The notes beneath the pieces are model-generated. The model was not told the DNA's origin and searched no databases. It saw nothing but the letters and a program-made list of their open reading frames with translations. A stretch of DNA of 64,000 bases, from IMG/VR virus record IMGVR_UViG_3300045988_147821, positions 1 to 64,000 of that record. One strand, 5' to 3'. Positions 1-64,000 of this stretch are shown one piece after another. The translations under genes were made by a program, and so were the position numbers. The stretch comes from a virus. How positions within the stretch are numbered: position 1 is the first letter of the stretch; each line of letters starts with the position of its first letter.

Positions 1-67
1 TTCCCCACGCATCACCTCTTGTCATAGGTTCTGCTTCAATCTGTTTTGTTCCAATGTACTTTTTCAT
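1..67 (-). CDS. hypothetical protein, N-terminal fragment (gene runs off window start)
   Basis: ATG at 65-67 (minus), open to position 1: MKKYIGTKQIEAEPMTRGDAWG... Same orientation as the upstream gene chain. Too short for the supplied ORF track. Confidence 0.3.
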   Translation of the reverse strand, partial: MKKYIGTKQIEAEPMTRGDAWG

Positions 68-112
68 TTCAAAAATTTATGTGGGTTTTACAAAGCCGCC
101 CAAGGCTCATAT

Positions 113-499
113 TTATATCAATTTTAATGCTTCCTGTAATCCTGCTTCAAGTGCTTCTTCGTAGGTGACATATACTTTATAGCCATTCCCTTTGTTTATT
201 TCGTTCTCCATCCAGTCGCTTTCTTCTGTTGGAACATTGAAATCACAAAAAGAAAGCGTCCATCTTTTTCCAATAACAGGTTCTACATATACATACACAC
301 CTCTTATTTCACGCAGCCACTTTTGTGCAACGGATTGAGTGGGACGACTATAACACAATTTTGGCAAATTCTTATTTGTTCGGAACACAGATTGCATTAT
401 CCGATTATTGTCCTCTTTAATAATATCTTTACAATACTCATTAAATCCTTTCTCTTTCAACAGTTTAGCTGTTCCTAATGTTACAAGTTCTTCGGTCAT
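113..499 (-). CDS. hypothetical protein (128 aa)
   Basis: ATG ORF with a 4-nt overlap with upstream gene 496..954. Part of a tightly packed minus-strand chain. No family recognised. Confidence 0.6.
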   Translation of the reverse strand: MTEELVTLGTAKLLKEKGFNEYCKDIIKEDNNRIMQSVFRTNKNLPKLCYSRPTQSVAQKWLREIRGVYVYVEPVIGKRWTLSFCDFNVPTEESDWMENEINKGNGYKVYVTYEEALEAGLQEALKLI

Positions 500-954
500 A
501 GTTGTTCCTCCTTTGTTTTAAAGTGTTCAATCAATTCGTCTACGGTAGCCTTGTGAACGGTATCTATATTAACATCAACATCATTGTAAATCCAATAAGT
601 AGAGAACTTGATTTCAGGACACAGAATCCATTTATTACCATCCGTAACCCATTGGTTCTTGTCTGTATCATTCCTCAATGCAGCGATAGCCAGAAAAAGT
701 TCCTCATTCGTTCCGCAATCAATCCTTCCTTTCTTGGTTACGGTATCTATATCATATATCACCCCATATAAATTCCCATAAGATGTTATGATTGCTCTTC
801 CTTCTTCAATGCTTTTATGACTTCCATTGCCGTCATAATTATATCCATCTAAGGTTGTATTACCAAAATTAAGCATTTCATATCCCAATTCTTCCAGCTC
901 TCTCCGAAGCTCCGGTGTGTTTTTGCGTATGAAACACGGTATTGTAAATCCCAT
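496..954 (-). CDS. hypothetical protein (152 aa)
   Basis: ATG ORF, 2-nt gap to the upstream gene and overlap with the downstream gene. The antisense ORF 502..771 is judged a shadow. Confidence 0.6.
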   Translation of the reverse strand: MGFTIPCFIRKNTPELRRELEELGYEMLNFGNTTLDGYNYDGNGSHKSIEEGRAIITSYGNLYGVIYDIDTVTKKGRIDCGTNEELFLAIAALRNDTDKNQWVTDGNKWILCPEIKFSTYWIYNDVDVNIDTVHKATVDELIEHFKTKEEQL

Positions 955-956
955 AA

Positions 957-1238
957 TTATTCCTCCTTCCCAACTTTAACATATCCGTTTTCGATGCACC
1001 AGCACAGCATTTCATAGGCTGCATCAATGAGTTCTTTACTCTCTGTAATCTTTATCATAGACCTAGTATAATATTCCATATACAAGCATGTATAGCTATC
1101 TGCAAGTTTTTGGATGGTAAGCACTTGATTGCCGATGAAGCAAGGCAGCTTATCGAGAATATCCTGCAAGGTGTAGATATGGTATAATCCAAGTTCTTGT
1201 AAATGTTTCATTTGCTCGAATGATAATACCTGTTTCAT
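957..1238 (-). CDS. hypothetical protein (93 aa)
   Basis: ATG ORF with a 4-nt overlap with 1235..1459. Co-directional chain. Confidence 0.55.
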   Translation of the reverse strand: MKQVLSFEQMKHLQELGLYHIYTLQDILDKLPCFIGNQVLTIQKLADSYTCLYMEYYTRSMIKITESKELIDAAYEMLCWCIENGYVKVGKEE

Positions 1239-1459
1239 TTCTTTTCCTCCTCTGTTTTAATCTCTGTTATTTTACCACGATTGACAAAGAAGAAGCAACC
1301 CATCACATTACACAGGTATGATTCATGCTCCATCTTACACTCATTGCATTCTTTATTCAACGAACATTTACTGCAATCAAAATTCAGACATCGCGCATCA
1401 ATCAGTTCAACCATTTCATGCAGCACTCCATCAATTATTATTCCGTTCTTTATTTCCAT
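1235..1459 (-). CDS. small Cys-rich protein (74 aa), possible zinc-binding
   Basis: The track ORF starts at TTG 1465. The first ATG (1459) lies 2 nt after the stop of 1462..1866. Eight Cys residues, including a CSKC pair and CNEC. Confidence 0.5.
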   Translation of the reverse strand: MEIKNGIIIDGVLHEMVELIDARCLNFDCSKCSLNKECNECKMEHESYLCNVMGCFFFVNRGKITEIKTEEEKK

Positions 1460-1461
1460 AT

Positions 1462-1866
1462 TCAATCTCCTTTCTCTTTAATCCGTTCAAGTACATCCCT
1501 GTTGGCTTCGAGTATATCATCGAAAGACGGGATGGGCATCCACATGTCACACTCGTAGCCGTTCCAATCCTCAAATTCAAATCCTCCGTCTGTCGCAACG
1601 TATGGCGATCTCCCAGGTGAAACAACGATATAGCCACTAACAATCGCTCCATTTGATACCATTCTGCAAAGGACAAGCTTGTTTGGTTCCGGCAACCGTT
1701 CATTAACGCTTATCCAAGGAGATTGCTTTGACTGCCATTCGGCACCTTGAACGAAATTCATCTCTCCAAACTTTGCCAAATCTTTACCAAACAAAGTTCT
1801 GTCAACTGTCCTGTGATTAAACAGGATATTTTCTCTTGCTGCTTCTTCTACTGTCTGCTGTTTCAT
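1462..1866 (-). CDS. DUF551-like phage protein (134 aa)
   Basis: WISVNERLPEPNKLVLC matches the W-I-S-V-x-D/E-R-L-P-E..VL pattern I associate with DUF551. Call from memory only. Confidence 0.55.
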   Translation of the reverse strand: MKQQTVEEAARENILFNHRTVDRTLFGKDLAKFGEMNFVQGAEWQSKQSPWISVNERLPEPNKLVLCRMVSNGAIVSGYIVVSPGRSPYVATDGGFEFEDWNGYECDMWMPIPSFDDILEANRDVLERIKEKGD

Positions 1867-1867
1867 A

Positions 1868-2029
1868 TCAAAATACTATTTTAAAATCTTTTCCTTTTAA
1901 CGTAGGAAGCCTGTCAGTGACAAACTTCTCTAGTTCCTCTTCGTCTATCGGAAACAACGGGCAGTATCGGTATCTGAACGTATGTACAAACCGCCCGTCA
2001 AGCATTACATCAAAAACCAGTGTTTTCAT
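1868..2029 (-). CDS. hypothetical protein (53 aa)
   Basis: ATG 2029 overlaps the TGA of 2026..2220 (ATGA). Its stop lies 1 nt before the ATG of 1462..1866. Fills an otherwise empty gap. Below the track cutoff. Confidence 0.4.
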   Translation of the reverse strand: MKTLVFDVMLDGRFVHTFRYRYCPLFPIDEEELEKFVTDRLPTLKGKDFKIVF

Positions 2030-2220
2030 ATCTTATTCACTTTTGTCCACAAACTAAATTCGGTATAGAGATATTTCCATATATCCCTGTAACGGTATTT
2101 GTCGTTTGGGTATTTGCAACGGACACAATAATCCGTTTTGTATAAGACCTCATATATCACACCCCTGTGTTCAAACAGTTCGCCCATGTCAAGGGTTCCT
2201 ACTTCCACCTTTTCCATCAT
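2026..2220 (-). CDS. hypothetical protein (64 aa)
   Basis: The track ORF starts at TTG 2229; the first ATG is at 2220. Confidence 0.45.
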   Translation of the reverse strand: MMEKVEVGTLDMGELFEHRGVIYEVLYKTDYCVRCKYPNDKYRYRDIWKYLYTEFSLWTKVNKI

Positions 2221-2235
2221 CGTAAACAAAAATTA

Positions 2236-2538
2236 CTACTTTACCAATTCTATCGTAGGGCATTGATAAGACCAAACATATAAGCCCATCTCCGACATGG
2301 TTCCATCTTTCTTCACCTTGTTAAACAATGGTTCAATATTGTCAGAAAAATCAATCCTATAATCCTTGACATAGGCATATCGTTTTGATTCATTAATAGT
2401 AATACACACCTTGCTTCCGATAGGATACTTCGCATTGGATTCAATGTACTCCTTCTCTAATTTTATCATTTCGTTCTTCAATTCATTCATCTTTGAATTG
2501 ATAATTTCTTTCTTTGATTTAAATTCTTCTTTAGTCAT
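2236..2538 (-). CDS. hypothetical protein (100 aa), N-terminal coiled-coil-like
   Basis: ATG ORF. KKEIINSKMNELKNEMIKLEKEY heptad-like segment. Confidence 0.55.
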   Translation of the reverse strand: MTKEEFKSKKEIINSKMNELKNEMIKLEKEYIESNAKYPIGSKVCITINESKRYAYVKDYRIDFSDNIEPLFNKVKKDGTMSEMGLYVWSYQCPTIELVK

Positions 2539-2683
2539 TTTTATTTAGTTTTTCAATTAAATTACTGCCAAGATCTAACCATTCTTCTTTGAATACTAAC
2601 GGCCAACCGAATATGATAATTGCAAGAATTATTGAAGCTATCAACCATAGAACCCACATCAAAAACACAATTATATTATTCAT
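2531..2683 (-). CDS. small predicted membrane protein (50 aa)
   Basis: ATG 2683. MNNIIVFLMWVLWLIASIILAIIIFGWPLVF forms one hydrophobic helix. The 3' end overlaps the ATG of 2236..2538. Below the track cutoff. Confidence 0.4.
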   Translation of the reverse strand: MNNIIVFLMWVLWLIASIILAIIIFGWPLVFKEEWLDLGSNLIEKLNKND

Positions 2684-2702
2684 ATTTTATACGTTTTGAT
2701 AG

Positions 2703-2873
2703 TTATTTATTTACGGTTGATTTTACAATTATCTTATTATCGGATGATGGCATTACAATCACATTTCCGGCATCTGTGCTAATTTTTAAAATAGGATTAA
2801 AGTCAAAGTCAGTAGTGGCTACTATAATCATATCTCCAAAAACATATCTTTTATCTTGTTCTATCTCATTCAT
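2703..2873 (-). CDS. hypothetical protein (56 aa)
   Basis: ATG 2873 overlaps the TGA of 2870..3097 (ATGA coupling). Below the track cutoff. Confidence 0.4.
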   Translation of the reverse strand: MNEIEQDKRYVFGDMIIVATTDFDFNPILKISTDAGNVIVMPSSDNKIIVKSTVNK

Positions 2874-3097
2874 ATATGTTCTGTTTTGAATTTCTCATTT
2901 ATTTCCTTTTCTGCCGCCTTAACCCCTTTCTTGAATCCCTCCACAAAGCTGTCAAAGCAAGTTCTGCTTATTTCCGGAGTGCAGCTTCTCAAAAGCGGGC
3001 AAATCGAACATCTTTGGCTAAGTCCGGCTGACTTCTTGGCTATTTTCGTTACGTTTTTCATAGGCTTTACACTCTTCACAATGCAGTTTGTAAGCAT
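2870..3097 (-). CDS. small Cys-containing protein (75 aa)
   Basis: The track ORF starts at TTG 3103; the first ATG is at 3097. Preferred over the overlapping plus-strand ORFs because it fits the co-directional coupled chain. Confidence 0.45.
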   Translation of the reverse strand: MLTNCIVKSVKPMKNVTKIAKKSAGLSQRCSICPLLRSCTPEISRTCFDSFVEGFKKGVKAAEKEINEKFKTEHI

Positions 3098-3109
3098 GGG
3101 CAAACATTC

Positions 3110-3256
3110 CTAGAGAGTAACAGGTTCAAAGTGAAAATCCGCTTGTTTCCCTTCTACAACAACAGAAACACATAATTGTCCATCACAAAAGTCAATATAT
3201 GCTTCGCCACCTCCATTTCCTTTAATGGAAAGTGTTTGTGTCTGTACACTATTCAT
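3110..3256 (-). CDS. hypothetical protein (48 aa)
   Basis: ATG 3256, stop 3110-3112. Fills the gap between two minus genes. Weak support. Confidence 0.3.
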   Translation of the reverse strand: MNSVQTQTLSIKGNGGGEAYIDFCDGQLCVSVVVEGKQADFHFEPVTL

Positions 3257-3297
3257 TATTCACCTCCTTGGTTTTTATTTTCTCTCTTAAATCCATA

Positions 3298-3504
3298 TCA
3301 CTCGACTTTATATCCCAATGATTCGAGATGGGAGATTATCTCGTCCTGATTCATTCTTGACAGGATATATTGTCCGCCACATTCAGAAATCACCTCATTT
3401 ACCAGATCGTTCTTATCGGCATTTATACATACATAAAGTCTGTCGTGAATAGCAGATACAACATTCACGTGGCCAGCCAAAACACTTATATTTACTGTAT
3501 CCAT
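3298..3504 (-). CDS. hypothetical protein (68 aa)
   Basis: The track ORF starts at TTG 3534, inside the promoter box. The first ATG (3504) lies 28 nt downstream of a TATATTTG -7 box. Confidence 0.5.
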   Translation of the reverse strand: MDTVNISVLAGHVNVVSAIHDRLYVCINADKNDLVNEVISECGGQYILSRMNQDEIISHLESLGYKVE

Positions 3505-3531
3505 ATTTAAATTATTTAAAGTTTTATGGTG

Positions 3532-3539
3532 CAAATATA
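3532..3539 (-). promoter_or_regulatory. Bacteroides-type -7 box TATATTTG
   Basis: Exact TAnnTTTG on the minus strand, 28 nt upstream of ATG 3504 and just downstream of the fibre-gene hairpin. Confidence 0.55.
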
Positions 3540-3613
3540 AAGTTTTATTTTAAGATTACAAACAAACATTATCCAAAATTTAAAGATTTAACATTTGTTT
3601 GGTATTTTATAAC

Positions 3614-3645
3614 ACCCTATCGGAAAACCTAAAAACCGATAGGGT
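3614..3645 (-). terminator. stem-loop after the giant fibre gene
   Basis: ACCCTATCGG (3614-3623) pairs with CCGATAGGGT (3636-3645), a 10-bp perfect stem with a 12-nt loop, 12 nt after stop 3657. The T-tail is weak. Confidence 0.45.
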
Positions 3646-3656
3646 TATAATCCTTC

Positions 3657-6600
3657 CTAAAACTTTATGATGAACTCTGTCATCAGATCGGCACCTGAAT
3701 CCCTGTTTACGGCACTTTGTTTCAGATACATGTTGTTTACAACGGATAGTGTATGGTTAATGACAACGGCATGCTTTTCGGGTACGCTGAACTGTTCTAC
3801 AATTCTTTTCCTTTCATCATCGTCTACGATTTTACTTGAATCCACATCCCCATTGGGGTTGCTTACGGAAACAAAGGAAGCAGGCCTTCGTGACGTGAAT
3901 CCCATGCAGGCAACAGGTTTCCCTATGATCTTGTTCCTCATTGCATCCGTCCATCCTATCAGATTGAGGTTTTTCACTACCTTATATGATCCACCTGAAA
4001 CCTTTTGTACGGCTATTATTCCGTCAAGGGTACAGTAATTGGATGATGAGTGCATGATAATTTCTCCACCTTCCGGATTATTTGCCAATCCAATCTTTTG
4101 TGAATTGTTAAGGTTTATCATGTAGATCAGGATTTTCGAGAAATCGCTGTTTGCCTGAACCCTCCATACGGATTTGAAATTCCCGTAACCCGATAGAAGG
4201 GTGTTCCATGGTGACTGTGACGACAGATCGGTCACATCCATGCTTCCTATCTGCCATCCCGAGTAATTGTTGATATACACATCCTTCTTGAATTCGGTAA
4301 GGGTAAGGAACAGGTAGAAGTTCGGTTTGTTGCCTGTGAAGTTGTGTGCAAATATATAATTGTTGTACACGTTTCCGCTTGCCAGTGTTCCCGTATTATA
4401 ATACTCTATGTAATCGTTGCAATCCGATGTGATGTATTGATTCAGGGTTGTCATGGTATTATCCGGTTGGAACGGATGACACAACTGCAATCCTAACAGG
4501 GCATTCGCTCCGCTTCCCGTAATTCCCGATACGGGTTTTGTGTATGCGAAATAAACACCGTAGATATTGTTGAAAAAATACTGATGGATGTACATCCCGG
4601 ATACAGTCTGTGTCTTTAGTATATTGTAGAATATGACCGACTGGAACATATCCCTGTTTCTGATTACGCTTTCCAGAAACGAATAATCCTTTCCATTATA
4701 CATGATGGCTTCCGCTATGAAAAGGGATGTATTGGTGAAATAATTGCATGGTGACATATAAAATTTGTATGATGATGTCAGAGCCTTTCCAAACCTGTAC
4801 ACATTACTTGAAGCGACGATGGGGCTATTGCTATCAGTGTCGGCATACATCATATTTTGGAAAACACCATAGGTAACATAAAATCTACCAAACATATCCT
4901 TGTCACGTTCCGCTATGAAATAATATTCGTAGGCAAGCGTATAATTGCCACGACTTGTAGCGGTTGTGGTAAAAAAGTTTTGGTACATTACTCCTGCATG
5001 GTATGCAGGCCATGCAGTATGGTCGGTGTCACCTTGCATGGTAATAGTGTCATTATGTGTTACAAAATAAAAATAGGACGGATTGATATGGTAATATGTA
5101 AAAAATCCAAAAGTGCTGGTAAAGGAATATGATGTATTGTCACTATAAGAAACGGCTGTATATATGAAGGTGGTCAGATTCCATGAACACATCATGTTCA
5201 CACTATTCCCTGCCACTATCACCTGCGGACGAGTTATTACGGAACCTATCGGATTATAATAAAGGGTGAATATGTTTGGATCAAAAGCAAGCTGTGCAGA
5301 CAATCCACATAGAACGTAAGACCATCTGGAAGAACTTCCCGAACCGAATTTTGATATCATCAGATAGGCGAAAATAAGGCATGGAGTAGGATTGTAGGCG
5401 GCTGATGCCTGTGTTCCGAAGGGAGCAGGCCCGATCGCACATATATTTCGCCTGTATATGTCCTGGACGGGGTAAACGGATGTACTCTCACTCAAAGATG
5501 AAAGACCAGTATTCCAGATGCTGCTGGTTTTAAACCCCCTCTCCTCCACCCAGGGTGTTCCGTCACCGATGCGGTCTACGGAGAGGGTGACAGCGTATGT
5601 ACCGCCGGAGGGGATGCTTGTAGGTAAGGTGAAGCTGCCTGTCGAATCGAACCATCCCATGGTCGCATAATTGTAATTGAATTTCCATGTTACGGTCGAT
5701 CCTTGCTTCAATCGTTTCGCATTGTAGATGGCCGAACCCGAAGCGTCTGTTGTAAGATTTATGGTTCCTATTGACGCACCGTTCTCGTCCGTACCCGTTA
5801 TCTGAACGGCAACGCCCGCAGGGGCTGTCGCGTTCTGTGCCGTGTCACGGAATGTCATTTTCACAAACATACCCTGTCTGGCAAGCGTTATTTCCTGATA
5901 ACGTGATGTCCACAATCCGACAGCACCCTTGGAAGCGGACAGATAACCCGACTTGGAAACAGACCATGACACGTTTCCGGGCAGCATCTTGCCCCAGCAC
6001 TCACCGTTGTCCGCCAATGAACCTGTGGTCTGTGTCTGGTATCCCATGGAGTATGTGACAACTCCTGTCGCACCCGAAAGGATACCGCTGTTGAAACCGT
6101 CAATGCATTTCAAATGGTTGTACGGGTATGTTCCACCGTTAGCATTTATCGATCCGGGATTGATGTTCCATGTATAAGCTGCCGTGTCGGATGTGGTAGG
6201 ATTGTAACCCCATACGCCCGTATTGTTGTTTTCGGTGAACGGTGATACGGAACCCTTTCTTATGTATGTCCCTACCGTGTTGTTTGTCAGGTCAAGATCC
6301 ATCCATCCCGTGTTCTGTCCGCTGCCGGAAGGGGAATTGGTAAGGACGAACACATATCTTCCTCCCAGTGTCCACCATCCCGGAATAGAGCACTGTCCGA
6401 AATTACCCATATTGACAATGCTGTTCGCTTCCGAAGCGTTCAGGGCGAATCCCTGCGTCTTGTAACATACGGTATGGACGATTGCGATATAGCCGCCTGT
6501 CGTAAGGTTCGCCTTTATCCAGTTCACCCATGTGGCCGTGTCACGTGTTTCATGATAGGTGACTGAACCGTCCGACACCTTCACCCTTAACGTACAGATA

Positions 6601-9600
6601 AGTCGGTTTCCCGATGTGATTCCACCCGGAGTATGGCTAAATTTCTGTGTTCCGTTCCACCATACGGTACTTATTGCCGAACCGTTGTTCCATCCGTTCT
6701 GTATGGTGAACCGTATTTCCTGATAATTTTGGGAAGTGATTCCTCCCGCAGTGAAAGCTGTTGACCACGGTTTTATGCGGCTTATGTAATGTAATCCCTG
6801 ATAATAGGTGGCTGTGAACTGTGCTGAACCGTTTGTATTACTGTTGAACAATATCTTATGGTTTTCACAACACATCATTTCTACGGCCGTGTTCGTAATG
6901 TTCTTCCCTCCTACCTGTACGGTAACTGTCTTGTTAAACGATACGCGCTTCATGTTGATTGTGAGTGCTGTCGCATTTTCTCCAAGAGTTCCGCTTGCAG
7001 CCGTGAAATTGGTGGCTGATGTATTTACCGTATAAGGAGATGTCTTGTAGACATTCAGCACAACCTGTCCGCTCGCGTTTGTCGTTCCCGAATAGGTAAC
7101 GGTGTTTTTTCTTGTTGAGGTAAGTTTTACCGTCGCACCGTTTATACTCTGAACCCAATCCGTCCATGTACCGTCCTTGACGGTTATTGTCACGTTGTAT
7201 TTGACGGGTTCCATTGCGACACCAAGATTTCCCGATGTTTGGGATATGGCTGTTACCTTATTGTTGTAATCGGCACGTGATGCGGTTGCCGAAACCTGTC
7301 TTGCTCCTACATATACATCCACATAATTGTTACCGCTACTGTTATATGTCTGTGTGGCGGTTGCGCCTGTTGCCGATACCGCAACGCCTGTAACATTCTG
7401 ACCGAATATGCTGTTGGTGAACGTAAGACGCACTTTCTTGCTTATCGTAAACTTCAATGTGGTGGAAGAACCTGTATTTGCAGGTGTCCATGACTGTGTA
7501 CCGTTGGAATAGTTACCCGAATAGGGTATCTGTATGGAGAACAGAACCCCTACATATCCCTGTATGGCTAATACACCATTTTCGTTTGACGTATATTGCT
7601 TGGTTGCACCACTTTGTGTGACATTGAACGAACCTAGACTTCCAAGTAACTGCCCGTTTGTCTGATCACCGAATCCCGGAACAATCTCACGAACCGTAAC
7701 GTTGAATGTCGCCTGCTGGTATGCAACCGAAAGGGTAATTGACATGGAAGTAGTTCTACTTGGCATATTACCCGAAGCGGAAGTAAATATATTGTTTCCT
7801 CCTGCCTTGACTGCATAATTACCACCCGAAAGAGGAACGTTAGGTACGGTCCATACTCCCGAAGCGTCTGTTGTTCCTGAAAATGATACGGTAACACCAT
7901 TCAATGTCTGTGACATGCTTGTAGGACAGGAAGCCGCCTTTCCGCCCGTTGTGGAGTTGTTTACGGTTATGGTGGCCGTACCTGTCTTTCTTGTAAGAAG
8001 AACCTTGTAATTCTCTCCTATCGCATGATAGGTGTGTGCAGGGATGCTTCCTGTCCATATTCCTGCCGAATCGGGAAGTTCAAATGTGACAGGAACCTCC
8101 AGTGATGCGGTGAAGAACACCTTTCCCTGTTCGTTGGTCACGCCGGAAAAAAGCTGTTTCCCTGCTTGTGTGACAATAACGGCAAGTCCTGAATGTATCT
8201 TACCGTTTGCCTGATCACCGAATCCCGGGATTTTTGTCCATATTTCCAGTGACACCTGCCCTGTGTTATATACAACCTGTATGTTGAGGTCATTGGATGT
8301 CGCTCCGCCACCAATAGGAATTGTTGCCGTACCCGATATACTGTCATACGTAACATCCTCACCTGCCGTCCAGTTGTAAGGCCCGGAAGGAACATTCTGT
8401 ATGGTGACAGTGCCGTCCGTTCCTGTACGTACATCGAACTTGATGGACGAATTAAGCTGGTGCGTGAGAATGATACGACAATCGTCTGCCTTGTCACCCG
8501 TATTCTTTTCCGTTACAACAATCTTCTGCGTGTACACCTTGGATATAAGGGTATATGAATAGGATTCACCTACTGCACCGAATGTATGGGAGAAAGTAGC
8601 ATTGGTGGCGATAAGGTTATTGTTGTTCTTGTACGTGAAGCTGACGGGCAATCCGATAACGACACTGATGGTGGCATTTCCGCTTGTATCGGTTGTAAAT
8701 GTCTTTGCTTCACCACCTCCCTGCTGGAACGAGAACAAACCTCCGTTAAGGTTGACAACAAGTCCTTCCCTGTACTGCCATTTCATATTGACAGTCACAT
8801 CGCCCGTATTGTATGTTACCGAGTTTGTCCATGTCGCAAGAGGTGATTCCACACCGTTCACTGGAAATGATACCTCACCTGTTTTCTGCTCATATACGGC
8901 ATTCCCGCCAAGTGTATAGGTATAATCTCCGTAATATACATTAGGAATGGTTACAGTACCATTGCTGCCCGTTGTTGCCGTATATTTGATGCTGGGATTC
9001 CATTTGGAAACAATAGTTATGGGACAGTTTGCCGCAATACCTCCTGTAATTGATTCCGTAAGTTTCACAGGAATGTTATATTGCTTGGCCGTGAAATCCA
9101 ATTTTATCCTTTCCACATCTTCTTCTCCTATATGATCATACGGGTTGAACACGTTGGGAGTATTGGTAAAGTATTTCAGTTCACCCGTCAGACGCATTTC
9201 ATTGGGAGAAAGCCAGATATTTTTGGGAAGCGTTGCCGTTGCTGCCGATTGTTTGAGTGCAGTGTTGGATGTGTCAAGTTCCACTGTCAGATTCTGTACC
9301 GTACTGATGGTCTGTGACGGGTATATCACGTTGTTGTATGTTATGGCATGCGATACAAGTGGTGTTGTCACCATTTGCAAATTTCCTCCTGTCAATTCAC
9401 TAGGAAGGACTACATGCGCTATTTCGGCATAGAATATGTTGTAGTTCTCCTTGAACTGGAACTTGTATCTTATCCCTGCGAACGTGTCGAATGAAATCAA
9501 GCCCTGTGCATTCACTTTTTGATCGGATAGGAGCAATTGGTTGTTCGCATAAATATCAAACGGTATGTTTGCAGGAAGCGGGGATTCTACCTGTGGAGCA

Positions 9601-12600
9601 ATACCATCCTGTACAGTATATCTTCGTGTCAATGTCCATCCCTTGTTTTCGGTAACTTTTCTTAATGCGATATCTGTGATAAATTCAGTCGGTTTCTGAT
9701 GTCCGACAGGGAAATAGATACGTTCGGTATTAGGCTTCCAGTCAGAATCGTTACCGTCCGAACCCCATTCATAAACATAATATCCGGGTGCCAGGGGATA
9801 CATTTCGGGTTTACCGTCCGATTCAAACTGTCCGTCCGTATCTGTAACACCTGTGAACACATATTCAGGAGCAAGCTGTCTGTGAATGTCTACAATCAAT
9901 CCTACTGCCTTGGTTGATACAGGGAAATCTGCGTCAATATCCATCTTCCATATCAATTCGGGATAGTCAAGATAGATTGTCTTGGCGGCAGTAGGAGGTG
10001 TTGTAAATGTAAGTTCGTTATTCTGTGTTATATGGTCTACCTGTGTTGTGACTGTATCAAATGTTCCGGGAGAAACATAGAATGTGGATGCCCCTAGTGC
10101 ATCCACCCGTATTCTTTGAGGACGTGATTGTCCTGTAACGGCAATTTCGGGATATTCCTCCGGGCCGTTCTCTACTTCGATAGGAAGGTTTGAGTTTTTC
10201 TGTAACACATTGAAAGTCAATGTTTTAATACAGGTTACGGTCCATCTGAAAAAGTCTGTTGCAACATCCATTTTCCATGAATGCTTGGTTGAATCATGAT
10301 TATAGAATCCTTTGTCAACAAACTCTATCGTGTATTCGACAAGAGGAAGAATGTCAACTGTCACCTGTCCGTTTGCACTGATTGCATAGGTCTTGGTAAC
10401 AGTTTCAAACCTGTTGGTTGACACCCATTGCAGACCTGTTACCTTGATACTTATACCATTAGTAATAGGATTAGCCGTTGCAGTTTCCTCATCAGAATCA
10501 AGAGATGATGATGTTTTCGGGATAATTTCATCTATTTCAAAGATAGAGGTCTTTGTACGTCTGTCCATAAGAACATTCATTGTCATGTCTTTCAGACGTT
10601 CAAGAGTGAAGTCAAGCTGCGGGGTATCAATATAATCGGGGTGACTTGCAATCAGATAGTATTCTCCCGAATGTGCCGAGAACTGGCATACACCGTTTGA
10701 CAGGGAGAACAATTCCTGAATCATTTCACCCGTACCCTTGTTATACACCTTCACACTTGCACCCTCTATCGGATTGTTTGAAAGGTAGTCAAGTACGGTA
10801 ATCGTATTGATACTGTCACGTACCTCCATATAGACGATTTCCTTATCGTCCTGGTCCTGTACGGTGATGGTACCTAACTTGTCCTTGTAATTCGCCCTTC
10901 TTGCAATATAATCGTATGAACCGTTAGGAAGTGTTGCGACAATCTGCCCGTTCACATCAGAAATGTATATCTTTCCACGGATAGTTACCTGTACACCCTG
11001 CAAGTAATCTCCTGTATCAATATCACGGAATACAAGATAATAGTTGTAATATGCAACACTAAGTTGTACAAGAACCGATTTGCTTGCTCCATCCACAACA
11101 ACAGTACCGTTGTATTTCAGATAGCCGGATTTGAACACGACAAAATCCCATGTTCCCGATACAAGGGAAACGATTGTCTGACCCGATTCATCCGTCAGAT
11201 AGGTTTGATTGTTGACTTGCAATGAAGCGTTGGGAATGACCTTGTTCGTTTCAATATCAATGACAGTGAATGTTATCTGATAGGGTGCGCTTTCCATTTC
11301 AAGGAGCACACAATTGTCTATGCGTGCATCGACATCAAATTCTCTGTGGAAAGATAAGTAACCGTCACGGACCGCATCAAGTTCATAACTTCCTATCCGT
11401 AACGGCATGGAAGCCTGTCCTTCAAGGTCTGTCTTGGTGGTCATGTTACGGACAGAAATGACTGCATCGGGAACAAATATCTGATTCATTCTGTCTATTG
11501 CGGCAAAATTTACCTTCATCGTTTCCACAAACATTTCCTCTTCAATCAGAATATCCTGATTAAGCACGCTCAATCCGTTTGTAATGGTCTGATAGTTAAC
11601 TTTTTCTATCGTATAGGCATAACTACCAGGTTCCAATGACACGACAGCCGTACCATCCGGCCCTGTGGTGTGTTCCTCACCGTTGATTGTAATGAGTGCG
11701 TTCTCAACAGGATTAAGACCTGTAATCACCTTGAACGTTACATTGTAGGGGATAGCGTAGAAATCATTGATTGTGATATATACGGGCTGATTTAGAATAA
11801 CGAACTGTCCTGTACGTGTCACCCAATTCTTCTTGGTAAGCGTATAATTGTATTCTCCGTTTTCAAGAAGAATGTTTGCCGTACCCTTACTGTCAGTTGT
11901 GATAACAGAGTTTCCGATAGAGATTGTTGCATCAGGAACAGGATTGTTTCTTGTGTTTACAACCTTAAATGATGCAAGATAGGTAATGCCTGTTCCTATC
12001 TGTGACACAATCTTATCCCCCTCACTTGCAGGATAGAAATAGGACGAAAGTGTTTGGTTTGAATCATACAGGATATTACCCTGTAAATCCCTCATTCTGA
12101 ATCCCTGTATTCTTGGAAGCTGATTGATTGGAACCTCCATATCATATCTTGGATTGAAGTATTCGTCGGGAACATATTTCACACCTTCCGCATTTTTCAC
12201 AACAGAGAGCAAATCATCCCACTGAACCGTCTTTCCTGCATCCCAAAAACGGAAGTCAAGATATTTGGTCAATGCCACTTGAATATTTCGTCTTACTTCG
12301 GCTGTCTGATATTCCGAACTAAGTTCCACACGGAAGTCTATACCTGTTTCACCTCCTACAATCATCCATTTGGCATTGCGTAGACGTATTCCGATTACAT
12401 CTCCGTTCAGGTCAATTTCGGAAATGGAGAATTTTGACTTCACTTTTTCAAGAAGCACACCCAATTCATCTTCCGTAAACAATACACCGTTTTGTGTAAC
12501 AAGGTAGATATAGGTATTACCGTCCTCTCCAAGGCCGACATTCATCACCTTCAAAACCCTATCATCAGCTTCCTGGAATATCTGTGTCCAATATTCCATC

Positions 12601-13190
12601 GTGCCTTGGGAATATCTGTTACCGTTATTTCTGATACGTTTACGGAATGTTTCATCATCCTCATAATCTCGTCCGCCAATAGCATAATATTCGTTCGTGC
12701 ATTCAATGTGTCCTAAAGGGCGTGGAGAAATCTGGACAATGCTGTTTGCTTCCACATTGGATGCAAGTCCTGTAATGGTACTTCGTACATGAACATATCC
12801 GTAACCCGATTCATTTACGGTAAGTGCTTCATCCGTTTCAAAACGTACACCCGATTTACTGATAAAAGTAGAACCAACAGCATACTTTGTTCCCGGTTCG
12901 GCATATACACGTACATACGTGGACGAACCAAGAGCATTCTTTCTTGGGCTTACACCAAACAAAGCTGCCGACTTGTCAAGATAATCACCTGTGGCATATT
13001 CGGGGAATAACTGTGCTTCCACAATGGCAATATCCTTGATTGCCTTCTGTGCCACCTTACCTACACCAAATGCAATGGCGTTGACCACTGAACCGTCAGC
13101 AACATTGCTTATCTTCGATGTCTGATCAATCAATACCTCTAAAAAGAGGTTTTTAAGAGTAGAAATACCGTTGTTTACTTTTGTAATCAT
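3657..13190 (-). CDS. giant baseplate-J-like / tail-fibre fusion protein (3177 aa)
   Basis: Single uninterrupted 9.5-kb ATG ORF. It has a Baseplate_J-like N-terminus, tandem CarboxypepD_reg-like beta-sandwich repeats, three ~180-aa super-repeats and a Tyr/Phe/Asn-rich C-terminal ~750 aa. Last gene of the baseplate block. Confidence 0.85.
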   Translation of the reverse strand: MITKVNNGISTLKNLFLEVLIDQTSKISNVADGSVVNAIAFGVGKVAQKAIKDIAIVEAQLFPEYATGDYLDKSAALFGVSPRKNALGSSTYVRVYAEPGTKYAVGSTFISKSGVRFETDEALTVNESGYGYVHVRSTITGLASNVEANSIVQISPRPLGHIECTNEYYAIGGRDYEDDETFRKRIRNNGNRYSQGTMEYWTQIFQEADDRVLKVMNVGLGEDGNTYIYLVTQNGVLFTEDELGVLLEKVKSKFSISEIDLNGDVIGIRLRNAKWMIVGGETGIDFRVELSSEYQTAEVRRNIQVALTKYLDFRFWDAGKTVQWDDLLSVVKNAEGVKYVPDEYFNPRYDMEVPINQLPRIQGFRMRDLQGNILYDSNQTLSSYFYPASEGDKIVSQIGTGITYLASFKVVNTRNNPVPDATISIGNSVITTDSKGTANILLENGEYNYTLTKKNWVTRTGQFVILNQPVYITINDFYAIPYNVTFKVITGLNPVENALITINGEEHTTGPDGTAVVSLEPGSYAYTIEKVNYQTITNGLSVLNQDILIEEEMFVETMKVNFAAIDRMNQIFVPDAVISVRNMTTKTDLEGQASMPLRIGSYELDAVRDGYLSFHREFDVDARIDNCVLLEMESAPYQITFTVIDIETNKVIPNASLQVNNQTYLTDESGQTIVSLVSGTWDFVVFKSGYLKYNGTVVVDGASKSVLVQLSVAYYNYYLVFRDIDTGDYLQGVQVTIRGKIYISDVNGQIVATLPNGSYDYIARRANYKDKLGTITVQDQDDKEIVYMEVRDSINTITVLDYLSNNPIEGASVKVYNKGTGEMIQELFSLSNGVCQFSAHSGEYYLIASHPDYIDTPQLDFTLERLKDMTMNVLMDRRTKTSIFEIDEIIPKTSSSLDSDEETATANPITNGISIKVTGLQWVSTNRFETVTKTYAISANGQVTVDILPLVEYTIEFVDKGFYNHDSTKHSWKMDVATDFFRWTVTCIKTLTFNVLQKNSNLPIEVENGPEEYPEIAVTGQSRPQRIRVDALGASTFYVSPGTFDTVTTQVDHITQNNELTFTTPPTAAKTIYLDYPELIWKMDIDADFPVSTKAVGLIVDIHRQLAPEYVFTGVTDTDGQFESDGKPEMYPLAPGYYVYEWGSDGNDSDWKPNTERIYFPVGHQKPTEFITDIALRKVTENKGWTLTRRYTVQDGIAPQVESPLPANIPFDIYANNQLLLSDQKVNAQGLISFDTFAGIRYKFQFKENYNIFYAEIAHVVLPSELTGGNLQMVTTPLVSHAITYNNVIYPSQTISTVQNLTVELDTSNTALKQSAATATLPKNIWLSPNEMRLTGELKYFTNTPNVFNPYDHIGEEDVERIKLDFTAKQYNIPVKLTESITGGIAANCPITIVSKWNPSIKYTATTGSNGTVTIPNVYYGDYTYTLGGNAVYEQKTGEVSFPVNGVESPLATWTNSVTYNTGDVTVNMKWQYREGLVVNLNGGLFSFQQGGGEAKTFTTDTSGNATISVVIGLPVSFTYKNNNNLIATNATFSHTFGAVGESYSYTLISKVYTQKIVVTEKNTGDKADDCRIILTHQLNSSIKFDVRTGTDGTVTIQNVPSGPYNWTAGEDVTYDSISGTATIPIGGGATSNDLNIQVVYNTGQVSLEIWTKIPGFGDQANGKIHSGLAVIVTQAGKQLFSGVTNEQGKVFFTASLEVPVTFELPDSAGIWTGSIPAHTYHAIGENYKVLLTRKTGTATITVNNSTTGGKAASCPTSMSQTLNGVTVSFSGTTDASGVWTVPNVPLSGGNYAVKAGGNNIFTSASGNMPSRTTSMSITLSVAYQQATFNVTVREIVPGFGDQTNGQLLGSLGSFNVTQSGATKQYTSNENGVLAIQGYVGVLFSIQIPYSGNYSNGTQSWTPANTGSSTTLKFTISKKVRLTFTNSIFGQNVTGVAVSATGATATQTYNSSGNNYVDVYVGARQVSATASRADYNNKVTAISQTSGNLGVAMEPVKYNVTITVKDGTWTDWVQSINGATVKLTSTRKNTVTYSGTTNASGQVVLNVYKTSPYTVNTSATNFTAASGTLGENATALTINMKRVSFNKTVTVQVGGKNITNTAVEMMCCENHKILFNSNTNGSAQFTATYYQGLHYISRIKPWSTAFTAGGITSQNYQEIRFTIQNGWNNGSAISTVWWNGTQKFSHTPGGITSGNRLICTLRVKVSDGSVTYHETRDTATWVNWIKANLTTGGYIAIVHTVCYKTQGFALNASEANSIVNMGNFGQCSIPGWWTLGGRYVFVLTNSPSGSGQNTGWMDLDLTNNTVGTYIRKGSVSPFTENNNTGVWGYNPTTSDTAAYTWNINPGSINANGGTYPYNHLKCIDGFNSGILSGATGVVTYSMGYQTQTTGSLADNGECWGKMLPGNVSWSVSKSGYLSASKGAVGLWTSRYQEITLARQGMFVKMTFRDTAQNATAPAGVAVQITGTDENGASIGTINLTTDASGSAIYNAKRLKQGSTVTWKFNYNYATMGWFDSTGSFTLPTSIPSGGTYAVTLSVDRIGDGTPWVEERGFKTSSIWNTGLSSLSESTSVYPVQDIYRRNICAIGPAPFGTQASAAYNPTPCLIFAYLMISKFGSGSSSRWSYVLCGLSAQLAFDPNIFTLYYNPIGSVITRPQVIVAGNSVNMMCSWNLTTFIYTAVSYSDNTSYSFTSTFGFFTYYHINPSYFYFVTHNDTITMQGDTDHTAWPAYHAGVMYQNFFTTTATSRGNYTLAYEYYFIAERDKDMFGRFYVTYGVFQNMMYADTDSNSPIVASSNVYRFGKALTSSYKFYMSPCNYFTNTSLFIAEAIMYNGKDYSFLESVIRNRDMFQSVIFYNILKTQTVSGMYIHQYFFNNIYGVYFAYTKPVSGITGSGANALLGLQLCHPFQPDNTMTTLNQYITSDCNDYIEYYNTGTLASGNVYNNYIFAHNFTGNKPNFYLFLTLTEFKKDVYINNYSGWQIGSMDVTDLSSQSPWNTLLSGYGNFKSVWRVQANSDFSKILIYMINLNNSQKIGLANNPEGGEIIMHSSSNYCTLDGIIAVQKVSGGSYKVVKNLNLIGWTDAMRNKIIGKPVACMGFTSRRPASFVSVSNPNGDVDSSKIVDDDERKRIVEQFSVPEKHAVVINHTLSVVNNMYLKQSAVNRDSGADLMTEFIIKF
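7440..9075 (-). repeat. three ~180-aa super-repeats inside the giant protein
   Basis: Each unit has a module with a conserved Cys (ANCPITIV / DDCRIILT / ASCPTSMS ...G(S/T)(N/D)G(T/V)(V/W)T(I/V)(P/Q)NV) plus a second module (PGFGDQANG / PGFGDQTNG). Unit starts lie near 9071, 8530 and 7985. Confidence 0.5.
10596..11978 (-). repeat. six tandem ~75-aa CarboxypepD_reg-like repeats (protein level, aa 405-865)
   Basis: Recurrent P-V-P-D-A-x-I-S-I...T-D-x-x-G-x-A...L-x-x-G-x-Y-x-Y units, e.g. NPVPDATISIGNSVITTDSKGTANILLENGEYNYTL, NPVENALITINGEEHTTGPDGTAVVSLEPGSYAYTI, VIPNASLQVNNQTYLTDESGQTIVSLVSGTWDF. Confidence 0.6.
12066..13190 (-). other. Baseplate_J (P2 gpJ / T4 gp6)-like domain, aa 1-375 of the giant protein
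   Basis: Pattern ..DYLDKSAALFGVSPRKNA..GSTFIS..G..FETDE..NVEANSI..N..AIGGRDYEDDETFRKRIR.. matches the family signature as I remember it. Confidence 0.6.
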
Positions 13191-13220
13191 TTCTTACTAC
13201 GATTATATTTTTAATTCAAG

Positions 13221-14135
13221 TTATATTTTTATTTTCTGTACAAATTCCTGATTGCCGACAGAGGTTGCCTTTACTTCTAGGAACACAGCATCATTTTCCG
13301 ATTTAAGATTCAGAAGTTCCACGGATACCCATCTACTGTCACGTTGAAACATATTCAGAAGATGTTTGTAGAGTGAAGCATACTGTATGGCATTGAGCGT
13401 TGTTCCCACAAACTCATTAGGAAGGCCGTATTCGGGAAATTCGGGGATACAACCCTTCATTGCAGTGGATATGATATCGAGTGCCTGCACCATACAAGGC
13501 TCTTCCCGTATTGTTCTAAGGTCATTGTTATCAATGGAAAAATCCGTTGTAACATCTTTCCCCAACACATTCTTACCCGACAATGTGTCTATCACACTGT
13601 CAACGGAATTTGTGCCGGAGTTTTTGAAATTGACGTGGAACGTATTCTTGGAACCGTTTTCGGGGGTATAATCTTCCTCTATGATATATTGGCGTGTTAC
13701 AATATTCAACCAATCATCTTCGGGATTGCCGTCACCACGTTTATAGGACATATCCTCAAATGTCTGATTAGGTGACAGGCGTGTGGTTATCTGTATCGAG
13801 TTGGTATTGTCAACTTCGGCAGAACGTAACCATCTTGCAGAATTTTTGATGGTCCATATCTTTGTCTGTACCTCTGTAAAATCGTCAAGAATATCCCACA
13901 TGGATATATCGTCAAGAACCGTCTTGTTCAGAGAAAACAACGGCTCGATAATCTTGACTTTCCTTTCCATATCGTCAAGTCGCGAAAAGGCTTCGGGAAC
14001 CATCTCCCCTCCTTGGTAATAGGTAACGACGGAAGCATAGTATGTATTTGAGAAATTCACAAATTCCTCAAAAAAAGCCTTTATATCATATCCCGTGGCC
14101 TGTTTGAATCTGTTATATGCGGTGGTATCTGTCAT
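13221..14135 (-). CDS. baseplate-associated protein (304 aa), positional call
   Basis: ATG ORF 30 nt upstream of the baseplate-J-like gene in the same operon. No motif recognised. Confidence 0.5.
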   Translation of the reverse strand: MTDTTAYNRFKQATGYDIKAFFEEFVNFSNTYYASVVTYYQGGEMVPEAFSRLDDMERKVKIIEPLFSLNKTVLDDISMWDILDDFTEVQTKIWTIKNSARWLRSAEVDNTNSIQITTRLSPNQTFEDMSYKRGDGNPEDDWLNIVTRQYIIEEDYTPENGSKNTFHVNFKNSGTNSVDSVIDTLSGKNVLGKDVTTDFSIDNNDLRTIREEPCMVQALDIISTAMKGCIPEFPEYGLPNEFVGTTLNAIQYASLYKHLLNMFQRDSRWVSVELLNLKSENDAVFLEVKATSVGNQEFVQKIKI

Positions 14136-14139
14136 ATCA

Positions 14140-14907
14140 TTACAGTTTATTTCTTATCACGTTGGCAATATCATATACTGCCTTCTGTATCGAACCCGAA
14201 GATAATGCCTTCTTCGTCTTGTTCTGTGCACCCTGCACGGCTTCCAATGGAGCGACACCCATAAGGCTTAACTGATAGTTCCATATCATGTTGCTATTCA
14301 TGCTTTGGGAAAAGTTAAGGCAGTTGGGCGGTGCGATACACATGTAGGATTCCCCTAATGCAAGATTGTAGAAATACAGTCTGAACGGTTTTCCTGTCTG
14401 ATCACTCACTCCATTGCTCTTGTCTATGATAGACTGCATTATCTTGATACACCCGAACCCGTTCTTCACTGTTCCAGAAGGGTCTATCGAAACAGTTTTC
14501 AATCCGTTGGATTTCCCCATTAACTGATAGAGGGCACGTTTCCCAGCTGATATGGAAAATGCAGAACCCGATATGGTCACACCTGTCTGCAACATAATCT
14601 TGAACTGCCTGCCGAAATTTCCTCTTATGGTTATGTTTTTGGGAACAAAGGCAGTAGAGGATAACACTGAAAGACCTCCTGCCGTTTGTTGCACTGTCGT
14701 ATTCTTGCTTTCCGTTACCGAAATGGAATCGGGTTGTATGGGGAAGGTGAAATAGTCTATCGTATTACCCTTATCATCAGTCAGTTCAAGCGCGCAAAGA
14801 TACACCTCAAAATCCGTAGGGAACTTTGACGCAAGAAGCGATTTTCCGGCCGTTTTTGCGGTTTCTATCGCTGTATTGACTATTGTATTTACAATACTAC
14901 TTGCCAT
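14140..14907 (-). CDS. tail/baseplate protein (255 aa), positional call
   Basis: ATG ORF with a 4-nt gap to the downstream gene, inside the baseplate block. Confidence 0.5.
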   Translation of the reverse strand: MASSIVNTIVNTAIETAKTAGKSLLASKFPTDFEVYLCALELTDDKGNTIDYFTFPIQPDSISVTESKNTTVQQTAGGLSVLSSTAFVPKNITIRGNFGRQFKIMLQTGVTISGSAFSISAGKRALYQLMGKSNGLKTVSIDPSGTVKNGFGCIKIMQSIIDKSNGVSDQTGKPFRLYFYNLALGESYMCIAPPNCLNFSQSMNSNMIWNYQLSLMGVAPLEAVQGAQNKTKKALSSGSIQKAVYDIANVIRNKL

Positions 14908-14927
14908 TGTTTATTCTCATTAAAATA

Positions 14928-15470
14928 TCATCCTAGAAGTGCTTTTGCTGCCTGCAATGCGGAACTTGCACCACTTAAAACCGAATCAAGTCCTGAAACA
15001 AGACCTCCTGCCACATCCTGCATACTCATTTGTATAACAAGGCCCGAAAGCTGTTTTACAGAGGATTGTGTCATAGTTATTGCACTGTTCATCCCATCAA
15101 CCGTACCACTCAAAGATGCTTTCGCTCCATTGGTGGAAGTGGTTGCCCCTGTTCCTGCTCCCGATCCCGCTCCTGTTACGGGATATGGTCCAGCAGTACC
15201 CGTAACCGTTGTTGATACGGATGTGTTCACGGTTTCCATTGACGCAACCGCCTTCGCTGCCGAACCTCCGATAGTAGAAGCTATGTTTTCAACAGAGGAT
15301 TTTATCGAATCATACAGTTGGTCCGCTTCATCTATCTTTGCTTGAAGCGCATCTCCGGCCGCATCCACCATTCCCTTTACAAAATCATCCGCCTTGTCAC
15401 CCAATGTGGCTATATAATCCTTGAATTTGGCACGGACAATCATTTCCTTTGATATTCCTAGACTTCCCAT
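14928..15470 (-). CDS. Ala/Gly/Ser/Thr-rich low-complexity tail protein (180 aa)
   Basis: The track ORF 14928..15602 would overlap the upstream gene by 128 nt. The internal ATG at 15470 lies 4 nt after that gene's stop (15475) and is the likely start. Confidence 0.5.
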   Translation of the reverse strand: MGSLGISKEMIVRAKFKDYIATLGDKADDFVKGMVDAAGDALQAKIDEADQLYDSIKSSVENIASTIGGSAAKAVASMETVNTSVSTTVTGTAGPYPVTGAGSGAGTGATTSTNGAKASLSGTVDGMNSAITMTQSSVKQLSGLVIQMSMQDVAGGLVSGLDSVLSGASSALQAAKALLG

Positions 15471-15474
15471 AACA

Positions 15475-16461
15475 TCAATGTGTAAAATTCTTATCTTCCA
15501 TCTTGGGCATTTCACTGGCCATCCATGATGATACCTGTGAGCCGGACATGGCTGCAAGAAGGTCTTTTGCCACCGCTTGTATGAATGATTCAAACTGTGC
15601 AATGTTAAGCACCCCTCTATTCTTTCCTCCGTTTATTTCAACCAACTTTCCCGACATTATTTCAATCTTATCCTTTGTCATTCGGATAAAATCATTGTTC
15701 TCACCAAATGTCATTTCAAACTTGCCATCCGTAATGGTGACGGTCTGTTTGCTGGTATTCTGTATAAGTTCAAACTTATCCTTGTTGAACAAGATTGAGT
15801 TTGTTATCTTATCATCGCCATATATCTGCTTATAGGAAAGTTGTTCAAGGTCATGTTTTATCTCATACACCTCATCATCCAACTTTTCCTTTGGCAGTTT
15901 GGGGTTTTTCAGATTCTCTATATGCTCCTTATAGGAGGTTGATTCTATCTTCTTGCATCCCTTTACGTTCACGCTACCCGTGGAATAGAGGTTGATTTTT
16001 GCAGATTCACTTCCTGTTGCGTTCACATCCACTGACACCTCATCCTTGCTCTGAACATCAAGGCTTATATGATTGTTTGTTGGATCAATCGTAACAGCAC
16101 AGGAAACACCGTTGACAATCTTTCTGAACTGGATCGTATTCTCATACCCGGAAGGCGTTTCCGTTTCATTCACAAGCGTTCCTGTAACAATGGAAGCGTT
16201 GGTGTATCTGTTCGACATAACCACCACAGGACTTCCCAATTCTCCCGGAGTATCAGGAAACGTAATGTTGTTCAATGCTTCACGTGTAATAGGAACATCC
16301 TGTTTGAACACGCCACCGTCAAAGTACACCATCACCTTACACCTTCTCATGCAAGTATCGATGAAATCCTTGCGTTCACATCCTGACGGGATGGTTATAT
16401 ATCCTATATTCATCCCGTCAAGCGAATTTGCCAGTGCCCTGTATTTTCCTCTGTTATTCAT
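15475..16461 (-). CDS. candidate baseplate spike/hub protein (328 aa)
   Basis: Position between a hub-sized protein and wedge genes. Contains a repetitive short beta-strand-like segment ISLDVQSKDEVSVDVNATGSESAKINLYSTGSVNVKG. Inference only. Confidence 0.4.
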   Translation of the reverse strand: MNNRGKYRALANSLDGMNIGYITIPSGCERKDFIDTCMRRCKVMVYFDGGVFKQDVPITREALNNITFPDTPGELGSPVVVMSNRYTNASIVTGTLVNETETPSGYENTIQFRKIVNGVSCAVTIDPTNNHISLDVQSKDEVSVDVNATGSESAKINLYSTGSVNVKGCKKIESTSYKEHIENLKNPKLPKEKLDDEVYEIKHDLEQLSYKQIYGDDKITNSILFNKDKFELIQNTSKQTVTITDGKFEMTFGENNDFIRMTKDKIEIMSGKLVEINGGKNRGVLNIAQFESFIQAVAKDLLAAMSGSQVSSWMASEMPKMEDKNFTH

Positions 16462-16500
16462 TTATATTCTCCTTTTATCACAAAAATAAGGAATCGCCTG

Positions 16501-18666
16501 TTATTCACCAAACATTTTGCGTTGCACGAAGAAATCGAATACATCCTGTTTGACGTGTATTTCATTTTTCCATGATGCAATTGTTTTGGCTTCCTCTTTC
16601 TTCTGCTTCACTTCCTGTACCATATCACGTAACGGTTTGAGGTCAACTATATCGAAATAGGATTTTACCCCACTTAAACCGTTGGAATTATCGGTACGTT
16701 TCTTGTTCACGTCAGAAAGCGAACTTCCTTCAAGAATAGGAACGTACATTCCTCTTTCCACATTCAACGTTGTTGTTCTCTGTATTCCGTCAGTGGAGAA
16801 TTGCAGGTTTTGCGTAACACCCGTTACGTAAAAGAACTCATTGGAAAATTCCGACTTTACAAATGTACCTACCTTTATCCGTCTGTCACCTACAATGGTT
16901 ATCGTACCCCTTCTTGTGAACGGAAGATACATATTGGATTCAATAAGGAATACAAGGTCTGTCAGGCATGCAAGCTGGAAATTGCTTATGATAGGAACCG
17001 CATCCGGGCCATGGACATCCGTAACCTGCAAATAAATATCTGTCATTCTTAACTGTCGCATACCCCACATCTCCGCAAATTCGGGAATTGACACAATAGG
17101 AATGAATGTACGTACCGTACCCTGGTCTGAACCCAGCCATGAGTTTCCTATATCTATCTGATACCATGAATAGAATCTATCATCATAGGAAAGTGACTGT
17201 GAAATGATGTTTGAAGCGTCTATGGTAACGTATGTATTACTACTGAACACTTCCTCTATTGCAGCTTTCGTAACAGGCGGTCTACGTACAACAAGGTTTA
17301 TGTCATTGATATAGGTATCAAAGAAATATTCCACAAACGGGAACTGACACACCTTGTCCATATATTCGGTCATTGTTCCTCCCGGATTGGCTATGCCACG
17401 ATCACAAAGCGTAAGATTGTCAAGTTCCGAATCCATGTAGACTTTCAATATCTGCCATACGCCCTTCGGACTGTCTGTTTTTTGTCCGGGCACTGATTCA
17501 TCACTTGAACGTTTGTCAGGAAAATTATCGAATATAGTTCCCCTTGTTGCTCTTACATGTGACATTACATTTATTATCCACCACACACATTCCTTCATTT
17601 TCTTGAAGTCAAGTTTCCACAGGAAGTCGTATTCCCCTGTTATAGGATTCCTCTGCTGTGTACTTTCGGCATTATAGCTGTAATTAAGTGCCTTGGAAAC
17701 TGTCTGTAACGGTAGGAACCAATCGCCATCTTCATCAAAGAATTTCGACATATCCCTTCCTGTTATCTCTATGGACGTAATGTTGTCAAGTCCATCATAA
17801 GATACCTGACAGTTGTCCACGAACCCTATCATATCCCAGTACAGTTCTCCGGGCTTGTTATTCTGTATGACAAGATCCATTTCCTCTGTTGATTGCAGAT
17901 CCTCCCATTCTTCAAGTTCCAATGTTTCAAACTTGATAAACACCGTATCATTGTACTGCACGAATTTTTCAAGGAAACTCTTGGTCTGATATTTTCCTCC
18001 CGACATTTGCGCATACTGTTCCACAATGGAACCGCCTGTATCCATAAGAACCGATTTATAGTTGGGGGCAACCGTCATGGAGAATGAACCTGTCTTTCTT
18101 GTTTTCCATGTATTCAATGATATTACAAGGGGAGTAATATCAACAACCTTGTCAAGTGACACCATATATAGGTACACACGACAATTCGCACGCATTGTAA
18201 GAAGGCTCATTCCTGTTTCAACGAAATCAGAATTTAATACCTGTTGTGATCTTATAAACTTATCATCCCCCACAAGTTCAAGGTATTGTGCCGAATAATA
18301 AGGTTTTACGTCCATATTTTCAAACACAGAATCCATATTAGGATAATCGGGGAATGACCTGCGCTCAAATCCGTCACCCTTGAATATTACGGTGGTCTGC
18401 GGTTTTATGAACGGAAGTGCCTTTGCATCATAAGCATCCTTATATTTCACCTTTTCTATATCGTCATAGGTATTCCACACAACTTCCAAATTGGTGTTGT
18501 TGTTATTTAATTTCTCGTCTTTCCACTCCGTCCAAAACTTTTCAGGAGTATATTTTCTTTCCTGGTCTTTCGGAGCACGCTTTTGGTAACTTTCGATCCA
18601 TCCCGGAACATCCTCTATTTTTGTGGATGTAATGACGGAAAGATATTCCTTATCCTGTTCTGCCAT
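16501..18666 (-). CDS. large tail/baseplate hub-type protein (721 aa), positional call
   Basis: First minus-strand structural gene after the tape measure. Size and position are typical of a hub or distal tail protein. Confidence 0.5.
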   Translation of the reverse strand: MAEQDKEYLSVITSTKIEDVPGWIESYQKRAPKDQERKYTPEKFWTEWKDEKLNNNNTNLEVVWNTYDDIEKVKYKDAYDAKALPFIKPQTTVIFKGDGFERRSFPDYPNMDSVFENMDVKPYYSAQYLELVGDDKFIRSQQVLNSDFVETGMSLLTMRANCRVYLYMVSLDKVVDITPLVISLNTWKTRKTGSFSMTVAPNYKSVLMDTGGSIVEQYAQMSGGKYQTKSFLEKFVQYNDTVFIKFETLELEEWEDLQSTEEMDLVIQNNKPGELYWDMIGFVDNCQVSYDGLDNITSIEITGRDMSKFFDEDGDWFLPLQTVSKALNYSYNAESTQQRNPITGEYDFLWKLDFKKMKECVWWIINVMSHVRATRGTIFDNFPDKRSSDESVPGQKTDSPKGVWQILKVYMDSELDNLTLCDRGIANPGGTMTEYMDKVCQFPFVEYFFDTYINDINLVVRRPPVTKAAIEEVFSSNTYVTIDASNIISQSLSYDDRFYSWYQIDIGNSWLGSDQGTVRTFIPIVSIPEFAEMWGMRQLRMTDIYLQVTDVHGPDAVPIISNFQLACLTDLVFLIESNMYLPFTRRGTITIVGDRRIKVGTFVKSEFSNEFFYVTGVTQNLQFSTDGIQRTTTLNVERGMYVPILEGSSLSDVNKKRTDNSNGLSGVKSYFDIVDLKPLRDMVQEVKQKKEEAKTIASWKNEIHVKQDVFDFFVQRKMFGE

Positions 18667-18730
18667 AACGATTATATGTTAATTAAATGTTAATTCTTTA
18701 AATTTTATTTCAAGTTTAAATGAAATAGTT

Positions 18731-18738
18731 TAAATTTG
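18731..18738 (+). promoter_or_regulatory. Bacteroides-type -7 box TAAATTTG
   Basis: Exact TAnnTTTG, 25 nt upstream of ATG 18763. It drives the two plus-strand genes embedded in the minus-strand tail operon. Confidence 0.55.
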
Positions 18739-18762
18739 CACCAACAAATTAAACTAACGATT

Positions 18763-18927
18763 ATGAACAAAGATACTGAAAATAACAGGAAAGAGAAGCA
18801 AAAAGACCGTTCAGTTATATGGTGGGGCTTCTATGGATTGTGGGTTGGGATAAAATTCAGTGTTATCCTGTATATCCTTGGTATGATAGTGATTATGACA
18901 ATGACAATTATATGTAAAACTTTTTAA
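18763..18927 (+). CDS. small membrane protein (54 aa)
   Basis: The track ORF starts at TTG 18736, inside the promoter box; the first ATG is at 18763. Hydrophobic stretch WWGFYGLWVGIKFSVILYILGMIVIMTMTII. Confidence 0.5.
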   Translation: MNKDTENNRKEKQKDRSVIWWGFYGLWVGIKFSVILYILGMIVIMTMTIICKTF

Positions 18928-18932
18928 ATATT

Positions 18933-19220
18933 ATGGGTATGAATACAAATGATGTAGTATTGTTTAGCGGACTGTGGTTCGTATTGTGTGTGGTAGTGTA
19001 CGTTATCTTTGTTTGTCAAACAAGTAAACTGGCACAAAAATTAGGAAGGGATATTTTTATATGGACAGTATGCGCTATCTTTATGACCCCTGTGTTTGCA
19101 ATACTGATGCTTCACTGTCTTGGACGAACGGAGAAAAAGATTAAGGAAGATTTCTTTCAGGAACTACAATGGAAACAAGATTTTGAAAGAGGAGTTCCTA
19201 TAAAGAAAGGGGGAGAATGA
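18933..19220 (+). CDS. membrane protein with two predicted TM helices (95 aa)
   Basis: ATG ORF. VVLFSGLWFVLCVVVYVIFV and IFIWTVCAIFMTPVFAILMLHCL. Followed by a terminator that overlaps its stop. Confidence 0.55.
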   Translation: MGMNTNDVVLFSGLWFVLCVVVYVIFVCQTSKLAQKLGRDIFIWTVCAIFMTPVFAILMLHCLGRTEKKIKEDFFQELQWKQDFERGVPIKKGGE

Positions 19221-19236
19221 TTTTCTCCCTCTTTTT
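19207..19236 (+). terminator. rho-independent terminator
   Basis: AAGGGGGAGAA / TTCTCCCTCTT stem (one G-T pair) followed by TTTTT. Convergent with the tape-measure gene stop at 19255. Confidence 0.6.
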
Positions 19237-19254
19237 GGTAATAAGCAAATTCAA

Positions 19255-22200
19255 TTATTGATTTTCTGCCGCAACAACATTATTTATTGCAGCCCCCGTC
19301 ATTGCCATATTCTTACGTTTTAAGGCTTTTGTATTTTCATCTATTGCAGATTTCAATCCGAAGAACGCCCTTACTGCATCCATCTGTTCCTGTGACAAAC
19401 TCCATACACCCGGATTCGTTGTTGCTGGACCATCATATACATTTCTGTCATAACGTCCAACCTTATCTTCAACCGCATTGGCAATCTCCTGACCTGTTCC
19501 TATATCCGGCTTAACGGCTTCATAAAGTTTTTCAAGGAGTTCCTTTATAGAACCAAGAGTTTCTTCCGTAGCCATTCCACCAATCTTGTTTTTCCAGTTA
19601 TCCATCAACTGTTCAACAGGTCCGACAGTCCTTTGTGCGGCTTCACGTTCATATTGCATGGTACCGGGTTCCGCTTCCTTCAATTCCCCCATCCGTTTCA
19701 TGATGGAATCAAATAGGGTGTTGAGGTCATACCATTGCCCTGTCCTTTGCTCTTCGGGTATCATCTGCCGTGATTCATCCATCAGTTCCTTGATATCGGT
19801 ATCACTAAGGCCTGTGAATATATTAGGAAGGATTTCACGCATTTTGTTGTACCCGCTCTCACCTGTTCCCAACTGTTCCTGGAAATTGGACAGAAGCCTT
19901 CTTATGACTTCGGGCTGTCGTGACAAATCATCGGCTATAACACGCACATCGGCAAGCGTATTTACTTCGGGATGCGTTTCAACGATGGCACGTTGCAAAT
20001 AAGCCTGTGCAACATCGTTCTGTGATATGCCCTGTCCTGCAAGTGCCTTGGATATTCTGTCACCCTGTTCTCCTACAAAACCCCTTTCACGTACTATGCC
20101 CTGTATGGCTGCGATTGCGGCTGCATCCGTTTCGCCTGTACGGGATAATACGTCACGGGAAATATCCGTGAATGTCTGAATGTGTTCGTCAAGGGTAGAA
20201 GCTATCTGTTCAAACGGAGTAGCAACTTTCGCCATTGCCTGTTCAAATGAACGTATGATAACGGATGAAGCATGTACCATATTATCTTCGGTAGATGCAA
20301 AACGCATAACTCCCTGTAATTGGTCTACGCTTTGCAATCCATATAGGCGTTCTGCGGCCATCAATGATTCCGCTTCACGTTGACCGTATTGGATATCACC
20401 TGTCTGTGACGTTCCTATCACACCGCCAGAAGCACGCAACAACCCTGCACGTCTGTTCATATATTCGTCAACAGTCATGCCAAGACTTGAAGCCGCATAA
20501 CTTCCCTCACTATATCCTCTTCTGATTGATTGCGTGATGGAATCCTGTGTTGTTTGTGACCATGCAAGAACATTTTGCTCCATTTCCTGCACCCTGTCTA
20601 TGATAGTCAGAAAACGGTCTGCCGCCACTTCTCCTTCAACATCCTTTCTTCTTCCCAGCCATTCACCGACAAAAGGAATCCATCTTACCTTATCGCCCTC
20701 ATTCTGTGCTTCAACCCTCATTCTTTGGGCTGTCATTTGGATAGGGTTATCCCATGTGGAACGCATGTCGTATTCGTAATTACGTATATCACGCTGTTTG
20801 AATACCTCCCATGCGTTTTTAAGTGAATCAATGGCGAATTGGGCAACCATTGAAGCTATGTTTCCGCCAAGTACCCCTTTAAATACCGATTTGCCGATAC
20901 TTCCTGTATCACCATCGGGAACGTTCACTCCTGCCCCCACATTGGTATCACCTATCCTGTCACCCAAATCATCTATGGCATCCAATTCAGCTTGCCGCCA
21001 ATCATCCAATCTCTGTGACTGCGATACGATGGCACCGTAGATTGATTCTAGTTTCGCATTACCCTGTTGTATTACGGGGCGTATCTTTGACGTGACTTCC
21101 GACAGGGATTGAAGCATACCAACCATCCTGTCACCTACCGCTGTAATTATCTCACCGTTCTTTTCAATAGAGGATATAATGCCACTATCATCGTAGGAAT
21201 TGATAGAAGACGTGTTACTATCGTCTGTCCTATTAAATTCAGGTGATGATACGGGTTCAGCCTTCATATCCTCATTCACCCTGCTTACATTGCGGACAGT
21301 TTCGTTTATGTTTTCCGTGTTCCTGTCTATGTTACGGGTTGATTCGGCTATATGCTCAATAGTAGAGGAATTATTCGTTTCGGTATGTGAATTGTCAACT
21401 GTTTCACGGGCATTGTTGACATTCCGTTCTACATTGGTTTCGTTAACGACTTCGGTACGAACATTATGTTCACCCCTAATGGTTTCACCCCCTGTATCAG
21501 AAACATTTGTTACCTCTTGTGATTGGGAAGAAATAGGTGTGATATCATCATCTTTTAAATCATCAACCGTTCTTGATATGGAATCAATCTTTTTACTGTC
21601 ACCCGTAAGACCTGCTGCTGCACGTCTTGGCATCAACTTTCTTTCAAAATCAATTTGTTCCTGTACAGGATCGGTAGAAGTACGGGCATTATTACGTGAT
21701 TTTCCGTTGTCAGCTATTTCACGTAATATATCGCTATAATCAGGTACTTGAATAGGGTTAACTTCCTGCACGGGAAGTGGTATCGGAAATCCTGCGGAAA
21801 CACCTTCTGTATCAACAGGAGTTGACGGTGGCGGTGTCACGGGCTGCCCGTCAACATCGAACTCGATTGCTTCCGTTTTCGGTTTCCTCTTTCTTTTTGG
21901 TTTCTGTTCAACAGGCGGTTCAACGGTCCATTCAAGACTTTGAACGTTCCCATCATCATCGTAAATGACTTTCGGCTGTCCGGGGGCCGGCTTTTCCTCT
22001 GTACGGTTGGGAGTGGGAGGGATTGCGCCACCCATTTGTCTGCGTGCATCCGTCTGTCGCTTCAATTCTTCCTCAAAAGAATCCGCCATATCGGAAACAA
22101 GCTGGCGGATGTTATCTACGGCAATCTGCCTGGAATCCTGTATCACATCATCGGAAACATCAGGCATGACCTGTACACGTTTTGCTCCCGTATAACTGGA

Positions 22201-22407
22201 ACGGATATCCCCTATCAGTTTGTCAAGACTTGACTTCTGATTAATGACCTGCAATTGTTCACGCAATTTTTCAAGAGCCTTTTCCTGCTGTTCCGAAAGC
22301 TGCTGTGAACCTCCTATCAGATCCCTGTACATGGCAAGACCTTCCTCCCTTAACTGCCGTAGCCCGGAACCATCTGCCTTTATTCTTATTTCCTTTTCAA
22401 TTGCCAT
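19255..22407 (-). CDS. tail tape measure protein (1050 aa)
   Basis: Largest ORF of the tail block, directly after two small chaperone-sized ORFs and downstream of sheath/tube. Long helical and low-complexity regions. Confidence 0.75.
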   Translation of the reverse strand: MAIEKEIRIKADGSGLRQLREEGLAMYRDLIGGSQQLSEQQEKALEKLREQLQVINQKSSLDKLIGDIRSSYTGAKRVQVMPDVSDDVIQDSRQIAVDNIRQLVSDMADSFEEELKRQTDARRQMGGAIPPTPNRTEEKPAPGQPKVIYDDDGNVQSLEWTVEPPVEQKPKRKRKPKTEAIEFDVDGQPVTPPPSTPVDTEGVSAGFPIPLPVQEVNPIQVPDYSDILREIADNGKSRNNARTSTDPVQEQIDFERKLMPRRAAAGLTGDSKKIDSISRTVDDLKDDDITPISSQSQEVTNVSDTGGETIRGEHNVRTEVVNETNVERNVNNARETVDNSHTETNNSSTIEHIAESTRNIDRNTENINETVRNVSRVNEDMKAEPVSSPEFNRTDDSNTSSINSYDDSGIISSIEKNGEIITAVGDRMVGMLQSLSEVTSKIRPVIQQGNAKLESIYGAIVSQSQRLDDWRQAELDAIDDLGDRIGDTNVGAGVNVPDGDTGSIGKSVFKGVLGGNIASMVAQFAIDSLKNAWEVFKQRDIRNYEYDMRSTWDNPIQMTAQRMRVEAQNEGDKVRWIPFVGEWLGRRKDVEGEVAADRFLTIIDRVQEMEQNVLAWSQTTQDSITQSIRRGYSEGSYAASSLGMTVDEYMNRRAGLLRASGGVIGTSQTGDIQYGQREAESLMAAERLYGLQSVDQLQGVMRFASTEDNMVHASSVIIRSFEQAMAKVATPFEQIASTLDEHIQTFTDISRDVLSRTGETDAAAIAAIQGIVRERGFVGEQGDRISKALAGQGISQNDVAQAYLQRAIVETHPEVNTLADVRVIADDLSRQPEVIRRLLSNFQEQLGTGESGYNKMREILPNIFTGLSDTDIKELMDESRQMIPEEQRTGQWYDLNTLFDSIMKRMGELKEAEPGTMQYEREAAQRTVGPVEQLMDNWKNKIGGMATEETLGSIKELLEKLYEAVKPDIGTGQEIANAVEDKVGRYDRNVYDGPATTNPGVWSLSQEQMDAVRAFFGLKSAIDENTKALKRKNMAMTGAAINNVVAAENQ

Positions 22408-22411
22408 AGCG

Positions 22412-22798
22412 TTAATTCTCTATGTTTTCTTCCTTACTTCCTTGTTCTTTGGCGGCTTCCTCTTCCTCTTTCATTATCCTGTATATCTCTTCACGGAACA
22501 TCGCCATATCATTCTTGGTTATTTCCTGAATCTCACCTCCTGTCGCTTCAAAGTCAGACATCAACCAATCACCCGTATTAGGAATGTATTCCACTTTCTT
22601 GTCCTCATTGTCACCTTTCCTTAATTCCGAAAAGAGCATATCCTCTTCATATTCCATCATGGAAGCGAAAAAGGACATGCTCTTATGTTCCTCCGAAAGA
22701 AAGGCTATGTTATGTTTCTTGCGGACATATCTGTCATAAGGAAAGCGAGTGTTCCAACGGATGATAAAATCTTTCAATTCATCCTTGGTATTCGCCAT
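22412..22798 (-). CDS. tail assembly chaperone candidate (128 aa, acidic C-terminus)
   Basis: Second of two small ORFs immediately upstream of the tape measure, with a 4-nt gap to it. Confidence 0.5.
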   Translation of the reverse strand: MANTKDELKDFIIRWNTRFPYDRYVRKKHNIAFLSEEHKSMSFFASMMEYEEDMLFSELRKGDNEDKKVEYIPNTGDWLMSDFEATGGEIQEITKNDMAMFREEIYRIMKEEEEAAKEQGSKEENIEN

Positions 22799-22803
22799 AG
22801 GAA

Positions 22804-23145
22804 TCAGTTTTCTGTGTCTGACAACAGATCAAATCCCTCCTTAATGAACGGGAATATCTCTTTCATGTATATGTCACGCAATTCCTTGAAATCAGCAAAC
22901 CCAAGTTCACTTATGGGAACCTTGATATCGTCTATAAGTTTCGGACAGATTACCGTCAGCGTAGCTTCAATATCAATCACATCAAGTGCCATTTGGGCCA
23001 TCTTGGTACGGTTTGACAGCATGGTGTTATAGTAACCACGTCCTAATGCCTGTTTGTTGGTTTCAATACGGTAGAACTCTCCTACATTAGGAAATTTTAC
23101 CGTATATTCCTTTCCTTTGATTTTTACAATCTTGGTTTCTTCCAT
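22804..23145 (-). CDS. tail assembly chaperone candidate (113 aa)
   Basis: The track ORF starts at TTG 23154. The first ATG (23145) lies 35 nt downstream of a TATATTTG box. Confidence 0.5.
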   Translation of the reverse strand: MEETKIVKIKGKEYTVKFPNVGEFYRIETNKQALGRGYYNTMLSNRTKMAQMALDVIDIEATLTVICPKLIDDIKVPISELGFADFKELRDIYMKEIFPFIKEGFDLLSDTEN

Positions 23146-23179
23146 TTTGTTCAATTATTATAAGGTTATTAATATAGGA

Positions 23180-23187
23180 CAAATATA
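23180..23187 (-). promoter_or_regulatory. Bacteroides-type -7 box TATATTTG
   Basis: Exact TAnnTTTG on the minus strand upstream of ATG 23145. It restarts tail-gene transcription after the KilA/HNH island. Confidence 0.55.
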
Positions 23188-23228
23188 CGAAATGGCAGTC
23201 GGTTTCACAACTGCCATTCGATTGTACC

Positions 23229-24119
23229 CTAGAATGTCTTGAAGTTATCAGGATTTACATCGGTTACATACTTCTCGGAATGGTTCCTTATGATACGCAT
23301 CAGAATGCGATACAATCCCTTGTCGGTTACATATACGATAGGTTTGTCCTTGTAATGTTCATACTCTCGTGAACCATTGTCGGAATACATTTTCAACACG
23401 AACCACCCATAGTTTATATATTCCTGGTATGGCATCAGGTCAGAATCAAGAATTTCTTCATCCTGTAACAGTTCATATAGTCTGTTCCTTCCCAATAGGG
23501 AATTATTGGAACGGAAACGGATATTCAATATTCCGGCAATGAATTTCATCTTATACATCCCCTTTGTTTGACGGGTAGCAACACGTTCTACAAATTCAAG
23601 ATTAGGGATATGAGATACAAGTTCCTCCGTTATCTCTTTGGAATCTTTCTTCCACATATCAGATTCAAGTTGCAACAACTTCTTTTCTTCCTGCATCTTT
23701 TTCTGTTCCTGAATCCATGCTTCGGCACGGGCGATCGGATCTTCTATCATATAGGAAGGAGATTGGTTGATTTCAACTTTTCCGTTCAATAGGAGTTCCT
23801 TAATTCTGTCATTACACCATATCGCAAATTCTGGGCTTAACCAACGGGCAAATTCCATAGCCACATCTTCGTGCATCCATGTACCTTGCTGAAATGAACC
23901 ACTATTCCCTTTGGCTGTTACCACTAAATTAGTGATATCCGATTTTCGGACTTCACAAAGTGATGAAAGAAAGGTCTTTGTAGATGGAAGTTCCAACCAC
24001 TTTGCTGGCCGTTTACCAAATGGTTTCGCCATTTCTGTGGCATTAATCATTGTAGATTTCCCTGTATTAAATGTTACAGGATAGTTGTTGTACTGGAAAA
24101 TTTTAATACCTTTGTCCAT
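23229..24119 (-). CDS. KilA-N domain / KilAC (antirepressor-type) domain protein (296 aa)
   Basis: N-terminus: INATEMAKPFGKRPAKWLELPSTKTF...GNSGSFQQGTWMHEDVAMEFARWLSPEFAIWCNDRI (KilA-N pattern). C-terminus: LGRNRLYELLQDEEILD...PYQEYINYGWF (KilAC/ANT-like). Confidence 0.8.
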   Translation of the reverse strand: MDKGIKIFQYNNYPVTFNTGKSTMINATEMAKPFGKRPAKWLELPSTKTFLSSLCEVRKSDITNLVVTAKGNSGSFQQGTWMHEDVAMEFARWLSPEFAIWCNDRIKELLLNGKVEINQSPSYMIEDPIARAEAWIQEQKKMQEEKKLLQLESDMWKKDSKEITEELVSHIPNLEFVERVATRQTKGMYKMKFIAGILNIRFRSNNSLLGRNRLYELLQDEEILDSDLMPYQEYINYGWFVLKMYSDNGSREYEHYKDKPIVYVTDKGLYRILMRIIRNHSEKYVTDVNPDNFKTF

Positions 24120-24161
24120 GATTTTATAATTAAAGGGTTAAACGAATTGTTTTAAAATTAC

Positions 24162-24193
24162 AGCCTTGTTGTGAAACAAGGCTTTTGCTTTTT
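24162..24193. terminator. bidirectional-looking stem-loop
   Basis: AGCCTTGTT gtga AACAAGGCT, flanked by TTTGCTTTTT on plus and TAATTTTAAAA on minus. Lies between the HNH and KilA genes. Confidence 0.5.
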
Positions 24194-24210
24194 AAAAAGC
24201 CGAAGATGTT

Positions 24211-24225
24211 ATTATTTCGGTTATT
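24211..24225 (-). promoter_or_regulatory. copy of the ATTATTTCGGTTATT motif (minus reading AATAACCGAAATAAT)
   Basis: 15-mer identical to the copies at 48324 and 48367, ~95 nt upstream of the KilA-N gene ATG. No TAnnTTTG box was found for that gene. Confidence 0.4.
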
Positions 24226-24311
24226 CATAATTGATAATGATCTTAAAATGATAAAATATAAAAAGTTTAAATTTTATTTCAATGATATGCTATGATTAAA
24301 TCAAAAGTTTA

Positions 24312-24346
24312 TATCTTTGCATCGGGAACTAATCAAGTTCCTTTTT
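24312..24346 (+). promoter_or_regulatory. plus-strand TATCTTTG box followed at once by a hairpin plus T5
   Basis: TATCTTTG (24312-24319), then GGAACT aatca AGTTCC TTTTT (24325-24346). Antisense to the HNH 3' region. Function unclear. Confidence 0.3.
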
Positions 24347-24362
24347 CAAAAATAGCTTTCAT

Positions 24363-24392
24363 AACCACCCAATTCGTGAGAACAGGGTGGTT
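24363..24392 (-). terminator. stem-loop 8 nt after the HNH stop
   Basis: AACCACCC (24363-24370) pairs with GGGTGGTT (24385-24392). The T-run CTATTTTTG lies a few nt downstream on minus. Confidence 0.45.
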
Positions 24393-24399
24393 GTTTATT

Positions 24400-25443
24400 T
24401 TATGATTTATGATATCGCTTCAAATCGTTTTTAGTAACTCCGGCAAGTTCTATGTCCTCATTAGGAATTCCCACTTCCTCTTTAATTGATTCAAGAAAAT
24501 CTCCCCATCCGTCAATAAGAGATTCTCTTTTTAGGAGATTATCTTCTTCCCACAAAGGACGGAAATTGCTGTAATGCCAACACACCATTCTATGATATTC
24601 GTCCGAATGATTGAATCTTGATTTAGGAAGTATATGGTCAAGATGCCATTTGCCTTTTCCAAATCCATGATTCTCCCATGTCATACCAGGAGTAAATTGC
24701 ATTTCAATCCATTCAACAAAATCAGAGCGTGAGCACCCTACATATCTTAGTATAGACGTTCCTTCCCCAGTCCCCTTTACCCATTTTACAAATGAAGTTG
24801 ATAAAGCAGCAGTCATTTTATATGCTGGATCTGTTTGACGTTTCTTTGCAGACCATTCATTCATCATTTTCTTGTAGGATTCCTTTCGCCGATAGGTTTT
24901 ATTATATTCATTTATACGTTGCTTAAATTTATCTGTTTGATGGTAAGCAGAATCTTGTTCATACTTACATCTTTTACATTTATAAGCATACCCTAATGGA
25001 TTGACCGATTCCTTATAGAAGAACTCTTTAGGAAGAATTTGTTCACACTCACAGCATTTAAGACATTCTTTGCCTTCTTCATTAATTATAAATTCTCTAG
25101 GAGGTCTTGGATGAGCAAGATTTTCTTGATAGTATTTACGTTGTTTTTCGGCCAACTTTTTTAATTTTTCGGGAGAATCCCTTCTTCTTTTTTCTTGCTC
25201 TCTTGCTTTTTCTCTCCCTTTTTCAGATTGATGATAACGTTTATATGCTTCTAACATTTTAGCATGACGCACAGGGTCATTTTTTACCGCTTCACGTTTA
25301 AGTTTACCACGTTCTCTTTCGCAATTTTTACAATTATTAGAAAGTCCATCGAATCTTGATGATTGCTTACCAAATTCACTGATAGGAAGTTCTCTTTTAC
25401 AACGAGAACATACTTTTGTTCCTTTTTCAAAGTCTGCTTTCAT
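24400..25443 (-). CDS. HNH homing-type endonuclease with N-terminal zinc-ribbon (347 aa)
   Basis: C-terminus KWHLDHILPKSRF...YSNFRPLWEEDNLLK gives the H-N-H motif. CSRCKRE..C..C and CLKCCECE..CKRC Cys clusters. Own promoter and terminators. Confidence 0.8.
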   Translation of the reverse strand: MKADFEKGTKVCSRCKRELPISEFGKQSSRFDGLSNNCKNCERERGKLKREAVKNDPVRHAKMLEAYKRYHQSEKGREKAREQEKRRRDSPEKLKKLAEKQRKYYQENLAHPRPPREFIINEEGKECLKCCECEQILPKEFFYKESVNPLGYAYKCKRCKYEQDSAYHQTDKFKQRINEYNKTYRRKESYKKMMNEWSAKKRQTDPAYKMTAALSTSFVKWVKGTGEGTSILRYVGCSRSDFVEWIEMQFTPGMTWENHGFGKGKWHLDHILPKSRFNHSDEYHRMVCWHYSNFRPLWEEDNLLKRESLIDGWGDFLESIKEEVGIPNEDIELAGVTKNDLKRYHKS

Positions 25444-25470
25444 TATTTTGTATTTTTAAATTTTACACTG

Positions 25471-25478
25471 CAAAGGTA
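25471..25478 (-). promoter_or_regulatory. Bacteroides-type -7 box TACCTTTG
   Basis: Exact TAnnTTTG on minus, 28 nt upstream of the HNH ATG 25443. Same box sequence as in the three cassettes. Confidence 0.55.
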
Positions 25479-25552
25479 AGTATGAACAATCACTTATCCA
25501 AATATTGTTATTACATTAACTGTTTTTAACCAATAACCACAATATTTTATGA

Positions 25553-25585
25553 TAAAAATAAGGACTTACAATTTTTGTAAGTCCT
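25553..25585 (-). terminator. rho-independent terminator after the tail tube gene
   Basis: AGGACTTACA (25561-25570) pairs with TGTAAGTCCT (25576-25585), followed on minus by TATTTTTAT. Confidence 0.7.
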
Positions 25586-25604
25586 TGATTATCAGTGATT
25601 TAAA

Positions 25605-26114
25605 TTACTCATTTGAGTTATTTATCGTTGAAATTGGGTTCAAGTACAGGCCCGTAACATTATAGCCAGCTAATCCGCCCTCTGCCAATGAAAACGATTG
25701 GTTATTTACAAAACACGGATTCAACATTACGATTGTCTTACCCGTTTCGTTAACCTGTGTAACCATCTTGGTTGTTGCATCCTGTTGAGCGATTTTCTTC
25801 TTGTACACTTCAAGAGCAAAACCGAGTTCTCCCAATGTAAGGGTGTCAATGATAGCCTGTACAGAACCAAGTCTGTGAAGCATACCTTCCATTACGGGAG
25901 TATTCAAATCAATGAAATACTGATCAACGGTAAATGTACATTGATAGCCAACGGGCGGAACTTCTTGAAGAATAAGACTTCCCAATCCCTGTACGTTTGC
26001 ACGCTGAACAGTTTCCTGCCATTGCAGGTTACGAACGAAACCTGCAATCTGATTGTCAATTCTGATATATGCTTGTGGTGCAGTAAATACCTGCCCTACT
26101 GTTGCTTTTGGCAT
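25605..26114 (-). CDS. tail tube protein (169 aa)
   Basis: Size and position immediately downstream (18 nt) of the sheath gene. Followed by a strong terminator. Confidence 0.6.
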   Translation of the reverse strand: MPKATVGQVFTAPQAYIRIDNQIAGFVRNLQWQETVQRANVQGLGSLILQEVPPVGYQCTFTVDQYFIDLNTPVMEGMLHRLGSVQAIIDTLTLGELGFALEVYKKKIAQQDATTKMVTQVNETGKTIVMLNPCFVNNQSFSLAEGGLAGYNVTGLYLNPISTINNSNE

Positions 26115-26132
26115 AATTACATCTTTTTAGAG

Positions 26133-27761
26133 TTACGAGATCAAGTATCCTGTGAAGAATAACTTGTTAATTTCGTTGTTTACACGAATCTTGTAGGTCA
26201 CAAACCATGCTTCCCCCTGACGTGTTGCCGCAACATCTTGGAATCCAAGAATCAGATTATCCTGCTGTGTTGTTGCCACACGTGCCTGTAAATAGGCGAT
26301 AGTCCAGTTCTTGATTGCTCCTTCCGACAATGTGTTTGCATTGACACCGTTTTCATTGGCCAACAGGTCAAGTTCCGAATTGATAACCAATTCCTTGTTA
26401 ATCTGTGCCACAATACGCATGAACTGAATGGAGTAGGATTGTCCGCTTGTGTTGAACAATACATCGTTGTCCTGCAAAGTATTGATGCCCTGCAATACAA
26501 CGTATTTGTTTACGTATGTATTCCAGCGTGTAACCAATACACCATACTTGATAGCCTTTTCAGCTTCTGCATCACTGGGTGAGTGCATTAACTTGTCAAT
26601 ACCGATTGACTTGTTTGTTACAGGGATATAAGGTGCCTTTCCTGCTGTACGTCCTACGATTGCACATAAGTTGTACATTACACCGTACCAGCGCAAACGG
26701 TTGCCGAATGCCGACTGCATTCCTGCCGCGCCATGTACAAGACATACAGTATCGCTATTGAATCCTTGTGCCAACTTGCATGACTTATCAAAGTCTGCCT
26801 TGGAATCATATCCACCCACAAACAGGAAGTGAGTGAATTTTGCTTCTGTTGAGTTGTGCGCCATATAGGATTTAACCAGCGAACTATTTGCGTTGGTGCC
26901 AAACTGGTCAATAATACAGAAACTGTAATCCAACGGCTTGATTTGTTCCAATACGTCATTGAAATAATCTGCATTGAATGTTTCGGTACCGCCTGCTGCA
27001 AGGATGTAGGTTGAAGCATTCCATTTTTCAACATCCTCTTCCTGGATTGTTCCATCACCCTGCGGTTTTGAAGCGGAGTTCAATGTGAACACTTCCCCGA
27101 AGTCGCTTCCGTTCTGTGCCCAGTCAATCAGTTCGTTGATTGTGGATACTTCTGGTGACTGCAATACAAGTGTGGGATTTGCGGCTGATGCTACTGTGTC
27201 ACCCCATGGATAACCATCTTCCGCATTACCCGTATATGTTCCTCTCCAGAACTGTACGATGTATTTTGTAGGATCTTCCACGCCCGGAATACAATTCGCC
27301 CCGTAACCTGTGATAAGGTTGTCATCCTGCATCTTTCCGTTAGGATACAGACCTTCGTCCAGTGTGTCGACTGCGAATGTTCCGCCTGCCGTAGTTGTCA
27401 ATGTGATAGTTGCTGATGTAGTTTTTGCGGCACGCACATACATCAACTGTGAAACACCGTTTGCCTGTGAATTTGACGGATCGGGAGAAAACAGTTTTTC
27501 CGCCATTCTCCACCATGCCCCACCTTTTACAAAATCACGAAATTCTGATATTGTAGAGAATGAATAGATGGATTCTTGACCTTGAAAATTCTGCCCGTCA
27601 ATACCACTACCACCGCCAAATCCTGCTCCGAAAACACCTGTGTCGATGATCAGCACGGTTCCAAAATCTGATACCCGTGGGGGCTGTGATTCACCGCTTA
27701 TGATGCGTGAATATGCTCCAGGGAGTGTGATTTTTCTATTGTTCCAGTAAATACTAGCCAT
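26133..27761 (-). CDS. contractile tail sheath protein (542 aa)
   Basis: N-terminus ..ITLPGAYSRIISGES...GTVLIIDTG.. resembles the sheath family N-terminus. Size and sheath-tube gene order support the call. Confidence 0.7.
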   Translation of the reverse strand: MASIYWNNRKITLPGAYSRIISGESQPPRVSDFGTVLIIDTGVFGAGFGGGSGIDGQNFQGQESIYSFSTISEFRDFVKGGAWWRMAEKLFSPDPSNSQANGVSQLMYVRAAKTTSATITLTTTAGGTFAVDTLDEGLYPNGKMQDDNLITGYGANCIPGVEDPTKYIVQFWRGTYTGNAEDGYPWGDTVASAANPTLVLQSPEVSTINELIDWAQNGSDFGEVFTLNSASKPQGDGTIQEEDVEKWNASTYILAAGGTETFNADYFNDVLEQIKPLDYSFCIIDQFGTNANSSLVKSYMAHNSTEAKFTHFLFVGGYDSKADFDKSCKLAQGFNSDTVCLVHGAAGMQSAFGNRLRWYGVMYNLCAIVGRTAGKAPYIPVTNKSIGIDKLMHSPSDAEAEKAIKYGVLVTRWNTYVNKYVVLQGINTLQDNDVLFNTSGQSYSIQFMRIVAQINKELVINSELDLLANENGVNANTLSEGAIKNWTIAYLQARVATTQQDNLILGFQDVAATRQGEAWFVTYKIRVNNEINKLFFTGYLIS

Positions 27762-27858
27762 AGTTGTATAATTTGTTTGTATTCTAACTTTTTCAATAAA
27801 CGCCCAACTTTAGACTTTATCTGCCATAAAGTTAAGCGTTTAATGTTTTCTTTCAAAA

Positions 27859-28524
27859 TTATTTCAATGAAACGGCAGGAACTTCAATCTTCTCTACAAT
27901 CAGATTGAAGTCAGAATCCATTACATACATTGAAACCTCTCCCGTGAAGTTTTCTACAAGTCCAAGGTCATTATGCAATGAAACGGAAGTCCAGTCACCG
28001 TTACCGCGTTTCATGATAAGTGATTTCCTTCCAGGAAGAACAACCCCCACTTTGCTCATTTCAGCTTCATTCAATGTAACTTCGGGAGAAAATGATACCT
28101 GAATAGGAACACGGTTTTTCTTTTGTTCATCCAAAGCTACGGTTGATTCAAATGTAGCAATAACCCAAGGCAAACCATATCCGGCAGCTTCCTCATCTTT
28201 CCAAGGATATTGTGCTACATATTCGGCAGGCATATTGGCTTCATAGCTTGCCTTATTTGTAACAGCCTTCAATGTGAATCCCGTTATCTTGTTTGCAGGA
28301 GTAGGGGTGAGAAGTTTTGCAATACCTTCGTTGAACTCCTGTTGTGTACCACCATATCCGGCAGCTTCCACATCCATGTATGTGCCTTTTTGCAAACGGT
28401 CAATCAGTTCCTGATTGGTATAAGGCAGTTCTGCCACCAATAATGGATCTACTGCCGGATCTGCAACAGGCTGCACCTTTTCTTCTGCCTGCGTCATTGC
28501 TTTTGTTTTCTTTGTTGTTGACAT
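27859..28524 (-). CDS. hypothetical virion/neck-region protein (221 aa)
   Basis: ATG ORF between the neck genes and the sheath. No motif recognised. Confidence 0.55.
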   Translation of the reverse strand: MSTTKKTKAMTQAEEKVQPVADPAVDPLLVAELPYTNQELIDRLQKGTYMDVEAAGYGGTQQEFNEGIAKLLTPTPANKITGFTLKAVTNKASYEANMPAEYVAQYPWKDEEAAGYGLPWVIATFESTVALDEQKKNRVPIQVSFSPEVTLNEAEMSKVGVVLPGRKSLIMKRGNGDWTSVSLHNDLGLVENFTGEVSMYVMDSDFNLIVEKIEVPAVSLK

Positions 28525-28553
28525 AATTTCTAATTTTTAGATCAGATATATTC

Positions 28554-28865
28554 TTACTTCTGTCTTACGGCAACCATAAAACCATCGCTTGTTTCCACAA
28601 AACCATTTCCCTGTGTCTTTAATACAACAGGAACAAGAAGTTTCTTTGGTTTCGTGACCACAAATGCTTTCTCGTTAGTCTGCACCATGTAACCGTCTTT
28701 TGTTGCCAGGATACATCTCATAGTGCCGTATTTCTTATTCCATATTCCCGGATTAGGAGAGGAACCGGGTCCATAAGAACTTCCGCCCCCTGCACCTCTG
28801 AACGGCCCTTCGCTTCCTATCGCTCCGGCTATTCTTACATAAGTTCCTGGTAAAATAACTGCCAT
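28554..28865 (-). CDS. hypothetical protein (103 aa)
   Basis: ATG ORF in the head-tail joining region. Confidence 0.55.
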   Translation of the reverse strand: MAVILPGTYVRIAGAIGSEGPFRGAGGGSSYGPGSSPNPGIWNKKYGTMRCILATKDGYMVQTNEKAFVVTKPKKLLVPVVLKTQGNGFVETSDGFMVAVRQK

Positions 28866-28912
28866 AATATTTATAATTATTACTTTATCTTTCTGATTAT
28901 AAAGATAGGAAA

Positions 28913-29566
28913 TTATTCCGTTCCATACTCCATATCTGCTGCGGCCTGTCCTGCATCCAAGAATATCACGTCACTTAACAGGTCCACATTCGAGAATGAC
29001 GTCACCAATTCCATTGCCGACAAATCAACAGAAACAGTTTTCATGAACACAGGAAACGGTACCAAATCAGTATTCACCATCACTTCATCCTGTGAAAACT
29101 CAATCGTATCATACATTGTTGCCAATGTGTCGTAGGAAGCTAGGAAGGCTGCGTAAAGGGCTTCCCCCATTGTAACAGATTCAAGGTAATTATCTGATAC
29201 ACAAAGTATTTCCATGTTATATCTACGATGATCCCTGTATTCTATGTTCTGTCCGTCAGGAGAAAAGGCAACAATCTTCCCTATTGCGTTTCCCGGACCT
29301 TTTATTTTATGGGGTTCCCTTACAACATAACAGGGTAATCCTGTCTTGTCTTTGGGAAGTTCATATCCTACCTTTACATTTCTCGGACTTTCATCACCTC
29401 TTAGAAACAGTGACTTTGCCTGTTCATAAAAGTTGAATGTACCGTCCGTTGAATCATTGAATATCTTATACAGGAACGTATTTGTCTGATCGTCCTGTTG
29501 CGAATCCTTGCGTATTACACCAAGCAAGGCTTCCACCATTTTCTTTATGTGTACAATAGGAAGCAT
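28913..29566 (-). CDS. hypothetical head-tail joining region protein (217 aa)
   Basis: ATG ORF, 2-nt gap to the upstream gene. Confidence 0.55.
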   Translation of the reverse strand: MLPIVHIKKMVEALLGVIRKDSQQDDQTNTFLYKIFNDSTDGTFNFYEQAKSLFLRGDESPRNVKVGYELPKDKTGLPCYVVREPHKIKGPGNAIGKIVAFSPDGQNIEYRDHRRYNMEILCVSDNYLESVTMGEALYAAFLASYDTLATMYDTIEFSQDEVMVNTDLVPFPVFMKTVSVDLSAMELVTSFSNVDLLSDVIFLDAGQAAADMEYGTE

Positions 29567-29568
29567 AA

Positions 29569-30345
29569 CTATTCACCGTTTAAAATTCTGTCCAAAACAA
29601 CATCCACAACCTTGTCAACCACAGAGGGTACATCCACCATATCAAGTGCCTTATCCATGAATTTTCTTGCAACAATTCCAGAATGAAACCATGATGCGTA
29701 ACTGGAAGCATCACTTACCCTTCTGAATGTCATATATTTACTTCTATTTTCCGTTACAGTAGAAGAAGCCTTCACTCTGACAAGACCTTCATATTTGGGA
29801 GATTTATGAATATATTCGGGCACTTTCAATTGAGGGGTATTTATTTCCTTGCGTGAACCAAGTACGTTATATTTCCCCAATTGATTTCTTGTTAGCGGCC
29901 CGCCTTCTTTCTTTATCCTAGAATAGATGGATGATGGCATTATAGAATCGAATCCCCCCGATTCTGCAACCGCTTGTGAGGTTGCATGTCGGAAAGGGAT
30001 ATCGATGTACCATCCTGAACCAATCTTCTTACTCTTTACTTTCGGAGAATTTCTGAATCCGGGCTTCATGTCAAACGGAGATGCTCCATCCTCTATCATT
30101 AGAGGAAAATCGGCATACAGTCCAAAAACTATTTCATTGGGGGCAACCCTGTCCTGGACCATGGCCTTCTTGTATTCGGGCCGTGTTCCATGAAGTCCTT
30201 GATTCACTAGAGAAGTCCATCTTTCCCAATACAGACTACTTACAGTATCTATGATAGATGATTCTATTCTCGAAATTTCCGTATCGGAAAGCGAGAACTC
30301 ACTTACAAGGTCTGTAAAGTCAATGTCTATCGGGATGTTTGTCAT
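29569..30345 (-). CDS. neck/head-tail connector candidate (258 aa)
   Basis: C-terminal SWFHSGIVARKFMDKA weakly resembles the HK97 gp10-type W-x-H-P-G..A..F motif (from memory). Position is compatible. Confidence 0.4.
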   Translation of the reverse strand: MTNIPIDIDFTDLVSEFSLSDTEISRIESSIIDTVSSLYWERWTSLVNQGLHGTRPEYKKAMVQDRVAPNEIVFGLYADFPLMIEDGASPFDMKPGFRNSPKVKSKKIGSGWYIDIPFRHATSQAVAESGGFDSIMPSSIYSRIKKEGGPLTRNQLGKYNVLGSRKEINTPQLKVPEYIHKSPKYEGLVRVKASSTVTENRSKYMTFRRVSDASSYASWFHSGIVARKFMDKALDMVDVPSVVDKVVDVVLDRILNGE

Positions 30346-30349
30346 TTCT

Positions 30350-31141
30350 CTATCCTCCGTATTTCATATTCTCATTTGTCTGTACTCCTGTACCGTCAAA
30401 ATTAGGCTTTTCTATGGCTATCAGGTGGGAGCGTCTGCCTATTGCCTGAATAGGAAGATATATCTTGTCTTTCCCTCCCTGTGCCGTTTCCCAATCAGAC
30501 CGTATCTCATGCGGGATGTCTATTACATGAAACTCCGGCTCGTGCTTGTAATAGATACTCAATGTTTCTCCTGCCTGTATGTCCACGTTATCACCAAGCA
30601 ATACGCAATACCCGTTCTTGTCACTGACTATGAAATTGTCAGAAGAAACCATTTTAAGCGGTTCTACGGAACTTACGTACTGATATATACCCAATATATC
30701 GACAGGATGATAAGTCGTGAATACGAACCTCTGTGAGCCTATTTCACGCACTGTAAGAACCTCACTGTAATAAGACCATTCATTGTGTATAGTAATGCGG
30801 TCATACCATGACAGGTTGTTTTTGTCAGAAGCTATCACGGTAATGGCTATCGTGCCCAAAAGTTCCTCTGACCATCTCATGTATCGGTTGGTAACGTTTA
30901 TTCCCGTAATAAGCGCACGGGTGGAAATGGCGTTCACGTAGAAATAGCCTGTTCCGAAACAGTTCTGACAATCAATGAGTGCATCCCCTCCCTTGCAGCA
31001 CGGACAGCGTACCGCACGTTCGAGAGATACCTCATAACCGTTATCCCATACCGCCTGATCGAAAGCTGGTTTGATAAATTCAGGATTCGCCCATCCGGTA
31101 TTGGGATTCGGTTTTTGTAATATGGATTTTGAATTATTCAT
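30350..31141 (-). CDS. virion-module protein with zinc-ribbon motif (263 aa)
   Basis: VRCPCCKGGDALIDCQNCFGTGYF gives CxxC...CxxCxGxG (DnaJ-type zinc-finger-like). Confidence 0.5.
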   Translation of the reverse strand: MNNSKSILQKPNPNTGWANPEFIKPAFDQAVWDNGYEVSLERAVRCPCCKGGDALIDCQNCFGTGYFYVNAISTRALITGINVTNRYMRWSEELLGTIAITVIASDKNNLSWYDRITIHNEWSYYSEVLTVREIGSQRFVFTTYHPVDILGIYQYVSSVEPLKMVSSDNFIVSDKNGYCVLLGDNVDIQAGETLSIYYKHEPEFHVIDIPHEIRSDWETAQGGKDKIYLPIQAIGRRSHLIAIEKPNFDGTGVQTNENMKYGG

Positions 31142-31143
31142 CT

Positions 31144-31944
31144 TTAAATAGGCATGAATTTAATGGAATCATATACCATTTTCAATCTCTTCAATGATGA
31201 TGTGATTTCATCACCATATTGTTTTATTCGTGCCGAATATGCACTGTAAGTAGCTGACGCTGTGGATTGTATGGATTGTGAAAGTCCGTCCACACTCAAA
31301 CTCATTCCTGCAAGTCCGGCAATAGGGAATACGTTGTCACCTGCGATTGCAAGGAATTGTATTGCCGCCAGCTTACCTATAATCTGCATAAGGTCATAAG
31401 GTAAATGTTTGAGATCGAATCCCGTAATGTACTGTACATCCCAATAATCGGGTATCATGTCAAAACGCTGCATACCTATCTGTGATGTTATTCCCGTTAA
31501 TATCACATCTGCATTTGCCTGTGTGGTGGATGCTCCCGTAGGAACGACACTCAACCGTCTTGCCCCTGGACCGTCACTTTTCTTTGCATACGAAAGCCAT
31601 GTTTTCGGGTAGATTATCTGCTCAATCTTGTTGAGTAATCCTATTAGGGATAATCCTACCGTATTGGGGTAGCTTAACGGAATTATCGGAAATGACTGCC
31701 AATAATCAAGCGCATAAAACACCTCCGATTCTGTTATCAATTGCTTGGCTATTTTCAGATTGAAATAATTCTCCATTTCCGTCTGTGCTGCCCGTATAAA
31801 AGCAAAGACAGCTTCATCTGATAATGTACTACCATCAGCTTTCTTCATGCTTACTCCATATAGGAACAAGTCGTATAGTTCAGAAACCGAATACACAATT
31901 CCCGTATTCTTTCCGTAATTAATAGACAGCACAAGTTTTCCCAT
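31144..31944 (-). CDS. hypothetical head-module protein (266 aa)
   Basis: ATG ORF, 1-nt gap to the upstream gene. Confidence 0.55.
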   Translation of the reverse strand: MGKLVLSINYGKNTGIVYSVSELYDLFLYGVSMKKADGSTLSDEAVFAFIRAAQTEMENYFNLKIAKQLITESEVFYALDYWQSFPIIPLSYPNTVGLSLIGLLNKIEQIIYPKTWLSYAKKSDGPGARRLSVVPTGASTTQANADVILTGITSQIGMQRFDMIPDYWDVQYITGFDLKHLPYDLMQIIGKLAAIQFLAIAGDNVFPIAGLAGMSLSVDGLSQSIQSTASATYSAYSARIKQYGDEITSSLKRLKMVYDSIKFMPI

Positions 31945-31945
31945 T

Positions 31946-32533
31946 TTATTTCGTTGTTTTTGTTACAAGCAAGTCAATGATTTCATCCTTCTTCTTACCC
32001 TCAATATCGGACGGTCCGATACCTTCCGTTTCAAGAGCGACAGTTTTCAATTCATCAACTTTCATTGCCTTCAATTCCTTTCTTAATTCATCTTCCACAC
32101 TGATTTCACCTCCTGTTGGAGTAGAGTTTTCATCCGCCTTTCCGTTGTCTGATTTTTCATCCTTGATTTCAGGCATTTTTGCTCCTTTTTGAAGTTCAGC
32201 ACACAAATTTCTCCAATCCAGGGCTTCTTTTTTTGCCTTGCCGATTTCAATGCTCTGTGCTTCGATAATGTTTTTCAAACGGCTTACTTCCGCTTCCATC
32301 TCCTGTTTGTATCTCTTGATATCGTCAGTCAGTTCGATTTCAAGTTTGGTATTGGCAGCAGGCATCTTCCCTTCAAGGAACACGCCTGGGTATTTCGATG
32401 CTTGCATTGCTTCCCACGTTTCCTTTGACACTTCCGCCTTGCGACCTGTAAACTTCACAAGTTCATTACCAAACATGAATTTCTGATTAGAGTAAACCTT
32501 TGATTCAATTCTTACTTTTTCTTCCATAATCAT
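31946..32533 (-). CDS. head-associated protein with C-terminal Rho-N/SAP-like HeH motif (195 aa)
   Basis: LKAMKVDELKTVALETEGIGPSDIEGKKKDEIIDLLV. Its ATG lies directly after the T-tract of the MCP terminator. Confidence 0.5.
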   Translation of the reverse strand: MIMEEKVRIESKVYSNQKFMFGNELVKFTGRKAEVSKETWEAMQASKYPGVFLEGKMPAANTKLEIELTDDIKRYKQEMEAEVSRLKNIIEAQSIEIGKAKKEALDWRNLCAELQKGAKMPEIKDEKSDNGKADENSTPTGGEISVEDELRKELKAMKVDELKTVALETEGIGPSDIEGKKKDEIIDLLVTKTTK

Positions 32534-32545
32534 TTATTTAAATTA

Positions 32546-32580
32546 AAAAGGGAGGGAGGTTACAAACTCCTTCCCTTTTA
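32546..32580 (-). terminator. rho-independent terminator after the major capsid gene
   Basis: Minus strand reads AAAAGGGAAGGAG tttgtaa CCTCCCTCCCTTTTTAATTT, a GC-rich ~12-bp stem plus T-tract, 29 nt after MCP stop 32609. Confidence 0.75.
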
Positions 32581-32608
32581 TTGAATTAAAAACCTATAAT
32601 CGTTGAAC

Positions 32609-34123
32609 TTATGCCAAACCTTCTTTACCGATATTAACGATACGAACAACTTTGGCAGGTTGGTATAATACAGGAGTACCGTAGTTCAAGATAGCAAATC
32701 TACGAGATGGAGATGTGATAGCGAAATCCATCTTCATAGTATCTGCGAACTGCAAGTATTCGTTGATTTCAGAGTTGTTGTAGCAAATCAATGCTGACTT
32801 GGTTCCGGCAATGATACGGTTACGGTCACGAACCTTGGTTGCGGCAGCACCGTCATATCCGGCAGCCAATTGAGATACTGAAACCTCAAAAATCGGGAAG
32901 TATTTGGTGTTGGCATCAATAACAGCGTTCTTTTCGGTACGATATACAACGAAACAAGTAGCTGCGTATGCACCGCCTACTCCGGCTGCGAACTGCAAAT
33001 CAACTGATTGCTGTGCTGTAACTGCGATAGCTGCATCAGACATAGCAACAGGAGCAGATTCACCGTAACGGTTCTTAGCTGTAACGATGTAACGGTAGTT
33101 ACCTGCATGGTTGGTGAAACGAGTTTTCGTATCACTGTTCTGTGCAGCAGCGTCAGCAGTCTTAGTAGGAGCAACAGGGGCTTTTGCAGAAGTAGCACGA
33201 TCGCCCAAACGTTTCGGCTTACGTTCATCGAAGAAACGGTCATTTTTAATATTCACACGACCGAACTGTGTAACAATGTCGTTTACGCTCTGACCCATTG
33301 TAGCACCCACAACAGAGTTAGGATAACCAACAAGAACACGTTTTGATTCGTGGAACTGTTTAACATAGTCGTTGAACACGATCGGATTAGAGATGATACG
33401 ATCAAATTCACCGTTATATACGTTAACGATTACATTGGCTGCATCCTCAACCAATTTGTCATTCAATACCGAACCGTCAGCATCAACAACAGCAGGGTCA
33501 TTGAAATAAGCATCCAAAACGTTTTCAGAAGTCATACCTTCAATTGTACCACCTTCTTTTGTTACAACACCGATCATGTGTTGGCGGAAGATGCCGTCAA
33601 ACTGTTCGGGAACACAAGAAGAATCGGCATCAACCAATCTGCGGTCAAGCATTGTTTGCAACAACAAAGTCTTGTTTTCAACTTCACGAGCGTACATCTT
33701 TACGCCACCAGCCAATTTAACAAGCATTGCAGGATGAGTAACCTGACCTGTAACACCCATGAACTTAGCAACGATTGAACGTCTGATGTATTGAGAATCG
33801 GTTTCTTCGGGGGTTTCACCTTCTGCATTGAAGATACCTACTTCCTCACCATATTTTGACAATTGGTTGTATTCGTGAACGGTGTTGTCGATTTTGTCTT
33901 TCGGCATTTCGTTCAGATAAACCAACTGATCCAAACGGTTAGTCAACACTTTCAGGACTGCATCCAAAGATTCAACTTTCAGACCACCACCTGTGTTAAC
34001 TTCGTTGTTGTACTGCATACCTGTTTTCAATCCGGCTTCCATAGCCTTCAAGATTTCGGCAGAGTTTTCGTTTCCTACTTGGAAACCGTCAAATGAACCA
34101 CTATAATTGTATAAATCTTCCAT
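32609..34123 (-). CDS. major capsid protein (504 aa)
   Basis: Follows the protease and an acidic scaffold-like gene, and is followed by the strongest terminator in the module. Size is typical of HK97-fold MCPs. The track start 34129 is a TTG; the first ATG is at 34123. Confidence 0.7.
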   Translation of the reverse strand: MEDLYNYSGSFDGFQVGNENSAEILKAMEAGLKTGMQYNNEVNTGGGLKVESLDAVLKVLTNRLDQLVYLNEMPKDKIDNTVHEYNQLSKYGEEVGIFNAEGETPEETDSQYIRRSIVAKFMGVTGQVTHPAMLVKLAGGVKMYAREVENKTLLLQTMLDRRLVDADSSCVPEQFDGIFRQHMIGVVTKEGGTIEGMTSENVLDAYFNDPAVVDADGSVLNDKLVEDAANVIVNVYNGEFDRIISNPIVFNDYVKQFHESKRVLVGYPNSVVGATMGQSVNDIVTQFGRVNIKNDRFFDERKPKRLGDRATSAKAPVAPTKTADAAAQNSDTKTRFTNHAGNYRYIVTAKNRYGESAPVAMSDAAIAVTAQQSVDLQFAAGVGGAYAATCFVVYRTEKNAVIDANTKYFPIFEVSVSQLAAGYDGAAATKVRDRNRIIAGTKSALICYNNSEINEYLQFADTMKMDFAITSPSRRFAILNYGTPVLYQPAKVVRIVNIGKEGLA

Positions 34124-34167
34124 ATTCAATGTATTTGTATTTTGTATCTAACTGTTAGCTTGCGCCA

Positions 34168-34839
34168 TTATTTGCACAAAACAAAACCTTTTGATTTAGC
34201 GTAGTTGTACAAGTTCTTTCCTACTGTGTTTGCATAGGAATCAAGCATGTATGTTTTGTAATCATCTTCGATTGACTTCTGAATGTTTTCATCAGCCTTT
34301 TCGTAAAGATTTTGCAACAGACTCTTGCAGAACTCACGCTGTCCTGTAACACTTACTTCCAACTTACCGTTTTTTTCATTCATTTCAGTGTCAATGGATT
34401 TTTCGATAGCAGACAAACCCATATCACCCTTAAACCCCGGAGCGGTGTTTTTTGCCATTGCATCAAATCTTTCATTGATTGACTTGTTCAGTTCAGCAAA
34501 ACCTTCTTTCATGCCTGCAACGATAGAAGCAGAAAGGCTTTCTCTGAAAGATTTGAGAACATCAGCGTCAAGTCCTTTTTCAACCTTGCCTTCTGAATCC
34601 TTATCTTCCTTGTAGTCCTTTTCATCTTCCTTCACTTTCTTTTCAGCATCAACAGCAGCCTTTTCCTCCTTGTCGATCTTTTCTTCCTGCTTAGTTTCCG
34701 ATTCGTTATCCCCGGCTTTTGCAGATTTTTCGATACGGATATTTCCGGCTTCGATTTGTTCAGCGATATATTCATCACTGAAAACAGCTTGAAGTGACTT
34801 GAACACTTCGTTGTCTTTGTATTCTTCTAAGTTTATCAT
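34168..34839 (-). CDS. scaffolding protein candidate (223 aa)
   Basis: Highly charged helical region (EEKIDKEEKAAVDAEKKVKEDEKDYKEDKD). Lies between the protease and the MCP. Confidence 0.6.
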   Translation of the reverse strand: MINLEEYKDNEVFKSLQAVFSDEYIAEQIEAGNIRIEKSAKAGDNESETKQEEKIDKEEKAAVDAEKKVKEDEKDYKEDKDSEGKVEKGLDADVLKSFRESLSASIVAGMKEGFAELNKSINERFDAMAKNTAPGFKGDMGLSAIEKSIDTEMNEKNGKLEVSVTGQREFCKSLLQNLYEKADENIQKSIEDDYKTYMLDSYANTVGKNLYNYAKSKGFVLCK

Positions 34840-34870
34840 ACTTCGATTATGTTTATATATACAAACTAAA

Positions 34871-35650
34871 TTATTCTGTTTTTCCGCTTACCATCTTCAT
34901 GTAATCCATAAGAACGGATTTATTTACATCCCCATTTTTGACCGCACAAACAAGTCTGTCAAAATCATCCTTGGAGAACTCCTTCTTATTGACAATGGAC
35001 AATTCAAGGCTCTTGTTTACAATAATAACATTTTTACCGCAATCCACTTTCAATAAAGGCAGATTATCCTCATAAACAAAGTCACCATTAGGAATATAAA
35101 AATCCTGTTTCTGCATACCCTTAACAATATCGGCATACGTATTACCGTTTACTGGATTCATTGTAAGGGCCACATTGGTAATCAGTGTTTTTGTTATGTG
35201 TTTAGGATTATCCTTATCTCTTTCCAACGCCTTTCCTTCAATGGAGAATCCTGGGGTACGCTTTGGTTCAGACTGTTCCATTTCAAGTGCTGTATCGTAG
35301 AATGCTCTTGCTTCGGAAGATTTGCTCCACAACTTACATTTCAAATAGAACTTATTTTTCTCAACCTTTGCTTCCAACGGAACTCCTATAAAGAAGCGAC
35401 TTTTGTTTATTGGGGAACGTGTAGGAAGATGATCTAAATTAATCAATCCACGCTTCTTGAACACGTCAAGAACAAAGCCGTTCGGCTCCATAGAATCACC
35501 TTCAAAGTCCTCTGAATTGTCAGAAGCAAGACCTTCAAATATCATATTCTGATATCTGCGATCATCACCTCTTTCATAATCCAACGGATTGAATTTTGAT
35601 TTATGAATGATGGCTTCCAGTGTGAAATTTAATCTGTTATCGTCAAACAC
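34871..35650 (-). CDS. prohead maturation protease (259 aa; alternative ATG start at 35545)
   Basis: GLASDNSEDFEGDSMEPNGF...LINLDH......IG......GFSIEGK resembles HK97-type/S78-like protease blocks. The listed start 35650 is a GTG right after an in-frame stop. Confidence 0.6.
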   Translation of the reverse strand: MFDDNRLNFTLEAIIHKSKFNPLDYERGDDRRYQNMIFEGLASDNSEDFEGDSMEPNGFVLDVFKKRGLINLDHLPTRSPINKSRFFIGVPLEAKVEKNKFYLKCKLWSKSSEARAFYDTALEMEQSEPKRTPGFSIEGKALERDKDNPKHITKTLITNVALTMNPVNGNTYADIVKGMQKQDFYIPNGDFVYEDNLPLLKVDCGKNVIIVNKSLELSIVNKKEFSKDDFDRLVCAVKNGDVNKSVLMDYMKMVSGKTE

Positions 35651-35724
35651 GTCTTATTATATTTAATCTTAACTTACTAACACAAAGATGAATATTTTTC
35701 TTTGGTTAAACAAAAACTTCAATC

Positions 35725-35761
35725 AAAAAGTGTCATGGAGCACATTTACGCGCCATGGCAC
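35725..35761 (-). terminator. rho-independent terminator after the Nudix gene
   Basis: Minus strand reads GTGCCATGG cgcgtaaatgtgct CCATGACAC TTTTTGATT, starting 9 nt after stop 35770. Confidence 0.65.
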
Positions 35762-35769
35762 CCGTTGTT

Positions 35770-37809
35770 TTAATGTAATTGTAATCGGTATATAGACTGT
35801 TTTGTCTTGACAAGAAAATCATCAATCAATGACAGTTCACCAAAGTAATCTTCATCCCCGTCCAACGATTTACGGAATTTGGTTGTTCTCTCAAACAACA
35901 GTTTGATGAACTTCAACGGATCAGATTCTTCGATTTCTTCCGATTCAACCGTATTGGCATCAAATCGCCCGAACAATGCCTGTCCTGATTCGGCAAGAGT
36001 ATCCTTAAAGTCATTCATCAAGTCACCCACTTCATCAAGATACACATGTTTAGAATTATCTTCTTCTGTCCAATGAAGATTGTCCTTACGGGTAATCATA
36101 CCCTGTAAGAAATTGATATAGGAGAGAAAATCGGCTTTCTTTGTCTTTTCAGATTTCTCTATATCATCATTTTCCTTTTTGACATCGTTTTCAACGGACT
36201 TATTTATTTCTTCGTTCCTTCTCAAACCATTTACATAAATACAGTTATGGTTAAACTTCCATTCCTGTTCACCGTTATCAGGAGTGATTACCTTGACTGA
36301 AAAATCAGCGCATCTCCCGGACACTTTCTGTATCATGCCCAACATGTCAAAGAACTTTTCCGCACTTTCGGAATTTACCCCCGAATAACTAAAAGAACCT
36401 TGTCCATATACATCTTCTATCGGCTTTTCATCAACCTCCACATATTTCTCCGAATACTGTCTTTTCTTGAATGAAATAGCCTTCTCCACCTTATCGTCAC
36501 CGTTTTCAACACCTGAACCCTGTGGACCAACAACTTCTTCTTTAAGACTTTCAGGAGCGATTTCCCCAGCATCGGCAGTAGTCATGGCTTTTTCTTCAAC
36601 ACCTGTTTCGTTTTCCGACTTCTCAACCTTTCCTTCTTTCTTCTCTCCCCATGATTCAGGTAACTTGTCTGTAAGACCAAGTTCCTTTGCACGTTTTCTT
36701 ATCCATGCCTTTACTTCTGATTTGGGCATGTCGGATGCTCCTACAAGACGTATGGCATCATGTAAATCCTGTTCGTTTCTGATAGGATATTTACCGTTCG
36801 GCATCGCTTCACCTTTCTTTGCAAGATCCTTTCTTTCTGAATGAGAAAAATAAGTTTTGTTCTGCGCTTTCAAAACTTCATCAGGATGCTCCTTACAATA
36901 GGTGTCAAATACTGATTTGCTGATATATCCTTCCGAATATGCTTTCAGTATCCTTGTTATACCGCATGAATCGTCAAGACCCATAATTCTTTTCAGATTC
37001 TCTTTCATATCGAAAATAAAGTTGTAATTATCAATTTTATCCAGTTTTATCCATGCAGAACCAACTTCCTCTTCGCTGTCAAGTAGGATGCTTGCACCTT
37101 CCTTTTCATCAAGAGTGACCATATAATAGTGAATGTCCGCATCGTTGTTTTTATAGGTGGCTACCTCACGTAAACGGTCTGCGGCCACCTCTATTCCCGT
37201 TTCCTCCCACAATTCTCTACGTGCAGCTACTTTAAATTCTTCTCCTTCATCTACATGACCTCCGGGAATACACCAATCATCCGTTGCCTCTCCCATATCG
37301 GTACAACGGTTAAGGATAAGTATTTTTATCCCATCGGGAGTGAACTTCTGAACAATAACATCCGCATATTTCACGGCACCCTTGCTTTTTAGAAAATCAA
37401 AGTACACAGATTTTGTTATCTGTTTCTTTTGATATAGGTATCTCATTTTTTCCGCCTTGTCAATCTCCTTGATTGCAATAGAAAGATCCTTGTCGGATGA
37501 AATGGATTTCATCACGCTCTCATTCTTTATAACAAGGCCACGTAAATCGGATACTTTTATCCCCTGTTCCTTGATAAAATCATCATATCGGTTCATTGCA
37601 TCCTTCATATCTTCATCCATTTCACCTTTCTCCATGAACATGGACTTCAATGCGGACATTTCAGAGAAAGACTTGGCAAGTTCATTTCCCTTGTCTTTGT
37701 ATTCATAAGACTTACGGACAGCACTTCTATATTTTCTAAGTTTATCCGAAGCAGTTTCTAACCCAAGTAAACTTCTTATATTCATAATCAAATTTTTAAA
37801 TAATCTCAT
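35770..37809 (-). CDS. 679-aa head-module protein with internal Nudix hydrolase domain
   Basis: Perfect Nudix box G-x5-E-x7-REUxEExGU at aa 184-206 (GHVDEGEEFKVAARRELWEETGI). Alternative start at ATG 37785. Also carries GEAMPNGKYPIRNEQDLHDAIRLVG....VKAWIRKRAKELGL, a motif I recall from phage head/scaffold-associated proteins. Confidence 0.8.
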   Translation of the reverse strand: MRLFKNLIMNIRSLLGLETASDKLRKYRSAVRKSYEYKDKGNELAKSFSEMSALKSMFMEKGEMDEDMKDAMNRYDDFIKEQGIKVSDLRGLVIKNESVMKSISSDKDLSIAIKEIDKAEKMRYLYQKKQITKSVYFDFLKSKGAVKYADVIVQKFTPDGIKILILNRCTDMGEATDDWCIPGGHVDEGEEFKVAARRELWEETGIEVAADRLREVATYKNNDADIHYYMVTLDEKEGASILLDSEEEVGSAWIKLDKIDNYNFIFDMKENLKRIMGLDDSCGITRILKAYSEGYISKSVFDTYCKEHPDEVLKAQNKTYFSHSERKDLAKKGEAMPNGKYPIRNEQDLHDAIRLVGASDMPKSEVKAWIRKRAKELGLTDKLPESWGEKKEGKVEKSENETGVEEKAMTTADAGEIAPESLKEEVVGPQGSGVENGDDKVEKAISFKKRQYSEKYVEVDEKPIEDVYGQGSFSYSGVNSESAEKFFDMLGMIQKVSGRCADFSVKVITPDNGEQEWKFNHNCIYVNGLRRNEEINKSVENDVKKENDDIEKSEKTKKADFLSYINFLQGMITRKDNLHWTEEDNSKHVYLDEVGDLMNDFKDTLAESGQALFGRFDANTVESEEIEESDPLKFIKLLFERTTKFRKSLDGDEDYFGELSLIDDFLVKTKQSIYRLQLH
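37192..37260 (-). other. Nudix box (aa 184-206)
   Basis: Direct match to GX5EX7REUXEEXGU. Confidence 0.85.
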
Positions 37810-38209
37810 CGCATACTAAAATACCGTCAGCAAAATAACTATGCGCCCGATTTACTTCAAGAGAATAGCATATCTTATTGATAGTTTCCATCTTTTCAAT
37901 ATCCACTATCTTCTTTATCCCTTTCAAAGTTAATAAACTATCTCCCTTTTTCAAATCCTTGACATATCTCCATCCATCTTCCGACATAACAAGCTGCACT
38001 CCTTGAAAACGATAACCTACAATATCATCATCACATCTTATATTATAGGAAACATCATATTTGGTTGCCAATTCCTGAACAAGTTTCTTGGCTATATGAT
38101 AGCTTTCCTTATAGGACATGACAGACATACCAACAACAATATCTTTGATGTATTTGTCACCCTCTATTGTCCTTATCGCTGTAAAACCCGAATTGAATCC
38201 CATAATCAT
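37796..38209 (-). CDS. free-standing degenerate Hint-fold (PT-HINT/mini-intein-like) protein (137 aa)
   Basis: GFNSGFTAIRTIEGDKYIKDIVVGMSV (block A-like, no Cys1) ... EDGWRYVKDLKKGDSLL ... ICYSLEVNRAHSYFADGILVCDEII* (block F/G-like, CD in place of HN). ATGA overlap upstream and a 14-nt overlap with the Nudix ORF. Confidence 0.6.
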   Translation of the reverse strand: MIMGFNSGFTAIRTIEGDKYIKDIVVGMSVMSYKESYHIAKKLVQELATKYDVSYNIRCDDDIVGYRFQGVQLVMSEDGWRYVKDLKKGDSLLTLKGIKKIVDIEKMETINKICYSLEVNRAHSYFADGILVCDEII

Positions 38210-38829
38210 TCCTCCCCTTTATATTCTGACTTGTTTCCTGTCAACACCCGTGCACTCTCCATATCCAATGCACGCAAGAAAGTATCTTCCATGACATAGG
38301 AGAATCCCGGCTCACATTCCACTTCATATATAGTAGATGTTACGGGAATACGGGTAACATTCATATTGTGCCGTCTGTAATAAATGATATTTGAACCGTA
38401 TGACATGGAATTTTCCGGCCCGATATCAGGCAAGCAATAATTCCCTTCAAGAACTTCACTCACTTTCTTTGTTATGAACGGCATCCATACCACATCATTA
38501 GGATTGTCGGGTATTTCCTTGCACATGATAAGAGTATCAGGGTGCATCAAGGGGAAACACGTTTTCTTTCCGACATAGTTCTTAAATTCCAATCGAAGCA
38601 AATCCCCCTCATATTCGATAGGGGTAACGCTTACGATGGTTCCATCGCAAAACTTCATGGAATTTCGGTCAAACAGCAAAGTAACAGGAGAGCCTTGCAC
38701 TGTTCTAAATGTCTTGTCACCTGTCATAATTCGTTTGTTTTCCTGTAACTCATTAAGAACTTTTGGGCTTTTAATCCCAAGAACATTCTCGTAGACACAC
38801 TTTATTCTTTGTCCTGAATCCAAAAACAT
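38206..38829 (-). CDS. free-standing degenerate Hint-like protein (207 aa)
   Basis: M-FLDSGQRI (block A-like with Met at the Cys1 position), IEYEGDLLRLEF..GKKTCFPLMHPDTLIM (pre-block-B/TxxH-like), IYEVECEPGFSYVMEDTFL (block F-like). No terminal HN. Confidence 0.5.
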   Translation of the reverse strand: MFLDSGQRIKCVYENVLGIKSPKVLNELQENKRIMTGDKTFRTVQGSPVTLLFDRNSMKFCDGTIVSVTPIEYEGDLLRLEFKNYVGKKTCFPLMHPDTLIMCKEIPDNPNDVVWMPFITKKVSEVLEGNYCLPDIGPENSMSYGSNIIYYRRHNMNVTRIPVTSTIYEVECEPGFSYVMEDTFLRALDMESARVLTGNKSEYKGEE

Positions 38830-38847
38830 GATTATAGGTTTTAATTG

Positions 38848-40890
38848 TTAAACATCAAATTCCTTAGTTCCAACCTTGATATGAATTTTGGATTTTCGTC
38901 TTACCTTTCTTTTCTCTTCTTTCATAGGAGAAGTGACGAACATCCTTAATTTTTCATCCCATTCATCAAACATCGGGTTGTAGTATTGGAGCGAGCAACG
39001 GCAATTACCTGATACACATACCTTATTGTTTCTACGAATAATTAACGTATGATTTCTTTCCAATTCAACATCATATATATATCCCTCATATTCTATGACA
39101 TTTTCCTGTATTCTTCTTTTAAGATTGTACTTATTTTTTAATACATTTATCCATAAAATATCATTCTTAGATATATATACCTTTCCCCTTTTTACATCAT
39201 TATAATACCGTTTACCTGTATTTTTAAAAGAAGGTCTTTCTCCGGTTTTTAAAATCAATTCACCCAAATCATCAGCCAATCTTTTACTAGTTGTTATATA
39301 ATGAACTTGTGGCTTAAATTGATACCCTTTCCACACTTTTCCTTTATGAATAGTACCATCTCCAAGTCTAAATGCTTCTAAAAATAAAGAAATGTTTTCC
39401 GAAGTTGTTTGCTTTATAAAATCAGGAACATATCTTACATCTTGCTTTCCTAAATTATAGAAAAACAAAAGTAATTCAGGTTTACTGCAAGCAGAAATAG
39501 TGATTCTATCTTTATCATTTCTAGCCTTTTCCCCAAACAAAGAAGAAGAACATAACCACATCTTTTCCTTAACCTCTTGCTTTAATTGAATCAATTGGAT
39601 TAATTTTCTATCTTCAACCAATGTTCCATCTGAAAGCCAATAGCCCAAAAATTCACAAAACAACTTAAAATCATACTTTATTCCATCAAACTCAATATAC
39701 TCTAAATCAGTTCCTTTCCATTTAGGTATAGTAACTAAAAAGGTAAAATCTTTAGGAAGATCGCTTTCCTTTACTAACAATATATTTCTACCCCTTCCTT
39801 TATTATACTTATTTGTACCAACATGTACATGATTAGGGGTTGTACAAAGGTTATAATCTCTACTAACTCTTTCTATCATAATACCTTTATATTGTTGGTT
39901 TATATACTTAATTGCTTGCACATATTCACCTTCACCAGAACTAGGATTAACTGACAAAAATAATTCATCACCCTTTAAGTCTTTAAAAAACATAAACCCT
40001 TTGTCAGTAAGAACCTCTGTTTTATCATCATAACAGAAAGGGTGCGTAGCCTGGACAGTAGGAAGCCATTCTCTCTGCCTTCTCCCTACGTTGGTCCCAT
40101 TGGCAAGCAATTCTTTCAGTTTGAAAATTTTGGGCCTTGAACCAAGTCCATTTGTAGTAAAGAAACGTATGCAATATGAGCATGCACCATTGAACACTGT
40201 CTTATATACAAGGGCATCCTCACCATGCAAGTCAAGAATACTAAGTGCAGTTCCTTCCTCAAAGATATTCTGCATCTCTGTTTCCATGATACGAAGCCAG
40301 TCCTTTTCCCATATCTGCGTTCTATGACCTATGTCACTTACAATCTGTTTTATAGTCTGTTTTTTATTGAATACAGCACCATTCATAACAGCTTCCTGAA
40401 TCACCCTGCGTTCAGCTTCTGCCTGTGCATTGTCATATTGGGATGCAACCTCTCCAAGAATAGCTTCTGCCACATCCTTTTTCATCTTATCTCCAAGACC
40501 TTTGAGATAGGTATATGTTTTTGTAGCCGCCACACCAAGCCGCATTTGATCTGTAAGCGTCAATTGGGAAACCTGTTCGGATGATACGAATTTATAAAAG
40601 TCAGCATATCCTAATGATGCAGTCTGTCTTGGTTCAAGAACTCCGGCAAGTCTACCGAAAATCATGGCCTGCTGATATGGTGGGATTCGCTTCATCTCCT
40701 TTTCAAAATCAAAGTTGAACTCTTTAAGGAGTTTCTTGTCTGATTCCGAAATAAACTGTTTCCCCAACACTTTTACGATAAGACGAACAAGACGATAGTC
40801 TATTATTCTGAATATCCTCTTGATTACTCCGTCCTGTTCATAAAAAGGTGGATAAAACCTCAAATCCTTATCTATCCTGTTTTCTGCCAT
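38848..40890 (-). CDS. MuF / SPP1 gp7-type head morphogenesis protein interrupted by an intein (680 aa precursor; 336-aa spliced product)
   Basis: Joining the exteins restores ..GACSYCIRFF...WLPTVQATHPF|CRCSLQYYNP, the MuF H-P-x-C-R-C signature. Position directly after the portal. Confidence 0.8.
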   Translation of the reverse strand: MAENRIDKDLRFYPPFYEQDGVIKRIFRIIDYRLVRLIVKVLGKQFISESDKKLLKEFNFDFEKEMKRIPPYQQAMIFGRLAGVLEPRQTASLGYADFYKFVSSEQVSQLTLTDQMRLGVAATKTYTYLKGLGDKMKKDVAEAILGEVASQYDNAQAEAERRVIQEAVMNGAVFNKKQTIKQIVSDIGHRTQIWEKDWLRIMETEMQNIFEEGTALSILDLHGEDALVYKTVFNGACSYCIRFFTTNGLGSRPKIFKLKELLANGTNVGRRQREWLPTVQATHPFCYDDKTEVLTDKGFMFFKDLKGDELFLSVNPSSGEGEYVQAIKYINQQYKGIMIERVSRDYNLCTTPNHVHVGTNKYNKGRGRNILLVKESDLPKDFTFLVTIPKWKGTDLEYIEFDGIKYDFKLFCEFLGYWLSDGTLVEDRKLIQLIQLKQEVKEKMWLCSSSLFGEKARNDKDRITISACSKPELLLFFYNLGKQDVRYVPDFIKQTTSENISLFLEAFRLGDGTIHKGKVWKGYQFKPQVHYITTSKRLADDLGELILKTGERPSFKNTGKRYYNDVKRGKVYISKNDILWINVLKNKYNLKRRIQENVIEYEGYIYDVELERNHTLIIRRNNKVCVSGNCRCSLQYYNPMFDEWDEKLRMFVTSPMKEEKRKVRRKSKIHIKVGTKEFDV
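39004..40035 (-). mobile_element. LAGLIDADG-type intein (344 aa)
   Basis: Cys1 (TGT, 40033-40035) in CYDDKTEVLTDKGF. Block B is TTPNH. Two LAGLIDADG motifs (FLGYWLSDGT, LFLEAFRLGDGT). Block F is IYDVELERNHTLI. Terminal ..VSGN (Asn 39004-39006) followed by +1 Cys (39001-39003). Confidence 0.85.
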
Positions 40891-41080
40891 AATCTATCAG
40901 TTCTTCCGTTATCTGCTTTATCATGTTAGAAATTTCATCCTTATAGATGTCGTTGGCCTCACTCTCATATACATCCTGAACCTTTGGGAAAGGAGGTTGC
41001 TCCTTTGTCCGGGATTTATAGAATATCTTCCCATCAGGAGCAATCTTTTTAATGAATTGAAGTCCTTTTTGCATTATCAT
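40868..41080 (-). CDS. hypothetical protein (70 aa)
   Basis: ATG ORF between portal and MuF, overlapping both (4 nt and 23 nt). Confidence 0.5.
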   Translation of the reverse strand: MIMQKGLQFIKKIAPDGKIFYKSRTKEQPPFPKVQDVYESEANDIYKDEISNMIKQITEELIDYGRKQDR

Positions 41081-42810
41081 TCACCTCCAAACATCTTGTT
41101 GATAACTTCCGTGGCCCTGTCCATGATGGGATTGTCACCATACATGGATTTGTATTTTGCAAATGGATCTTCTTCCTCTGCTGCCACATTGGATGATGGT
41201 TGCTCTTCCTCATTCTCCACACCTTCCACTTCACCTCCGTTCATCTGACCTCCCATGGCAGCAGCGTTATCCTTGTTGATTTTATAATTCATCCATACGG
41301 AATTGAGGATTGTGTCCTTTTCAGGATTGAACGGTCTGCCTGAATATGCTTCAAAAGCATCCTCCAATGAGATCATTCCTGCTTCAAGTTTCTTCTTGTC
41401 GATTTCCACTTTCAATGCTTCATCTTCAAGATCAACGCCTGTAAAAGCAAACTCGAATGATTCATCAAGTTCCGATACAAGATATCTTGTTATGATTTCT
41501 TGTAGGAAGGATAACATGGGTTTAAGACCTTTCTCACGTGAATGCTTTAATCTCTGTCGTTGGCCGTCCTGTCCGAACATCTGTGCGGATTCCTTGAACT
41601 GGAATCCTAGTTCTGAGGGGTCTATACGATAGACAGAACATATCAGCACAATAAGGAATTGGTTCCATAAATTGTACTCCATATCCTTGTTGTTTTTGGT
41701 CAAATCAATCCATTCAACCTGTGATTGTGCCAAAACAGGGATTCTTCCTGCGTTTTGAGGTCCTGCCATCATTTGATACCACATTTGCCTAAACTCGTTC
41801 AAAGTGGTTTGGGAAACATTTTCACCCTTGATATTCAACAGACCTTTGGGGAATACGCCATTCTTGAATGAATTACCATTGGATTGTAAGGACCATAAGA
41901 ACCATGTCACAATCTCATTGAGTGTTTCAAGTTCCGAAACCCCGTATCCGTTACGGTAGACATCGGTTGACTTGTTACGCACCCCGAAACCGAGTTCCCA
42001 CGGGTAATAGACGATTGATTCGCCTGTGACGGGATTTTTGAGAATCTGATTATCCCACACCATACAGTAGCGGGGCAAATATCCCTTAAACCGATATTTC
42101 TCGAACTCCTGCCTGTTCCGTGGGTCAACCGCACCAAGGAAACGTACAAGTGACGCGTCCACCGCCTTGAATCTGTCAAGTTCCCACATCCTGTTTCTTG
42201 TGGTTTCAAACGCAAGCTGGTCAAGTGTCAGCGAATCAAACGAAATCTTTCTTATGAAGTCGGGAAGGGTATCATAGTTATCCCATTTGTCGGTGTTGCC
42301 ACCTCGTTCCAGGAACTCCACGATTTTTTCTACCTTCTTCTTGTCTTTCGATGATAAAGACAAATCTCCCGGATCAAACAAACCTCTTTTCTTTCTGATG
42401 GTATAACCTTCCTTCTGCTCGTCATCGGAGAAGTGCAGGAAGTTCTGTATCTGCTCTATACGTGTGTTTACGATGGCCCTTACAAGATAAATTCCACCCA
42501 TTCTACGTAACGTACTGAATGGAAGAATACCTCTTTGAGCAAGATAATCACGTCCACTATCGTTCCATACCTGCGGATCAAAGAAAACGGATTGAAGTTT
42601 TCCATTATCCGAAGTCTTTGAACCAAGATACAGATTTGCTTTCATCACATCTTCCACATCCCTAGACATCATAGAAGATTGTAATTTTGATTGCAAAAGC
42701 ATGGGAACAGTCTTGCTTAATCTGTCCAGTTCATTGAAATCAAGGGAAGCCAAAGACTTCAACAAGTCAGGCTTCCCATTTTTATATGTATTTTTCCGTT
42801 TTCTACTCAT
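41077..42810 (-). CDS. portal protein (577 aa)
   Basis: Size and position immediately upstream of MuF. The track start 42843 is a TTG that would overlap the upstream gene; the first ATG is at 42810. Confidence 0.6.
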   Translation of the reverse strand: MSRKRKNTYKNGKPDLLKSLASLDFNELDRLSKTVPMLLQSKLQSSMMSRDVEDVMKANLYLGSKTSDNGKLQSVFFDPQVWNDSGRDYLAQRGILPFSTLRRMGGIYLVRAIVNTRIEQIQNFLHFSDDEQKEGYTIRKKRGLFDPGDLSLSSKDKKKVEKIVEFLERGGNTDKWDNYDTLPDFIRKISFDSLTLDQLAFETTRNRMWELDRFKAVDASLVRFLGAVDPRNRQEFEKYRFKGYLPRYCMVWDNQILKNPVTGESIVYYPWELGFGVRNKSTDVYRNGYGVSELETLNEIVTWFLWSLQSNGNSFKNGVFPKGLLNIKGENVSQTTLNEFRQMWYQMMAGPQNAGRIPVLAQSQVEWIDLTKNNKDMEYNLWNQFLIVLICSVYRIDPSELGFQFKESAQMFGQDGQRQRLKHSREKGLKPMLSFLQEIITRYLVSELDESFEFAFTGVDLEDEALKVEIDKKKLEAGMISLEDAFEAYSGRPFNPEKDTILNSVWMNYKINKDNAAAMGGQMNGGEVEGVENEEEQPSSNVAAEEEDPFAKYKSMYGDNPIMDRATEVINKMFGGE

Positions 42811-42823
42811 TTCTGCAAAAATA

Positions 42824-44317
42824 TTATGCCGAAGCTCCAGCAAGTTGATTAAGTGCCACAGTAGCTTCTTTTCCGCCCTCTGTTGCCGTTACCACCGCCG
42901 AACCTGTACGGACTGCGCCTGTATTTGCGGCTGCAACTACCGAATAATCCGTAGAGCCTTTAGTAAATCCCGTGCCGGAAACAACTGTCGTATAAGTTAC
43001 AACAATAGGTGCACCTGAATCCTTTCCGTTCACTTTCTTCTGCTTATTTGAAGTAACGCCAAACACCTTGGTTTCTCCAGCTGCGGCAAATTGAAGTGAA
43101 GTGGGGTCAACTGTAAGTTCATATTCATAAGTTACAGTGGCTGCGGACTGGGTTAAAGTTATTTCGGCAGTCTTTCCACCTTCACTTGCAGTAATGGTAA
43201 CTTTTCCTGTCCGCTGTGATTCGGTTGTATTTTCAGCCGCAACAACTGTTGTATCATTACTACCTTTCGTAAATCCTGCTCCTGAAACAGTAGTCGTGTA
43301 ACCTACATTAACAGGAGAACCTGAATTTTTACCATTTACCTTCTTCTGCTTTTCGGAAACCACATTAAATGACTTGGATTCACCCTTTGCAACGAAAGCA
43401 ATACTTGTGGGCGTAGGAAGCAAAGAATATTCGTATGTAATGACGGATGCTGCCTGTGTAAGATCCACTGTCACACTCTTACCACCTTCATCCATAGTAA
43501 TGGTTGCAGTTCCCTTTCTCTGCGTATTACCTGGATTTTCAGTCACCTTAATGTTGAATCCATCGGAAATGGCTTCATGGGAGAATCCTGCTCCGGCAAG
43601 TTCTATATCCGTACCTATCTTTGTAGGAGCCCCTGACGGTTTTCCATTTACCACAGTCTGTTTGGTTGAAGTAACGGTCACTTTCTTTGTTTCTCCCGTA
43701 TTCACAAATAAAAGTGTCTTTGGATCTACCACCAAATTGTAAGTATAGGTTACAGTGGATGCAGCTTGCGTAAGGTCAATAGTAATCTTCTTATTGCTCT
43801 CATGCTGTGTTACGGTCAAAACCCCGTTTCTTATGGAATTGGTAGGATTTTCAGGAATTGTCACCGTTCCACCTTCACTTACTGCATAAGGAAGTTGTGT
43901 TTCAAAGTCAACTTCCAACGGTGTTTGTACACCTGTCGGCTTTCCGTTTACATAAAGTTGCTTATAGGAAGTAACAACAGCCTCTATGCTGTCACCTTCC
44001 TTGGGAAACGCCATTGTCTTATCTTGCGGAATAAGAAAATAACGCATCTCTTCAACTATATCAACAAGAATCTGTTCCTTTCCTCCCAACTCTTCTGGAT
44101 AAGCTATAAGTTGCAGTGCATGGTTTGTGGCCCATTGTTTGAATACTCCGATATTATAGGTCAGTCCGGCACGTATCACAACACCCATACCCTCATAATA
44201 TTCCCTGTCACCTATGACATTTTCAGTCACAAAAACATTCATTTGGCTGTCTATGCCATCAGTAATGACCGTTAAACGGTGACTTTCATCTCTATTTATA
44301 AACAACAGCCGTAACAT
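42824..44317 (-). CDS. protein with four tandem BACON/Ig-like repeats (497 aa)
   Basis: ~95-aa repeats ending ..TVDLTQ / ..ITLTQ / ..VALNQ, with an L-x-(V/P)-x-P-x-(T/S)-(L/I)-x-F...G(E/T)-(T/S)-K-x-(F/V)-x-V-x-S...(E/A)N-(P/T)...R-(K/T)-G-x-(A/V)-x-(I/V)-T pattern typical of BACON domains. The N-terminal ~90 aa is shared with the two upstream paralogs. Confidence 0.65.
   Translation of the reverse strand: MLRLLFINRDESHRLTVITDGIDSQMNVFVTENVIGDREYYEGMGVVIRAGLTYNIGVFKQWATNHALQLIAYPEELGGKEQILVDIVEEMRYFLIPQDKTMAFPKEGDSIEAVVTSYKQLYVNGKPTGVQTPLEVDFETQLPYAVSEGGTVTIPENPTNSIRNGVLTVTQHESNKKITIDLTQAASTVTYTYNLVVDPKTLLFVNTGETKKVTVTSTKQTVVNGKPSGAPTKIGTDIELAGAGFSHEAISDGFNIKVTENPGNTQRKGTATITMDEGGKSVTVDLTQAASVITYEYSLLPTPTSIAFVAKGESKSFNVVSEKQKKVNGKNSGSPVNVGYTTTVSGAGFTKGSNDTTVVAAENTTESQRTGKVTITASEGGKTAEITLTQSAATVTYEYELTVDPTSLQFAAAGETKVFGVTSNKQKKVNGKDSGAPIVVTYTTVVSGTGFTKGSTDYSVVAAANTGAVRTGSAVVTATEGGKEATVALNQLAGASA
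42827..43975 (-). repeat. four tandem ~95-aa BACON-like repeats (protein level)
   Basis: See the parent CDS. Repeat units are clearly alignable by eye. Confidence 0.6.
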
Positions 44318-44319
44318 AA

Positions 44320-44901
44320 TTAATCTGCTTTAGCGGTGAACTCAAACTTCTGAATGCCGCCCTCTGCCATAATAACCACATTCAAATCCTCTTTGTCTAC
44401 AAGACCCATATCTTCCATTGTCAGAACAACAGGAACACGACTAAGGATATTTGTCACAAGACCTTTGCGATCACCACGGATAACACCCCATCTTCCGGCA
44501 GATTCATTCAGTGTTACGGTATTAGGGAAATAAATTTCAACTTCTTTTTTGATAGGAAGCTGTGTTCTTACGGTGATAACACATTCATCATCCCCATTCC
44601 ATTCCACATTTGCAGATACGATTTCATTCTGTCCTTGCGGATTCAGTTCAAGGATAAGAGCGTTGTTTTCCGCAAATGCAACAAGTTCCTGGTGCATTAC
44701 AGGTTGACCGACAACCCAGTTGAATCCCAATGCCTGCATATTGTCGCTTCCTTCAATTTCATCCGCAGTGGCATCAACATTTCCACGGCTTACAATACCA
44801 CGTATCTCGGTAATGAAAATGCGTTCCTGATCACAACTACCATCGGTAACAACAGTAACGTCAATCTTCTTATCTGTGTCAATAAATCTATATAATCTCA
44901 T
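44320..44901 (-). CDS. paralog-family protein B (193 aa)
   Basis: N-terminus MRLYRFIDTDKKIDVTVVTDGSCDQERIFITE aligns with the N-termini of 44960..45604 and 42824..44317. Confidence 0.6.
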   Translation of the reverse strand: MRLYRFIDTDKKIDVTVVTDGSCDQERIFITEIRGIVSRGNVDATADEIEGSDNMQALGFNWVVGQPVMHQELVAFAENNALILELNPQGQNEIVSANVEWNGDDECVITVRTQLPIKKEVEIYFPNTVTLNESAGRWGVIRGDRKGLVTNILSRVPVVLTMEDMGLVDKEDLNVVIMAEGGIQKFEFTAKAD

Positions 44902-44933
44902 AATATCAAAGTTTTAATAATCTATCTTTGTTT

Positions 44934-44941
44934 CAAAAATA
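44934..44941 (-). promoter_or_regulatory. Bacteroides-type -7 box TATTTTTG
   Basis: Exact TAnnTTTG on minus, 32 nt upstream of ATG 44901. Confidence 0.45.
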
Positions 44942-44959
44942 CGCTTTTCATGCGACAAA

Positions 44960-45604
44960 TCAAAACAGAGGTGACGGATTCACAGGAAGCATTACAACAG
45001 TCATTGTAGCAGACTTGTTATAGGGTTCCGGCAGAACTGCATTTATACCGAAGAATGCCTGTCTGCCTATCGGGTCATTGTCCATAAGACACATGACCGT
45101 CCTGTCGCTATCCTTCACCTTAAAAAACTGTTCATGCACATTCACAGAGTTCCCTGACCAACTGTATGAAGTGGCATACGGTATCTTTATAAGTTCCGAT
45201 TTTCCGCCATCGGGAGTAAACAGAAGGTTGCATGTAATAAATAAGGGATGAATTTCTCCCTTGACTTTCAAATACAGTTTTTTCGGCTCTATGCTTACAT
45301 CAAGGACAGAAGTTCCACGTGAAACTATTGTCTTTTCTTCCTTTCCATCAGCACAAACATTTCTTTCATCCTCTTCCGAATAGGATTCAAGAAGTTCCAT
45401 CTCCATCAGCTTGGCAAGAAGTTCCATCTCTTCCATGCTCACACAGCTACCCTTTTTGGGCCACAACCCTTTTTCATTCACAAGAATGTCCGCACCATCC
45501 CCACTGGGGCTTTCTGTAATGTTGAAAACGGATTGCGTGCCCCATCCGTCAGTAGGAATGGTGACACGTATTCCGTTGTTGTCTGTAAATATCAGCGATT
45601 TCAT
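44960..45604 (-). CDS. paralog-family protein A (214 aa)
   Basis: N-terminus MKSLIFTDNNGIRVTIPTDGWGTQSVFNITE shares the x-F-x-D...V-T-x-x-T-D-G...Q..F-x-T-E signature. Confidence 0.6.
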   Translation of the reverse strand: MKSLIFTDNNGIRVTIPTDGWGTQSVFNITESPSGDGADILVNEKGLWPKKGSCVSMEEMELLAKLMEMELLESYSEEDERNVCADGKEEKTIVSRGTSVLDVSIEPKKLYLKVKGEIHPLFITCNLLFTPDGGKSELIKIPYATSYSWSGNSVNVHEQFFKVKDSDRTVMCLMDNDPIGRQAFFGINAVLPEPYNKSATMTVVMLPVNPSPLF

Positions 45605-45627
45605 ATATAGGTTTTAATTTTTGGTTG

Positions 45628-46287
45628 TCAATTCATTATCCCACGTTTCCGGGCTTCCTTTTCAAGTTCAGAACGTCTTAATCCGGAAATATCCTTGTTT
45701 TTCAGGAACACCTTTATCTGTCCGTCACTCATGCGCTTTACGGCAGATATGATACGTTCCTTCAACGTTTTCTTCTGATCACGCCCAGCCGTGTTCAGTT
45801 TAGTCTTTTCAGGACGCTTCTTGTTCTCCGCAACAGGCTTCCACCCGCTTTCCGTTTTTTGATACACACGTCCGTCCGCATATCTCTTTTTGACACCTAC
45901 GGCTTCGGCAACCGATTTTTCCAATGACTGTTTGTCGTTCACGGCAATTCCCACTATGCCACGGAAACGGTTTAAAGGAGTGTCCTTGTACATCTTCACT
46001 GTCATGGATTTATTTACTCCATCCACGGTAGTTTCAACAAATGTACGTTCCTCAACCTGTGTAGGACGGGTGTAATAGAACGATTTCGTAAGATCATCAT
46101 TTACAACCGTCAATTGAGAAAGGGAATCGTACTCCACTTTCGCTGCCGATATTTCAGATAGGGTAAGGTTGCCTGCCGATTTCAATACTTCGGACAGCCA
46201 TCCAAGAACCTTATCGGCTTCAAAAACCTCTATTTCAGAGGATTTAAGGAGTTCATTAAACTCCTGTCTTGTAATGCTAGTTTCCAT
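45628..46287 (-). CDS. hypothetical protein (219 aa), basic C-terminus
   Basis: ATG ORF, 3-nt gap to the holin-like gene. Confidence 0.55.
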   Translation of the reverse strand: METSITRQEFNELLKSSEIEVFEADKVLGWLSEVLKSAGNLTLSEISAAKVEYDSLSQLTVVNDDLTKSFYYTRPTQVEERTFVETTVDGVNKSMTVKMYKDTPLNRFRGIVGIAVNDKQSLEKSVAEAVGVKKRYADGRVYQKTESGWKPVAENKKRPEKTKLNTAGRDQKKTLKERIISAVKRMSDGQIKVFLKNKDISGLRRSELEKEARKRGIMN

Positions 46288-46290
46288 AAA

Positions 46291-46794
46291 TTATTGATTT
46301 TCAGATTGTTTTTTGTTTTCACATGGCCTTTTGGCAAATCCATTCTCATCGAAGTCACTCAAATACTTCCGAATCCATTTCGGAACAAGATTAGGATTTA
46401 TCTTTGCCGCATTTTCCGCTATTGACATCGCTTCCCGAATGATAAGGGATGTGCATACCAATGTATAGAACCATCCGAACCCTTCAACCACCGAACCACG
46501 AACAGTAAATGATGATGCGATGTTCGCCATGATAAGCAATGAAAAATAAACCAATAGTTTCAATCCTATCATGGAGAACCCTTTAGAGGACAGATCTCTT
46601 TTTATGAAATGATATACCCACGAAAGAATAGTGTCTATTACAATCAGAGATACAAGAAACTTTAGATAGGCCCAATCATTAAAGAGAAATTCCTCAAAAA
46701 AATCCGCTATAAAGCTAAGCGGCAATCCCATGATAACCGGGTAATAGAAGGAAAAGACATATTTCCTAAACCGTTTTTTTACAAAATCCTGCAT
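46291..46794 (-). CDS. holin-like membrane protein (Phage_holin_4_1 / LL-H-type pattern, 167 aa)
   Basis: LIVIDTILSWV...K.DLSSKGFSMIGLKLLVYFSLLIMANI...LIIREAMSIAENAAKI matches the ID..tG...SSK.g..G..KK......E..SIlEN pattern of that holin family. Multiple TM helices. Confidence 0.6.
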   Translation of the reverse strand: MQDFVKKRFRKYVFSFYYPVIMGLPLSFIADFFEEFLFNDWAYLKFLVSLIVIDTILSWVYHFIKRDLSSKGFSMIGLKLLVYFSLLIMANIASSFTVRGSVVEGFGWFYTLVCTSLIIREAMSIAENAAKINPNLVPKWIRKYLSDFDENGFAKRPCENKKQSENQ

Positions 46795-46823
46795 GTATTT
46801 TATATTTAATCATCTATCTTGTT

Positions 46824-46831
46824 CAAAGATA
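46824..46831 (-). promoter_or_regulatory. Bacteroides-type -7 box TATCTTTG
   Basis: Exact TAnnTTTG on minus, 29 nt upstream of ATG 46794. Confidence 0.5.
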
Positions 46832-46846
46832 GATAAAAATCACCTC

Positions 46847-47242
46847 TTATCCATGTGATTGCACATACGCTTGTCTAACTAATTCCCGTGCTTCCTTTGG
46901 TGACAGGACCTTGTACACGGACCTGTTGTATGCTATACCCGTTTTCAGCTTCTCTATCACCCCAAGACGTTCCAGTTTTTTCACCTCTATGGCAACCCTG
47001 CTTCTTACAAGAGAAAATTCCCGTTGTAGTTCCGTATAGGAAACAGTCTTGCAAATGCCGTCCTTGCTGTTTTTCCATAAATGGACGAAAATGGAATAAC
47101 CCCTGTTTCTGACATGAAACCATCGCCACCACTTTCTTTCCTCATCGGGAATAAGGTAGGAGTGAATATCATGGTGTCGGTCCATCAGTGTCGGATTCCC
47201 GAATATGTCATACGCGTCATTAACTGATTTTCGTGTCCTCAT
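46847..47242 (-). CDS. winged-helix DNA-binding protein candidate (131 aa)
   Basis: The track ORF (to 47344) overlaps the upstream gene. ATG 47242 lies 4 nt after that gene's stop. SYTELQREFSLVRSRVAIEVKKLERLGVIEKLK is wHTH-like. Confidence 0.5.
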   Translation of the reverse strand: MRTRKSVNDAYDIFGNPTLMDRHHDIHSYLIPDEERKWWRWFHVRNRGYSIFVHLWKNSKDGICKTVSYTELQREFSLVRSRVAIEVKKLERLGVIEKLKTGIAYNRSVYKVLSPKEARELVRQAYVQSHG

Positions 47243-47246
47243 AATG

Positions 47247-47924
47247 TTATTTTGCAAGATAACAATCCCGAATCTTAAGCGAACATTTTTGTGATGGACG
47301 TTCAGCTTCAATGAACCAAAATGATGATTCAAGATAATCATCATTACACATGTAAACCATTTCCGTTATCGGATCAACGTTAAAATAAATGTCGCTATCA
47401 TCAAAAAACGTTTCTTCATACAATTCAACGGTATATGTTCCTTCCCGTTCGTCCATAGGATATTTATTGCATTCATTCTTCGAGAAAAATGTCAATGGTT
47501 TACTATCTAAAGACTTTATAGTAGAAGCAAAATCACAAAGTTGATTATAAGAGAAATTTGTTTTTCTTTTGCCGTAAGTCAAAAGATATTCAGCGGCAAC
47601 CAATCTAGTTGCCGCTCCAATTGATAAAATATCAACCATTTTAACGTACCTTGTATTTGCTTTAGGAATAAAATAATCCTTTCCATTTTTAGTCAAACAA
47701 GAATAAGTGGATAAGACAAGAAGATCTTGTCCCTGCCGGAGTAATATAGACCTAAATACTTCCTCATCGAATTTAAATGCAACGATTTTATCATTACAAA
47801 TCTTATTTTGCTTAATATCATAAGTATATATCTGGAAGTCACAAGAAAACTTTACTTCATCGTATCTTCCTTTATAAGGTTTTAAAGTGCTGTCCAAAGG
47901 ATAAGCTACAAATACATTAAACAT
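47247..47924 (-). CDS. hypothetical protein (225 aa)
   Basis: ATG ORF in the co-directional chain. Confidence 0.55.
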   Translation of the reverse strand: MFNVFVAYPLDSTLKPYKGRYDEVKFSCDFQIYTYDIKQNKICNDKIVAFKFDEEVFRSILLRQGQDLLVLSTYSCLTKNGKDYFIPKANTRYVKMVDILSIGAATRLVAAEYLLTYGKRKTNFSYNQLCDFASTIKSLDSKPLTFFSKNECNKYPMDEREGTYTVELYEETFFDDSDIYFNVDPITEMVYMCNDDYLESSFWFIEAERPSQKCSLKIRDCYLAK

Positions 47925-47935
47925 GGCAATAGGAA

Positions 47936-48295
47936 TTATTCGTTTATTATTTCAGTTTTATTATTTTGATTGCGATACTTTTGAGGAAAACGAAAATACT
48001 GTTTACACACCCAAAACAATTCTTTCATGGGAACAATAGGAGAATCAGGACATCTAAATTCATTTTCCATCGGAGCAACAACAATATGATTAAAACACGC
48101 CCTTACAAAAAAGGAATTGTAGGAATAAACATCCTTGTTGCCTTTTGTGTCGACAAAAAGAACTTTTGGCGAATTAAGACACACATCAATGAACATGATT
48201 GCATCATCCTTGCAATTCATTTTACAGATAACGGTAGAGCATAACGGGAACTTCCCTATGTTTTTGCTCTTTTTGGGTAACTTCTTTTGTTTCAT
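47936..48295 (-). CDS. hypothetical protein (119 aa), first gene of the long minus-strand block
   Basis: ATG ORF. Its upstream region lacks a TAnnTTTG box but carries three direct TTCGGTTATTT repeats. Confidence 0.55.
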   Translation of the reverse strand: MKQKKLPKKSKNIGKFPLCSTVICKMNCKDDAIMFIDVCLNSPKVLFVDTKGNKDVYSYNSFFVRACFNHIVVAPMENEFRCPDSPIVPMKELFWVCKQYFRFPQKYRNQNNKTEIINE

Positions 48296-48321
48296 TTATA
48301 CTCAATTAATGTTTGAAAATT

Positions 48322-48381
48322 CATTATTTCGGTTATTTTCATTTACTACTTCGGTTATTTCATTCATTATTTCGGTTATTT
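48322..48381 (-). repeat. three direct copies of the (CATTA)TTTCGGTTATTT motif
   Basis: CATTATTTCGGTTATTT at 48322-48338 and 48365-48381 (17/17 identical), with TTCGGTTATTT at 48350-48360 between them. 27-86 nt upstream of ATG 48295. Confidence 0.8.
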
Positions 48382-48570
48382 TATCGTTTTTAGAGCTTAC
48401 AAGCACCTTAAACCCAATTTATGTAATGAAAAAAATGAAAATAATGTAAAAATTTTTCGTTTCGCCCGTATCAAAAACAACTTTATATCTATTCCCTTTT
48501 ATAACAATTGATTGTTGAAATCTATGATATTCCAATATCATTCAAAAACTAATTGTTACATTCCAAGAAC

Positions 48571-48678
48571 CCGGTTGTTGAAAGCACAGACTATATCCCC
48601 ATAGGGGAACTGTATTAATCTATTATAAGTCATTGAAATATAATAGGATACAGTGCCTGTGCTTTCAACTTTAACCGG
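48571..48678. ncRNA. candidate structured RNA element (three-way-junction-like); strand undetermined
   Basis: CCGGTTGTTGAAAGCACAG (48571-48589) pairs with CTGTGCTTTCAAC..AACCGG (48657-48678). It encloses the hairpins TCCCC-ATA-GGGGA (48596-48608) and CTATTATA..TATAATAG (48620-48646). Flanked by 13-bp direct repeats ATTGTTACATTCC (48552, 48727). Confidence 0.3.
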
Positions 48679-49054
48679 ATAATGGTAAGAACGATAGATA
48701 TAAAGTTGTTTTGTTGTCAACCGAATATTGTTACATTCCTGTCACCCGTATTTTATAGTTGGGATAAGACTGTTTTTGAAAAACCGTGCATCGCTCGCAC
48801 ATCTGAAACCTGCTTATCCTTTCGAGTCTTTGGTCCTGTTTCAAAAGAACCCACCTGGCATCTCGATTTCGCACTACCAACCCTACCGTCAGGTTATCCC
48901 GTGGAGTAAGGTATTTCTCAATCTTATGCGCCACCGTTAAGTCTTATCCGTCCACATAAGAAATAGACTTTCTTTTCCGTGTGCGATTCTATATGACCTC
49001 GATAGGGTAATACACCTCATTTCTGCAATAATATTACCTCGGAATACCACGCTA

Positions 49055-49167
49055 TAAAAAAGAAAGTCTGTAATGAATGCCCCATCATATCATTACAGAC
49101 AATATAGAAAAGTTCTATCGAACCATCTTTTACTATGTTGTTTGTATTGACTATGGGGCGTCAATTA
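49055..49167 (-). ncRNA. candidate ~110-nt sRNA (orphan promoter-terminator unit)
   Basis: Bounded by a full-consensus promoter (49174-49206) and an 11-bp hairpin plus T-tract (49054-49100). No ATG-initiated ORF inside. Confidence 0.35.
49066..49100 (-). terminator. rho-independent terminator
   Basis: GTCTGTAATGA (49066-49076) pairs with TCATTACAGAC (49090-49100), an 11-bp perfect stem followed on minus by TTTCTTTTTTAT. Confidence 0.6.
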
Positions 49168-49173
49168 CTGATG

Positions 49174-49206
49174 CAAAGATACAGTGGATTATGTGATATA
49201 GCCAAA
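49174..49206 (-). promoter_or_regulatory. full Bacteroides-type promoter TTTG-N21-TATCTTTG
   Basis: On minus, TTTG (49206-49203), a 21-nt spacer, then TATCTTTG (49181-49174). No protein-coding gene lies downstream before the terminator. Confidence 0.55.
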
Positions 49207-49226
49207 AATCAATTGAATTTTTTAGT

Positions 49227-49234
49227 TATATTTG
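49227..49234 (+). promoter_or_regulatory. Bacteroides-type -7 box TATATTTG
   Basis: Exact TAnnTTTG, 35 nt upstream of ATG 49270. Confidence 0.55.
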
Positions 49235-49269
49235 CAATACAGATAGATTTCATTAAAATACATCCTATT

Positions 49270-49755
49270 ATGAAAGTCATATTCAATTCAAAAATCGCAA
49301 AGGTCATTATTCCGTTCCACTCTGCGATACTTCTGTTCTTTTGGTTGCTGTGCAAAAAGAGTGCACAGCATTACAAGCAATCGTTCTTCGCACACGAGCA
49401 TTGTCATTCCCTGCAATGGCAGGAATGTATGTACACAGGCTTCCTGATTTCATTCATAATGTTTATTCTCGGACTGGGATTCGATACCATGATATACGGT
49501 TGCGTAATATCCGTAGTGTTATCCTATATTCTATACGGGTTGAACTATATAGGAAACCTTGTTTATTTGCTCTGTAAGAAAGGATCAAGGGAGATACTGC
49601 ATACTGCATACCGTATGCTGTCATTCGAGCGTGAAGCACGTTATTTTGAGTTTACGGACGGTTCATGGGAACCCGACAGGAACAACATCGCTCCACATTT
49701 GAAAAGAAAACCTTTCGGATGGATAAAATTTATAGGGAGAAGTTTCAGAGATTGA
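49270..49755 (+). CDS. membrane protein with HExxH motif (161 aa), possible zinc metallopeptidase
   Basis: The track ORF starts at 49135, but the promoter box at 49227 supports ATG 49270 (MKVIFNS..). FFAHEHCHSLQW contains HExxH. At least 3 hydrophobic helices. Confidence 0.5.
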   Translation: MKVIFNSKIAKVIIPFHSAILLFFWLLCKKSAQHYKQSFFAHEHCHSLQWQECMYTGFLISFIMFILGLGFDTMIYGCVISVVLSYILYGLNYIGNLVYLLCKKGSREILHTAYRMLSFEREARYFEFTDGSWEPDRNNIAPHLKRKPFGWIKFIGRSFRD

Positions 49756-49766
49756 AATTTAATCCC

Positions 49767-49985
49767 TATATTTGCTCCTGCACTTAAAAATTTGGGTTTT
49801 GTAACATAAGCATTTTAAACACTCTTCTTTTTGAAGAAGTTGAAGGTATTTGATACTCGGTGTGTTGTGAAACAGAACGTCAGCCATTTTTCAGTTAGTT
49901 AAACTTATTAGTTATTAGAGGATCTGGATTGATCGAGAATGGTAAGGGGCTTTCGGTAATTTCCCCCTTACCATTTCTTTTTCTC
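49767..49985 (+). ncRNA. weak candidate ~200-nt non-coding transcript (TATATTTG box to terminator)
   Basis: TATATTTG at 49767-49774, right after the stop of 49270..49755. No ORF before the terminator at 49938-49985. It may instead simply be that gene's 3' UTR. Confidence 0.2.
49938..49985 (+). terminator. rho-independent terminator
   Basis: AATGGTAAGGGG (49938-49949) pairs with CCCCTTACCATT (49964-49975), 12 bp, followed by TCTTTTTCTCC. Convergent with the stop of 49986..50660. Confidence 0.65.
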
Positions 49986-50660
49986 CTACATCCTGTAATC
50001 CGGCCCCTTCCCCCTTGGAAAGTATTTCATGTAAGGTTCTCCCCATACGAATATCGCCCTTTCCGTCTTGTTGAACCTTACAGGCTTTATCAGGGGTAAT
50101 AGCCTGCTTCTTGCGACTTCTATCATGGCGCGTCTTTCATTGGTGTTCTCTATATTGGGGAATATGTCTATCAATACCGTATCGAAGAACCTCCCCTGTT
50201 GCGGCATGAGTTTCGTAAAGTCACCGAACAGGCTTCCCTTAATCATCCTTAAGGGTACGGCAGAATCCTCAAAATAGGGTTCCATGAGTTTGATAAGGTT
50301 ACGCTCTTCCTCCAGGACGGTCACGGAAGCCACTTCCGGCTCCTTTAGGACACTTTCAAGTGCCATCCCTAACCCTAGCCCCACAATAAGTATGTTTCCC
50401 CTTGCAGCCTTCAAAAACGGCTCATATCCGTGTTCACGGAACAGGGAATCGTCCATGATGTACCTGCTTCCTCCCATAAGCCTGCAATATGTTCCCGGCT
50501 TCTTCTTGAAATCCTTGTGTGGTATATCAAGGTTGAACATGTTTATATCGGTTGACGGGAACACCCGGAAACATTCTATCGTGAAATTCTTGAAGTTGGA
50601 ATAGGAGGTTTCCAGCTTCTGTCCGTACACAAGACGGAATTTGTCAGCCATCCTTCCCAT
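49986..50660 (-). CDS. spermidine-synthase-like / class I SAM-dependent methyltransferase-fold protein (224 aa)
   Basis: NILIVGLGLGMALESVLK..VASVTVLEEERNLI...FDTVLIDIF resembles motif I (hhhhGxGxG), the acidic post-I strand and the D-x-I-h-x-D of aminopropyl/methyl-transferases. Confidence 0.5.
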   Translation of the reverse strand: MGRMADKFRLVYGQKLETSYSNFKNFTIECFRVFPSTDINMFNLDIPHKDFKKKPGTYCRLMGGSRYIMDDSLFREHGYEPFLKAARGNILIVGLGLGMALESVLKEPEVASVTVLEEERNLIKLMEPYFEDSAVPLRMIKGSLFGDFTKLMPQQGRFFDTVLIDIFPNIENTNERRAMIEVARSRLLPLIKPVRFNKTERAIFVWGEPYMKYFPRGKGPDYRM

Positions 50661-50664
50661 AATC

Positions 50665-50862
50665 CTACTTCATTATATCCACGTTCATACCATATCCCAC
50701 GTCAACGGACTTGTCAATGCCGTTGTTCTCTAATTCATGCCTGTTTTTCTTTTCCTTAATGGTAAGAGTGCCTTTTTCATCCGTTACGGTAATTTCGTCA
50801 AGTTCCCCATTCCGATTGAAATTTGCGGTCACTTTGTTTCTTTCCGTTATCTGCTTATTCAT
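50665..50862 (-). CDS. hypothetical protein (65 aa)
   Basis: ATG ORF 40 nt downstream of a TACCTTTG box, with a 4-nt gap to the next gene. Confidence 0.5.
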   Translation of the reverse strand: MNKQITERNKVTANFNRNGELDEITVTDEKGTLTIKEKKNRHELENNGIDKSVDVGYGMNVDIMK

Positions 50863-50901
50863 GTGATTAAATTTTTGGTGAATACTGAATTTATATCATC
50901 G

Positions 50902-50909
50902 CAAAGGTA
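50902..50909 (-). promoter_or_regulatory. Bacteroides-type -7 box TACCTTTG
   Basis: Exact TAnnTTTG on minus upstream of ATG 50862. Divergent from the plus-strand promoter at 51013. Confidence 0.5.
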
Positions 50910-51012
50910 GACAATTTAAATTTTACTCCCACATTATTTAAATAAAATGTTATCTGTATGTTAATTTAATGTTAAAACATGAAATTATTTTTGGATAATT
51001 AAAGTAACCAAT

Positions 51013-51020
51013 TAAATTTG
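51013..51020 (+). promoter_or_regulatory. Bacteroides-type -7 box TAAATTTG
   Basis: Exact TAnnTTTG, 33 nt upstream of ATG 51054. Head of the plus-strand operon. Confidence 0.55.
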
Positions 51021-51053
51021 CAACATGAAAGTTGAAATAAAATTTAAATAATA

Positions 51054-51518
51054 ATGGAAACAAGAATAACAATAGCGCAAATGGATGAAGCGTTGGAGAA
51101 ATTCAAGCAGAAGATATCATCCGATTTCATAGTAGGAGGAAGTCTTGCCCTCTATCATCACGGATTCGAGTGCACTCCCGGTGACATTGACATGGAGATT
51201 GAAATCGGAGAGGGTGACGGGAACATAATTGAAACGCTGTCCGTGCTCAATGAAACCTATTACGGCAACAATGATGCGAGCAGGTATCCTACAACGGAGC
51301 ACCATTACAGATTCAGTTTCCACGGTGTCATATTTGACGTGTGGGCAGTAAACAGGTTCAGTTATAAAGGATACATGCTATCCATTGACGGAACACGTTA
51401 TGCGGACGTGATGAGCGTCCTAAGGGCGAAACGCAAGATAGGAAGAACAAAGGACGTCAATTCCATTGCCGATTACGCATCACAGATATTATCCCTGTTA
51501 AAGGAGGACAAGCAATGA
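51054..51518 (+). CDS. Pol-beta-superfamily nucleotidyltransferase-fold protein (154 aa)
   Basis: FIVGGSLALYHHGFECTPGDIDMEI gives the G-G-S...x-x-D-h-D-h NTase signature. C-terminal KRKIGRTKDVNSI is typical of small Lnu/AbiEii-like NTases (from memory). Confidence 0.55.
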   Translation: METRITIAQMDEALEKFKQKISSDFIVGGSLALYHHGFECTPGDIDMEIEIGEGDGNIIETLSVLNETYYGNNDASRYPTTEHHYRFSFHGVIFDVWAVNRFSYKGYMLSIDGTRYADVMSVLRAKRKIGRTKDVNSIADYASQILSLLKEDKQ

Positions 51519-51688
51519 AACGTTTTCTGGCCACATTGTTCATATTGGCGGTATCGTTCATACTGATGTCTATCCTGTTCATGCCGGAAGAAATTCCTGA
51601 TGTTGATAAAAACATAAAAGAGAATTTTGACTATTCAAATGATAATTGTAACTTTGCCACCAAAACTTTAAACAATATTTTAAAATGA
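51515..51688 (+). CDS. small signal-peptide/TM protein (57 aa)
   Basis: ATGA overlaps on both sides (51515 and 51685). MKRFLATLFILAVSFILMSILFM hydrophobic N-terminus. Below the track cutoff. Confidence 0.45.
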   Translation: MKRFLATLFILAVSFILMSILFMPEEIPDVDKNIKENFDYSNDNCNFATKTLNNILK

Positions 51689-52023
51689 ACAAGATAAAAC
51701 AGCTATTGAGATGCCGGGGATTGAAGGCGAAGGATATGGCGGAAGCGTTGCAGCTTTCCGAAACAAGGATGAGCCAGATATCGAACGGTGCTTCCACAAC
51801 GGAAGAAACGAAAAGACGGATATGTGAATGGATAGGGGAACCGTTATGGATAGTGTTCCCGGAAGATTACCCCGACATGGCGGGGATGGTGGAGAAGGGA
51901 AATTGTGACAAGGTATCCATCACAAGTACGGGCAACAACCCCTATTTCTTTACGGCTACGGCCAAGATAGACGGGAAGCCCGTATATCTGGAAGGTGTCG
52001 CCCATAAAGTTGAGAAGGCATGA
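51685..52023 (+). CDS. XRE-family helix-turn-helix transcriptional regulator (112 aa)
   Basis: LRCRGLKAKDMAEALQLSETRMSQISNGAS is a Cro/CI-type HTH pattern. Confidence 0.7.
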   Translation: MNKIKQLLRCRGLKAKDMAEALQLSETRMSQISNGASTTEETKRRICEWIGEPLWIVFPEDYPDMAGMVEKGNCDKVSITSTGNNPYFFTATAKIDGKPVYLEGVAHKVEKA

Positions 52024-52277
52024 TTGACATACGTGAATTGAGAATCGGTCAGACGGTAAGGTTTGACCAGGGCTTCGGAACGATAGAGGGTCTTAGAAGC
52101 ACACGGTACATGGAGTGGGATACGGGTGACAAGACAGGTACGGTGACCGTCAGGGACGTATCGGGAGTGTATTACCTGTGTGATCTGGAGGAAATATCCA
52201 TCCCCTCACGGGAAGAGATAGACGGATTCCTCAAAGTGGTGGACGACATAAGGAACGGTTTTTACGAAAATGAATGA
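52020..52277 (+). CDS. hypothetical protein (85 aa)
   Basis: ATG ORF with ATGA overlaps on both sides. Confidence 0.5.
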   Translation: MIDIRELRIGQTVRFDQGFGTIEGLRSTRYMEWDTGDKTGTVTVRDVSGVYYLCDLEEISIPSREEIDGFLKVVDDIRNGFYENE

Positions 52278-52432
52278 CCGATATGGGAAACAGAAGAAGG
52301 ATAAGACCGGGATATGTGAAAGTATGGGAGCAGAAAGCGAAAAAACGCGGAACTGCAACCCTTACAAGCGATAACAGTAAGGACAAACTATTAAAACTAT
52401 TTGGTGCCTATGGAAAAGGAATAGAGAAATGA
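52274..52432 (+). CDS. hypothetical basic protein (52 aa)
   Basis: ATG 52274 overlaps the TGA of the previous gene, and its own TGA overlaps the next ATG. MTDMGNRRRIRPGYVKVWEQKAKKRG... Below the track cutoff. Confidence 0.4.
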   Translation: MTDMGNRRRIRPGYVKVWEQKAKKRGTATLTSDNSKDKLLKLFGAYGKGIEK

Positions 52433-52584
52433 GAACGCGCGGTCCGATTCCGAATGAATCATTTTATAAACATAAAAACATAAAAAGTGATAATTATCAG
52501 GAACCGCAATATTTACGGAAACGGATTGTGTACGGGTGTGGACCGTATGGGTGGCACCCGTTTAAAACCTTAAAAACCGAATGA
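52429..52584 (+). CDS. hypothetical protein (51 aa)
   Basis: ATGA-coupled. MRTRGPIPNESFYKHKN...GCGPYGWHPFKTLKTE. Below the track cutoff. Confidence 0.4.
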   Translation: MRTRGPIPNESFYKHKNIKSDNYQEPQYLRKRIVYGCGPYGWHPFKTLKTE

Positions 52585-52588
52585 TTAT

Positions 52589-52813
52589 ATGAGAACAATA
52601 AAGGAAACAACAAGGAAACTGCTTGAATTTTTCGAGATGGAAAAATTGACTGTAAAGGACATGCTAAGGGCATTGTACTTCTCCCTTTCACTCGTGAACA
52701 TCGTCATAATGGGAGGAATAGGATCGTCATGGACACTCATGATCGCCCTTGCCGTATTCATACACGCCACATGGCAGTTCGTAAAGATAGGGAGGAACCT
52801 GCAAGATGAATGA
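52589..52813 (+). CDS. small membrane protein (74 aa)
   Basis: ATG ORF. LYFSLSLVNIVIMGGIGSSWTLMIALAVFIHATW is hydrophobic. Confidence 0.5.
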   Translation: MRTIKETTRKLLEFFEMEKLTVKDMLRALYFSLSLVNIVIMGGIGSSWTLMIALAVFIHATWQFVKIGRNLQDE

Positions 52814-53186
52814 GTTCGGAAAGATATGTACGGAGGTGAACACCCGTATAGTACAGGACACGGTGTGGTTCTCCTATTACAGGATAACGGACGATGATCC
52901 GTTCGGGATAGACAATTACGTCAACGAGTTTGTCGCACGCATAGGAAGGGAAAATGGAAGGAAGTTCAAGTTCCGTGTCCTCATGAACCGCAACACCCAT
53001 GACAGGCTGAACGAAGCCTATTCAAGAAGGATACCCATGTTCGACCAGGGACAAGAGGAACCCGTAAGGAAGGTGGATATCAGGATAATCATATCCATGA
53101 CAGGTTCGGCAGTAACCGTAACGGAAAACATGGCACTCGAAGATGACATCATAAGAATAGAAGCAACCAAAATACAGAAGATATGA
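52806..53186 (+). CDS. hypothetical protein (126 aa)
   Basis: ATG ORF with an 8-nt overlap upstream and a 4-nt overlap downstream. Confidence 0.55.
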   Translation: MNEFGKICTEVNTRIVQDTVWFSYYRITDDDPFGIDNYVNEFVARIGRENGRKFKFRVLMNRNTHDRLNEAYSRRIPMFDQGQEEPVRKVDIRIIISMTGSAVTVTENMALEDDIIRIEATKIQKI

Positions 53187-53593
53187 AAAAGCTGAAAACA
53201 GGAAAAGAAAGGATGTTCGCGATGGCAGACGCATTCACTGCATCCATCATGCTGGTATTGACCAAGGAATCACTCGTCTATATAGGGGATGAAAACCTGT
53301 ACGTGTCGGAGGACGGAGAAGTGTCAAGACATGAGATAACGGGTGCCATGGCACTTGCAATGACAGAAGTGATGGACCAGATAGGGCTTGGCAACGGCAA
53401 GCGGCCCACAAAACTCAACGAACTCCTACACATCCTTACCGATACCGTCATAGACATGATATCCGACAGGTGCGTGGAGATGGCAAGACAGGAAATGGGC
53501 GCGCTACCCAATGACAGGGAGAAGGAAGAATCCACGGAGAACAATATCGAAATGCCCATGATATTCAACAACGACAACCAGAAACCCAACTGA
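53183..53593 (+). CDS. hypothetical protein (136 aa)
   Basis: ATG ORF in the coupled chain. Confidence 0.55.
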   Translation: MKKLKTGKERMFAMADAFTASIMLVLTKESLVYIGDENLYVSEDGEVSRHEITGAMALAMTEVMDQIGLGNGKRPTKLNELLHILTDTVIDMISDRCVEMARQEMGALPNDREKEESTENNIEMPMIFNNDNQKPN

Positions 53594-53606
53594 AAATAAA
53601 CACACA

Positions 53607-53861
53607 ATGATAACGGTTATAATAAGAAACGACAGGTTCCGCATATTCATGACGGACAATATCAACGAACAGCCGATAGAGTTCGTATCGAACAGTGAAT
53701 CAAAATATGTCATGGGATTCACCAACCATAACAAACGGGTGCGGATATGGAAGATGGGAAGAAACACACCCTACGATCAGATGGTGAATCAAATGACGGA
53801 TGATAATGTCGTGTTCGATGCACCCTACAACAATACCTGTATAATAGACAGGAGGGAATAA
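53607..53861 (+). CDS. hypothetical protein (84 aa)
   Basis: ATG ORF, last gene of the plus-strand operon. Confidence 0.5.
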   Translation: MITVIIRNDRFRIFMTDNINEQPIEFVSNSESKYVMGFTNHNKRVRIWKMGRNTPYDQMVNQMTDDNVVFDAPYNNTCIIDRRE

Positions 53862-53977
53862 ATTGCAAAAAACAGAAAGTGGTGAATGATTAGGAAAAGT
53901 GATATAGGAATAGGGAGGGGGCAACAGGATATGTTTTTTGTCCATTAATGTTTTTACCAAAAACCTATGCAAAAACA

Positions 53978-54010
53978 GGTAACGGTGTCCGTCACGGACG
54001 GTACGTTACC
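53978..54010 (+). other. GC-rich two-tier stem-loop
   Basis: GGTAACG..GTCCG tca CGGAC..CGTTACC (7+5 bp). Followed by ATTTCCCC, so not a classical terminator. Confidence 0.4.
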
Positions 54011-54083
54011 ATTTCCCCAAACAGCAACAGGCAACTTGTAATAATTCTCCATAATAAATGATTCTTTTTATAGTTTAGATTTG

Positions 54084-54126
54084 GATGCAGGATATGTCGT
54101 GATGATATGATCCTGCATTGTTTTTG
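54084..54126 (+). terminator. rho-independent terminator of the plus-strand operon
   Basis: ATGCAGGAT (54085-54093) pairs with ATCCTGCAT (54110-54118), followed by TGTTTTTG. Confidence 0.6.
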
Positions 54127-54131
54127 TATGT

Positions 54132-54163
54132 ATAACCGAAATAATGCCATTTCGGTTATTTTT
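54132..54163 (+). terminator. palindromic ATAACCGAAAT/ATTTCGGTTAT hairpin plus T-run (also an inverted pair of the CATTATTTCGGTTAT motif)
   Basis: 11-bp stem (54132-54142 / 54149-54159), 6-nt loop, then TTTT. The left arm plus loop is the reverse complement of the 15-mer found at 48322 and 48365. Confidence 0.5.
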
Positions 54164-54203
54164 ATGAAAAACACGTCCACGCTATCATGGGAACAATGAT
54201 TGT

Positions 54204-54293
54204 GGCAAAAAGAATAGGGTGAGCATTACACCCACCCTATGATACGGAAATCGAAAATAATAGTACCAAAATAACTACTGAAAGAAAATATGA
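54204..54293 (-). ncRNA. candidate ~90-nt sRNA (orphan promoter-terminator unit)
   Basis: TATATTTG box on minus (54300-54307), then ~50 nt without an ATG, then the hairpin ATAGGGTG/CACCCTAT (54214-54240), then TCTTTTTGCC. Confidence 0.35.
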
Positions 54294-54299
54294 CTACCG

Positions 54300-54307
54300 C
54301 AAATATA
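54300..54307 (-). promoter_or_regulatory. Bacteroides-type -7 box TATATTTG (GTTG 20 nt upstream)
   Basis: Exact TAnnTTTG on minus inside the ORF-free island. Confidence 0.45.
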
Positions 54308-54931
54308 GGACATCCATCCCATATATGCAACACCCGTGGGGTATATCGCCCGTTTCATTTCCCGGAAAAATTTTGGAATAGGAATGGTAAGCCAAAAGGT
54401 TTCGGCAGGAAGGAAGAGAGGACATCACCCATGGGGGTAAAATGCGGTTTTTGTTTTTCCGAAAAATTTTAAGGTCCAAAAAGGTATTTCGGGGAATATA
54501 GGGAGAGAGGGTGTTTGTTGCTAAGCACGACACCCCGACTTCCTCGTTTCATAGTGTTTTGCTTCTCCAGGCATTACACCCGCATATACCCTATTTTAAG
54601 CCCTTACACACAAGGATCACCCGTTTTCCATACTGTTACCCATCCATTGCCACATTGTTCCCGTAACATCATTAAAACGGCTCGTACCCTATGTGTGTCG
54701 CCCTATCGGGAATGCGGTTTTTGCGTGTCCTGTGGTAGGGTGTGCCTTTCCCGATTATCATATAGTAAATTATTATAACAGGGTCAAAAACAGGGGTGTT
54801 TTCATTAAGTTACTGATATTCAGACGATTAAGCCAAAAAATCGTTGCATCCGCCCTTATATGCAAATCGAAGCATTGATAGTAATAATATAGGACAAATC
54901 ATTGTTTTGTGATGCGTGTGTACACGCGTGT

Positions 54932-54960
54932 GTGCTGCATATACGAATGTATTGCAGCAC
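54932..54960. other. stem-loop GTGCTGCAtATAC gaat GTATTGCAGCAC
   Basis: 12 bp with one bulge. Adjacent to the GCGTGTGT direct repeat and the GTGTACAC palindrome (54914-54933). Confidence 0.5.
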
Positions 54961-54983
54961 GAAAGAATGTATATGTATATTAG

Positions 54984-55004
54984 GTACAATGTACAATGTA
55001 CAAA
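54984..55004. repeat. 7-bp tandem repeat GTACAAT x3
   Basis: GTACAAT GTACAAT GTACAAA read directly. Confidence 0.8.
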
Positions 55005-55185
55005 AATCGAATATCAGTAACCAACTAGATTATATACACAATTAGGCGGTTTTACGCGTATATGCAGACCATACCAGGAACGGCAATAACATGGAATAAT
55101 TGCCTGGTGATCGTGGAAAGGTGGGAATAGGATAAAAGGGGTAATTAGATGTTTTGGTTACTCCCAATGGCTTCCACGCTAGGCA

Positions 55186-55266
55186 AAAACCTATCAAAAC
55201 CTATCAAAACCTATCAATTCCTATTTCAAAACCATTCAAAAAACAGCCCTCAAATCATTCAAAACC
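55186..55266. repeat. 10-bp phased iteron-like array (CTATCAAAAC) plus CATTCAAAA repeats
   Basis: CTATCAAAAC at 55191 and 55201 (exact), CTATCAATTC at 55211, CTATTTCAAAAC at 55221, then CATTCAAAAAAC (55233) and CATTCAAAACC (55256). Followed by an AT-rich tract at 55268-55300. Confidence 0.75.
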
Positions 55267-55572
55267 GTATATCTACTACTATTACTATTATTATAATCCC
55301 TATTAATGTTGTTGGAACGTTATTCTATCATTTCCGGTTTACCTGGTGATTTATTCTACTGATTGAATGTAATACAGTATATTATATTGTGTTTTCGCTA
55401 TTATGCGGGTGAATTCCCTTGTGTTCCGTATTAGGGTGGTATATATGGGTGTATATAGATGTAGTTTCCCTGTGATAGTGATATACATGCGTCTTTTGTA
55501 TGGTATGGTGGTATTATTGTATGAATGTCTTTTTATTCCTATTTTTATTTTTGGTAAGATTTTTTGCTAAAA

Positions 55573-55594
55573 ACCGAAATAGTGTTATTTCGGT
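55573..55594 (-). terminator. ACCGAAATA/TATTTCGGT hairpin (T-run on minus strand)
   Basis: 9-bp stem, 4-nt loop. Minus strand continues TTTTTAGC. Same core as the cassette hairpins. Confidence 0.4.
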
Positions 55595-55651
55595 AAATTC
55601 ATTCAAAATGTGTTTCACATGGTATTGTAGACGTGATTTTTGCACAAAAAT

Positions 55652-55697
55652 AACAGGTACAAGGTGTTTATGTTTGTCTATTCCTTGTACCTGTTTT
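55652..55697. terminator. strong bidirectional terminator ending the 55757-64000 minus-strand block
   Basis: AACAGGTACAAGG (55652-55664) pairs with CCTTGTACCTGTT (55683-55695), 13 bp perfect. T-runs on both strands. 60 nt after stop 55757. Confidence 0.7.
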
Positions 55698-55756
55698 CAG
55701 ATAGTTTTTATAAATCATTGTATCATGATTATATTATTGCTATTTTGATTGATTGA

Positions 55757-56101
55757 TTAATAGGTGAGTTCCGCCAATACGTCCGTATTATATACGGGTA
55801 ACTGTTTTGCGTATCGTGTACGCCCGTCTAGGGGTGTTTCCGTGATAGTTAGTTCTAGTAATTTGTATATTGGTGTATTCCAGATAGGTTTTTCTAGGGC
55901 TTCTATTTCTTTGTACCTGGGCGAATCTATATATATACCTTTTGGACCGTGGTAAAACTGTTTAAAAAACGGGTGATCTTTATGTCTGCATACCAAATGA
56001 TAACTTATATGTTTATATGCTATATCCTTTACCGTTTTTGAGGCCGATTTACAAATATATTGGCTACCTGTTTTGCTGTTTTTTACTGTTACTAGTATCA
56101 T
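55757..56101 (-). CDS. hypothetical protein (114 aa)
   Basis: ATG ORF, last gene before the bidirectional terminator. Confidence 0.55.
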   Translation of the reverse strand: MILVTVKNSKTGSQYICKSASKTVKDIAYKHISYHLVCRHKDHPFFKQFYHGPKGIYIDSPRYKEIEALEKPIWNTPIYKLLELTITETPLDGRTRYAKQLPVYNTDVLAELTY

Positions 56102-56141
56102 AATGTTTTTTGTTTTAATATTAAACTATTTCGATATGTTT

Positions 56142-56369
56142 TTATTTTTGCGTCAATATATCTATTACCCTATCGATTTCCCGTTTTGCTTCTTTAATGG
56201 TCTTATGCGCATACTTTATATTTTTTGGAAATGTAGGGATATTAGGAAAATTAATTAGATACATTTTCGTTTTATAGCCGCAAAAGCAATAATGTATTAT
56301 ATATCCTTTATAAATCATATCTTTTTGTTTTTTATGGATAATATATCGGTATTGATTGATATCTTTCAA
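56142..56369 (-). CDS. hypothetical protein (75 aa; or 58 aa from ATG 56318)
   Basis: The listed start is a TTG; the first ATG is at 56318. Confidence 0.4.
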   Translation of the reverse strand: MKDINQYRYIIHKKQKDMIYKGYIIHYCFCGYKTKMYLINFPNIPTFPKNIKYAHKTIKEAKREIDRVIDILTQK

Positions 56370-56390
56370 TAGAGGGCTTTATTTTGCCTT

Positions 56391-56693
56391 CTATTGGTGT
56401 TTTTGGATAGAGAATTGCACACCGTCAAGTATATATTTTGCGTGCTCTTTAGCCGCTTGCTGTTTTTCTTGTCTGGTGGGTGTTATTCCGTCATACTTGT
56501 ACAATAGTTTGGCGGCTTCTCTGATTATACTTTTCATTGCGCTGCAATTTGCAAGGTATTCTATTGATGGCTGTATGCCCTTGTTTACCTTCTTAATTAT
56601 GCAATTTTGCAGCCATGTTGTAATATCGTATATTTCCCGCGTATTGCGTATATACATTGCAAGTAAATTAGGTATGTCGTTTCTTGTTTCCAT
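56391..56693 (-). CDS. hypothetical protein (100 aa)
   Basis: ATG ORF (METRND..) downstream of cassette A. Confidence 0.55.
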   Translation of the reverse strand: METRNDIPNLLAMYIRNTREIYDITTWLQNCIIKKVNKGIQPSIEYLANCSAMKSIIREAAKLLYKYDGITPTRQEKQQAAKEHAKYILDGVQFSIQKHQ

Positions 56694-56804
56694 AATGTTA
56701 CGTTTTTTAATTGTTATTGTTTTGTTTCTGTTTTTCGATATAGTCGGTTATCTGTATGGATAGGTACAAGCAACCTAATAATATTAATGTTTCAATCATA
56801 GCAT

Positions 56805-56960
56805 GTATTTTTTAATTGTTCGTTAATCGTTTTTTTCAATCACATTGCAAAGGTAAGGATAAAAACCGAAATAACAACTATTTCGGGAAATTATTTTTGT
56901 TAATAAATGTTTAATGATAGGTAAAACGTTGAAATTGAGTGAGTTATGAACTATCAAAAA
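56805..56960 (-). repeat. terminator+promoter cassette, copy A
   Basis: Near-identical to copies B and C. Contains the hairpin CCGAAATA acaac TATTTCGG (56866-56886, TTTTT on minus) and the TACCTTTG -7 box (56848-56855). Its last 14 nt (TGAACTATCAAAAA) are shared with copy C only. Confidence 0.85.
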
Positions 56961-57255
56961 CATTATTCAAAACGTATATACGCTCGTTTTTATGTAAATA
57001 ATATAGGTAGTGATTATATTCCCATGTGCATTTAATTCGCCTTATGTTGATGCTCTTATGATACTTATATCTAATATATCGCTCGTGCTGCATTATACAC
57101 TGATTGACGGATGCAACGTATATTATTGGTATTCCGTGTTTTTTGCAATGGTTAAGTATAAGATTAATTTCTCGAGCGATTATTATGTACGGTGTAATGG
57201 TACGGGCATCTACTATATAGTAGGTATGCCCGTCTATATTGGTAGTCTGTATCAT
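56944..57255 (-). CDS. hypothetical protein (103 aa)
   Basis: ATG ORF. Its last 5 codons lie inside cassette A. Confidence 0.55.
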   Translation of the reverse strand: MIQTTNIDGHTYYIVDARTITPYIIIAREINLILNHCKKHGIPIIYVASVNQCIMQHERYIRYKYHKSINIRRIKCTWEYNHYLYYLHKNERIYVLNNVFDSS

Positions 57256-57761
57256 TGCTCTAGATACCCGTTTTTTTGCAAAAATTCATTTAGATCAATT
57301 TCCGAATAATCTACAAAATTAGATTCCATTCTACTATTATTGCAGATCCACCCGTATATAATGTTAAGCAAATCATTGTCTAGCCTATTATAGTTGACAT
57401 ATTGTTGTGCGGCTTCCATTATTATATCAAATTTCATTTCGGTATAATATTGTCCTAGATAACAATCAAAATCTAGTATATCACTATTTTTTATAAAGTC
57501 GCGCAAATCTTTTGCAGGCTCTCCAAAAATAAACGCGTTTTCACCGTTCCAGGATGTTTTTTCATGTACTATATTTTCCGGGTAATATTCTTTGAAATAA
57601 GATATTATAACCTTGTCTAAAAATGATCCACCGTAATCGGTGTACGCGAAATTAAGGTATATATCACTATGTTTGTCTTTTGCTTCCTGTAATAAACTTT
57701 CAGAAGCCACGTATGTTTGTTTGCTTGAAAAATCTACTAGGTTGTTATTGTTCGTTCTCAT
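57252..57761 (-). CDS. hypothetical protein (169 aa)
   Basis: ATG ORF with an ATGA overlap with the downstream gene. Confidence 0.55.
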   Translation of the reverse strand: MRTNNNNLVDFSSKQTYVASESLLQEAKDKHSDIYLNFAYTDYGGSFLDKVIISYFKEYYPENIVHEKTSWNGENAFIFGEPAKDLRDFIKNSDILDFDCYLGQYYTEMKFDIIMEAAQQYVNYNRLDNDLLNIIYGWICNNSRMESNFVDYSEIDLNEFLQKNGYLEQ

Positions 57762-57926
57762 ATCTTTAATTATTTTAAATTATTACTTTTGATTTTTCCA
57801 CACTCTATAATCATTATCACTTTCAAAACACATATAACCGTCAAATACTTTGGCTACATGTGCGGGGGTAAACGGGCAAATTTTAATTGCCCGATACCTT
57901 GTTTCAACTTGCGCAAAAAAACGTTC

Positions 57927-58826
57927 TCATAATTTCTTTAATTTAAAGGTTATGTTTTCGGGAAGTTTAGTTTTGTCAACTGTTTTGATAAATTCGTCAA
58001 ATTGTTCTTGCGTTACTTTTTCTTCGTAATCATTCCAATTAAATACAAGTTCATTGCTATGATTGTAGTATATTACGTTTTTAATGGGAATCCCGGTGTC
58101 AAGAAGGGCTAACCTAACTAGCTTTCTATTTTCCGCTTTTTGTGTTTCTTTTTCGAAATCTGCAATTATTTCATTGCGTTTCTTCTCGTATTCTTCACGT
58201 TTTTTCTGGTCTTTTCGTGCCTGTATGGCTTCACTAGTATAATACCCTTCCTTAATTCTGTTTTCGATTAGTGTACGTTCTTCGTCCGTCAATTTTAATG
58301 CAAAACGTTCGCTTTCGGGTTTATACGGGTTTTCCCATGTGTTACCCGTCAATGCTTCTAATTGTTTGATAGCCTTTAAACTTTCTTGTTTCCAACGGTC
58401 TACGATCCCTAGGGTATATAGTAGGTGTTTAAAGTACAACTTATCCTCTGTATTATTACGTAATATATCGTATTCTGTTTCAGTGATACGTAGGTAGTTT
58501 ATTGCCTTTTCCTTGTCGCTGTTTACTAGGTGATATACTCCATTTTCAACGGGATACATTGGCTGCCCGTAATGGTTGCACAAATGTAGGTCAATAAATG
58601 TTTTAAACTCTGGGAAATACTTCAAAATTTCGTCGTGACAACAACCACTAGCACACCAAACGAAACGCCCGTTCCTACGTTTTTCATATATATCCGCTGT
58701 GATGCCCCAATCACATACACCATTTTTGCAACAATCATTTAAACTTATACGCACATTCATTTTGTAGGTTATTCCGTTCTCTACATAAAATTTTGTTACA
58801 TTGTAAGATAAATTCTTTGTTTCCAT
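57927..58826 (-). CDS. hypothetical Cys-rich protein (299 aa)
   Basis: The track ORF (to 58871) begins inside cassette B. The true start is probably ATG 58826 (METKNLSY..), homologous in position to the start after cassette C. Cys cluster CCKNGVCDW...CASGCCHDE...C. Confidence 0.55.
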   Translation of the reverse strand: METKNLSYNVTKFYVENGITYKMNVRISLNDCCKNGVCDWGITADIYEKRRNGRFVWCASGCCHDEILKYFPEFKTFIDLHLCNHYGQPMYPVENGVYHLVNSDKEKAINYLRITETEYDILRNNTEDKLYFKHLLYTLGIVDRWKQESLKAIKQLEALTGNTWENPYKPESERFALKLTDEERTLIENRIKEGYYTSEAIQARKDQKKREEYEKKRNEIIADFEKETQKAENRKLVRLALLDTGIPIKNVIYYNHSNELVFNWNDYEEKVTQEQFDEFIKTVDKTKLPENITFKLKKL

Positions 58827-58834
58827 AATTATAA

Positions 58835-58975
58835 GTATTTTTAATTGTTCGTTAATCGTTTTTTCAATCACATTGCAAAGGTAAGGATAAAAACCGAAAT
58901 AACAACTATTTCGGGAAATTATTTTTGTTAATAAATGTTTAATGATAGGTAAAACGTTGAAATTGAGTGAGTTAT
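58835..58975 (-). repeat. terminator+promoter cassette, copy B
   Basis: Hairpin 58894-58914, TACCTTTG box 58876-58883. Also shares the 5' UTR and first codons (..AATTATGGAAACAAAG) with copy C from 58816. Confidence 0.85.
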
Positions 58976-59283
58976 TTACGTTTAATTTTTTGCGTCCAAA
59001 TACGTTTTCTTCCTCCTAATGTGGCAGTTTTCACCCAAATATTATATAATTTACATTTAGGGTATAATTTACTGTTATTAAGTAACATTAAGTCGTTATT
59101 GCTTAATTCTTTCCACCCCCTAGATATAGGGGTATAACCTGTTAACTTAATACTTTCGGGGGCATTCTCTGATATGGTAAGCGTTTCAACTTCTATTGGG
59201 AAATTGTAATCTTTCATTCTGTTTAATGTATTGGAGCGTTTGGTCGCTCGTCTTAATATTACATTGATATTTTTTGCTTTCAT
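58972..59283 (-). CDS. hypothetical basic protein (103 aa)
   Basis: ATG ORF whose stop lies at the edge of cassette B. Confidence 0.55.
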   Translation of the reverse strand: MKAKNINVILRRATKRSNTLNRMKDYNFPIEVETLTISENAPESIKLTGYTPISRGWKELSNNDLMLLNNSKLYPKCKLYNIWVKTATLGGRKRIWTQKIKRK

Positions 59284-59297
59284 TATTGTATGATTTT

Positions 59298-59729
59298 TTA
59301 AATGTTATTTAAATATGATTTTGGAAGTAATGGAAAAACATTCAAAACTTCTTTAAAACTTATTTCTCCAAACTTTTCGATATATACGGAAAAATAACGT
59401 TCTTTCCGCCTACGATCAATAGTTATGCAGCTAGGTACGTCCTTTCGTTTTAACGTATTATAGTCGTTTGCGTGCTTTCTTACAAACTTAATCAATTCGG
59501 GCGTGTCTCTGTATAGTTTTATTATGTTTTGTGTCCTGGTGCCGTTATAATACACTCGTTTAACCTGTTTTTCGGGTAACTTGTGCCCGTCATAGCTTTT
59601 CCAAAACTTGATATTTTCCTTTATAATATTCAATGTGTCAATGCTTCTACTAGCTTTAAACGTTCCTATCTTAATACTTTCGTTTTCAAGGATAGGATAT
59701 AATTCTTTTTCTACATTCTGTTTTTTCAT
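59298..59729 (-). CDS. hypothetical protein (143 aa; track start 59756)
   Basis: ATG 59729 avoids overlap with the upstream gene (stop 59734). ATG 59756 is also possible. Confidence 0.5.
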   Translation of the reverse strand: MKKQNVEKELYPILENESIKIGTFKASRSIDTLNIIKENIKFWKSYDGHKLPEKQVKRVYYNGTRTQNIIKLYRDTPELIKFVRKHANDYNTLKRKDVPSCITIDRRRKERYFSVYIEKFGEISFKEVLNVFPLLPKSYLNNI

Positions 59730-59733
59730 AATG

Positions 59734-60006
59734 CTAAATATTTTCAGTGTAAACATAATTTCCTGTATTCACTTCTACAACTGACACGGTACCGCCCTTG
59801 TAATCGCCAAAATAGGTTGTATTGTCGTTCCTGTTTGCTTCAATCCATTGCATACAATATTCGTAAGTACCATTTATATACTTACAATTGCTTGCTGTGT
59901 CATCATTAAAAACCACGTCGTAAACTTGTTCGCAATTGGTTTCGGTTTTTTGTTTACAATCGTCTATCACTACCACGGCTTTTTGTGATATTCTCTTTGT
60001 TTCCAT
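59734..60006 (-). CDS. hypothetical protein (90 aa)
   Basis: ATG ORF (METKRIS..) directly downstream of cassette C. Confidence 0.55.
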   Translation of the reverse strand: METKRISQKAVVVIDDCKQKTETNCEQVYDVVFNDDTASNCKYINGTYEYCMQWIEANRNDNTTYFGDYKGGTVSVVEVNTGNYVYTENI

Positions 60007-60014
60007 AATTGTAA

Positions 60015-60169
60015 GTGTTTTTTAATTGTTCGTTAATCGTTTTTTCAATCACATTGCAAAGGTAAGGATAAAAACCGAAATAACAACTATTTCGGGAAAT
60101 TATTTTTGTTAATAAATGTTTAATGATAGGTAAAACGTTGAAATTGAGTGAGTTATGAACTATCAAAAA
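60015..60169 (-). repeat. terminator+promoter cassette, copy C
   Basis: Hairpin 60075-60095, TACCTTTG box 60057-60064. Retains TTATGAACTATCAAAAA, which in copy A is the 3' end of gene 56944..57255, although no gene precedes copy C. Confidence 0.85.
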
Positions 60170-60245
60170 TTTCGGTTTTTGATACGGTATATATTGCGTA
60201 CATGTATATTACACCTTATTATATATAGGGCGTTTGTGATAGAGA

Positions 60246-60281
60246 TCCTAGTCCTGGTCCTAGTCCTGGTCCTGGTCCTAG
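60246..60281. repeat. hexamer microsatellite (TCCTRG)x6
   Basis: TCCTAG TCCTGG TCCTAG TCCTGG TCCTGG TCCTAG read directly. Intergenic. Confidence 0.9.
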
Positions 60282-60387
60282 ACGATTGATAGTAAAAAAG
60301 TCGGACACATGAGGTGCCCGACTGGTGCACCCCCCCAGGGGCAGGAGAGGGTGTTGCACAAATTTTCGATAGGAGAGGGGAGATCTG

Positions 60388-60885
60388 CTATTCCTGGCCT
60401 CCCGTTTGGTTCAACCCCGCCTCCGCCATAATGATTTCCTTGACTTCGGTTTTCTTGATTGCCTTACAGGTGCACTCCTTCCCTACCCCGATAATCTCCT
60501 TGGCAGATTCAATCGCCTTTTCAGAGGCAAGAGATGAATCGGAAGCGAAGCACAGGACCTTGTGTGTCCGCGATTTCATTTTGCCCTTCACCTCTTCCAT
60601 ATATTCACAGGTGCACAGATACCATGCCCCATCAGCTTCTCCCCCACCCTTCTCGGACTTGGGAAGATACGTGTTTATTTTCATCTCACGTATCGGGAAT
60701 ACCCAGAACTCGCCTGTATCGCTTGACACTTCTTCTTCTTTTTCTATCACGGAAGTATGTTTCATCGCAAGCGTTTCAGCTTCCGTATAGTTTGCAGGGT
60801 CCATTACAAGGACGGTCTTTGATGTCTTTACCGATTCACCATCCACATTGTTCACGTAATAGTTGATTTTACATTCTAAATTCAT
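60388..60885 (-). CDS. DUF4494-like protein (165 aa)
   Basis: NLECKINYY...KTVLVMDPANYTEAETLA...GEFWVFPIRE...AWYLCTCEYMEE..GK.K.....VLCFASD resembles the F-E-C-K-V-x-Y...Y-L-V-D-A-x-S-F-T-E-A-E...G-E-F...W-F-K-x-K pattern of Bacteroidota DUF4494 proteins (from memory). The track start 60894 is a TTG; the first ATG is at 60885. Confidence 0.5.
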   Translation of the reverse strand: MNLECKINYYVNNVDGESVKTSKTVLVMDPANYTEAETLAMKHTSVIEKEEEVSSDTGEFWVFPIREMKINTYLPKSEKGGGEADGAWYLCTCEYMEEVKGKMKSRTHKVLCFASDSSLASEKAIESAKEIIGVGKECTCKAIKKTEVKEIIMAEAGLNQTGGQE

Positions 60886-61142
60886 TTTCCTCAAATTTTT
60901 ATGGTTAATAATTTATTTCACTTCCTCAAATACTTTATCAGTATATTTTGTTTCACTTCCTCATTCATCATTCACATCATCATCTTTTCCCCAACTTCCT
61001 CATCAACTTCCTCAAAAATATTTTTGTCACTTCCTCAAACACTTCCTCAACCGTTTCCTCATTACTTCCTCAATAGGAACGGAAACACTTCCTTAATGTC
61101 ACGGGAGATAAACATCAAGGTCATTTATGCCCGTTTTCCTCA
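60886..61142 (-). repeat. phased array of TGAGGAAG(TG) repeats (7 exact + 4 degenerate copies)
   Basis: Plus-strand CTTCCTCA starts at 60921, 60956, 60995, 61007, 61030, 61042 and 61065. One-mismatch copies start at 60886, 61054, 61088 and 61135. All share one orientation, with spacings of 11-12 bp or multiples. Confidence 0.9.
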
Positions 61143-61527
61143 TCACCCTAGTAAGACCCTGCCACGATATAAAAAGTGCCGTATCAAACAGGAAATTGGG
61201 CATTTTCATCCACAAAGATTTCGTGGTTATTTCCTCAATGTCCACCCTCATTCCATAAAACAGACCGATAGGACGTATCAGAACGCTTTCCTTGCTTGTA
61301 AAAACCTCACTTATCTTTCCTAGTGCCACGGAAGATATGTTCTTTCCCGGTATCAGGACAATAATGTCCTCACGTGGCATTTCAAGCATTTCCTCTATCT
61401 TTTCCGTTTCATCCTCAAAGAAGATATTGTTGTCACGACAAAGTTCAAGAGTGTACAGGACACTGTTGTTCTTCATGTGATCTATGAAAGCGTTACCCTT
61501 TTTATAGGAAAAATTCTTGTATATCAT
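61099..61527 (-). CDS. hypothetical protein (142 aa)
   Basis: ATG ORF whose 3' end overlaps the distal repeat copy. Confidence 0.55.
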   Translation of the reverse strand: MIYKNFSYKKGNAFIDHMKNNSVLYTLELCRDNNIFFEDETEKIEEMLEMPREDIIVLIPGKNISSVALGKISEVFTSKESVLIRPIGLFYGMRVDIEEITTKSLWMKMPNFLFDTALFISWQGLTRVMRKTGINDLDVYLP

Positions 61528-61532
61528 GGCCG

Positions 61533-61778
61533 TTATTCACTAAATATAATTTCTGCCGGGCGAATCCACAGTTTGTATGTGGGATATTTCTTTTCCACAT
61601 CATCTTCATTGTACACCTTTACGAACTTCACATCATCCTTAAGATGCTCGTATTTGTCCATCATGGTATCGAAATTCTTCTCAAATTCTTCCGGTGTGGA
61701 AGCCATATCCCCGAATGTTATCAATGCAGGCAAAACCTCATTAAACATTTCCAGTCCGTTTGCTCCTGTTGTTCTCAT
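61533..61778 (-). CDS. hypothetical protein (81 aa)
   Basis: ATG ORF. TATTTTTG box on minus at 61845-61852. Confidence 0.5.
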   Translation of the reverse strand: MRTTGANGLEMFNEVLPALITFGDMASTPEEFEKNFDTMMDKYEHLKDDVKFVKVYNEDDVEKKYPTYKLWIRPAEIIFSE

Positions 61779-61844
61779 TATGTTATCAAAATTTTAAATT
61801 AAACGATAAATCCGTGAATATGACAGGACAAATGAATCCCCGTC

Positions 61845-61852
61845 CAAAAATA
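61845..61852 (-). promoter_or_regulatory. Bacteroides-type -7 box TATTTTTG
   Basis: Exact TAnnTTTG on minus, 67 nt upstream of ATG 61778. A second box, TATCTTTG, lies at 61927-61934. Confidence 0.4.
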
Positions 61853-62021
61853 TAATTAAAAGTATAACGGGTTAATATTGTAAATAATAACAGGGTATCC
61901 GATTCCCATATCATATATCACGGATTCAAAGATAAATGTTTTGGTTTATGTCCGAACGATTCTATAACCTTTTTCGGACAGGAATTTTTTGATTACTAGC
62001 GTGTTCACCACCTCCTTTCCA

Positions 62022-62168
62022 TTATGATTGAAACTTCCGGGCAACGAATTTCTTATAGACCATAACCTGAAAATTTTTGTGTGTATGAACCCTCCCATAA
62101 AAATCATCAAGTTCATACACAGACTTGAAACACTTTTCATTGCCCTGCGGATTAATCAGTTTATACAT
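62022..62168 (-). CDS. hypothetical protein (48 aa); alternative frame is track ORF 61946..62140
   Basis: ATG 62168 lies 12 nt after the stop of 62180..62710 (MYKLINPQGNEKCFKSVYELDDFYGRVH..). It overlaps the 64-aa track ORF in another frame, and I cannot decide between them. Confidence 0.25.
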   Translation of the reverse strand: MYKLINPQGNEKCFKSVYELDDFYGRVHTHKNFQVMVYKKFVARKFQS

Positions 62169-62179
62169 ATATCTCTAGT

Positions 62180-62710
62180 TTATAGATTTTTGAAATAAAA
62201 ACCCATTCCATTTGCCGAATAAGCCTTCGTAACGCTGTCAAAAATACGCTTGTCTATATTCCCATCCATTGCATCATACCATTGGAAACAACAGTCATTA
62301 TCGGTAATAGGGTATATTTTCGGTCCTTTTGCAGTGTCTATGTCATTAGGATTGTCATATCTCATAAAATCAAATATGGTACTTTTTATTGCGAAACGGA
62401 ACATGGATTTATTCGGTGATTCAATAAACGAAATTCCTTCACGTTCACATACATATCTTATGACCGCTCTTATATTTTCAACCCATGATATAGGTTTGTC
62501 GGTGGCAATCCATATAGGATTATCCTGCTTTTTAAAGTTGTACAGGTCAAGTTCCGCAATGCCTATCAACTGGAAGGCAAACAGGGTGGAATATCCGGCT
62601 CTTCTTCCAAAATACACCGCATCATCATTTTCCCCGTCAAGACCGTTAAGGAAAATGCTGTGAAGTCTGTCTATGTCAAATTTCCCATTTGTAATATTAT
62701 AACTTCTCAT
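62180..62710 (-). CDS. hypothetical protein (176 aa)
   Basis: ATG ORF 49 nt downstream of a TATATTTG box. Confidence 0.55.
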   Translation of the reverse strand: MRSYNITNGKFDIDRLHSIFLNGLDGENDDAVYFGRRAGYSTLFAFQLIGIAELDLYNFKKQDNPIWIATDKPISWVENIRAVIRYVCEREGISFIESPNKSMFRFAIKSTIFDFMRYDNPNDIDTAKGPKIYPITDNDCCFQWYDAMDGNIDKRIFDSVTKAYSANGMGFYFKNL

Positions 62711-62758
62711 AATAGGGTAATTCTACGATTGTTTAAATTTGATTTTAATTTTGTGGTG

Positions 62759-62766
62759 CAAATATA
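62759..62766 (-). promoter_or_regulatory. Bacteroides-type -7 box TATATTTG
   Basis: Exact TAnnTTTG on minus upstream of ATG 62710. Confidence 0.5.
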
Positions 62767-62878
62767 GATATTATTTAAATTTTCACCAAATAAAATAGCA
62801 AATAATTTAAATAAAATGGAGCACTCCATTACGAAGCACCCCATTTCAACTAAAAAACAAAAATAAGATATGGTAAAG

Positions 62879-63331
62879 TTATTTGATGGAGATATAGATA
62901 TCGTCTTTTGTAGCAAGCAATCTTTTCATAAGGTTATGGAATGTTGCCGTACTGTTCATTACCCTTCCTACAATAGAGTTTACTCCCACAAGCACGCAGC
63001 CGGAACTATCCTGTGCCGTATTTCCGACATGTATAAGAACACCCTCAAAGCCTGGTACGCCAATCAATCGTGGCAGTTTACCATCGTATGGTTTTGCCCA
63101 CGATCTTTCCTTAAAACGCAAGGAAACGGTGTCCATGTCCACCTTATATCTTCCAGTAGGGATTGCAGTTTGTCCGTACACCTTTATTTCCTTGATTTTA
63201 TGTTCGGGCATGTCTTGTGAAAGCCCTCTATCCTTATCCTCTATCGTATCGCAAAAGTCCTCCCCGTCAATGGAGAGTTTTCCTATTGTATAGGTTTCCT
63301 TTCTTGCTATTCGTCTAAGTTCAAGTTCCAT
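62879..63331 (-). CDS. DUF5675-like protein with YkuD-like H..GN....S-x-GC motif (150 aa); candidate cell-wall enzyme
   Basis: ETYTIGKLSIDGEDFCDTIEDKDRGL...VYGQTAIPTGRYKV...GKLPRLIGVPGFEGVLIHVGNTAQDSSGCVLVG matches my recollection of Bacteroidota DUF5675 proteins. The His..Cys motif resembles L,D-transpeptidase-fold catalytic sites. Confidence 0.5.
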   Translation of the reverse strand: MELELRRIARKETYTIGKLSIDGEDFCDTIEDKDRGLSQDMPEHKIKEIKVYGQTAIPTGRYKVDMDTVSLRFKERSWAKPYDGKLPRLIGVPGFEGVLIHVGNTAQDSSGCVLVGVNSIVGRVMNSTATFHNLMKRLLATKDDIYISIK

Positions 63332-63525
63332 ACTTCACTGTTTAAAATTTCACTTAATTCATTACTGTCGTAAAGGTAAGAAGAAATCTCTTCATCTCCC
63401 AATACGGGTGCGACAAAATCCTCGTGTAACAGGATCATTGTTCCGTCAACACTTCTTCTTGCGTGGATGGGCGGAACAATCCCATGTTCCATACACCATT
63501 TTATTGTTACTATAACGTATCTCAT
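63307..63525 (-). CDS. hypothetical protein (72 aa)
   Basis: ATG ORF overlapping both neighbours (4 nt and 25 nt). Confidence 0.5.
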   Translation of the reverse strand: MRYVIVTIKWCMEHGIVPPIHARRSVDGTMILLHEDFVAPVLGDEEISSYLYDSNELSEILNSEVWNLNLDE

Positions 63526-64000
63526 TTTGTTATCAAATTTTCAAGTACATAATTAATTAAATCCTGCTCGGTGAATCCGTCAGTTTCCTTGGTGGGAACT
63601 GAATCGAATCCTATGGAGTTGTAGAAAGCTGAACTAATCCATCCGCTATTATGGTCAGTATTGCTAAAGAATATAGGAGTTTTAGTTTTATCACCTGTCA
63701 CATCATTGTTTACTATGGTGATTATTTGCTTTTTGTTTAACAAAGCGGAAACTATTGTAGATTCATTCAGTGTTCCATCAATATAGGTCTTGCCGTTTGA
63801 GTTCCTACTATTATAAGCAATACTACCTTTGTCATTGAATACGGCAAACAGCCAAGGTTCAGTAGTATTCAGTCTTTGGTCATAGATAAACTTTCCATCA
63901 ACAAACGGATTAATAGTAGTAAACAACACCTTAACGCCCTGTTGCAAGTTCTGTATTTGCCCATAATCATCTACCCCATCAGTTACTAGGGCGTTGGGAT
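63522..64000 (-). CDS. hypothetical protein, C-terminal part (5' end beyond the window)
   Basis: The track start 63947 is a TTG, and the frame stays open to position 64000. Confidence 0.5.
   Translation of the reverse strand, partial: PNALVTDGVDDYGQIQNLQQGVKVLFTTINPFVDGKFIYDQRLNTTEPWLFAVFNDKGSIAYNSRNSNGKTYIDGTLNESTIVSALLNKKQIITIVNNDVTGDKTKTPIFFSNTDHNSGWISSAFYNSIGFDSVPTKETDGFTEQDLINYVLENLITK

Follow-up and report, generated by a model that had tools for sequence, protein, structure and literature searches.

A head-module segment with a MuF-like protein, a stand-alone Hint-domain protein and a large Nudix protein in a family of gut phages

Organization of the locus

The window analysed here is a stretch of 64,000 nucleotides of viral DNA (positions 1 to 64,000 of IMG/VR record IMGVR_UViG_3300045988_147821). 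All the features described below lie on its minus strand. The portal gene (41077..42843) codes for a protein of 588 aa which matches Pfam Phage_portal (4.6e-18) and phrog_12 (4.3e-36), and is present as an intein-less allele. An ORF of 70 aa (40868..41080) overlaps the end of the portal gene and the start of ORF1 and gave no match in Pfam or PHROG. Four ORFs had been placed between the portal and the prohead protease in the preliminary description, and all of them were found: ORF1 (38848..40890), a MuF-like minor head protein of 680 aa including an intein, with an extein of 336 aa; ORF2 (38206..38829) of 207 aa; ORF3 (37796..38209), a stand-alone, catalytically degenerate Hint-domain protein of 137 aa; and ORF4 (35770..37809), a multidomain Nudix protein of 679 aa. 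These are followed by the prohead (head maturation) protease (34871..35650; phrog_1028, 6.4e-32), an acidic scaffold-like protein of 223 aa (34168..34839), named from its position and composition, and the major capsid protein (32609..34129; phrog_752, 3.5e-57; Pfam SU10_MCP, 9.4e-7). The scaffold-like protein matched no family and is kept in 70 related loci.

It had been proposed that the four-gene unit ends in its own terminator. RNA folding does place a terminator-like hairpin followed by U5 right behind the ORF4 stop codon (about 35725..35763; dG -16.7 kcal/mol, z -2.1), but the hairpin was missing from the list given by the consensus terminator scan. The reported 14-nt overlap between ORF3 and ORF4 holds when ORF4 is read from its first possible ATG. 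In relatives the Nudix protein begins at the counterpart of Met9 (MNI[RK]...), and the true start is likely to be this codon at 37785, with which there would be a 10-nt gap instead of an overlap.

The individual proteins

ORF1 looks like a divergent member of the MuF group of minor head proteins. Its gene adjoins the portal gene, the place of its motif HP[FY]CRC in the protein corresponds to that of the NCRC motif in SPP1 gp7 and Mu gp30, five of nine members of its family match phrog_115 'minor head protein' (best 4.1e-5), and a tblastn search gave 7e-27 with the 'minor capsid protein' of Bacillus phage Nachito. On the other hand the Pfam PF04233 and NCBIfam SPP1-gp7 models matched neither the spliced extein nor diverse relatives, and comparison of the family with SPP1 gp7 and Mu gp30 by hhalign was not significant (E 0.12). 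The earlier assignment to the MuF/SPP1-gp7 type is thus too firm: position, motif order and PHROG matches to minor head and head morphogenesis proteins speak for a MuF-like protein, and the curated models do not. The intein reported in this protein is real. The MuF-like gene has been invaded at the HPF/CRC motif by a mobile LAGLIDADG intein of 344 aa (aa 286-629; 39004..40035), with Cys1, a TPNH block B and a terminal SGN followed by Cys+1 (junctions HPF|C...SGN|CRC) and a match to LAGLIDADG_3 (2.3e-5). Three relatives that are 97-99% identical (L002-L004) miss precisely the segment 40035..39004, which shows that the intein is genuine. At the same site other clades have mini-intein, LAGLIDADG and intein-less alleles, and the MuF-like gene of one relative (L012) holds a mini-intein. 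The portal genes of L001 and L003 contain an intein of 1350 nt at a site equal to about 41704.

ORF2 had been described as a first Hint protein, and this identity was not confirmed, no test having given a supporting signal. Nothing was found for it in Pfam, PHROG, NCBIfam or PDB searches, hhalign against the family of ORF3 gave a probability of 0.2%, and a custom Hint HMM did not match. Two AlphaFold runs gave models with pLDDT of 35 and 33, too low to be of use. ORF2 is kept within the clade of the window and ORFs of 185-203 aa occupy its position in 68 other loci, while it is missing from some clades (L005, L012-L017, L077, L085).

The description of ORF3 as a Hint domain that lacks the catalytic residues was confirmed. 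It matches Pfam PT-HINT (6.9e-8, 33.3 bits; the gathering cut-off is 27.7 bits), its family profile aligns over the full length with the solved gp41-1 mini-intein (8e-9) and also matches the BIL structure 2lwy (2.5e-3), and a search of 1.84e9 representative proteins gave 174 Hint-containing matches. Judged from its sequence, the protein is nothing but a Hint domain in which the residues that self-cleavage or splicing requires have been lost: 2-8 residues precede the domain and 0-3 follow it, so that exteins are absent, and in the HMM alignment with canonical Hint domains C1 is replaced by F/N, TxxH by QGVQ and HN by CD, the C-terminus being ...LVCDEII*. The family consensus has lost the same positions. 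PT-HINT and BIL domains form part of larger proteins, which they cleave, whereas ORF3 is free-standing. Mini-inteins (gp41-1, PDB 6qaz and 6riz) are its best solved-structure match by sequence and are of similar size (about 130-150 aa), but ORF3 lies outside any host protein, and so there is nothing to splice. One lineage (L077/P0026) retains Cys1, TGDH and a terminal Asn, consistent with an active Hint domain as ancestor. A conserved Ser/Thr sits one residue past the position-1 column (FN[ST]GF) in the family, and there is a small chance that it supports some residual N-terminal chemistry.

ORF4 was correctly described as carrying an intact Nudix box. The canonical motif GHVDEGEEFKVAARRELWEETGI (aa 184-206; 37192..37260), found as a regular-expression match to GX5EX7REUXEEXGU, lies in a domain that matches Pfam NUDIX (aa 162-262, 1.1e-17). 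No NCBIfam equivalog scored above its cut-off for this domain. The domain also matches positions 540-625 of the 794 in the profile of phrog_15528 ('portal protein'; 4.5e-9). The N-terminal region of ORF4 is helical. Behind the Nudix domain there is a 'KGEAMPNGKYPIRN...' module (aa 280-384; 36658..36972), which belongs to no Pfam family and recurs in actinophage head-module proteins; tblastn gave 2e-9 to 3e-9 with Gordonia phage GMA6 and a portal-annotated protein of Caudovirales GX15bay. The C-terminal module (aa 552-678; 35776..36156) is Dps/ferritin-like (phrog_858, 1.9e-6). It matches DUF5856 under the cut-off of that family (5.3e-4), and tblastn found proteins of crAss-like phages annotated as 'putative DpsA' at 1e-9 to 4e-8.

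Conservation of gene order and selection

The order portal, MuF-like protein, (an ORF of about 200 aa), Hint, large Nudix protein, protease, scaffold and capsid protein was found in 81 of 81 distinct related viral loci. It should be noted here that these loci were gathered with the Hint ORF as query, so its presence in all of them follows by construction and only the constant neighbours are informative. The order of the four ORFs is fixed across the phage family, and the cluster is a genuine, conserved unit of the head module. ORF3 is full length in all clades at 30-39% identity with conserved family-specific residues (FNSGF, KD, R67 and Y115), and homologues of ORF4 of 583-801 aa are present wherever a related locus reaches far enough to include them, the one in MT835500.1 being full length and 44.5% identical. 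Purifying selection acts on all four proteins; dN/dS is 0.06-0.10 for Hint, 0.09 for the middle ORF, 0.08 for the Nudix protein and, within the clade of the window, 0.065 for ORF2. The segment is best explained as the conserved part, from minor head protein to protease, of the head-assembly operon in a family of gut phages of about 55-140 kb, whose hosts are probably Bacteroidota. Two cultured distant relatives, Bacteroides phage DAC19 and Chryseobacterium phage MA9V-3, likewise have a Nudix gene between MuF-like and protease genes. The Hint ORF is missing in distant relatives that have this Nudix gene, and Hint is thus not needed for a head-module Nudix as such. The same interval in the 81 loci also codes for a Zeta-toxin-like kinase (58 loci), PBECR1 proteins (18 loci) and an ADP-ribosylglycohydrolase (12 loci).

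A putative cassette for capsid-carried enzymes

On balance we favour the reading that the segment is a cassette for capsid-carried enzymes, in which Nudix is ejected with the DNA and Hint has a non-catalytic role. The Nudix protein would be synthesised at the same time as the capsid proteins and enter the prohead, probably close to the portal and in company with the MuF-like protein. It would leave the head with the DNA and hydrolyse some nucleotide-diphosphate compound early in infection, though the sequence does not specify which one. The Hint protein would not be a protease but a domesticated Hint or mini-intein domain; we would guess that it helps to load the large cargo protein, as an assembly or adaptor factor. 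Its origin could lie in the fission of a MuF-Hint-effector polyprotein or in the capture of a mini-intein circulating in these genomes. The earlier suggestion of a capsid-carried Nudix enzyme is reasonable, as relatives have other enzymes of the MuF- or portal-fusion type in the same interval. According to Iyer et al. 2017 (PMC5512222), Zeta-toxin-like kinase and PBECR domains are fusion partners of MuF, PBECR also of portal, and packaging into the head is predicted for both.

The other part of that suggestion, in which Hint releases the cargo by autoproteolysis, did not survive: such release is unworkable here because Hint is a separate polypeptide with neither exteins nor catalytic residues. 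It could be rescued by a MuF-ORF2-Hint-Nudix polyprotein made through stop-codon read-through or frameshifting, which we regard as highly improbable. The ORFs are tightly packed, ORF1 and ORF2 share a frame with one TAA and 18 nt between them, and the gene order parallels the order of trafficking domain, PT-HINT and toxin in polymorphic toxins (Zhang et al. 2012, PMC3482391). In the MuF system, cargo release has been ascribed to a papain-like peptidase and not to HINT (PMC3482391). Against the polyprotein, the junctions are mostly 4-nt ATGA overlaps, the reading frames of neighbouring genes relate differently from clade to clade at every junction (from Hint to Nudix the window has a shift of +1, MT835500.1 one of -1), two relatives (L059 and L066) have TnpB genes inserted between Hint and Nudix, and none of 150 representative Hint matches is a fused homologue. 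The varying frames and the TnpB insertions show that the four ORFs are separately translated proteins and not a self-cleaving polyprotein. It is also improbable, if somewhat less so, that ORF2 and ORF3 are what is left of decaying inteins or other mobile elements and have no function of their own. Inteins are abundant in the MuF-like and portal genes of these genomes, ORF3 has lost its catalytic residues and ORF2 is absent from some clades, yet dN/dS of about 0.1 for ORF3 and of 0.065-0.09 for ORF2 and its analogues is the same as for the Nudix protein, and ORF3 keeps its length and family-specific residues, carries no homing endonuclease and is not inserted in any host protein.

A more serious possibility, though still an unlikely one, is that neither Nudix nor the small ORFs are effectors that leave with the DNA. 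They might work while virions are being assembled inside the cell that makes them, be it as an internal scaffold or core-like protein, in housekeeping of the nucleotide pool or, by way of the Dps-like module, in handling metal or DNA, or they might be purely structural accessories of the head or neck. Their genes lie between the portal and the protease and scaffold, the usual place of scaffolding and internal proteins, Nudix is no bare enzyme but a large protein of several domains that starts with a helical region and ends in a Dps-like one, and neither an immunity gene nor a toxin-like feature was seen. However, the kinase, the PBECR1 nuclease and the ADP-ribosylglycohydrolase found in the interval in relatives are typical conflict enzymes, related Nudix domains are fused to portal (phrog_15528), and the intact Nudix box argues for catalysis against a role in structure only.

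The favoured reading of a capsid-carried enzyme has parallels in known systems. The T4 internal proteins Alt and IPI-III are capsid-targeted: they are packed into the head and leave it together with the DNA. ORF4 would share with them the concept of a head-packaged enzyme (PMC5512222), but not sequence, and neither a capsid-targeting sequence nor a protease cleavage site was identified here. The resemblance to MuF-fused effectors lies in a minor head protein beside the portal that is associated with enzymatic cargo, and in the kinase and PBECR1 of relatives. MuF polymorphic toxins of this kind were reportedly described by Jamet and colleagues in 2017. Unlike in those, the cargo here is not fused to the MuF-like protein, which is itself missed by curated MuF models, and no immunity gene was seen. 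The idea of a head-carried Nudix is not new, since packaging in the head and injection have been predicted for Nudix domains that are encoded within late clusters or form fusions with MuF, portal or capsid protease (Iyer, Burroughs, Anantharaman and Aravind 2022, Viruses 14:1977, PMC9503650). The locus agrees with these in having Nudix in a late cluster beside portal, MuF-like and capsid-protease genes, and in the portal fusion of a related domain. It differs in that ORF4 is a separate multidomain protein, unfused to MuF, portal or protease, and is always preceded, in loci found with the Hint query, by a stand-alone Hint ORF. This conserved, catalytically dead Hint protein is the new and unusual element of the locus.

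Four constrained proteins in the head operon

Within the head-assembly operon, which lies on the minus strand of the window and runs from the portal to the major capsid protein, the locus encodes four proteins that are separate, under constraint and fixed in their order. The portal gene (42843..41077; Pfam Phage_portal, 4.6e-18) is followed on this strand by a 70-aa ORF and then by ORF1 (40890..38848, 680 aa), ORF2 (38829..38206, 207 aa), ORF3 (38209..37796, 137 aa) and ORF4 (37809..35770, 679 aa). The prohead protease (35650..34871; phrog_1028, 6.4e-32), an acidic scaffold-like protein and the major capsid protein (34129..32609; phrog_752, 3.5e-57) complete the series, all on the minus strand. 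ORF2 and ORF3 share 4 nt (ATGA). The preliminary description gave a 14-nt overlap between ORF3 and ORF4; this holds if the first ATG is used, but the starts of the relatives point to the equivalent of Met9 (MNI[RK]..LGLQ) at 37785, which would leave a 10-nt gap. For the terminator assigned to this unit, there is directly 3' of the ORF4 stop codon a hairpin with a dG of -16.7 kcal/mol and a z of -2.1 and, after it, U5, although it does not appear in the list from a simple consensus scan. A megablast search of the locus against GenBank phages gave no match.

When viral contigs were scanned with the family of ORF3, 119 relatives came up and 80 loci were taken from them; with the loci gathered earlier they make 81 distinct places. 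Since the loci were collected by the ORF3 query, the presence of ORF3 is given by construction, and the information lies in how constant its neighbours are. Wherever the contig was long enough, the order in 81/81 loci was portal, MuF-like gene (the family of ORF1), a mid ORF in most, Hint gene (the family of ORF3), a gene for a large Nudix protein (583-801 aa; the family of ORF4), 0-4 further ORFs, protease, scaffold and capsid. The dN/dS ratios of the Hint gene, the mid ORF and the Nudix gene are about 0.1, 0.09 and 0.08, respectively. In MT835500.1, a GenBank record from human faeces, the Nudix protein is 44.5% identical to ORF4 and the order is MuF-like gene (no intein), Hint (151 aa) and Nudix, without ORF2. 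The conserved co-occurrence of all four ORFs that had been expected is found for the MuF-like, Hint and Nudix genes; ORF2 is missing from MT835500.1, and in 68 other loci its place is taken by an ORF without detectable homology to it. Two distant cultured relatives, Bacteroides phage DAC19 and Chryseobacterium phage MA9V-3, encode a small Nudix protein of 226-235 aa between the MuF-like gene and the protease; no Hint ORF was found in either of them or in the Sulfuricurvum and Tannerella MAG contigs.

The gene junctions are mostly 4-nt overlaps and the frame relations vary among clades; the window has a Hint-to-Nudix shift of +1, MT835500.1 one of -1. In addition, a TnpB gene (OrfB_IS605 with a Cas12f1-like TNB domain) lies between Hint and Nudix in two relatives, L059 and L066 (7511-8719), and between the portal and the MuF-like gene in MT835500.1 (6329-7540 of that locus, L005).

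A stand-alone Hint protein and its upstream neighbour

Hint domains are self-cleaving modules inside larger proteins. ORF3 (38209..37796) matched Pfam PT-HINT (PF07591) with 33.3 bits, above the gathering score of 27.7, and a profile of the stand-alone family matched, among PDB sequences, the gp41-1 mini-intein over its full length (8e-9) and the bacterial intein-like domain 2lwy (2.5e-3). Matches of the same profile to the PDB entry 'Tako8' were rejected as a repeat artefact. The catalytic positions were mapped by HMM-anchored alignment with canonical Hint domains. Position 1 is Phe/Asn within a conserved FN[ST]GF and offers no nucleophile, with the caveat that a conserved Ser7 adjoins it. 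The place of TxxH is taken by QGVQ in ORF3 and by SGDS or SGEQ in other clades, and the terminal HN is CD in ORF3, followed by EII and the stop codon. Only 2-8 residues precede the domain and 0-3 follow it, so that there is nothing for ORF3 to cleave or splice, and judged by its sequence the protein cannot be a releasing protease here. The earlier proposal of a Hint-like ORF devoid of catalytic residues is thus borne out. The L077/P0026 lineage, made up of a related locus and a library protein, retains the Cys, TGDH and the terminal Asn, which suggests that the ORF3 family descended from an active Hint.

In 81/81 loci ORF3 is an ORF of its own, never part of a longer polypeptide that continues directly into a toxin or cargo domain. 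A phmmer search of ORF3 against 1.84 billion representative proteins gave 174 matches; seven are stand-alone proteins of 139-149 aa and most others are stretches within larger proteins. No fused MuF-Hint or Hint-Nudix protein occurred among the best 150 representative matches. The non-catalytic, stand-alone nature predicted for ORF3 is well supported. The ten closest matches that are not stand-alone (P0011, P0013, P0015-P0022) have several Hint-family matches each. Several of them carry 2-4 tandem Hint domains, and some have Tim44-like, CARDB, PKD or pilin-type N-methylation motifs too; to our knowledge, no function has been described for tandem Hint arrays.

ORF2 (38829..38206) had also been described as a degenerate Hint protein, an assignment that no test supported. 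It had no match in Pfam, PHROG, NCBIfam or PDB sequences, hhalign of ORF2 against the ORF3 family gave a probability of 0.2%, and a custom HMM built from 240 Hint domains, which does pick up the inteins of MuF genes, gave no signal. Two AlphaFold runs, the second with a 14-row alignment including the positional analogues from other loci, reached pLDDT 35 and 33, too low for a usable model. ORF2 is nevertheless a real, constrained protein with a dN/dS of 0.065. The analogues are ORFs of 185-203 aa at the same position in 68 other loci, with the consensus GYKGD...LYNI.A..EY...IIHE*, and hhalign and HMM searches detected no homology between them and ORF2 or Hint. Homology of ORF2 to these analogues was considered and rejected (HMM E-value 0.06 for a single target, hhalign probability 0.2%); the short co-linear motifs shared by eye (SM.FC, Y.G, ...LYN/IYE...EY) have no statistical support and are not claimed as homology.

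The Nudix protein as candidate head cargo

The canonical Nudix box GX5EX7REUXEEXGU is present without deviation at aa 184-206 of ORF4 (37809..35770), as the preliminary description had stated. It lies in a Nudix domain spanning residues 162-262 (Pfam NUDIX, 1.1e-17), and the protein matched the MutT/Nudix structure 2b06 in the PDB (2.2e-8). ORF4 is apparently an active Nudix enzyme within a large multidomain protein. No NCBIfam equivalog for the Nudix domain scored anywhere close to its cut-off (the best reached 37.6 bits where 245 are required), so that no substrate class can be assigned. The domain also matched positions 540-625 of the 794-position profile phrog_15528 ('portal protein'; 4.5e-9). 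Residues 280-384 ('KGEAMPNGKYPIRN...', motif KGEAMPNGKYPIRNEQDLHDAIRLVG; window 36658-36972) form a module of about 100 aa which belongs to no Pfam family; it is shared with actinophage head-module proteins (Gordonia and Microbacterium phages) and with a mangrove-soil phage protein that carries the annotation portal. At its C-terminus ORF4 is Dps-like (phrog_858, 1.9e-6; tblastn to 'putative DpsA' of crAss-like phages).

Head-module Nudix genes are already described. In phages, Nudix domains occur in late-cluster genes or as fusions to MuF, portal or capsid-processing peptidase, with packaging and injection regarded as probable (Iyer et al. 2022, PMC9503650). The fusion partners of MuF include PBECR, which is found joined to portal too, and the zeta-toxin-like kinase; both are likewise predicted to be packaged and injected (Iyer et al. 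2017, PMC5512222). The window resembles these polyvalent and MuF-cargo systems in that its Nudix gene lies in a late head-gene cluster adjoining the portal and the MuF-like gene, but differs from them in that this gene is a separate ORF, joined to neither MuF, portal nor any polyvalent protein. In the relatives the portal-to-protease interval contains a Zeta-toxin-like kinase (58/81 loci), PBECR1-domain proteins (18/81), an ADP-ribosylglycohydrolase (12/81) and several large unknown ORFs of 343-886 aa, examples of such genes being L026 3009-3938, L010 11627-12475, L012 9959-12532 and 12678-13562, and L079 9375-12035 (all related loci); none of them is present in this interval of the window. 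In Bacillus phage Nachito (OP380492.1, 6977-12433) a 97-aa ORF comes after the gene for the minor capsid protein homologue, next an 866-aa protein that has a PARP catalytic domain (7e-17), and last the portal; here too an NAD-linked enzyme is encoded close to a minor head protein.

From the published theme of packaged Nudix proteins and the enzymes at the same place in the relatives, we infer that the Nudix protein would be packed into the prohead and leave the capsid together with the DNA. A head-ejected Nudix protein accompanied by a conserved non-catalytic stand-alone Hint is the reading towards which we lean, by a modest degree. The suggestion of a capsid-delivered Nudix effector fits the place in the head operon and the enzymes of the relatives, but as an idea it had already been published (PMC9503650). 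It could also be that the Nudix protein and the small ORFs act in the producing cell only, or are purely structural, and this we consider unlikely while giving it appreciable weight. That ORF2 and ORF3 are functionless remnants is very improbable, being contradicted by the dN/dS values and the conservation. A recoded polyprotein would join the closely packed ORFs into one product and has next to no probability: the differing frame relations and the TnpB insertions exclude an obligatory polyprotein, and the catalytic residues are lost.

The logic of release in which MuF, Hint and enzymatic cargo follow one another, invoked earlier for this locus, is inapplicable, as ORF3 is separate and has no catalytic residues, frames are variable and TnpB is inserted downstream of Hint genes. 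Moreover, the releasing peptidase given for MuF-type polymorphic toxins is papain-like and not HINT (Zhang et al. 2012, PMC3482391). The conservation of ORF3 points to a non-catalytic role, which may, as a guess, be cargo loading or tethering; the gene may go back to a MuF-Hint-effector protein that underwent fission, or to a captured mini-intein. It is doubtful, and proposed tentatively, that a dead, extein-less Hint family was domesticated in gut Bacteroidota phages as an adaptor or chaperone coupling the MuF-like protein to large ejected enzymes such as Nudix.

What stands out most in the locus is the free, constrained and inactive Hint protein. The literature searched has no description of the conserved trio of MuF-like protein, stand-alone dead Hint and large Nudix protein (at least 81 loci), and no account of phage-head Hint proteins that stand alone or lack activity. 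If true, a free, conserved and non-catalytic Hint would be a fold reused for a new, non-proteolytic purpose. Capsid-carried enzymes work before phage gene expression and would thus be well placed against host defences based on NAD-derived or nucleotide signals. The phage family is abundant in gut metagenomes and carries a compact, conserved cassette of candidate cargo genes; as these are separate genes beside the minor head protein (Nudix, and in relatives kinase, nuclease and ADP-ribosylglycohydrolase), one-by-one deletion is easy.

The MuF-like protein, inteins and neighbouring genes

The intein reported in ORF1 (40890..38848) was confirmed at residues 286-629 with class 1 anatomy. Cys286 is position 1, the C-terminal junction reads ...SGN629|Cys630, block B is TPNH and the penultimate residue is Gly instead of His. 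A homing endonuclease domain is present above cut-off (LAGLIDADG_3, 2.3e-5). Three related loci, L002-L004, 97-99% identical over the region, lack exactly window positions 40035..39004, which restores HPF-CRC. The element is thus an in-frame insertion in a conserved motif of the host protein with intein-less alleles in relatives, and by these features it is a genuine mobile intein of an ordinary kind.

The placement of ORF1 among MuF/SPP1-gp7-type proteins is less firm than had been described. Pfam PF04233 did not match the spliced extein (336 aa) or nine diverse family members, NCBIfam SPP1 gp7 did not match three members, and a profile search of the PDB with the family found nothing. The Nachito homologue, annotated 'minor capsid protein', was also missed by Pfam. 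On the other hand, the gene adjoins the portal, and a C-terminal HP[FY]CRC is invariant in the family, SPP1 gp7 and Mu gp30 having NCRC; hhalign of the family with these two gave a co-linear alignment ending on the common CRC motif, but not a significant one (E = 0.12). Five of the nine members matched phrog_115 'minor head protein' (best 4.1e-5), two of nine phrog_4728 'head morphogenesis' (4.6e-4), and by tblastn SP-10-like Bacillus phages have matching genes annotated 'minor capsid protein' (7e-27). We call ORF1 MuF-like for its portal-adjacent position and the PHROG and tblastn matches, despite the failure of the curated models, and regard it as a candidate member of the family.

Across the family the HPF|CRC site occurs in three states, intein-less (316-349 aa), with a 148-aa mini-intein (464 aa) and with a LAGLIDADG intein (655-680 aa). 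The mini-intein, which has no endonuclease, was observed in the 464-aa MuF-like gene of L012, L014, L015 and L017. In two close relatives, L001 (3629-6733) and L003, the portal has an in-frame insertion of 1350 nt at the equivalent of window position ~41704 (Intein_splicing, 1.5e-12; LAGLIDADG_3, 2.2e-12, both Pfam), giving 1034 aa against 588 aa in the window. Portal alleles of ~1000 aa occur in about half of the related loci. In the window the portal is intein-less and the MuF-like gene contains an intein. Intein-less, mini-intein and LAGLIDADG alleles in the same genes provide a natural series for intein turnover in phage structural genes.

Upstream of the portal lie three consecutive minus-strand ORFs (42824-44317, 44320-44901 and 44960-45604) with a common N-terminal module (e.g. 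MRLYRFIDTDKKIDVTVVTDGS / MLRLLFINRDESHRLTVITDGIDS), a trio also present in MT835500.1. The largest carries BACON repeats (5.3e-13); the BACON domain is associated with Bacteroidota, and its presence is consistent with a Bacteroidota host. Just upstream of the head module a holin gene (Phage_holin_4_1, 1.6e-15) was found at 46291-46794 on the minus strand.

Follow-up and report, generated by a model that had tools for sequence, protein, structure and literature searches.

A free-standing Hint-fold protein without splicing residues holds a conserved place in the head module of uncultured human-gut phages

The locus lies on the minus strand of the window, by which we mean the whole 64,000-nucleotide stretch of viral DNA that was analysed. 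Head-module genes run here in the order portal, small ORF, MuF-like gene, variable slot, Hint gene and Nudix gene, and the order is the same in related phages. The features are the following, with the kind of evidence on which each was called.

41077-42843, minus strand: portal protein (Pfam Phage_portal)
40868-41080, minus strand: conserved gene of ~70 aa (same order in relatives)
38848-40890, minus strand: MuF-like minor head protein, 680 aa including an intein (weak profile matches, position)
39004-40035, minus strand: 344-aa LAGLIDADG intein in the MuF-like gene (LAGLIDADG_3 match, boundaries CYDDKT...VSGN/C)
38206-38829, minus strand: 207-aa lineage-specific ORF in the variable slot between the MuF-like and Hint genes (two homologue clusters, dN/dS)
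37796-38209, minus strand: free-standing Hint-fold protein (Pfam PT-HINT, AlphaFold, Foldseek, PDB profile match, dN/dS, separate ORF in relatives)
37783-37809, minus strand: Hint-Nudix junction (N-terminus alignment, relative frames, gene calls in relatives)
35770-37785, minus strand: large head-module Nudix/DUF5856 protein, 671 aa from its conserved start (Pfam, PHROG, PDB, synteny)

A preliminary description of this DNA had proposed that the 207-aa and 137-aa ORFs are two free-standing Hint domains in a virion module. Both ORFs are present on the minus strand as described, as is every peptide string quoted from them, and the Hint gene does lie within a virion-assembly module, between the MuF-like and Nudix/DUF5856 genes. 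The Nudix gene always comes next after the Hint ORF. In its product the Nudix box is intact (residues 184-206 of a 679-aa reading; pattern search) and the C-terminal region is DUF5856/Dps-like, with Pfam matches to NUDIX (E 1.1e-17) and DUF5856 (E 5e-4), PHROG matches to Nudix and phrog_858, and Nudix matches in the PDB. A Nudix region is also found within a PHROG whose annotation is portal protein, and Chryseobacterium phage MA9V-3 has one in its head module.

On the other side, the upstream gene had been called MuF, a name we soften to MuF-like. The sole grounds for it are its position after the portal gene, weak profile matches (PHROG 'minor head protein', E 5.7e-4; phrog_595, E 7.5e-5; a faint match to Phage_Mu_F, PF04233, at E 0.34 in one of five members) and an HP[FY]CRC motif, HPFCRC in this gene, which we take to be consistent with a Phage Mu F / SPP1 gp7 minor head protein; a PDB search gave no match. 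The intein sits in this motif (HPF/CRC), and near-identical relatives carry an intein-less allele of 336 aa. Inteins recur in the portal and MuF-like genes of this phage clade.

The 137-aa ORF is a complete Hint (Hedgehog/intein) fold encoded as an independent protein. It matches Pfam PT-HINT (PF07591) over residues 12-129 with 33.3 bits (E 6.9e-8), above the gathering cutoff of 27.7 bits, and a profile of its family matches the gp41-1 intein (E 8.3e-9) and a BIL2 domain (E 2e-7) in the PDB. The best of five AlphaFold models reached pLDDT 87.3 and pTM 0.80 and was the one confident model, the remaining four having pLDDT 52-55. With this model, Foldseek returned 58 PDB matches at E ≤ 0.001, of which the best 50 were all Hint domains; the best match had E 4.9e-9 and TM 0.77, the BIL2 and gp41-1 inteins matched at TM 0.76-0.77, and the BFVD matches included entries titled 'Hint module'. 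Structure prediction and alignment to the Hint fold had been suggested for both ORFs, and the fold was recovered for this one and not for the 207-aa ORF, as set out below. The 137-aa reading begins at ATG 38209; the true product is probably 135 aa, from ATG 38203, the start called in relatives.

Catalytic columns of the 137-aa ORF were mapped against 203 canonical Hint domains. The Cys1 column is occupied by Phe5, and by Phe in 100% of the family. Block B TxxH is replaced by QGVQ at residues 69-72, and the His-Asn pair by C133-D134, which is followed by E-I-I and the TAA. The preliminary description was thus right that Cys1, block B and His-Asn have all been lost, but its block-B replacement, MSED, was misplaced. 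In a larger sister subfamily the block-B His is kept (65%) and the Thr is not, and in the family the C-terminus is [PC]-D, with or without a variable tail behind it. The 137-aa ORF has no N- or C-extein and no +1 nucleophile: the domain begins 2-4 residues after the ORF start and 3 residues remain after it, and the same holds in all relatives. Because exteins, nucleophiles, block-B Thr and His, penultimate His and terminal Asn are all missing, the canonical route to splicing or to release of any product should, judging from its residues, be closed to this protein. PT-HINT, PDB profile, Foldseek and column mapping agree on a Hint-fold protein that stands alone and has no splicing residues, as first proposed for this ORF.

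The former active-site strands, FNSG at the N-terminus and YFADN..D at the C-terminus, are near-invariant and are the best-conserved parts of the family. Such conservation could mean residual chemical activity instead of pure binding.

The 137-aa ORF belongs to a conserved family, so far uncatalogued, whose members are free-standing Hint proteins of 135-160 aa. In more than 150 loci the gene is flanked by a MuF-like minor head gene on one side and a large Nudix/DUF5856 gene on the other. It is an ORF of its own, with its own stop, in all ~78 Hint-anchored loci, and an ORF of its own at an unchanged position in 79 of 79 MuF-anchored loci; the reading frame is intact throughout, and the position is kept between lineages merely 25-35% identical. 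With dN/dS of 0.05-0.10 at dS up to 1.2, the gene is under purifying selection. Most members do not reach the Pfam PT-HINT cutoff, and apart from this marginal match the protein is absent from curated families, in line with the earlier remark that it could not be placed in a known one. The phages that carry the family are uncultured, ~100 kb in size and from the human gut, with a capsid protein resembling those of Bacteroides phages DAC16-23 and SPO1-like phages. No cultured phage was found with this family, which was not detected in the cultured relatives Bacteroides phage DAC19 and Chryseobacterium phage MA9V-3, and GTDB genomes yielded no relatives. A literature search on free-standing or inactive phage Hint proteins returned nothing relevant.

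The 207-aa ORF is a real, separate, lineage-specific gene (dN/dS 0.03-0.06). Its homologues form just two near-identical clusters, and further searching (word-indexed search, tblastn against phages, phmmer against ORFs of related loci) returned its own sublineage only. Neither Pfam, PDB (profile search) nor PHROG gave a match. Sister lineages have a different family, of 185-203 aa, in the slot between the MuF-like and Hint genes; Pfam and PDB searches with it were likewise empty.

The 207-aa ORF had been read as a first Hint domain, its opening M-FLDSGQRI being compared with an intein N-terminus. We found no support for that motif, and the likeness to Hint was at chance in every calibrated test. 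Against the stand-alone Hint family, hhalign gave a probability of 0.45%, and a custom HMM of 239 Hint sequences gave 0.1 bits. Shuffle-calibrated hhalign z scores were -1.05 for the global, 1.33 for the local and 1.43 for the collinear-chain comparison, the last matched or beaten by 8 of 80 shuffles, where a mini-intein control reaches 8.85. The best sub-region test gave 2.5, with 3 of 60 shuffles as good, and a query trimmed to 55-190 did not exceed chance either. AlphaFold, run on three sequences, produced an unusable model (pLDDT 35) and no meaningful Foldseek match.

A more divergent version of the idea would place a second Hint at about residues 60-187, behind a 58-aa leader, and so two free-standing Hints in tandem. 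Weak local hhalign matches follow the Hint profile in collinear order (58-63 to 3-8, 121-137 to 81-97 and 168-173 to 115-120), FCDGTIVSVT at residues 60-69 resembles the family N-terminus FCSG[FY]IEI.T, and the low-confidence model is beta-rich over 57-119. The 185-203-aa family in the same slot of sister lineages also lends something, its collinear chain against the Hint profile scoring above all 80 shuffles (z 3.7), but no significant link joins that family to the 207-aa ORF (P 0.13-0.16). Given this, and the ORF's own scores, empty searches and poor model, we consider a second Hint unlikely, while granting it a real chance.

Judged from its position and its lost catalytic residues, the Hint protein would most likely serve head assembly as an adaptor or a structural component, without catalysis. 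The fold would have been retained as a non-catalytic binding or structural module, one that could tie the Nudix protein, or different head-internal cargo, to the MuF-like/portal complex while heads are assembled. The account as a whole, of a conserved, free-standing, catalytically dead Hint protein with its own gene and a non-catalytic head-assembly role, is one that on balance we favour by a small measure.

The protein might instead act in the host cell, as a regulator or in anti-defence, and merely travel with the late operon. A similar Hint ORF of Lactobacillus phage P1 (g075) lies among early/replication-region genes, and phage Nudix enzymes often act on host nucleotides. The P1 protein, however, is just 23% identical and possibly an independent derivation, and every locus of the family described here is strictly linked to portal, MuF-like, Nudix, protease, scaffold and capsid genes with no promoter-like break (promoter-like and terminator-like sites in the operon did not exceed shuffles). 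We regard a host-cell role as rather improbable.

Still less probable, and very doubtful in our view, is non-canonical self-processing, by tail trimming through an Asp134 succinimide/anhydride or by a class-3-like route using the conserved Cys close to the C-terminus. In its favour, the terminal-Asn column holds Asp throughout the narrow family (100%) and in 24% of the canonical domains aligned, cleavage persists in some inteins that have Asp or Gln at the C-terminus, and the conserved N- and C-terminal strands described above are those of the former active site. Against this, the Asp is the last residue in several lineages (..VCVCD*, ..VCVND*, ..ILVSD*), leaving nothing to cleave; the tail varies from 0 to 9 residues; wider members have no Asp (..CIFG*, ..IESSKI*); and the penultimate His is missing, as is the block-B His in the window. 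A decaying, functionless remnant of an intein or BIL domain would fit the loss of every catalytic residue and the repeated invasion of the neighbouring portal and MuF-like genes by inteins, but the strong purifying selection, the position held in every MuF-anchored locus and across divergent lineages, and the frame kept intact everywhere make this explanation highly improbable.

The preferred account also requires that the Hint protein be made separately from the Nudix protein. The Hint TAA occupies 37798-37796. The preliminary description had the Nudix ORF begin inside the Hint ORF, at ATG 37809, closed by a TAG three codons upstream; these elements exist, as does an overlap of 14 nt between the two ORFs, but this overlap arises only with the most upstream ATG and is an artefact of start-codon choice. 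The conserved N-terminus, MNIRSLLGLET, begins at ATG 37785-37783, 10 nt past the stop, and gene callers in relatives choose the equivalent start. Aligned over 14 lineages, the N-termini downstream of Hint read M-x-[IL]-[NRK]-x-[LF]-L-G-[LIF]-x-[TS] and start 4-45 nt past the Hint stop. Across ~78 junctions the Nudix gene lies in frame 0, +1 or +2 relative to Hint, according to lineage, and homologous spacers vary by non-multiples of 3 (30, 32 and 42 nt, for example). With relatives divided among all three frames, a frameshift fusion is not a conserved feature, and the +1 shift into the Nudix gene that had been floated finds no support in these frames, spacers and start.

No MuF-Hint or Hint-Nudix fusion appeared among 174 HMMER matches or in related loci. 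Two database proteins, P0030 and P0033, were considered as fusion proteins and rejected, their source contigs being frameshifted or chimeric. That Hint is joined to the Nudix protein by programmed +1 frameshifting, or by readthrough of the stop, at ..ATT ATT TAA A.. is therefore close to negligible in probability, for all that the window's upstream-ATG frame overlaps the Hint stop, that four lineages have the downstream gene in frame 0 behind a spacer free of further stops and that P0030 runs from Hint into the Nudix N-terminus: the relative frame and spacer length shift between lineages, the Nudix protein has a conserved Met-initiated N-terminus of its own, the P0030 contig has several frameshifts and a truncated start, and a full-length fusion occurs in none of the >150 loci. 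Separate translation, which the preliminary description had itself preferred, is borne out by the Hint stop in all loci and by that N-terminus. As far as gene layout tells, the Hint protein would be translated between a start and a stop codon that belong to it alone, its gene co-transcribed and packed tightly with its neighbours.

The relation of the phage Hint protein to known Hint systems helps to place it. The BIL/PT-HINT domains (PF07591; 2lwy, 6tmm/6y75) share its fold and its ~135-aa mini-domain size and give the best sequence and structure matches. PT-HINT precedes a toxin domain, and the Hint gene likewise lies directly upstream of an enzyme-encoding region. BIL/PT-HINT domains, however, form part of larger proteins and retain the Cys1 and His-Asn with which they carry out autoproteolysis, whereas the phage Hint is a separate polypeptide with Phe and Cys-Asp instead and no flanks. 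The closest solved mini-Hint, by TM (0.76/0.81, rmsd 2.0 Å) as well as by profile E-value, is the cyanophage-like gp41-1 mini-intein (6qaz). Genuine inteins occur in the same phages, in the neighbouring MuF-like and portal genes, but the phage Hint has no host protein, splice junctions, nucleophiles or homing endonuclease, and is fixed and vertically conserved where mini-inteins are sporadic.

Hint-related sequence is also found at adjacent-ORF boundaries in phage-like metagenomic DNA in the case of split inteins and fractured genes, where Hint halves are attached to two gene fragments and act by trans-splicing (Dassa et al., 2009, PMC2677866). Unlike these, the whole phage Hint is one ORF, and its neighbours carry no intein halves. 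Two other phage Hint ORFs also stand alone, unannotated, as single domains of ~143-151 aa: BFVD A0A8S5P792 ('Hint module', Herelleviridae sp.) and P1 g075, in which, as in the phage Hint family, the N-terminal Cys is replaced and the C-terminus has Asp; neither has a described function. P1 g075 differs from the window Hint in its low identity and early-gene location and in keeping the penultimate His (VVHD*).

Read as carrier, processing domain and enzyme cargo, the MuF-like, Hint and Nudix genes follow one another as the domains of polymorphic toxins do, and packaging of a Nudix cargo into the head is plausible, as in MuF-associated head-packaged effector systems. The Hint protein may descend from the processing domain of such a carrier-Hint-cargo arrangement, the junctions having become gene boundaries. 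Taken furthest, the three genes would be a polymorphic-toxin-like cassette split at its old autoprocessing junctions, in which the catalytically dead Hint, as a non-covalent adaptor, loads exchangeable cargo (the Nudix/Dps-like enzyme and the lineage-specific 185-207-aa slot proteins) on portal/MuF for packaging into the capsid and injection into Bacteroidota hosts. We put this forward as a speculative and rather improbable extension. The locus comprises three genes rather than one polypeptide and has no toxin/immunity pair, its MuF assignment is weak, and a fused carrier-Hint-cargo ancestor was not found. In a comparative survey (Zhang et al., 2012, PMC3482391), the domains listed with MuF systems are papain-like peptidases and not HINT.

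The practical value of these results is mostly corrective, in that the frameshift idea and the two-Hint claim should not be carried forward as first stated. They also flag an unannotated core gene and an adjacent variable slot in an abundant group of ~100-kb human-gut phages with uncharacterised head-internal proteins, one of them a packaged-looking Nudix enzyme. Almost all that is known of Hint domains concerns self-processing modules, namely those of inteins, BIL/PT-HINT and Hedgehog proteins. A free-standing Hint without catalytic residues, under purifying selection and at a fixed place in a head operon, would be a clear non-autoprocessing reuse of the fold, and the split-cassette adaptor, if true, would show the Hint fold put to a new, non-enzymatic purpose in the assembly of a virus.

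The 137-aa ORF in the head-assembly genes of the window encodes a complete Hint (Hedgehog/intein) fold, which is produced as a separate small protein. The genes surrounding it are arranged as follows:

41077-42843 (-): portal gene, which opens the head-morphogenesis block
40868-41080 (-): conserved 70-aa ORF, between the portal and MuF-like genes
38848-40890 (-): MuF-like ORF, 680 aa, after the 70-aa ORF
38206-38829 (-): 207-aa ORF, between the MuF-like and Hint ORFs
37796-38209 (-): Hint ORF, 137 aa, between the 207-aa and Nudix/DUF5856 ORFs
35770-37809 (-): Nudix/DUF5856 ORF, 679 aa when read from ATG 37809, after the Hint ORF

Downstream of the Nudix/DUF5856 ORF are a protease-like ORF, a scaffold-like ORF and then an SU10-type major capsid protein (MCP). 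The window has no tRNA genes and consists essentially of one long late operon on the minus strand; in the structural region that follows the head genes is a 3177-aa ORF (3657-13190, -). Going by the BACON-domain neighbours and the relatives of the capsid protein, the host is probably a member of the Bacteroidota. All peptide strings quoted in the preliminary description were located in the window.

The description of the 137-aa ORF as a Hint domain was borne out. Residues 12-129 matched Pfam PT-HINT at 33.3 bits (E 6.9e-8), above the gathering cutoff of 27.7 bits. Using an alignment of 20 family members, AlphaFold produced a best model with pLDDT 87.3 and pTM 0.80, the one confident model of five (pLDDT 52-55 for the other four). 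Among the top PDB matches that Foldseek gave for this best model, all of them Hint domains, were the Tetrahymena BIL2 domain (E 4.9e-9, TM 0.77), the Hedgehog Hint domain and many inteins, the gp41-1 intein included (TM 0.76/0.81, rmsd 2.0 A). A sequence profile of 15 family members, which made no use of the model, recovered BIL2 at E 2e-7 and the gp41-1 intein at E 8e-9 when searched against the PDB.

We then mapped catalytic residues by aligning 203 canonical Hint domains and 36 family members, all obtained from an exhaustive HMMER search, to the 137-aa query. The Cys1 column was placed five residues ahead of the G-T of canonical domains, in which the Thr is 98% conserved.

Residues of the Hint protein at canonical catalytic columns (column; window; family)
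Cys1; Phe5; Phe in 100%
Block B Thr-x-x-His; QGVQ at 69-72; His retained in the larger sister subfamily
Penultimate His; Cys133; Pro or Cys
Terminal Asn; Asp134; Asp in 100% of the narrow family

This mapping upheld the proposed loss of splicing residues and corrected one detail, as block B corresponds to QGVQ and not to MSED. In the window, Asp134 is followed by E-I-I and the stop; in relatives the C-terminal tail varies from 0 to 9 residues, and several of these proteins end with the Asp itself. The short, variable tail and the replaced catalytic columns indicate a protein without exteins and without any standard nucleophile. The Hint protein thus has none of the canonical chemistry by which such domains splice or release their flanks, and residual Asp-mediated trimming is an unlikely rival to this non-catalytic reading.

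A word-indexed search with alignment returned 31 proteins, essentially all of 135-160 aa. An exhaustive search added stand-alone members of ~140 aa (database proteins P0037, P0046, P0049, P0053, P0091 and P0095), which have the FNSG/FCSG N-terminus common to the family and non-canonical C-termini; its remaining matches were ordinary inteins and tandem BIL/PT-HINT arrays. Hint was its own ORF with a stop in all ~78 Hint-anchored loci (IMG/VR and other assemblies) and in 79/79 MuF-anchored IMG/VR loci, and the order portal, small ORF, MuF-like, Hint, Nudix/DUF5856 was constant in related loci. The Hint ORF is unlikely to be a functionless relic; between the window and relatives its dN/dS was 0.05-0.10 (dS up to 1.2), and the gene is under selection and strictly linked to head-assembly genes. 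Most family members score below every Pfam Hint cutoff and have no PHROG match, and the family has no entry of its own in any curated library. It was not found in representative bacterial and archaeal genomes, nor in the cultured capsid relatives Bacteroides phage DAC19 (38% MCP identity) and Chryseobacterium phage MA9V-3.

Next to the Hint gene lies the gene for the Nudix protein (35770-37785, -). In this protein the Nudix box, GHVDEGEEFKVAARRELWEETGI, is intact, the C-terminal region is DUF5856/Dps-like, and the N-terminus carries a peptide, MNIRSLLGLET, that is strongly conserved. The protein looks like a head-internal enzyme. Nudix regions are also found in a PHROG whose annotation is portal protein, and in the MA9V-3 head module, where a gene of 235 aa encodes one (L086 7592-8299). 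The ATG at position 37809 is present as described, and so is the TAG, which lies three codons upstream. Starting at 37809 only adds eight codons to the ORF. Across lineages the protein begins M-x-[IL]-[NRK]-x-[LF]-L-G-[LIF]-x-[TS], from a conserved start codon 4-45 nt past the Hint stop; in the window this is ATG 37785, 10 nt past the Hint TAA, and gene callers pick the equivalent start in near-identical relatives.

A frameshift from the Hint ORF into the Nudix gene, as considered previously, did not survive this comparison. Depending on lineage, the Nudix gene is in frame 0, +1 or +2 relative to the Hint gene, the Nudix N-terminus is conserved, homologous spacers differ in length by amounts that are not multiples of three, and two apparent fusions in databases are proteins of frameshifted or chimeric contigs. 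No promoter-like or terminator-like site across the region exceeded shuffles, which fits one operon. On these grounds we rejected a conserved frameshift or readthrough fusion. A ~30-nt motif, TTCGTATATTTA[CG]TGCAAAA(A)TATTAT, is conserved between the Hint stop and Nudix start in three diverged lineages (L003, L046, L057) and may be a regulatory element. The window, with a spacer of just 10 nt, lacks this motif.

The slot between the MuF-like gene and the Hint gene is variable: most lineages have no gene there, and in the window lineage it is occupied by the 207-aa ORF. This ORF, restricted to the window's own sublineage, is a real gene given its dN/dS of 0.03-0.06 (dS up to 2.6, near saturation). 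Its earlier designation as a second Hint ORF was not sustained. It had no match in Pfam, PHROGs or PDB, an hhalign probability of 0.45% against the Hint family and 0.1 bits against a 239-sequence Hint HMM. Shuffle-calibrated scores were weak (z = -1.05 global, 1.33 local, 1.43 collinear-chain), while a positive control, the mini-intein cut out of the neighbouring MuF intein, reached z = 8.85. Trimming the query to residues 55-190 gave a best z of 2.5, equalled by 3/60 shuffles. The AlphaFold model, from three sequences, had pLDDT 35 and gave no meaningful Foldseek match. The ORF may still, though less probably, be a very divergent Hint, as its weak matches to the Hint profile are collinear and FCDGTIVSVT (residues 60-69) resembles the family N-terminus.

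In 23/79 MuF-anchored loci the same slot holds a separate family of 185-203 aa, encoded in 70 IMG/VR loci overall (L168-L237, match at 2501-3100) and also in L093, L107 and L148. Its motifs are GY[KR]GD..., ...IDEKTFD... and ...YEGKLYNI..EYAL.., and it had no database match. Single matches to Hint were not significant (P 0.012-0.022); four collinear weak Hint-profile matches gave a chain z of 3.7, which none of 80 column shuffles equalled, suggesting that sister lineages may hold a second Hint-like gene. No link between this family and the 207-aa ORF was detectable (P 0.13-0.16). TnpB-like genes fill the slot in five loci. IS200/605 TnpB-like ORFs of 394-403 aa occur at differing intergenic junctions of the head module in different relatives (L001 3784-4995; L005 5664-6860, -), directly after the Hint stop in L054, L064, L067 and L075 and between MuF and Hint in L113, L119 and L139. 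The 70-aa ORF (40868-41080, -) scored 9.9 bits with a custom Hint HMM, a weak match (E 0.026 among the window's ORFs) that is probably due to chance.

Inteins also occur in this module. A 344-aa LAGLIDADG intein (39004-40035, -; CYDDKT...VSGN, followed by C) interrupts the conserved HPFCRC motif of the MuF-like protein between HPF and CRC. Towards its C-terminus the MuF-like protein has a further conserved stretch, KSK[VI].I.VG.K.F.V. Near-identical relatives L006-L008, L010 and L011 carry a 336-aa MuF-like allele without it and L009 carries the intein, a presence/absence polymorphism inside one phage population. Close relatives have portal inteins (L008 3407-5785, L009 2375-4753, L011 2714-5785), in portals of 792 aa or, with LAGLIDADG, 1023 aa; the 588-aa window portal has none.

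Of known kinds, BIL/PT-HINT domains and mini-inteins come closest to the phage protein. They share its fold, but it lacks every defining feature of inteins and release domains that was tested. Its ORF extends only a few residues past the domain at either end, and the genes follow the same order as the carrier, HINT and toxin parts of polymorphic toxins. This suggests that the protein derives from a processing domain and that the former junctions have turned into gene boundaries. Evidence against such a descent, and against a cargo linker, is that we found no fused form, that a comparative survey ties MuF systems to papain-like peptidases and not HINT (PMC3482391), and that the sequence-based MuF assignment of the upstream gene is weak.

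Other stand-alone Hint-fold ORFs include a 144-aa 'Hint module' in a Herelleviridae-labelled metagenomic phage and the 143-aa g075 of the cultured Lactobacillus phage P1 (KX223815 61821-62252; L088 11821-12252). The latter, annotated as hypothetical, lies among early genes and runs from MDIGFAAGT... to VVHD and the stop, with Gly for Cys1 and Asp for the terminal Asn. Our literature search found no paper describing stand-alone Hint-fold phage proteins; such ORFs are present but unnoticed in virus databases. An intracellular action is a less probable rival to a role of the Hint protein in the head. We favor the reading that the Hint fold would be kept as a non-catalytic binding or structural module, which could connect the Nudix/Dps-like protein to the MuF-like/portal complex.

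What the first reader, a model, noticed from the sequence alone, without database searches (positions are those of the whole stretch)
35770..37809. Nudix hydrolase domain embedded in a large head-assembly-operon protein
Residues 184-206 (GHVDEGEEFKVAARRELWEETGI) match GX5EX7REUXEEXGU at every defined position (nt 37192-37260). The domain (aa ~146-275) is flanked by a ~140-aa helical, charged N-terminal region and a ~400-aa C-terminal region. The C-terminal region contains GEAMPNGKYPIRNEQDLHDAIRLVGASDMPKSEVKAWIRKRAKELGL, a motif I recall from head/scaffold-associated phage proteins (family name not recalled), followed by acidic low-complexity sequence. The gene lies between the Hint ORFs and the protease, and is followed by its own terminator. 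Phage Nudix enzymes are normally found among early or metabolic genes, so placement in the capsid operon suggests a packaged enzyme.
Basis: partly seen in the sequence, partly recalled or inferred. Interest (0 to 1): 0.7.

Follow-up and report, generated by a model that had tools for sequence, protein, structure and literature searches.

The report
Nudix–Dps polyprotein in phage head operon
A gut-phage head-assembly gene encodes one long protein that strings together a nucleotide-cleaving Nudix enzyme, a widespread uncharacterised 70-residue module also found on capsid proteases, and an iron-binding Dps-like domain, separated by what look like capsid-protease cut sites, so these enzymes are probably loaded into the virus head.

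Summary
ORF 35770-37809(-) carries a complete Nudix box at aa 184-206 (nt 37192-37260; Pfam NUDIX E=1e-17). It lies between a Hint ORF and the prohead protease.

- a three-helix N-terminal region;
- a MutT-like Nudix domain;
- an acidic disordered linker;
- a small domain;
- a C-terminal Dps-like four-helix bundle that keeps all ferroxidase-site residues.

More than 1,300 homologues keep this architecture. In 80 IMG/VR loci the gene always sits in the head module (MCP downstream in 71/74, portal upstream in 55/55).

The module is very common (4,676 clusters at 50% identity). It is fused to prohead proteases, a portal, Nudix, Dps/ferritin, rubrerythrin and 2H-phosphoesterase domains. It has no Pfam family and no PDB fold match.

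A hydrophobic-E-K-small motif is about six times denser in these proteins than in all other ORFs of the same loci. It marks the domain junctions, the scaffold, the protease C-terminal boundary and, in a related form, the MCP N-terminus.

Best reading: a prohead-loaded cargo polyprotein processed by the prohead protease. Packaging is inferred, not shown.

The parts
35770..37809 (-). Whole ORF (679 aa). The probable real start is Met9 at nt 37785, giving 671 aa. The stop codon is at 35770-35772.
37411..37785 (-). N-terminal helical region, aa 9-133. It has three long helices (20-60, 66-104, 107-127). It ends at the invariant I-x-K133|S134, and a conserved Phi-x-K-S site lies at K101. Proposed scaffold-like or targeting part.
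   Evidence: phrog_1185 covers aa 37-237.
36982..37374 (-). Nudix hydrolase domain, aa 146-276, of the small MutT/NUDX1-like type.
   Evidence: Pfam E=1.1e-17. PDB profile best hit AtNUDX1 at 1.5e-9. Foldseek. AF2 strands and helices.
37192..37260 (-). Nudix box GHVDEGEEFKVAARRELWEETGI, aa 184-206. All defining residues are invariant in the family.
36646..36867 (-). ~70-aa three-helix module, aa 315-388 (FSxxERxxLAxxGxAMPxGxYPIxNxxDLxxAIxxxG...IxKRAxxLGL..LPxxW). It is preceded by the conserved VLK314|A and followed by E406-K407|A. It is uncharacterised and head-associated.
36481..36645 (-). Acidic disordered linker, aa 389-443. It holds VEK|S, EEK407|A and VEK443|A.
36199..36480 (-). Small low-confidence alpha/beta domain, aa 444-537, bounded by K443|A and INK537|S. 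No family match.
35773..36153 (-). Dps-like four-helix bundle, aa 553-679 (DUF5856). It begins right after the invariant IEK552|S with a Lys-rich tail. Ferroxidase-type residues H579, H588, D592, D603 and E607 are invariant.
35724..35767 (-). Imperfect hairpin (-16.7 kcal/mol) followed by a U-rich tract, in the 119-nt spacer before the protease gene. Possible attenuating terminator.
   Evidence: not listed by the scan
37796..38209 (-). Free-standing mini-Hint ORF (137 aa), directly upstream. It is conserved next to the gene in 52 of 55 loci.
34871..35650 (-). Prohead (head maturation) protease, the presumed processing enzyme. It has a conserved DI-x-K|[GS] after the catalytic domain.
34168..34839 (-). 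Scaffold-like acidic protein with three [IV]EK[SG] motifs.
32609..34129 (-). Major capsid protein (SU10_MCP / phrog_752). It has a conserved N-terminal ILK|AMEAG.
38848..40890 (-). 680-aa protein in the position of the Mu F / SPP1 gp7-type head protein. A 344-aa LAGLIDADG intein interrupts it inside HPF|CRC.
   Evidence: The Mu F family itself was not detected.
41077..42843 (-). Portal protein.

Best explanation
The gene encodes a cargo polyprotein of the phage head.

**Shown**
- The protein is a conserved chain of domains: a helical N-terminal region, a catalytically intact MutT-like Nudix hydrolase, a ~70-aa three-helix module, an acidic disordered linker, a small domain, and a Dps-like four-helix bundle with a complete ferroxidase-type site.
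- The gene is an invariant member of the portal-to-capsid gene block in a large clade of Bacteroidota (mostly human-gut) phages.

**Inferred**
1. The protein is co-assembled into the prohead. The scaffold-like N-terminal helices and/or the module would do this, because the same module is fused to prohead proteases and to a portal C-terminus in other phages.
2. Inside the prohead, the neighbouring protease cuts it at or next to hydrophobic-x-Lys-(Ser/Ala/Gly/Thr) sites that lie at the domain junctions. The same type of site is found in the scaffold, at the protease's own C-terminal boundary and near the MCP N-terminus.
3. The folded pieces stay with the DNA and enter the cell with it. These would be the Nudix domain (~17 kDa) and the Dps-like domain (~15 kDa, with a Lys-rich tail).

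**Most likely roles**
- The Dps-like piece would bind Fe(II) and limit Fenton damage to the genome of a phage of strict anaerobes.
- The Nudix piece would hydrolyse a nucleoside-diphosphate-X compound at the start of infection. Candidates are oxidised or other (d)NTPs, RNA 5' ends or caps, or a nucleotide alarm signal. The substrate cannot be predicted from sequence.
For: **Domain calls**
- Nudix.
- Dps-like: a profile of the C-terminal domain plus crAss 'DpsA' hits S. aureus Dps 2d5k at E=6e-4, and 10 of the next 11 PDB hits are Dps-family chains. H579/H588/D592/D603/E607 align to Listeria Dps H31/H43/D47/D58/E62. AF2 predicts four helices at aa 549-678.

**Family and synteny**
- 1,310 homologues; full-length ones at 44-47% identity keep all parts.
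- In 80 IMG/VR loci the MCP is downstream in 71/74, the protease in 71/74 and the portal upstream in 55/55.
- A Nudix gene sits in the same slot in Chryseobacterium phage MA9V-3 and Bacteroides phage DAC19.
- A PHROG annotated as portal includes a Nudix segment (phrog_15528).

**Cut-site evidence**
- [ILVM]EK[SAGT] occurs 8 times in ~14,900 aa of window proteins; 7 of the 8 are in the scaffold and this protein.
- Composition-matched shuffles give P=0.0008 for this protein and P=0.0026 for the scaffold.
- In 11 divergent loci the density is 6.9 per 1000 aa in the polyproteins against 1.1 per 1000 in all other ORFs, scaffolds included.
- Permuted motifs of the same composition occur 3-10 times against 53.
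- Invariant lysines sit in otherwise variable linkers and at every domain junction, including the junctions of extra inserted domains. Four of the sites lie in segments predicted to be disordered.
- Related sites are conserved at the MCP N-terminus (ILK|AMEAG) and after the protease domain. The same pattern is seen in Bacillus phage SP-10, a phage with the same MCP family.

**Module association**
- 4,676 clusters at 50% identity.
- Among 87 partner proteins: NUDIX 14, DUF5856 9, Peptidase_S78 5 (plus XkdF and DUF2213, one each), Ferritin 3, Rubrerythrin 1, 2H phosphoesterase 1.
- Large module-bearing proteins match head maturation protease and portal PHROGs.
- In an unrelated phage (L095) a genuine PF00210 Dps domain and three modules are fused to an S78-like protease in a 1984-aa ORF lying one 231-aa ORF upstream of the major head protein. 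There, Dps would enter the prohead together with the protease.
Against: - No virion proteomics or N-terminal sequencing exists for any member, so neither packaging nor cleavage has been observed.
- I found no experimentally mapped cleavage site for this protease lineage in the held literature.
- Some conserved Phi-x-K-S sites lie inside predicted helices and may not be cut.
- The Dps assignment is marginal at sequence level: DUF5856 scores below the Pfam cut-off and the best PDB hit is E=6e-4.
- In crAss-like phages the related DpsA is a separate small gene outside the capsid block. A cytoplasmic role for phage Dps has been proposed (PMC8008677).
- A Nudix enzyme sealed in a capsid has no substrate there, so its role depends on ejection, which is unproven.
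Confidence: 0.55

Rival explanations
1. A late-expressed cytoplasmic 'housekeeping' fusion. The MutT-like Nudix domain cleans the nucleotide pool and the Dps-like domain lowers free iron and oxidative stress in the infected anaerobic host while genomes are replicated and packaged. Placement in the head operon only sets timing and dose. The protein is never in the particle.
For: - Benler et al. proposed exactly this role for phage DPS-like genes in Bacteroides phages (PMC8008677).
- crAss-like DpsA homologues are stand-alone genes next to HU and transcription-factor genes, not in the capsid block.
- The Nudix domain is closest to (d)NTP pyrophosphohydrolases.
Against: This reading does not explain:
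- the strictly conserved position between portal/Hint and protease in all informative loci;
- the concentration of scaffold-type Phi-E-K-small motifs at the domain junctions;
- the scaffold-like helical N-terminus;
- the shared module that is fused to prohead proteases and a portal;
- the Dps-protease fusion in L095.
Confidence: 0.2
2. An auxiliary scaffold or core protein. The helical N-terminus and the module work only in head assembly. After cleavage all pieces, enzymes included, are expelled or degraded like the scaffold, so nothing is delivered to the next host.
For: - The protein shares motif density with the scaffold.
- It has long helices and acidic disordered linkers.
- The module occurs on protease-scaffold fusions placed just upstream of capsid genes.
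Against: - The Nudix box and the ferroxidase-type residues are invariant over 44-47% identity. That implies selection on enzyme function, not only on assembly.
- Folded 15-17 kDa domains are unlikely to leave through capsid pores (general knowledge of T4 and HK97 maturation).
- Enzymes of several kinds are recurrently joined to the module.
Confidence: 0.15
3. A disintegrated polymorphic-toxin-like effector of the MuF type. The ancestral arrangement would be [MuF-type head protein]-[pretoxin Hint]-[C-terminal effector], now split into three ORFs. The Nudix/Dps protein would be the effector, delivered through association with the MuF-position protein at the portal.
For: - The gene order is MuF-position protein, then a free-standing Hint ORF that matches Pfam PT-HINT at E=7e-8, then the polyprotein. 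This order is kept in 52/55 loci.
- In L095 a neighbouring head-module ORF ends in an ADP-ribosyltransferase toxin domain.
Against: - The three are separate ORFs with variable spacing of 4-35 nt, so there is no conserved frameshift.
- The Hint ORF has Asn in place of the first-residue Cys in the window and in L004.
- Pfam does not recognise the upstream protein as Mu F, even with the intein removed.
- Nudix and Dps are not toxin-like domains.
Confidence: 0.05

Closest known systems
T4 internal proteins and Alt (capsid-targeted, gp21-processed, injected proteins)
   Same: These proteins and enzymes are encoded with or near head genes. They are carried into the prohead on the scaffold core, trimmed by the prohead protease at short consensus sites, kept with the DNA and injected (reviews PMC3012670 and PMC9026906, listed). 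The window protein has the head-operon position, a removable-looking N-terminal region and a short recurring site shared with the scaffold.
   Different: - The T4 signal is a ~10-aa N-terminal capsid targeting sequence cut after Glu (L/I-x-E).
- Here the candidate sites are Phi-x-Lys-small.
- The protein is a multi-domain chain with about 6-8 sites.
- The cargo is Nudix plus Dps-like, not an ADP-ribosyltransferase or an anti-restriction protein.
- Nothing has been shown experimentally.
phiKZ / SPN3US ejection proteins processed by the prohead protease
   Same: Many head-internal proteins are cut by one prohead protease at a short motif and ejected into the cell (PMC5694885, PMC10052503).
   Different: Those are jumbo-phage proteins with an S/A/G-x-E motif, and they include virion RNA polymerase subunits. 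There is no Nudix or Dps cargo and no shared module.
Dps (DNA-protection-during-starvation mini-ferritins), and the DPS-like genes already noted in gut Bacteroides phages
   Same: The domain has a four-helix bundle, the HW...H-x3-D...D-x3-E ferroxidase-site pattern, and a Lys-rich N-terminal tail after the predicted cut. Benler et al. reported DPS-like genes in 'Gratiaviridae' and 36 other gut phage genomes (PMC8008677).
   Different: - This domain is shorter (127 aa) and falls below the Pfam Ferritin and DUF5856 cut-offs.
- It is the C-terminal domain of a head-module polyprotein rather than a free gene.
- Dodecamer formation and iron chemistry are untested.
MutT / NUDX1 / NudG-type small Nudix (d)NTP pyrophosphohydrolases
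   Same: It has a complete Nudix box, a ~130-aa single domain, and best sequence and structure matches to this group.
   Different: - No NCBIfam equivalog cut-off is reached (e.g. MutT 36.8 bits against 148).
- Identity is about 20-25%.
- The domain is embedded in a 679-aa head protein.
- The substrate is unknown.
Encapsulin cargo loading (ferritin-like, rubrerythrin-like and peroxidase cargo inside an HK97-fold shell)
   Same: An HK97-fold shell is paired with iron and oxidative-stress enzymes that carry a short, portable loading element. Here the portable module is found on Dps/ferritin, rubrerythrin and DUF5856 domains. The comparison itself rests on general knowledge of encapsulins.
   Different: - Encapsulin targeting peptides are ~10-aa C-terminal tags, not a folded 70-aa module.
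- The shell here is a DNA-filled virus head.
- Binding of the module to the capsid interior is not shown.
HK97-type prohead protease processing (gp4 cuts gp5 after Lys103, before Ser104)
   Same: The candidate sites have Lys followed by a small residue, and they occur in the capsid protein N-terminus, in the scaffold-equivalent and in the protease itself. The HK97 facts come from established knowledge and were not retrieved here.
   Different: The window protease matches phrog_1028, not Pfam Peptidase_S78. Whether the cut falls after Lys or after Glu is unknown.

Membership tests
Nudix hydrolase superfamily | Nudix box G-x5-E-x7-R-E-U-x-E-E-x-G-U | tested here: met
   aa 184-206 match exactly. 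All box residues are invariant in 14 homologues.
Nudix hydrolase superfamily | Profile match above the curated cut-off, and the alpha/beta/alpha Nudix fold | tested here: met
   PF00293 scores 64.7 bits against 21.1. Foldseek gives probability 1.0 to Ap4A hydrolase, MutT, NrtR and NudC structures.
Nudix hydrolase superfamily | Mg/Mn-dependent hydrolysis of a nucleoside-diphosphate-X substrate | not testable with these tools
   Needs a recombinant domain (about aa 134-289) and a substrate panel.
MutT 8-oxo-dGTP diphosphatase (equivalog) | NCBIfam equivalog score above cut-off | tested here: not met
   NF008044 scores 36.8 bits against 148, and TIGR00586 scores 33.6 against 97.9. Closest, but not a member.
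ADP-ribose pyrophosphatase / NudC / Ap4A hydrolase subfamilies | Marker residues downstream of the box, recalled from the Nudix literature: Pro at +15/16, the SQPWPFPxS array, Tyr at +16-18 | tested here: not met
   The sequence after I206 is EVAADRLREVATYKNNDADIHYY. It has no Pro at +15/16 and no SQPWPFPxS, and positions +16 to +18 are N, D, A (sequence). The markers themselves come from memory.
Dps / ferritin-like superfamily | Four-helix bundle | tested here: met
   AF2 predicts helices 549-577, 582-613, 631-649 and 653-678, with pLDDT mostly 68-90.
Dps / ferritin-like superfamily | Inter-subunit ferroxidase-site ligands (two His, Asp, Asp/Glu) | tested here: met
   H579, H588, D592, D603 and E607 are invariant, also in crAss DpsA. 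They align to the corresponding residues of S. aureus and Listeria Dps.
Dps / ferritin-like superfamily | Significant profile match to the curated family | tested here: inconclusive
   PF00210 is not hit. DUF5856 scores 21-27 bits against a cut-off of 34.6. The PDB profile search gives Dps 2d5k at E=6e-4, and 10 of the next 11 hits are Dps-family chains at E 0.16-0.75.
Dps / ferritin-like superfamily | Dodecameric cage, iron oxidation and storage, DNA binding | not testable with these tools
   Needs the expressed domain (aa 553-679), SEC-MALS or cryo-EM, and ferroxidase assays.
Prohead-loaded, protease-processed internal (cargo/ejection) proteins | Encoded in the head-assembly block, conserved there | tested here: met
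   MCP downstream in 71/74, protease in 71/74, portal upstream in 55/55. Same slot in MA9V-3 and DAC19.
Prohead-loaded, protease-processed internal (cargo/ejection) proteins | Carries the same protease recognition sites as the scaffold and capsid protein | tested here: inconclusive
   There is strong statistical and comparative enrichment of Phi-E-K-small at domain junctions. The real cleavage specificity of this protease is unknown.
Prohead-loaded, protease-processed internal (cargo/ejection) proteins | Physically present in proheads or virions, and ejected | not testable with these tools
   I found no proteomic data for any member.
MuF-type polymorphic toxins | Effector domain covalently fused C-terminal to a Mu F (PF04233) domain, optionally through PT-HINT | tested here: not met
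   The ORFs are separate. Mu F is not detected even after in-silico intein removal. Only the PT-HINT-like ORF is present.
Encapsulin-type cargo | Short C-terminal targeting peptide that binds the shell interior | tested here: not met
   The portable element is a folded, internal ~70-aa module. The protein's C-terminus is the Dps-like helix ending in YRLQLH.

The most novel reading that the evidence does not exclude
The ~70-aa three-helix module would be a general cargo-loading domain of tailed-phage heads. On this reading, phages of many lineages use it, together with protease-cleavable linkers, to load enzymes into the prohead. The enzymes include Dps/ferritin, rubrerythrin, Nudix and 2H phosphoesterases. 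The capsid would then act as an encapsulin-like compartment that carries an antioxidant and nucleotide-hydrolase kit with the genome. That would be a direct functional bridge between virus heads and encapsulins. For gut phages of strict anaerobes, it would offer a way to survive oxygen exposure between hosts.
Probability: 0.3. Interest if true: 0.85.

Novelty: new variant of a known kind. Interest (0 to 1): 0.7.

Why it matters
- **Scale.** If the reading is right, a very abundant group of human-gut Bacteroidota phages carries a Nudix enzyme and a Dps-like iron protein inside the head. The group has more than 1,300 database homologues, in contigs that are often 100-110 kb long.
- **New cargo types.** This would add two enzyme classes to the short list of proteins known to be packaged and injected by phages.
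- **A function for a large orphan family.** The ~70-aa module occurs in 4,676 clusters at 50% identity. It has no Pfam family, its PHROG is labelled 'unknown', and it has no PDB fold match.
- **A testable cut-site rule.** Phi-x-Lys-small would be a candidate specificity for the prohead protease lineage that accompanies this MCP family. The pattern is also seen in the Spounavirinae phage SP-10.
- **Ecology.** It suggests how phages of strict anaerobes might shield their DNA from iron- and oxygen-driven damage outside the host.
- **Tractability.** Cultured relatives exist for experiments: Bacteroides phages DAC16-23 and SJC03, and Chryseobacterium phage MA9V-3.

Tried and rejected
- **Word-index protein search with the 117-aa module region** returned only 6 short hits. 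The full scan of representatives was needed instead.
- **Pfam at E<=10 on the isolated regions.** The module, the N-terminal region and the small domain gave nothing meaningful.
- **Foldseek against the PDB.** The whole model returned only Nudix hits. The high-confidence module model gave no hit better than E=3. A marginal sequence hit to an 'Adaptor protein' N-terminus (7z47, E=0.25) and a repetitive designed TIM barrel were dismissed as chance.
- **NCBIfam** could not assign a Nudix subfamily.
- **Mu F family membership of the 680-aa upstream protein** could not be confirmed, even after removing the intein. I therefore call it only 'MuF-position'.
- **The strict terminator scan** found nothing in the spacer. 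Only a relaxed fold shows the hairpin, and its z-score of -1.57 is not distinctive.
- **Literature searches** found nothing on DUF5856, on the motif strings, or on Nudix in virion proteomes. The only Nudix mention I opened (Atu_ph07) concerns metabolic genes.
- **Papers on SPO1-like, Twort-like and Felix O1 phages** held no mapped cleavage site for this protease lineage.
- **Ideas rejected:**
  - That the ORF is a mis-assembled or frameshifted fusion. The architecture is kept in hundreds of independent contigs.
  - That the Hint ORF and the polyprotein form one gene through a frameshift. The spacing is variable.
  - That the motif enrichment is an E/K composition effect. Shuffles and permuted motifs rule this out.
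Full report
**1. Observation**

- The ORF listing gives a 679-aa ORF at 35770..37809 on the minus strand.
- The string GHVDEGEEFKVAARRELWEETGI is at residues 184-206, nt 37192-37260. It is the only match to the Nudix-box pattern in the protein.
- Pfam NUDIX matches aa 162-262 at E=1.1e-17, 64.7 bits against a cut-off of 21.1. PHROGs 1198 and 1185 (nudix hydrolase) also match.
- The GEAMPNGKYPIRN... motif is at aa 333-379.
- The probable start is Met9 at nt 37785. Homologues begin MNIKK, N10 is invariant, and the identical database protein P0001 is 671 aa.
- The gene is in a minus-strand head block, in this order:
  - BACON-repeat protein (42824-44317);
  - portal (41077-42843);
  - a 70-aa ORF;
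  - a 680-aa protein with a LAGLIDADG intein (38848-40890);
  - a 207-aa ORF with no family match;
  - a 137-aa Hint ORF (PT-HINT E=7e-8);
  - the Nudix gene;
  - protease (phrog_1028, E=6e-32);
  - an acidic scaffold-like protein;
  - major capsid protein (SU10_MCP, phrog_752).
- The 119-nt spacer after the gene is the largest in the block. It holds an imperfect hairpin (-16.7 kcal/mol) followed by a U-rich tract. The strict terminator scan did not list it.

**2. Anatomy**

An AlphaFold model built on 14 homologues (mean pLDDT 68.5), read with the alignment, divides the protein as follows:

| Residues | Part |
|---|---|
| 20-127 | three long helices |
| 146-276 | Nudix fold |
| 283-376 | helical segment that includes the motif |
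| 390-472 | acidic disordered linker |
| ~480-520 | weakly predicted small domain |
| 549-678 | four-helix bundle |

*C-terminal bundle (Dps-like)*
- It matches DUF5856 weakly (E=5e-4 in the whole protein, 1e-5 when scanned alone).
- It matches phrog_858 and the 'putative DpsA protein' of crAss-like phages by tblastn.
- A profile of this domain plus two crAss DpsA sequences hits S. aureus Dps (2d5k) at E=6e-4. Ten of the next eleven PDB hits are Dps-family chains.
- The alignment places the invariant H579, H588, D592, D603 and E607 on the ferroxidase-site positions of Listeria Dps.
- The domain is therefore a short Dps-like mini-ferritin domain with an intact metal site.

*Nudix domain*
- It is closest to small (d)NTP pyrophosphohydrolases: AtNUDX1, a Bacteroides 'CTP pyrophosphohydrolase', and MutT.
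- No NCBIfam equivalog cut-off is reached, so the substrate is open.

**3. The family and its location**

- The word-index search found 1,310 homologues. The top 120 listed are almost all full length, at 44-47% identity to the window protein, and many come from 100-110 kb contigs. One is named 'NUDIX hydrolase [Herelleviridae sp.]'.
- All parts are conserved. Some members carry a second copy of the motif module or extra inserted domains.
- Gene order is kept in contigs fetched by exact protein.
- In 80 IMG/VR loci:
  - MCP downstream in 71 of 74 with enough sequence;
  - protease downstream in 71 of 74;
  - portal upstream in 55 of 55;
  - the small Hint ORF immediately upstream in 52 of 55.
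- More distant phages with the same MCP family have a shorter Nudix gene in the same slot:
  - Chryseobacterium phage MA9V-3 (235 aa, directly before a protease-scaffold fusion);
  - the cultured Bacteroides phages DAC19 and relatives (DAC19_206, 226 aa, N-terminal extension plus a Nudix-like domain).
- A PHROG annotated as portal protein contains a Nudix segment (phrog_15528).

**4. The motif module**

- tblastn against phage records finds it in:
  - 'capsid/head maturation protease' genes that lie just upstream of the capsid gene in Gordonia phages (GMA6 and ChisanaKitsune were inspected) and Alicyclobacillus MMB025;
  - genes with the same annotation in Microbacterium phage Cece and Gordonia phage DalanDe;
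  - the C-terminus of the Caudovirales GX15bay portal;
  - a stand-alone 102-aa protein of Bacteroides phage BS162P1.
- A profile of the module scanned over 1.84 billion representatives gives 4,676 clusters at E<=1e-3. The proteins range from 71 to 1,771 aa, and 38 of the 146 best carry two or three copies.
- Pfam partners among 87 of the best hits are NUDIX 14, DUF5856 9, Peptidase_S78 5 (plus XkdF-type and DUF2213, one each), DUF7211 4, ChaB 3, Ferritin 3, Rubrerythrin 1 and 2',5'-RNA-ligase/2H 1.
- Large carriers match head-maturation-protease and portal PHROGs. The module itself corresponds to phrog_6439, 'unknown function'.
- With a 61-sequence alignment AlphaFold gives a confident three-helix unit (pLDDT 91.4).
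- It has no structural neighbour in the PDB (best E=3). In BFVD it matches only uncharacterised viral proteins, one 'NUDIX hydrolase' and, weakly (E=0.75), one 'Prohead protease'.
- No Pfam family covers it.

*An independent case (L095)*
- In an unrelated viral contig, a 1,984-aa ORF contains, in order: module copies, an S78-like protease region, a genuine PF00210 Dps domain (E=1.4e-16), and three more modules.
- It lies one 231-aa ORF upstream of the major head protein.
- Because prohead proteases act inside proheads, that Dps domain would be carried into the prohead with the protease.

**5. Candidate protease sites**

- The tetrapeptide [ILVM]-E-K-[SAGT] occurs 8 times in 37 window proteins (~14,900 aa). 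Three are in the scaffold and four in the Nudix protein.
- Shuffles that keep composition give P=0.0026 for the scaffold and P=0.0008 for the Nudix protein.
- The same concentration is seen in divergent relatives and across 11 representative loci. There are 53 hits in 7,698 aa of polyprotein (6.9 per 1000), against 54 in 48,774 aa of all other ORFs, scaffolds included (1.1 per 1000).
- Permuted versions of the motif occur 3-10 times against 53.
- In the looser form hydrophobic-x-K-[SAGT], sites are conserved in all eight representative sequences at K101, K133, K141, K289, K314 and K552. The site at K537 is kept in six of the seven other representatives, and the one at K443 in four.
- E406-K407 is invariant.
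- These positions bracket the N-terminal helices, the Nudix domain, the module, the small domain and the Dps-like domain. Extra inserted domains in other members are bracketed in the same way.
- Four of the sites lie in the disordered segments.
- Related sites are conserved near the MCP N-terminus ([IVL]-[LQ]-K-A-M-[EQ]-A-G) and just after the protease catalytic domain (D-I-x-K-[GS]). This holds in the window, L004, L006 and MA9V-3; DAC19 keeps the MCP site, but its protease reads ICK-G at that boundary.
- Bacillus phage SP-10, which has the same MCP family, shows the pattern in its annotated MCP precursor, its scaffold (8 sites) and its protease.
- Cleavage next to Lys before a small residue has a precedent in HK97. 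That is established knowledge and was not retrieved here.
- I found no mapped site for this protease lineage in the papers available, so the sites remain predictions.

**6. Mechanism proposed**

*Shown*
- The domain composition.
- The conservation of the catalytic residues.
- The fixed head-module position.
- The statistical and comparative signal of the site motif.
- The recurrent fusion of the module to prohead proteases and to iron or nucleotide enzymes.

*Inferred*
- The protein is built into the prohead through its helical N-terminus and/or the module.
- The neighbouring protease cuts it at the junctions.
- The folded Nudix and Dps-like pieces stay with the DNA and are delivered at infection.

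*Speculative*
- After a cut at K552, the Dps-like piece would start with a Lys-rich tail (SEKTKK...). That recalls the DNA-binding tail of E. coli Dps (from memory).
- A role in limiting iron- and oxygen-driven DNA damage fits phages of strict anaerobes.
- The Nudix piece could clean (d)NTPs, act on RNA 5' ends or hydrolyse a nucleotide signal. Sequence cannot decide between these.

**7. Rivals**

- *A purely cytoplasmic late enzyme.* This fits the published idea for phage Dps and the stand-alone crAss DpsA genes. It does not explain the site motif, the module or the fixed position.
- *An auxiliary scaffold whose pieces are all expelled.* This is possible, but it fits poorly with strict conservation of both active sites.
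- *A split MuF-Hint-effector toxin arrangement.* The gene order and the PT-HINT match suggest it. However, the ORFs are separate, the Hint first-residue Cys is Asn here and in L004, and the Mu F family is not detected.

**8. Comparison and novelty**

- In kind, this resembles the prohead-loaded, protease-trimmed internal proteins of T4 and of phiKZ/SPN3US.
- It differs in the site type, in the polyprotein layout, in the cargo (Nudix plus Dps-like) and in the portable module.
- I found no paper describing a head-module Nudix, DUF5856, or the module.
- I rate it a new variant of a known kind.
- The broader possibility is that the module is a general cargo-loading domain that makes phage heads encapsulin-like carriers of antioxidant enzymes. 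The evidence does not exclude this, and it would be of high interest.

**9. Verdict**

- Confidence is about 0.55 that the protein is a prohead-loaded, protease-processed cargo polyprotein.
- The domain assignments themselves are much firmer than that.
- Interest: 0.7.

Noticed in passing
window 38848-40890 (-): The 680-aa head protein upstream carries a 344-aa LAGLIDADG intein (aa 286-629) inserted exactly inside an HPF|CRC motif. The intein is present in L006 and absent in L004. Pfam does not recognise the extein as Mu F even after in-silico splicing.
   Followed up: partly
window 41077-42843 (-) versus L013:1662-4733: A near-identical IMG/VR contig (100% identity over the Nudix gene) has a 1,023-aa portal ORF where the window has 588 aa. 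This is probably a portal intein that is present or absent among very close genomes. The L006 portal (1,009 aa) carries Pfam Intein_splicing plus LAGLIDADG.
   Followed up: partly
window 37796-38209 (-): A free-standing mini-Hint ORF (137 aa; PT-HINT E=7e-8; weak intein C-terminal block) lies immediately upstream of the polyprotein gene in 52 of 55 loci. The usual first-residue Cys is Asn here and in L004, and Cys in L006. Its role in a head module is unexplained.
   Followed up: partly
It has no counterpart in the divergent relatives, only in contigs that are 96-100% identical.
   Followed up: partly
window 42824-44317 (-): A 497-aa protein with repeated BACON / Ig-like domains lies directly upstream of the portal and overlaps it by 20 nt. 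It could be a glycan-binding capsid or virion surface protein. It also points to a Bacteroidota host.
   Followed up: no
window 3657-13190 (-): A single 3,177-aa ORF, presumably a tail or fibre component, occupies 9.5 kb of the window.
   Followed up: no
L095:3162-9116 and L095:181-1821: An unrelated viral contig has a 1,984-aa head polyprotein made of modules, an S78-like protease, a PF00210 Dps domain and three more modules. It lies one 231-aa ORF upstream of the major head protein. A nearby 546-aa ORF ends in an ADP-ribosyltransferase exotoxin domain.
   Followed up: partly
L094:7372-8052 (Bacteroides phage DAC19, DAC19_206): A cultured B. thetaiotaomicron phage has a 226-aa protein with an N-terminal extension and a Nudix-like domain in the same head-module slot. 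Its box is altered (GGHLEKSLSEERNVKKEIKEETGL: the first Glu is Leu and the Arg is Lys). It is a usable experimental system.
   Followed up: partly
L093 (Bacillus phage SP-10) 2027-4880: The C-terminal part of the protease repeats the MCP N-terminal sequence after a Lys (VSK|TMEAGYATTPETQSDGGALRRESVE versus NK|ALEAGYGTSPDTQSGGGAFRVESLE). This suggests the protease tail mimics the capsid protein's N-terminal arm.
   Followed up: no
window, whole: ARAGORN found no tRNA genes in the 64 kb. Nearly all long ORFs between 100 and 48,300 are on the minus strand, and the cumulative GC skew falls steadily.
   Followed up: no
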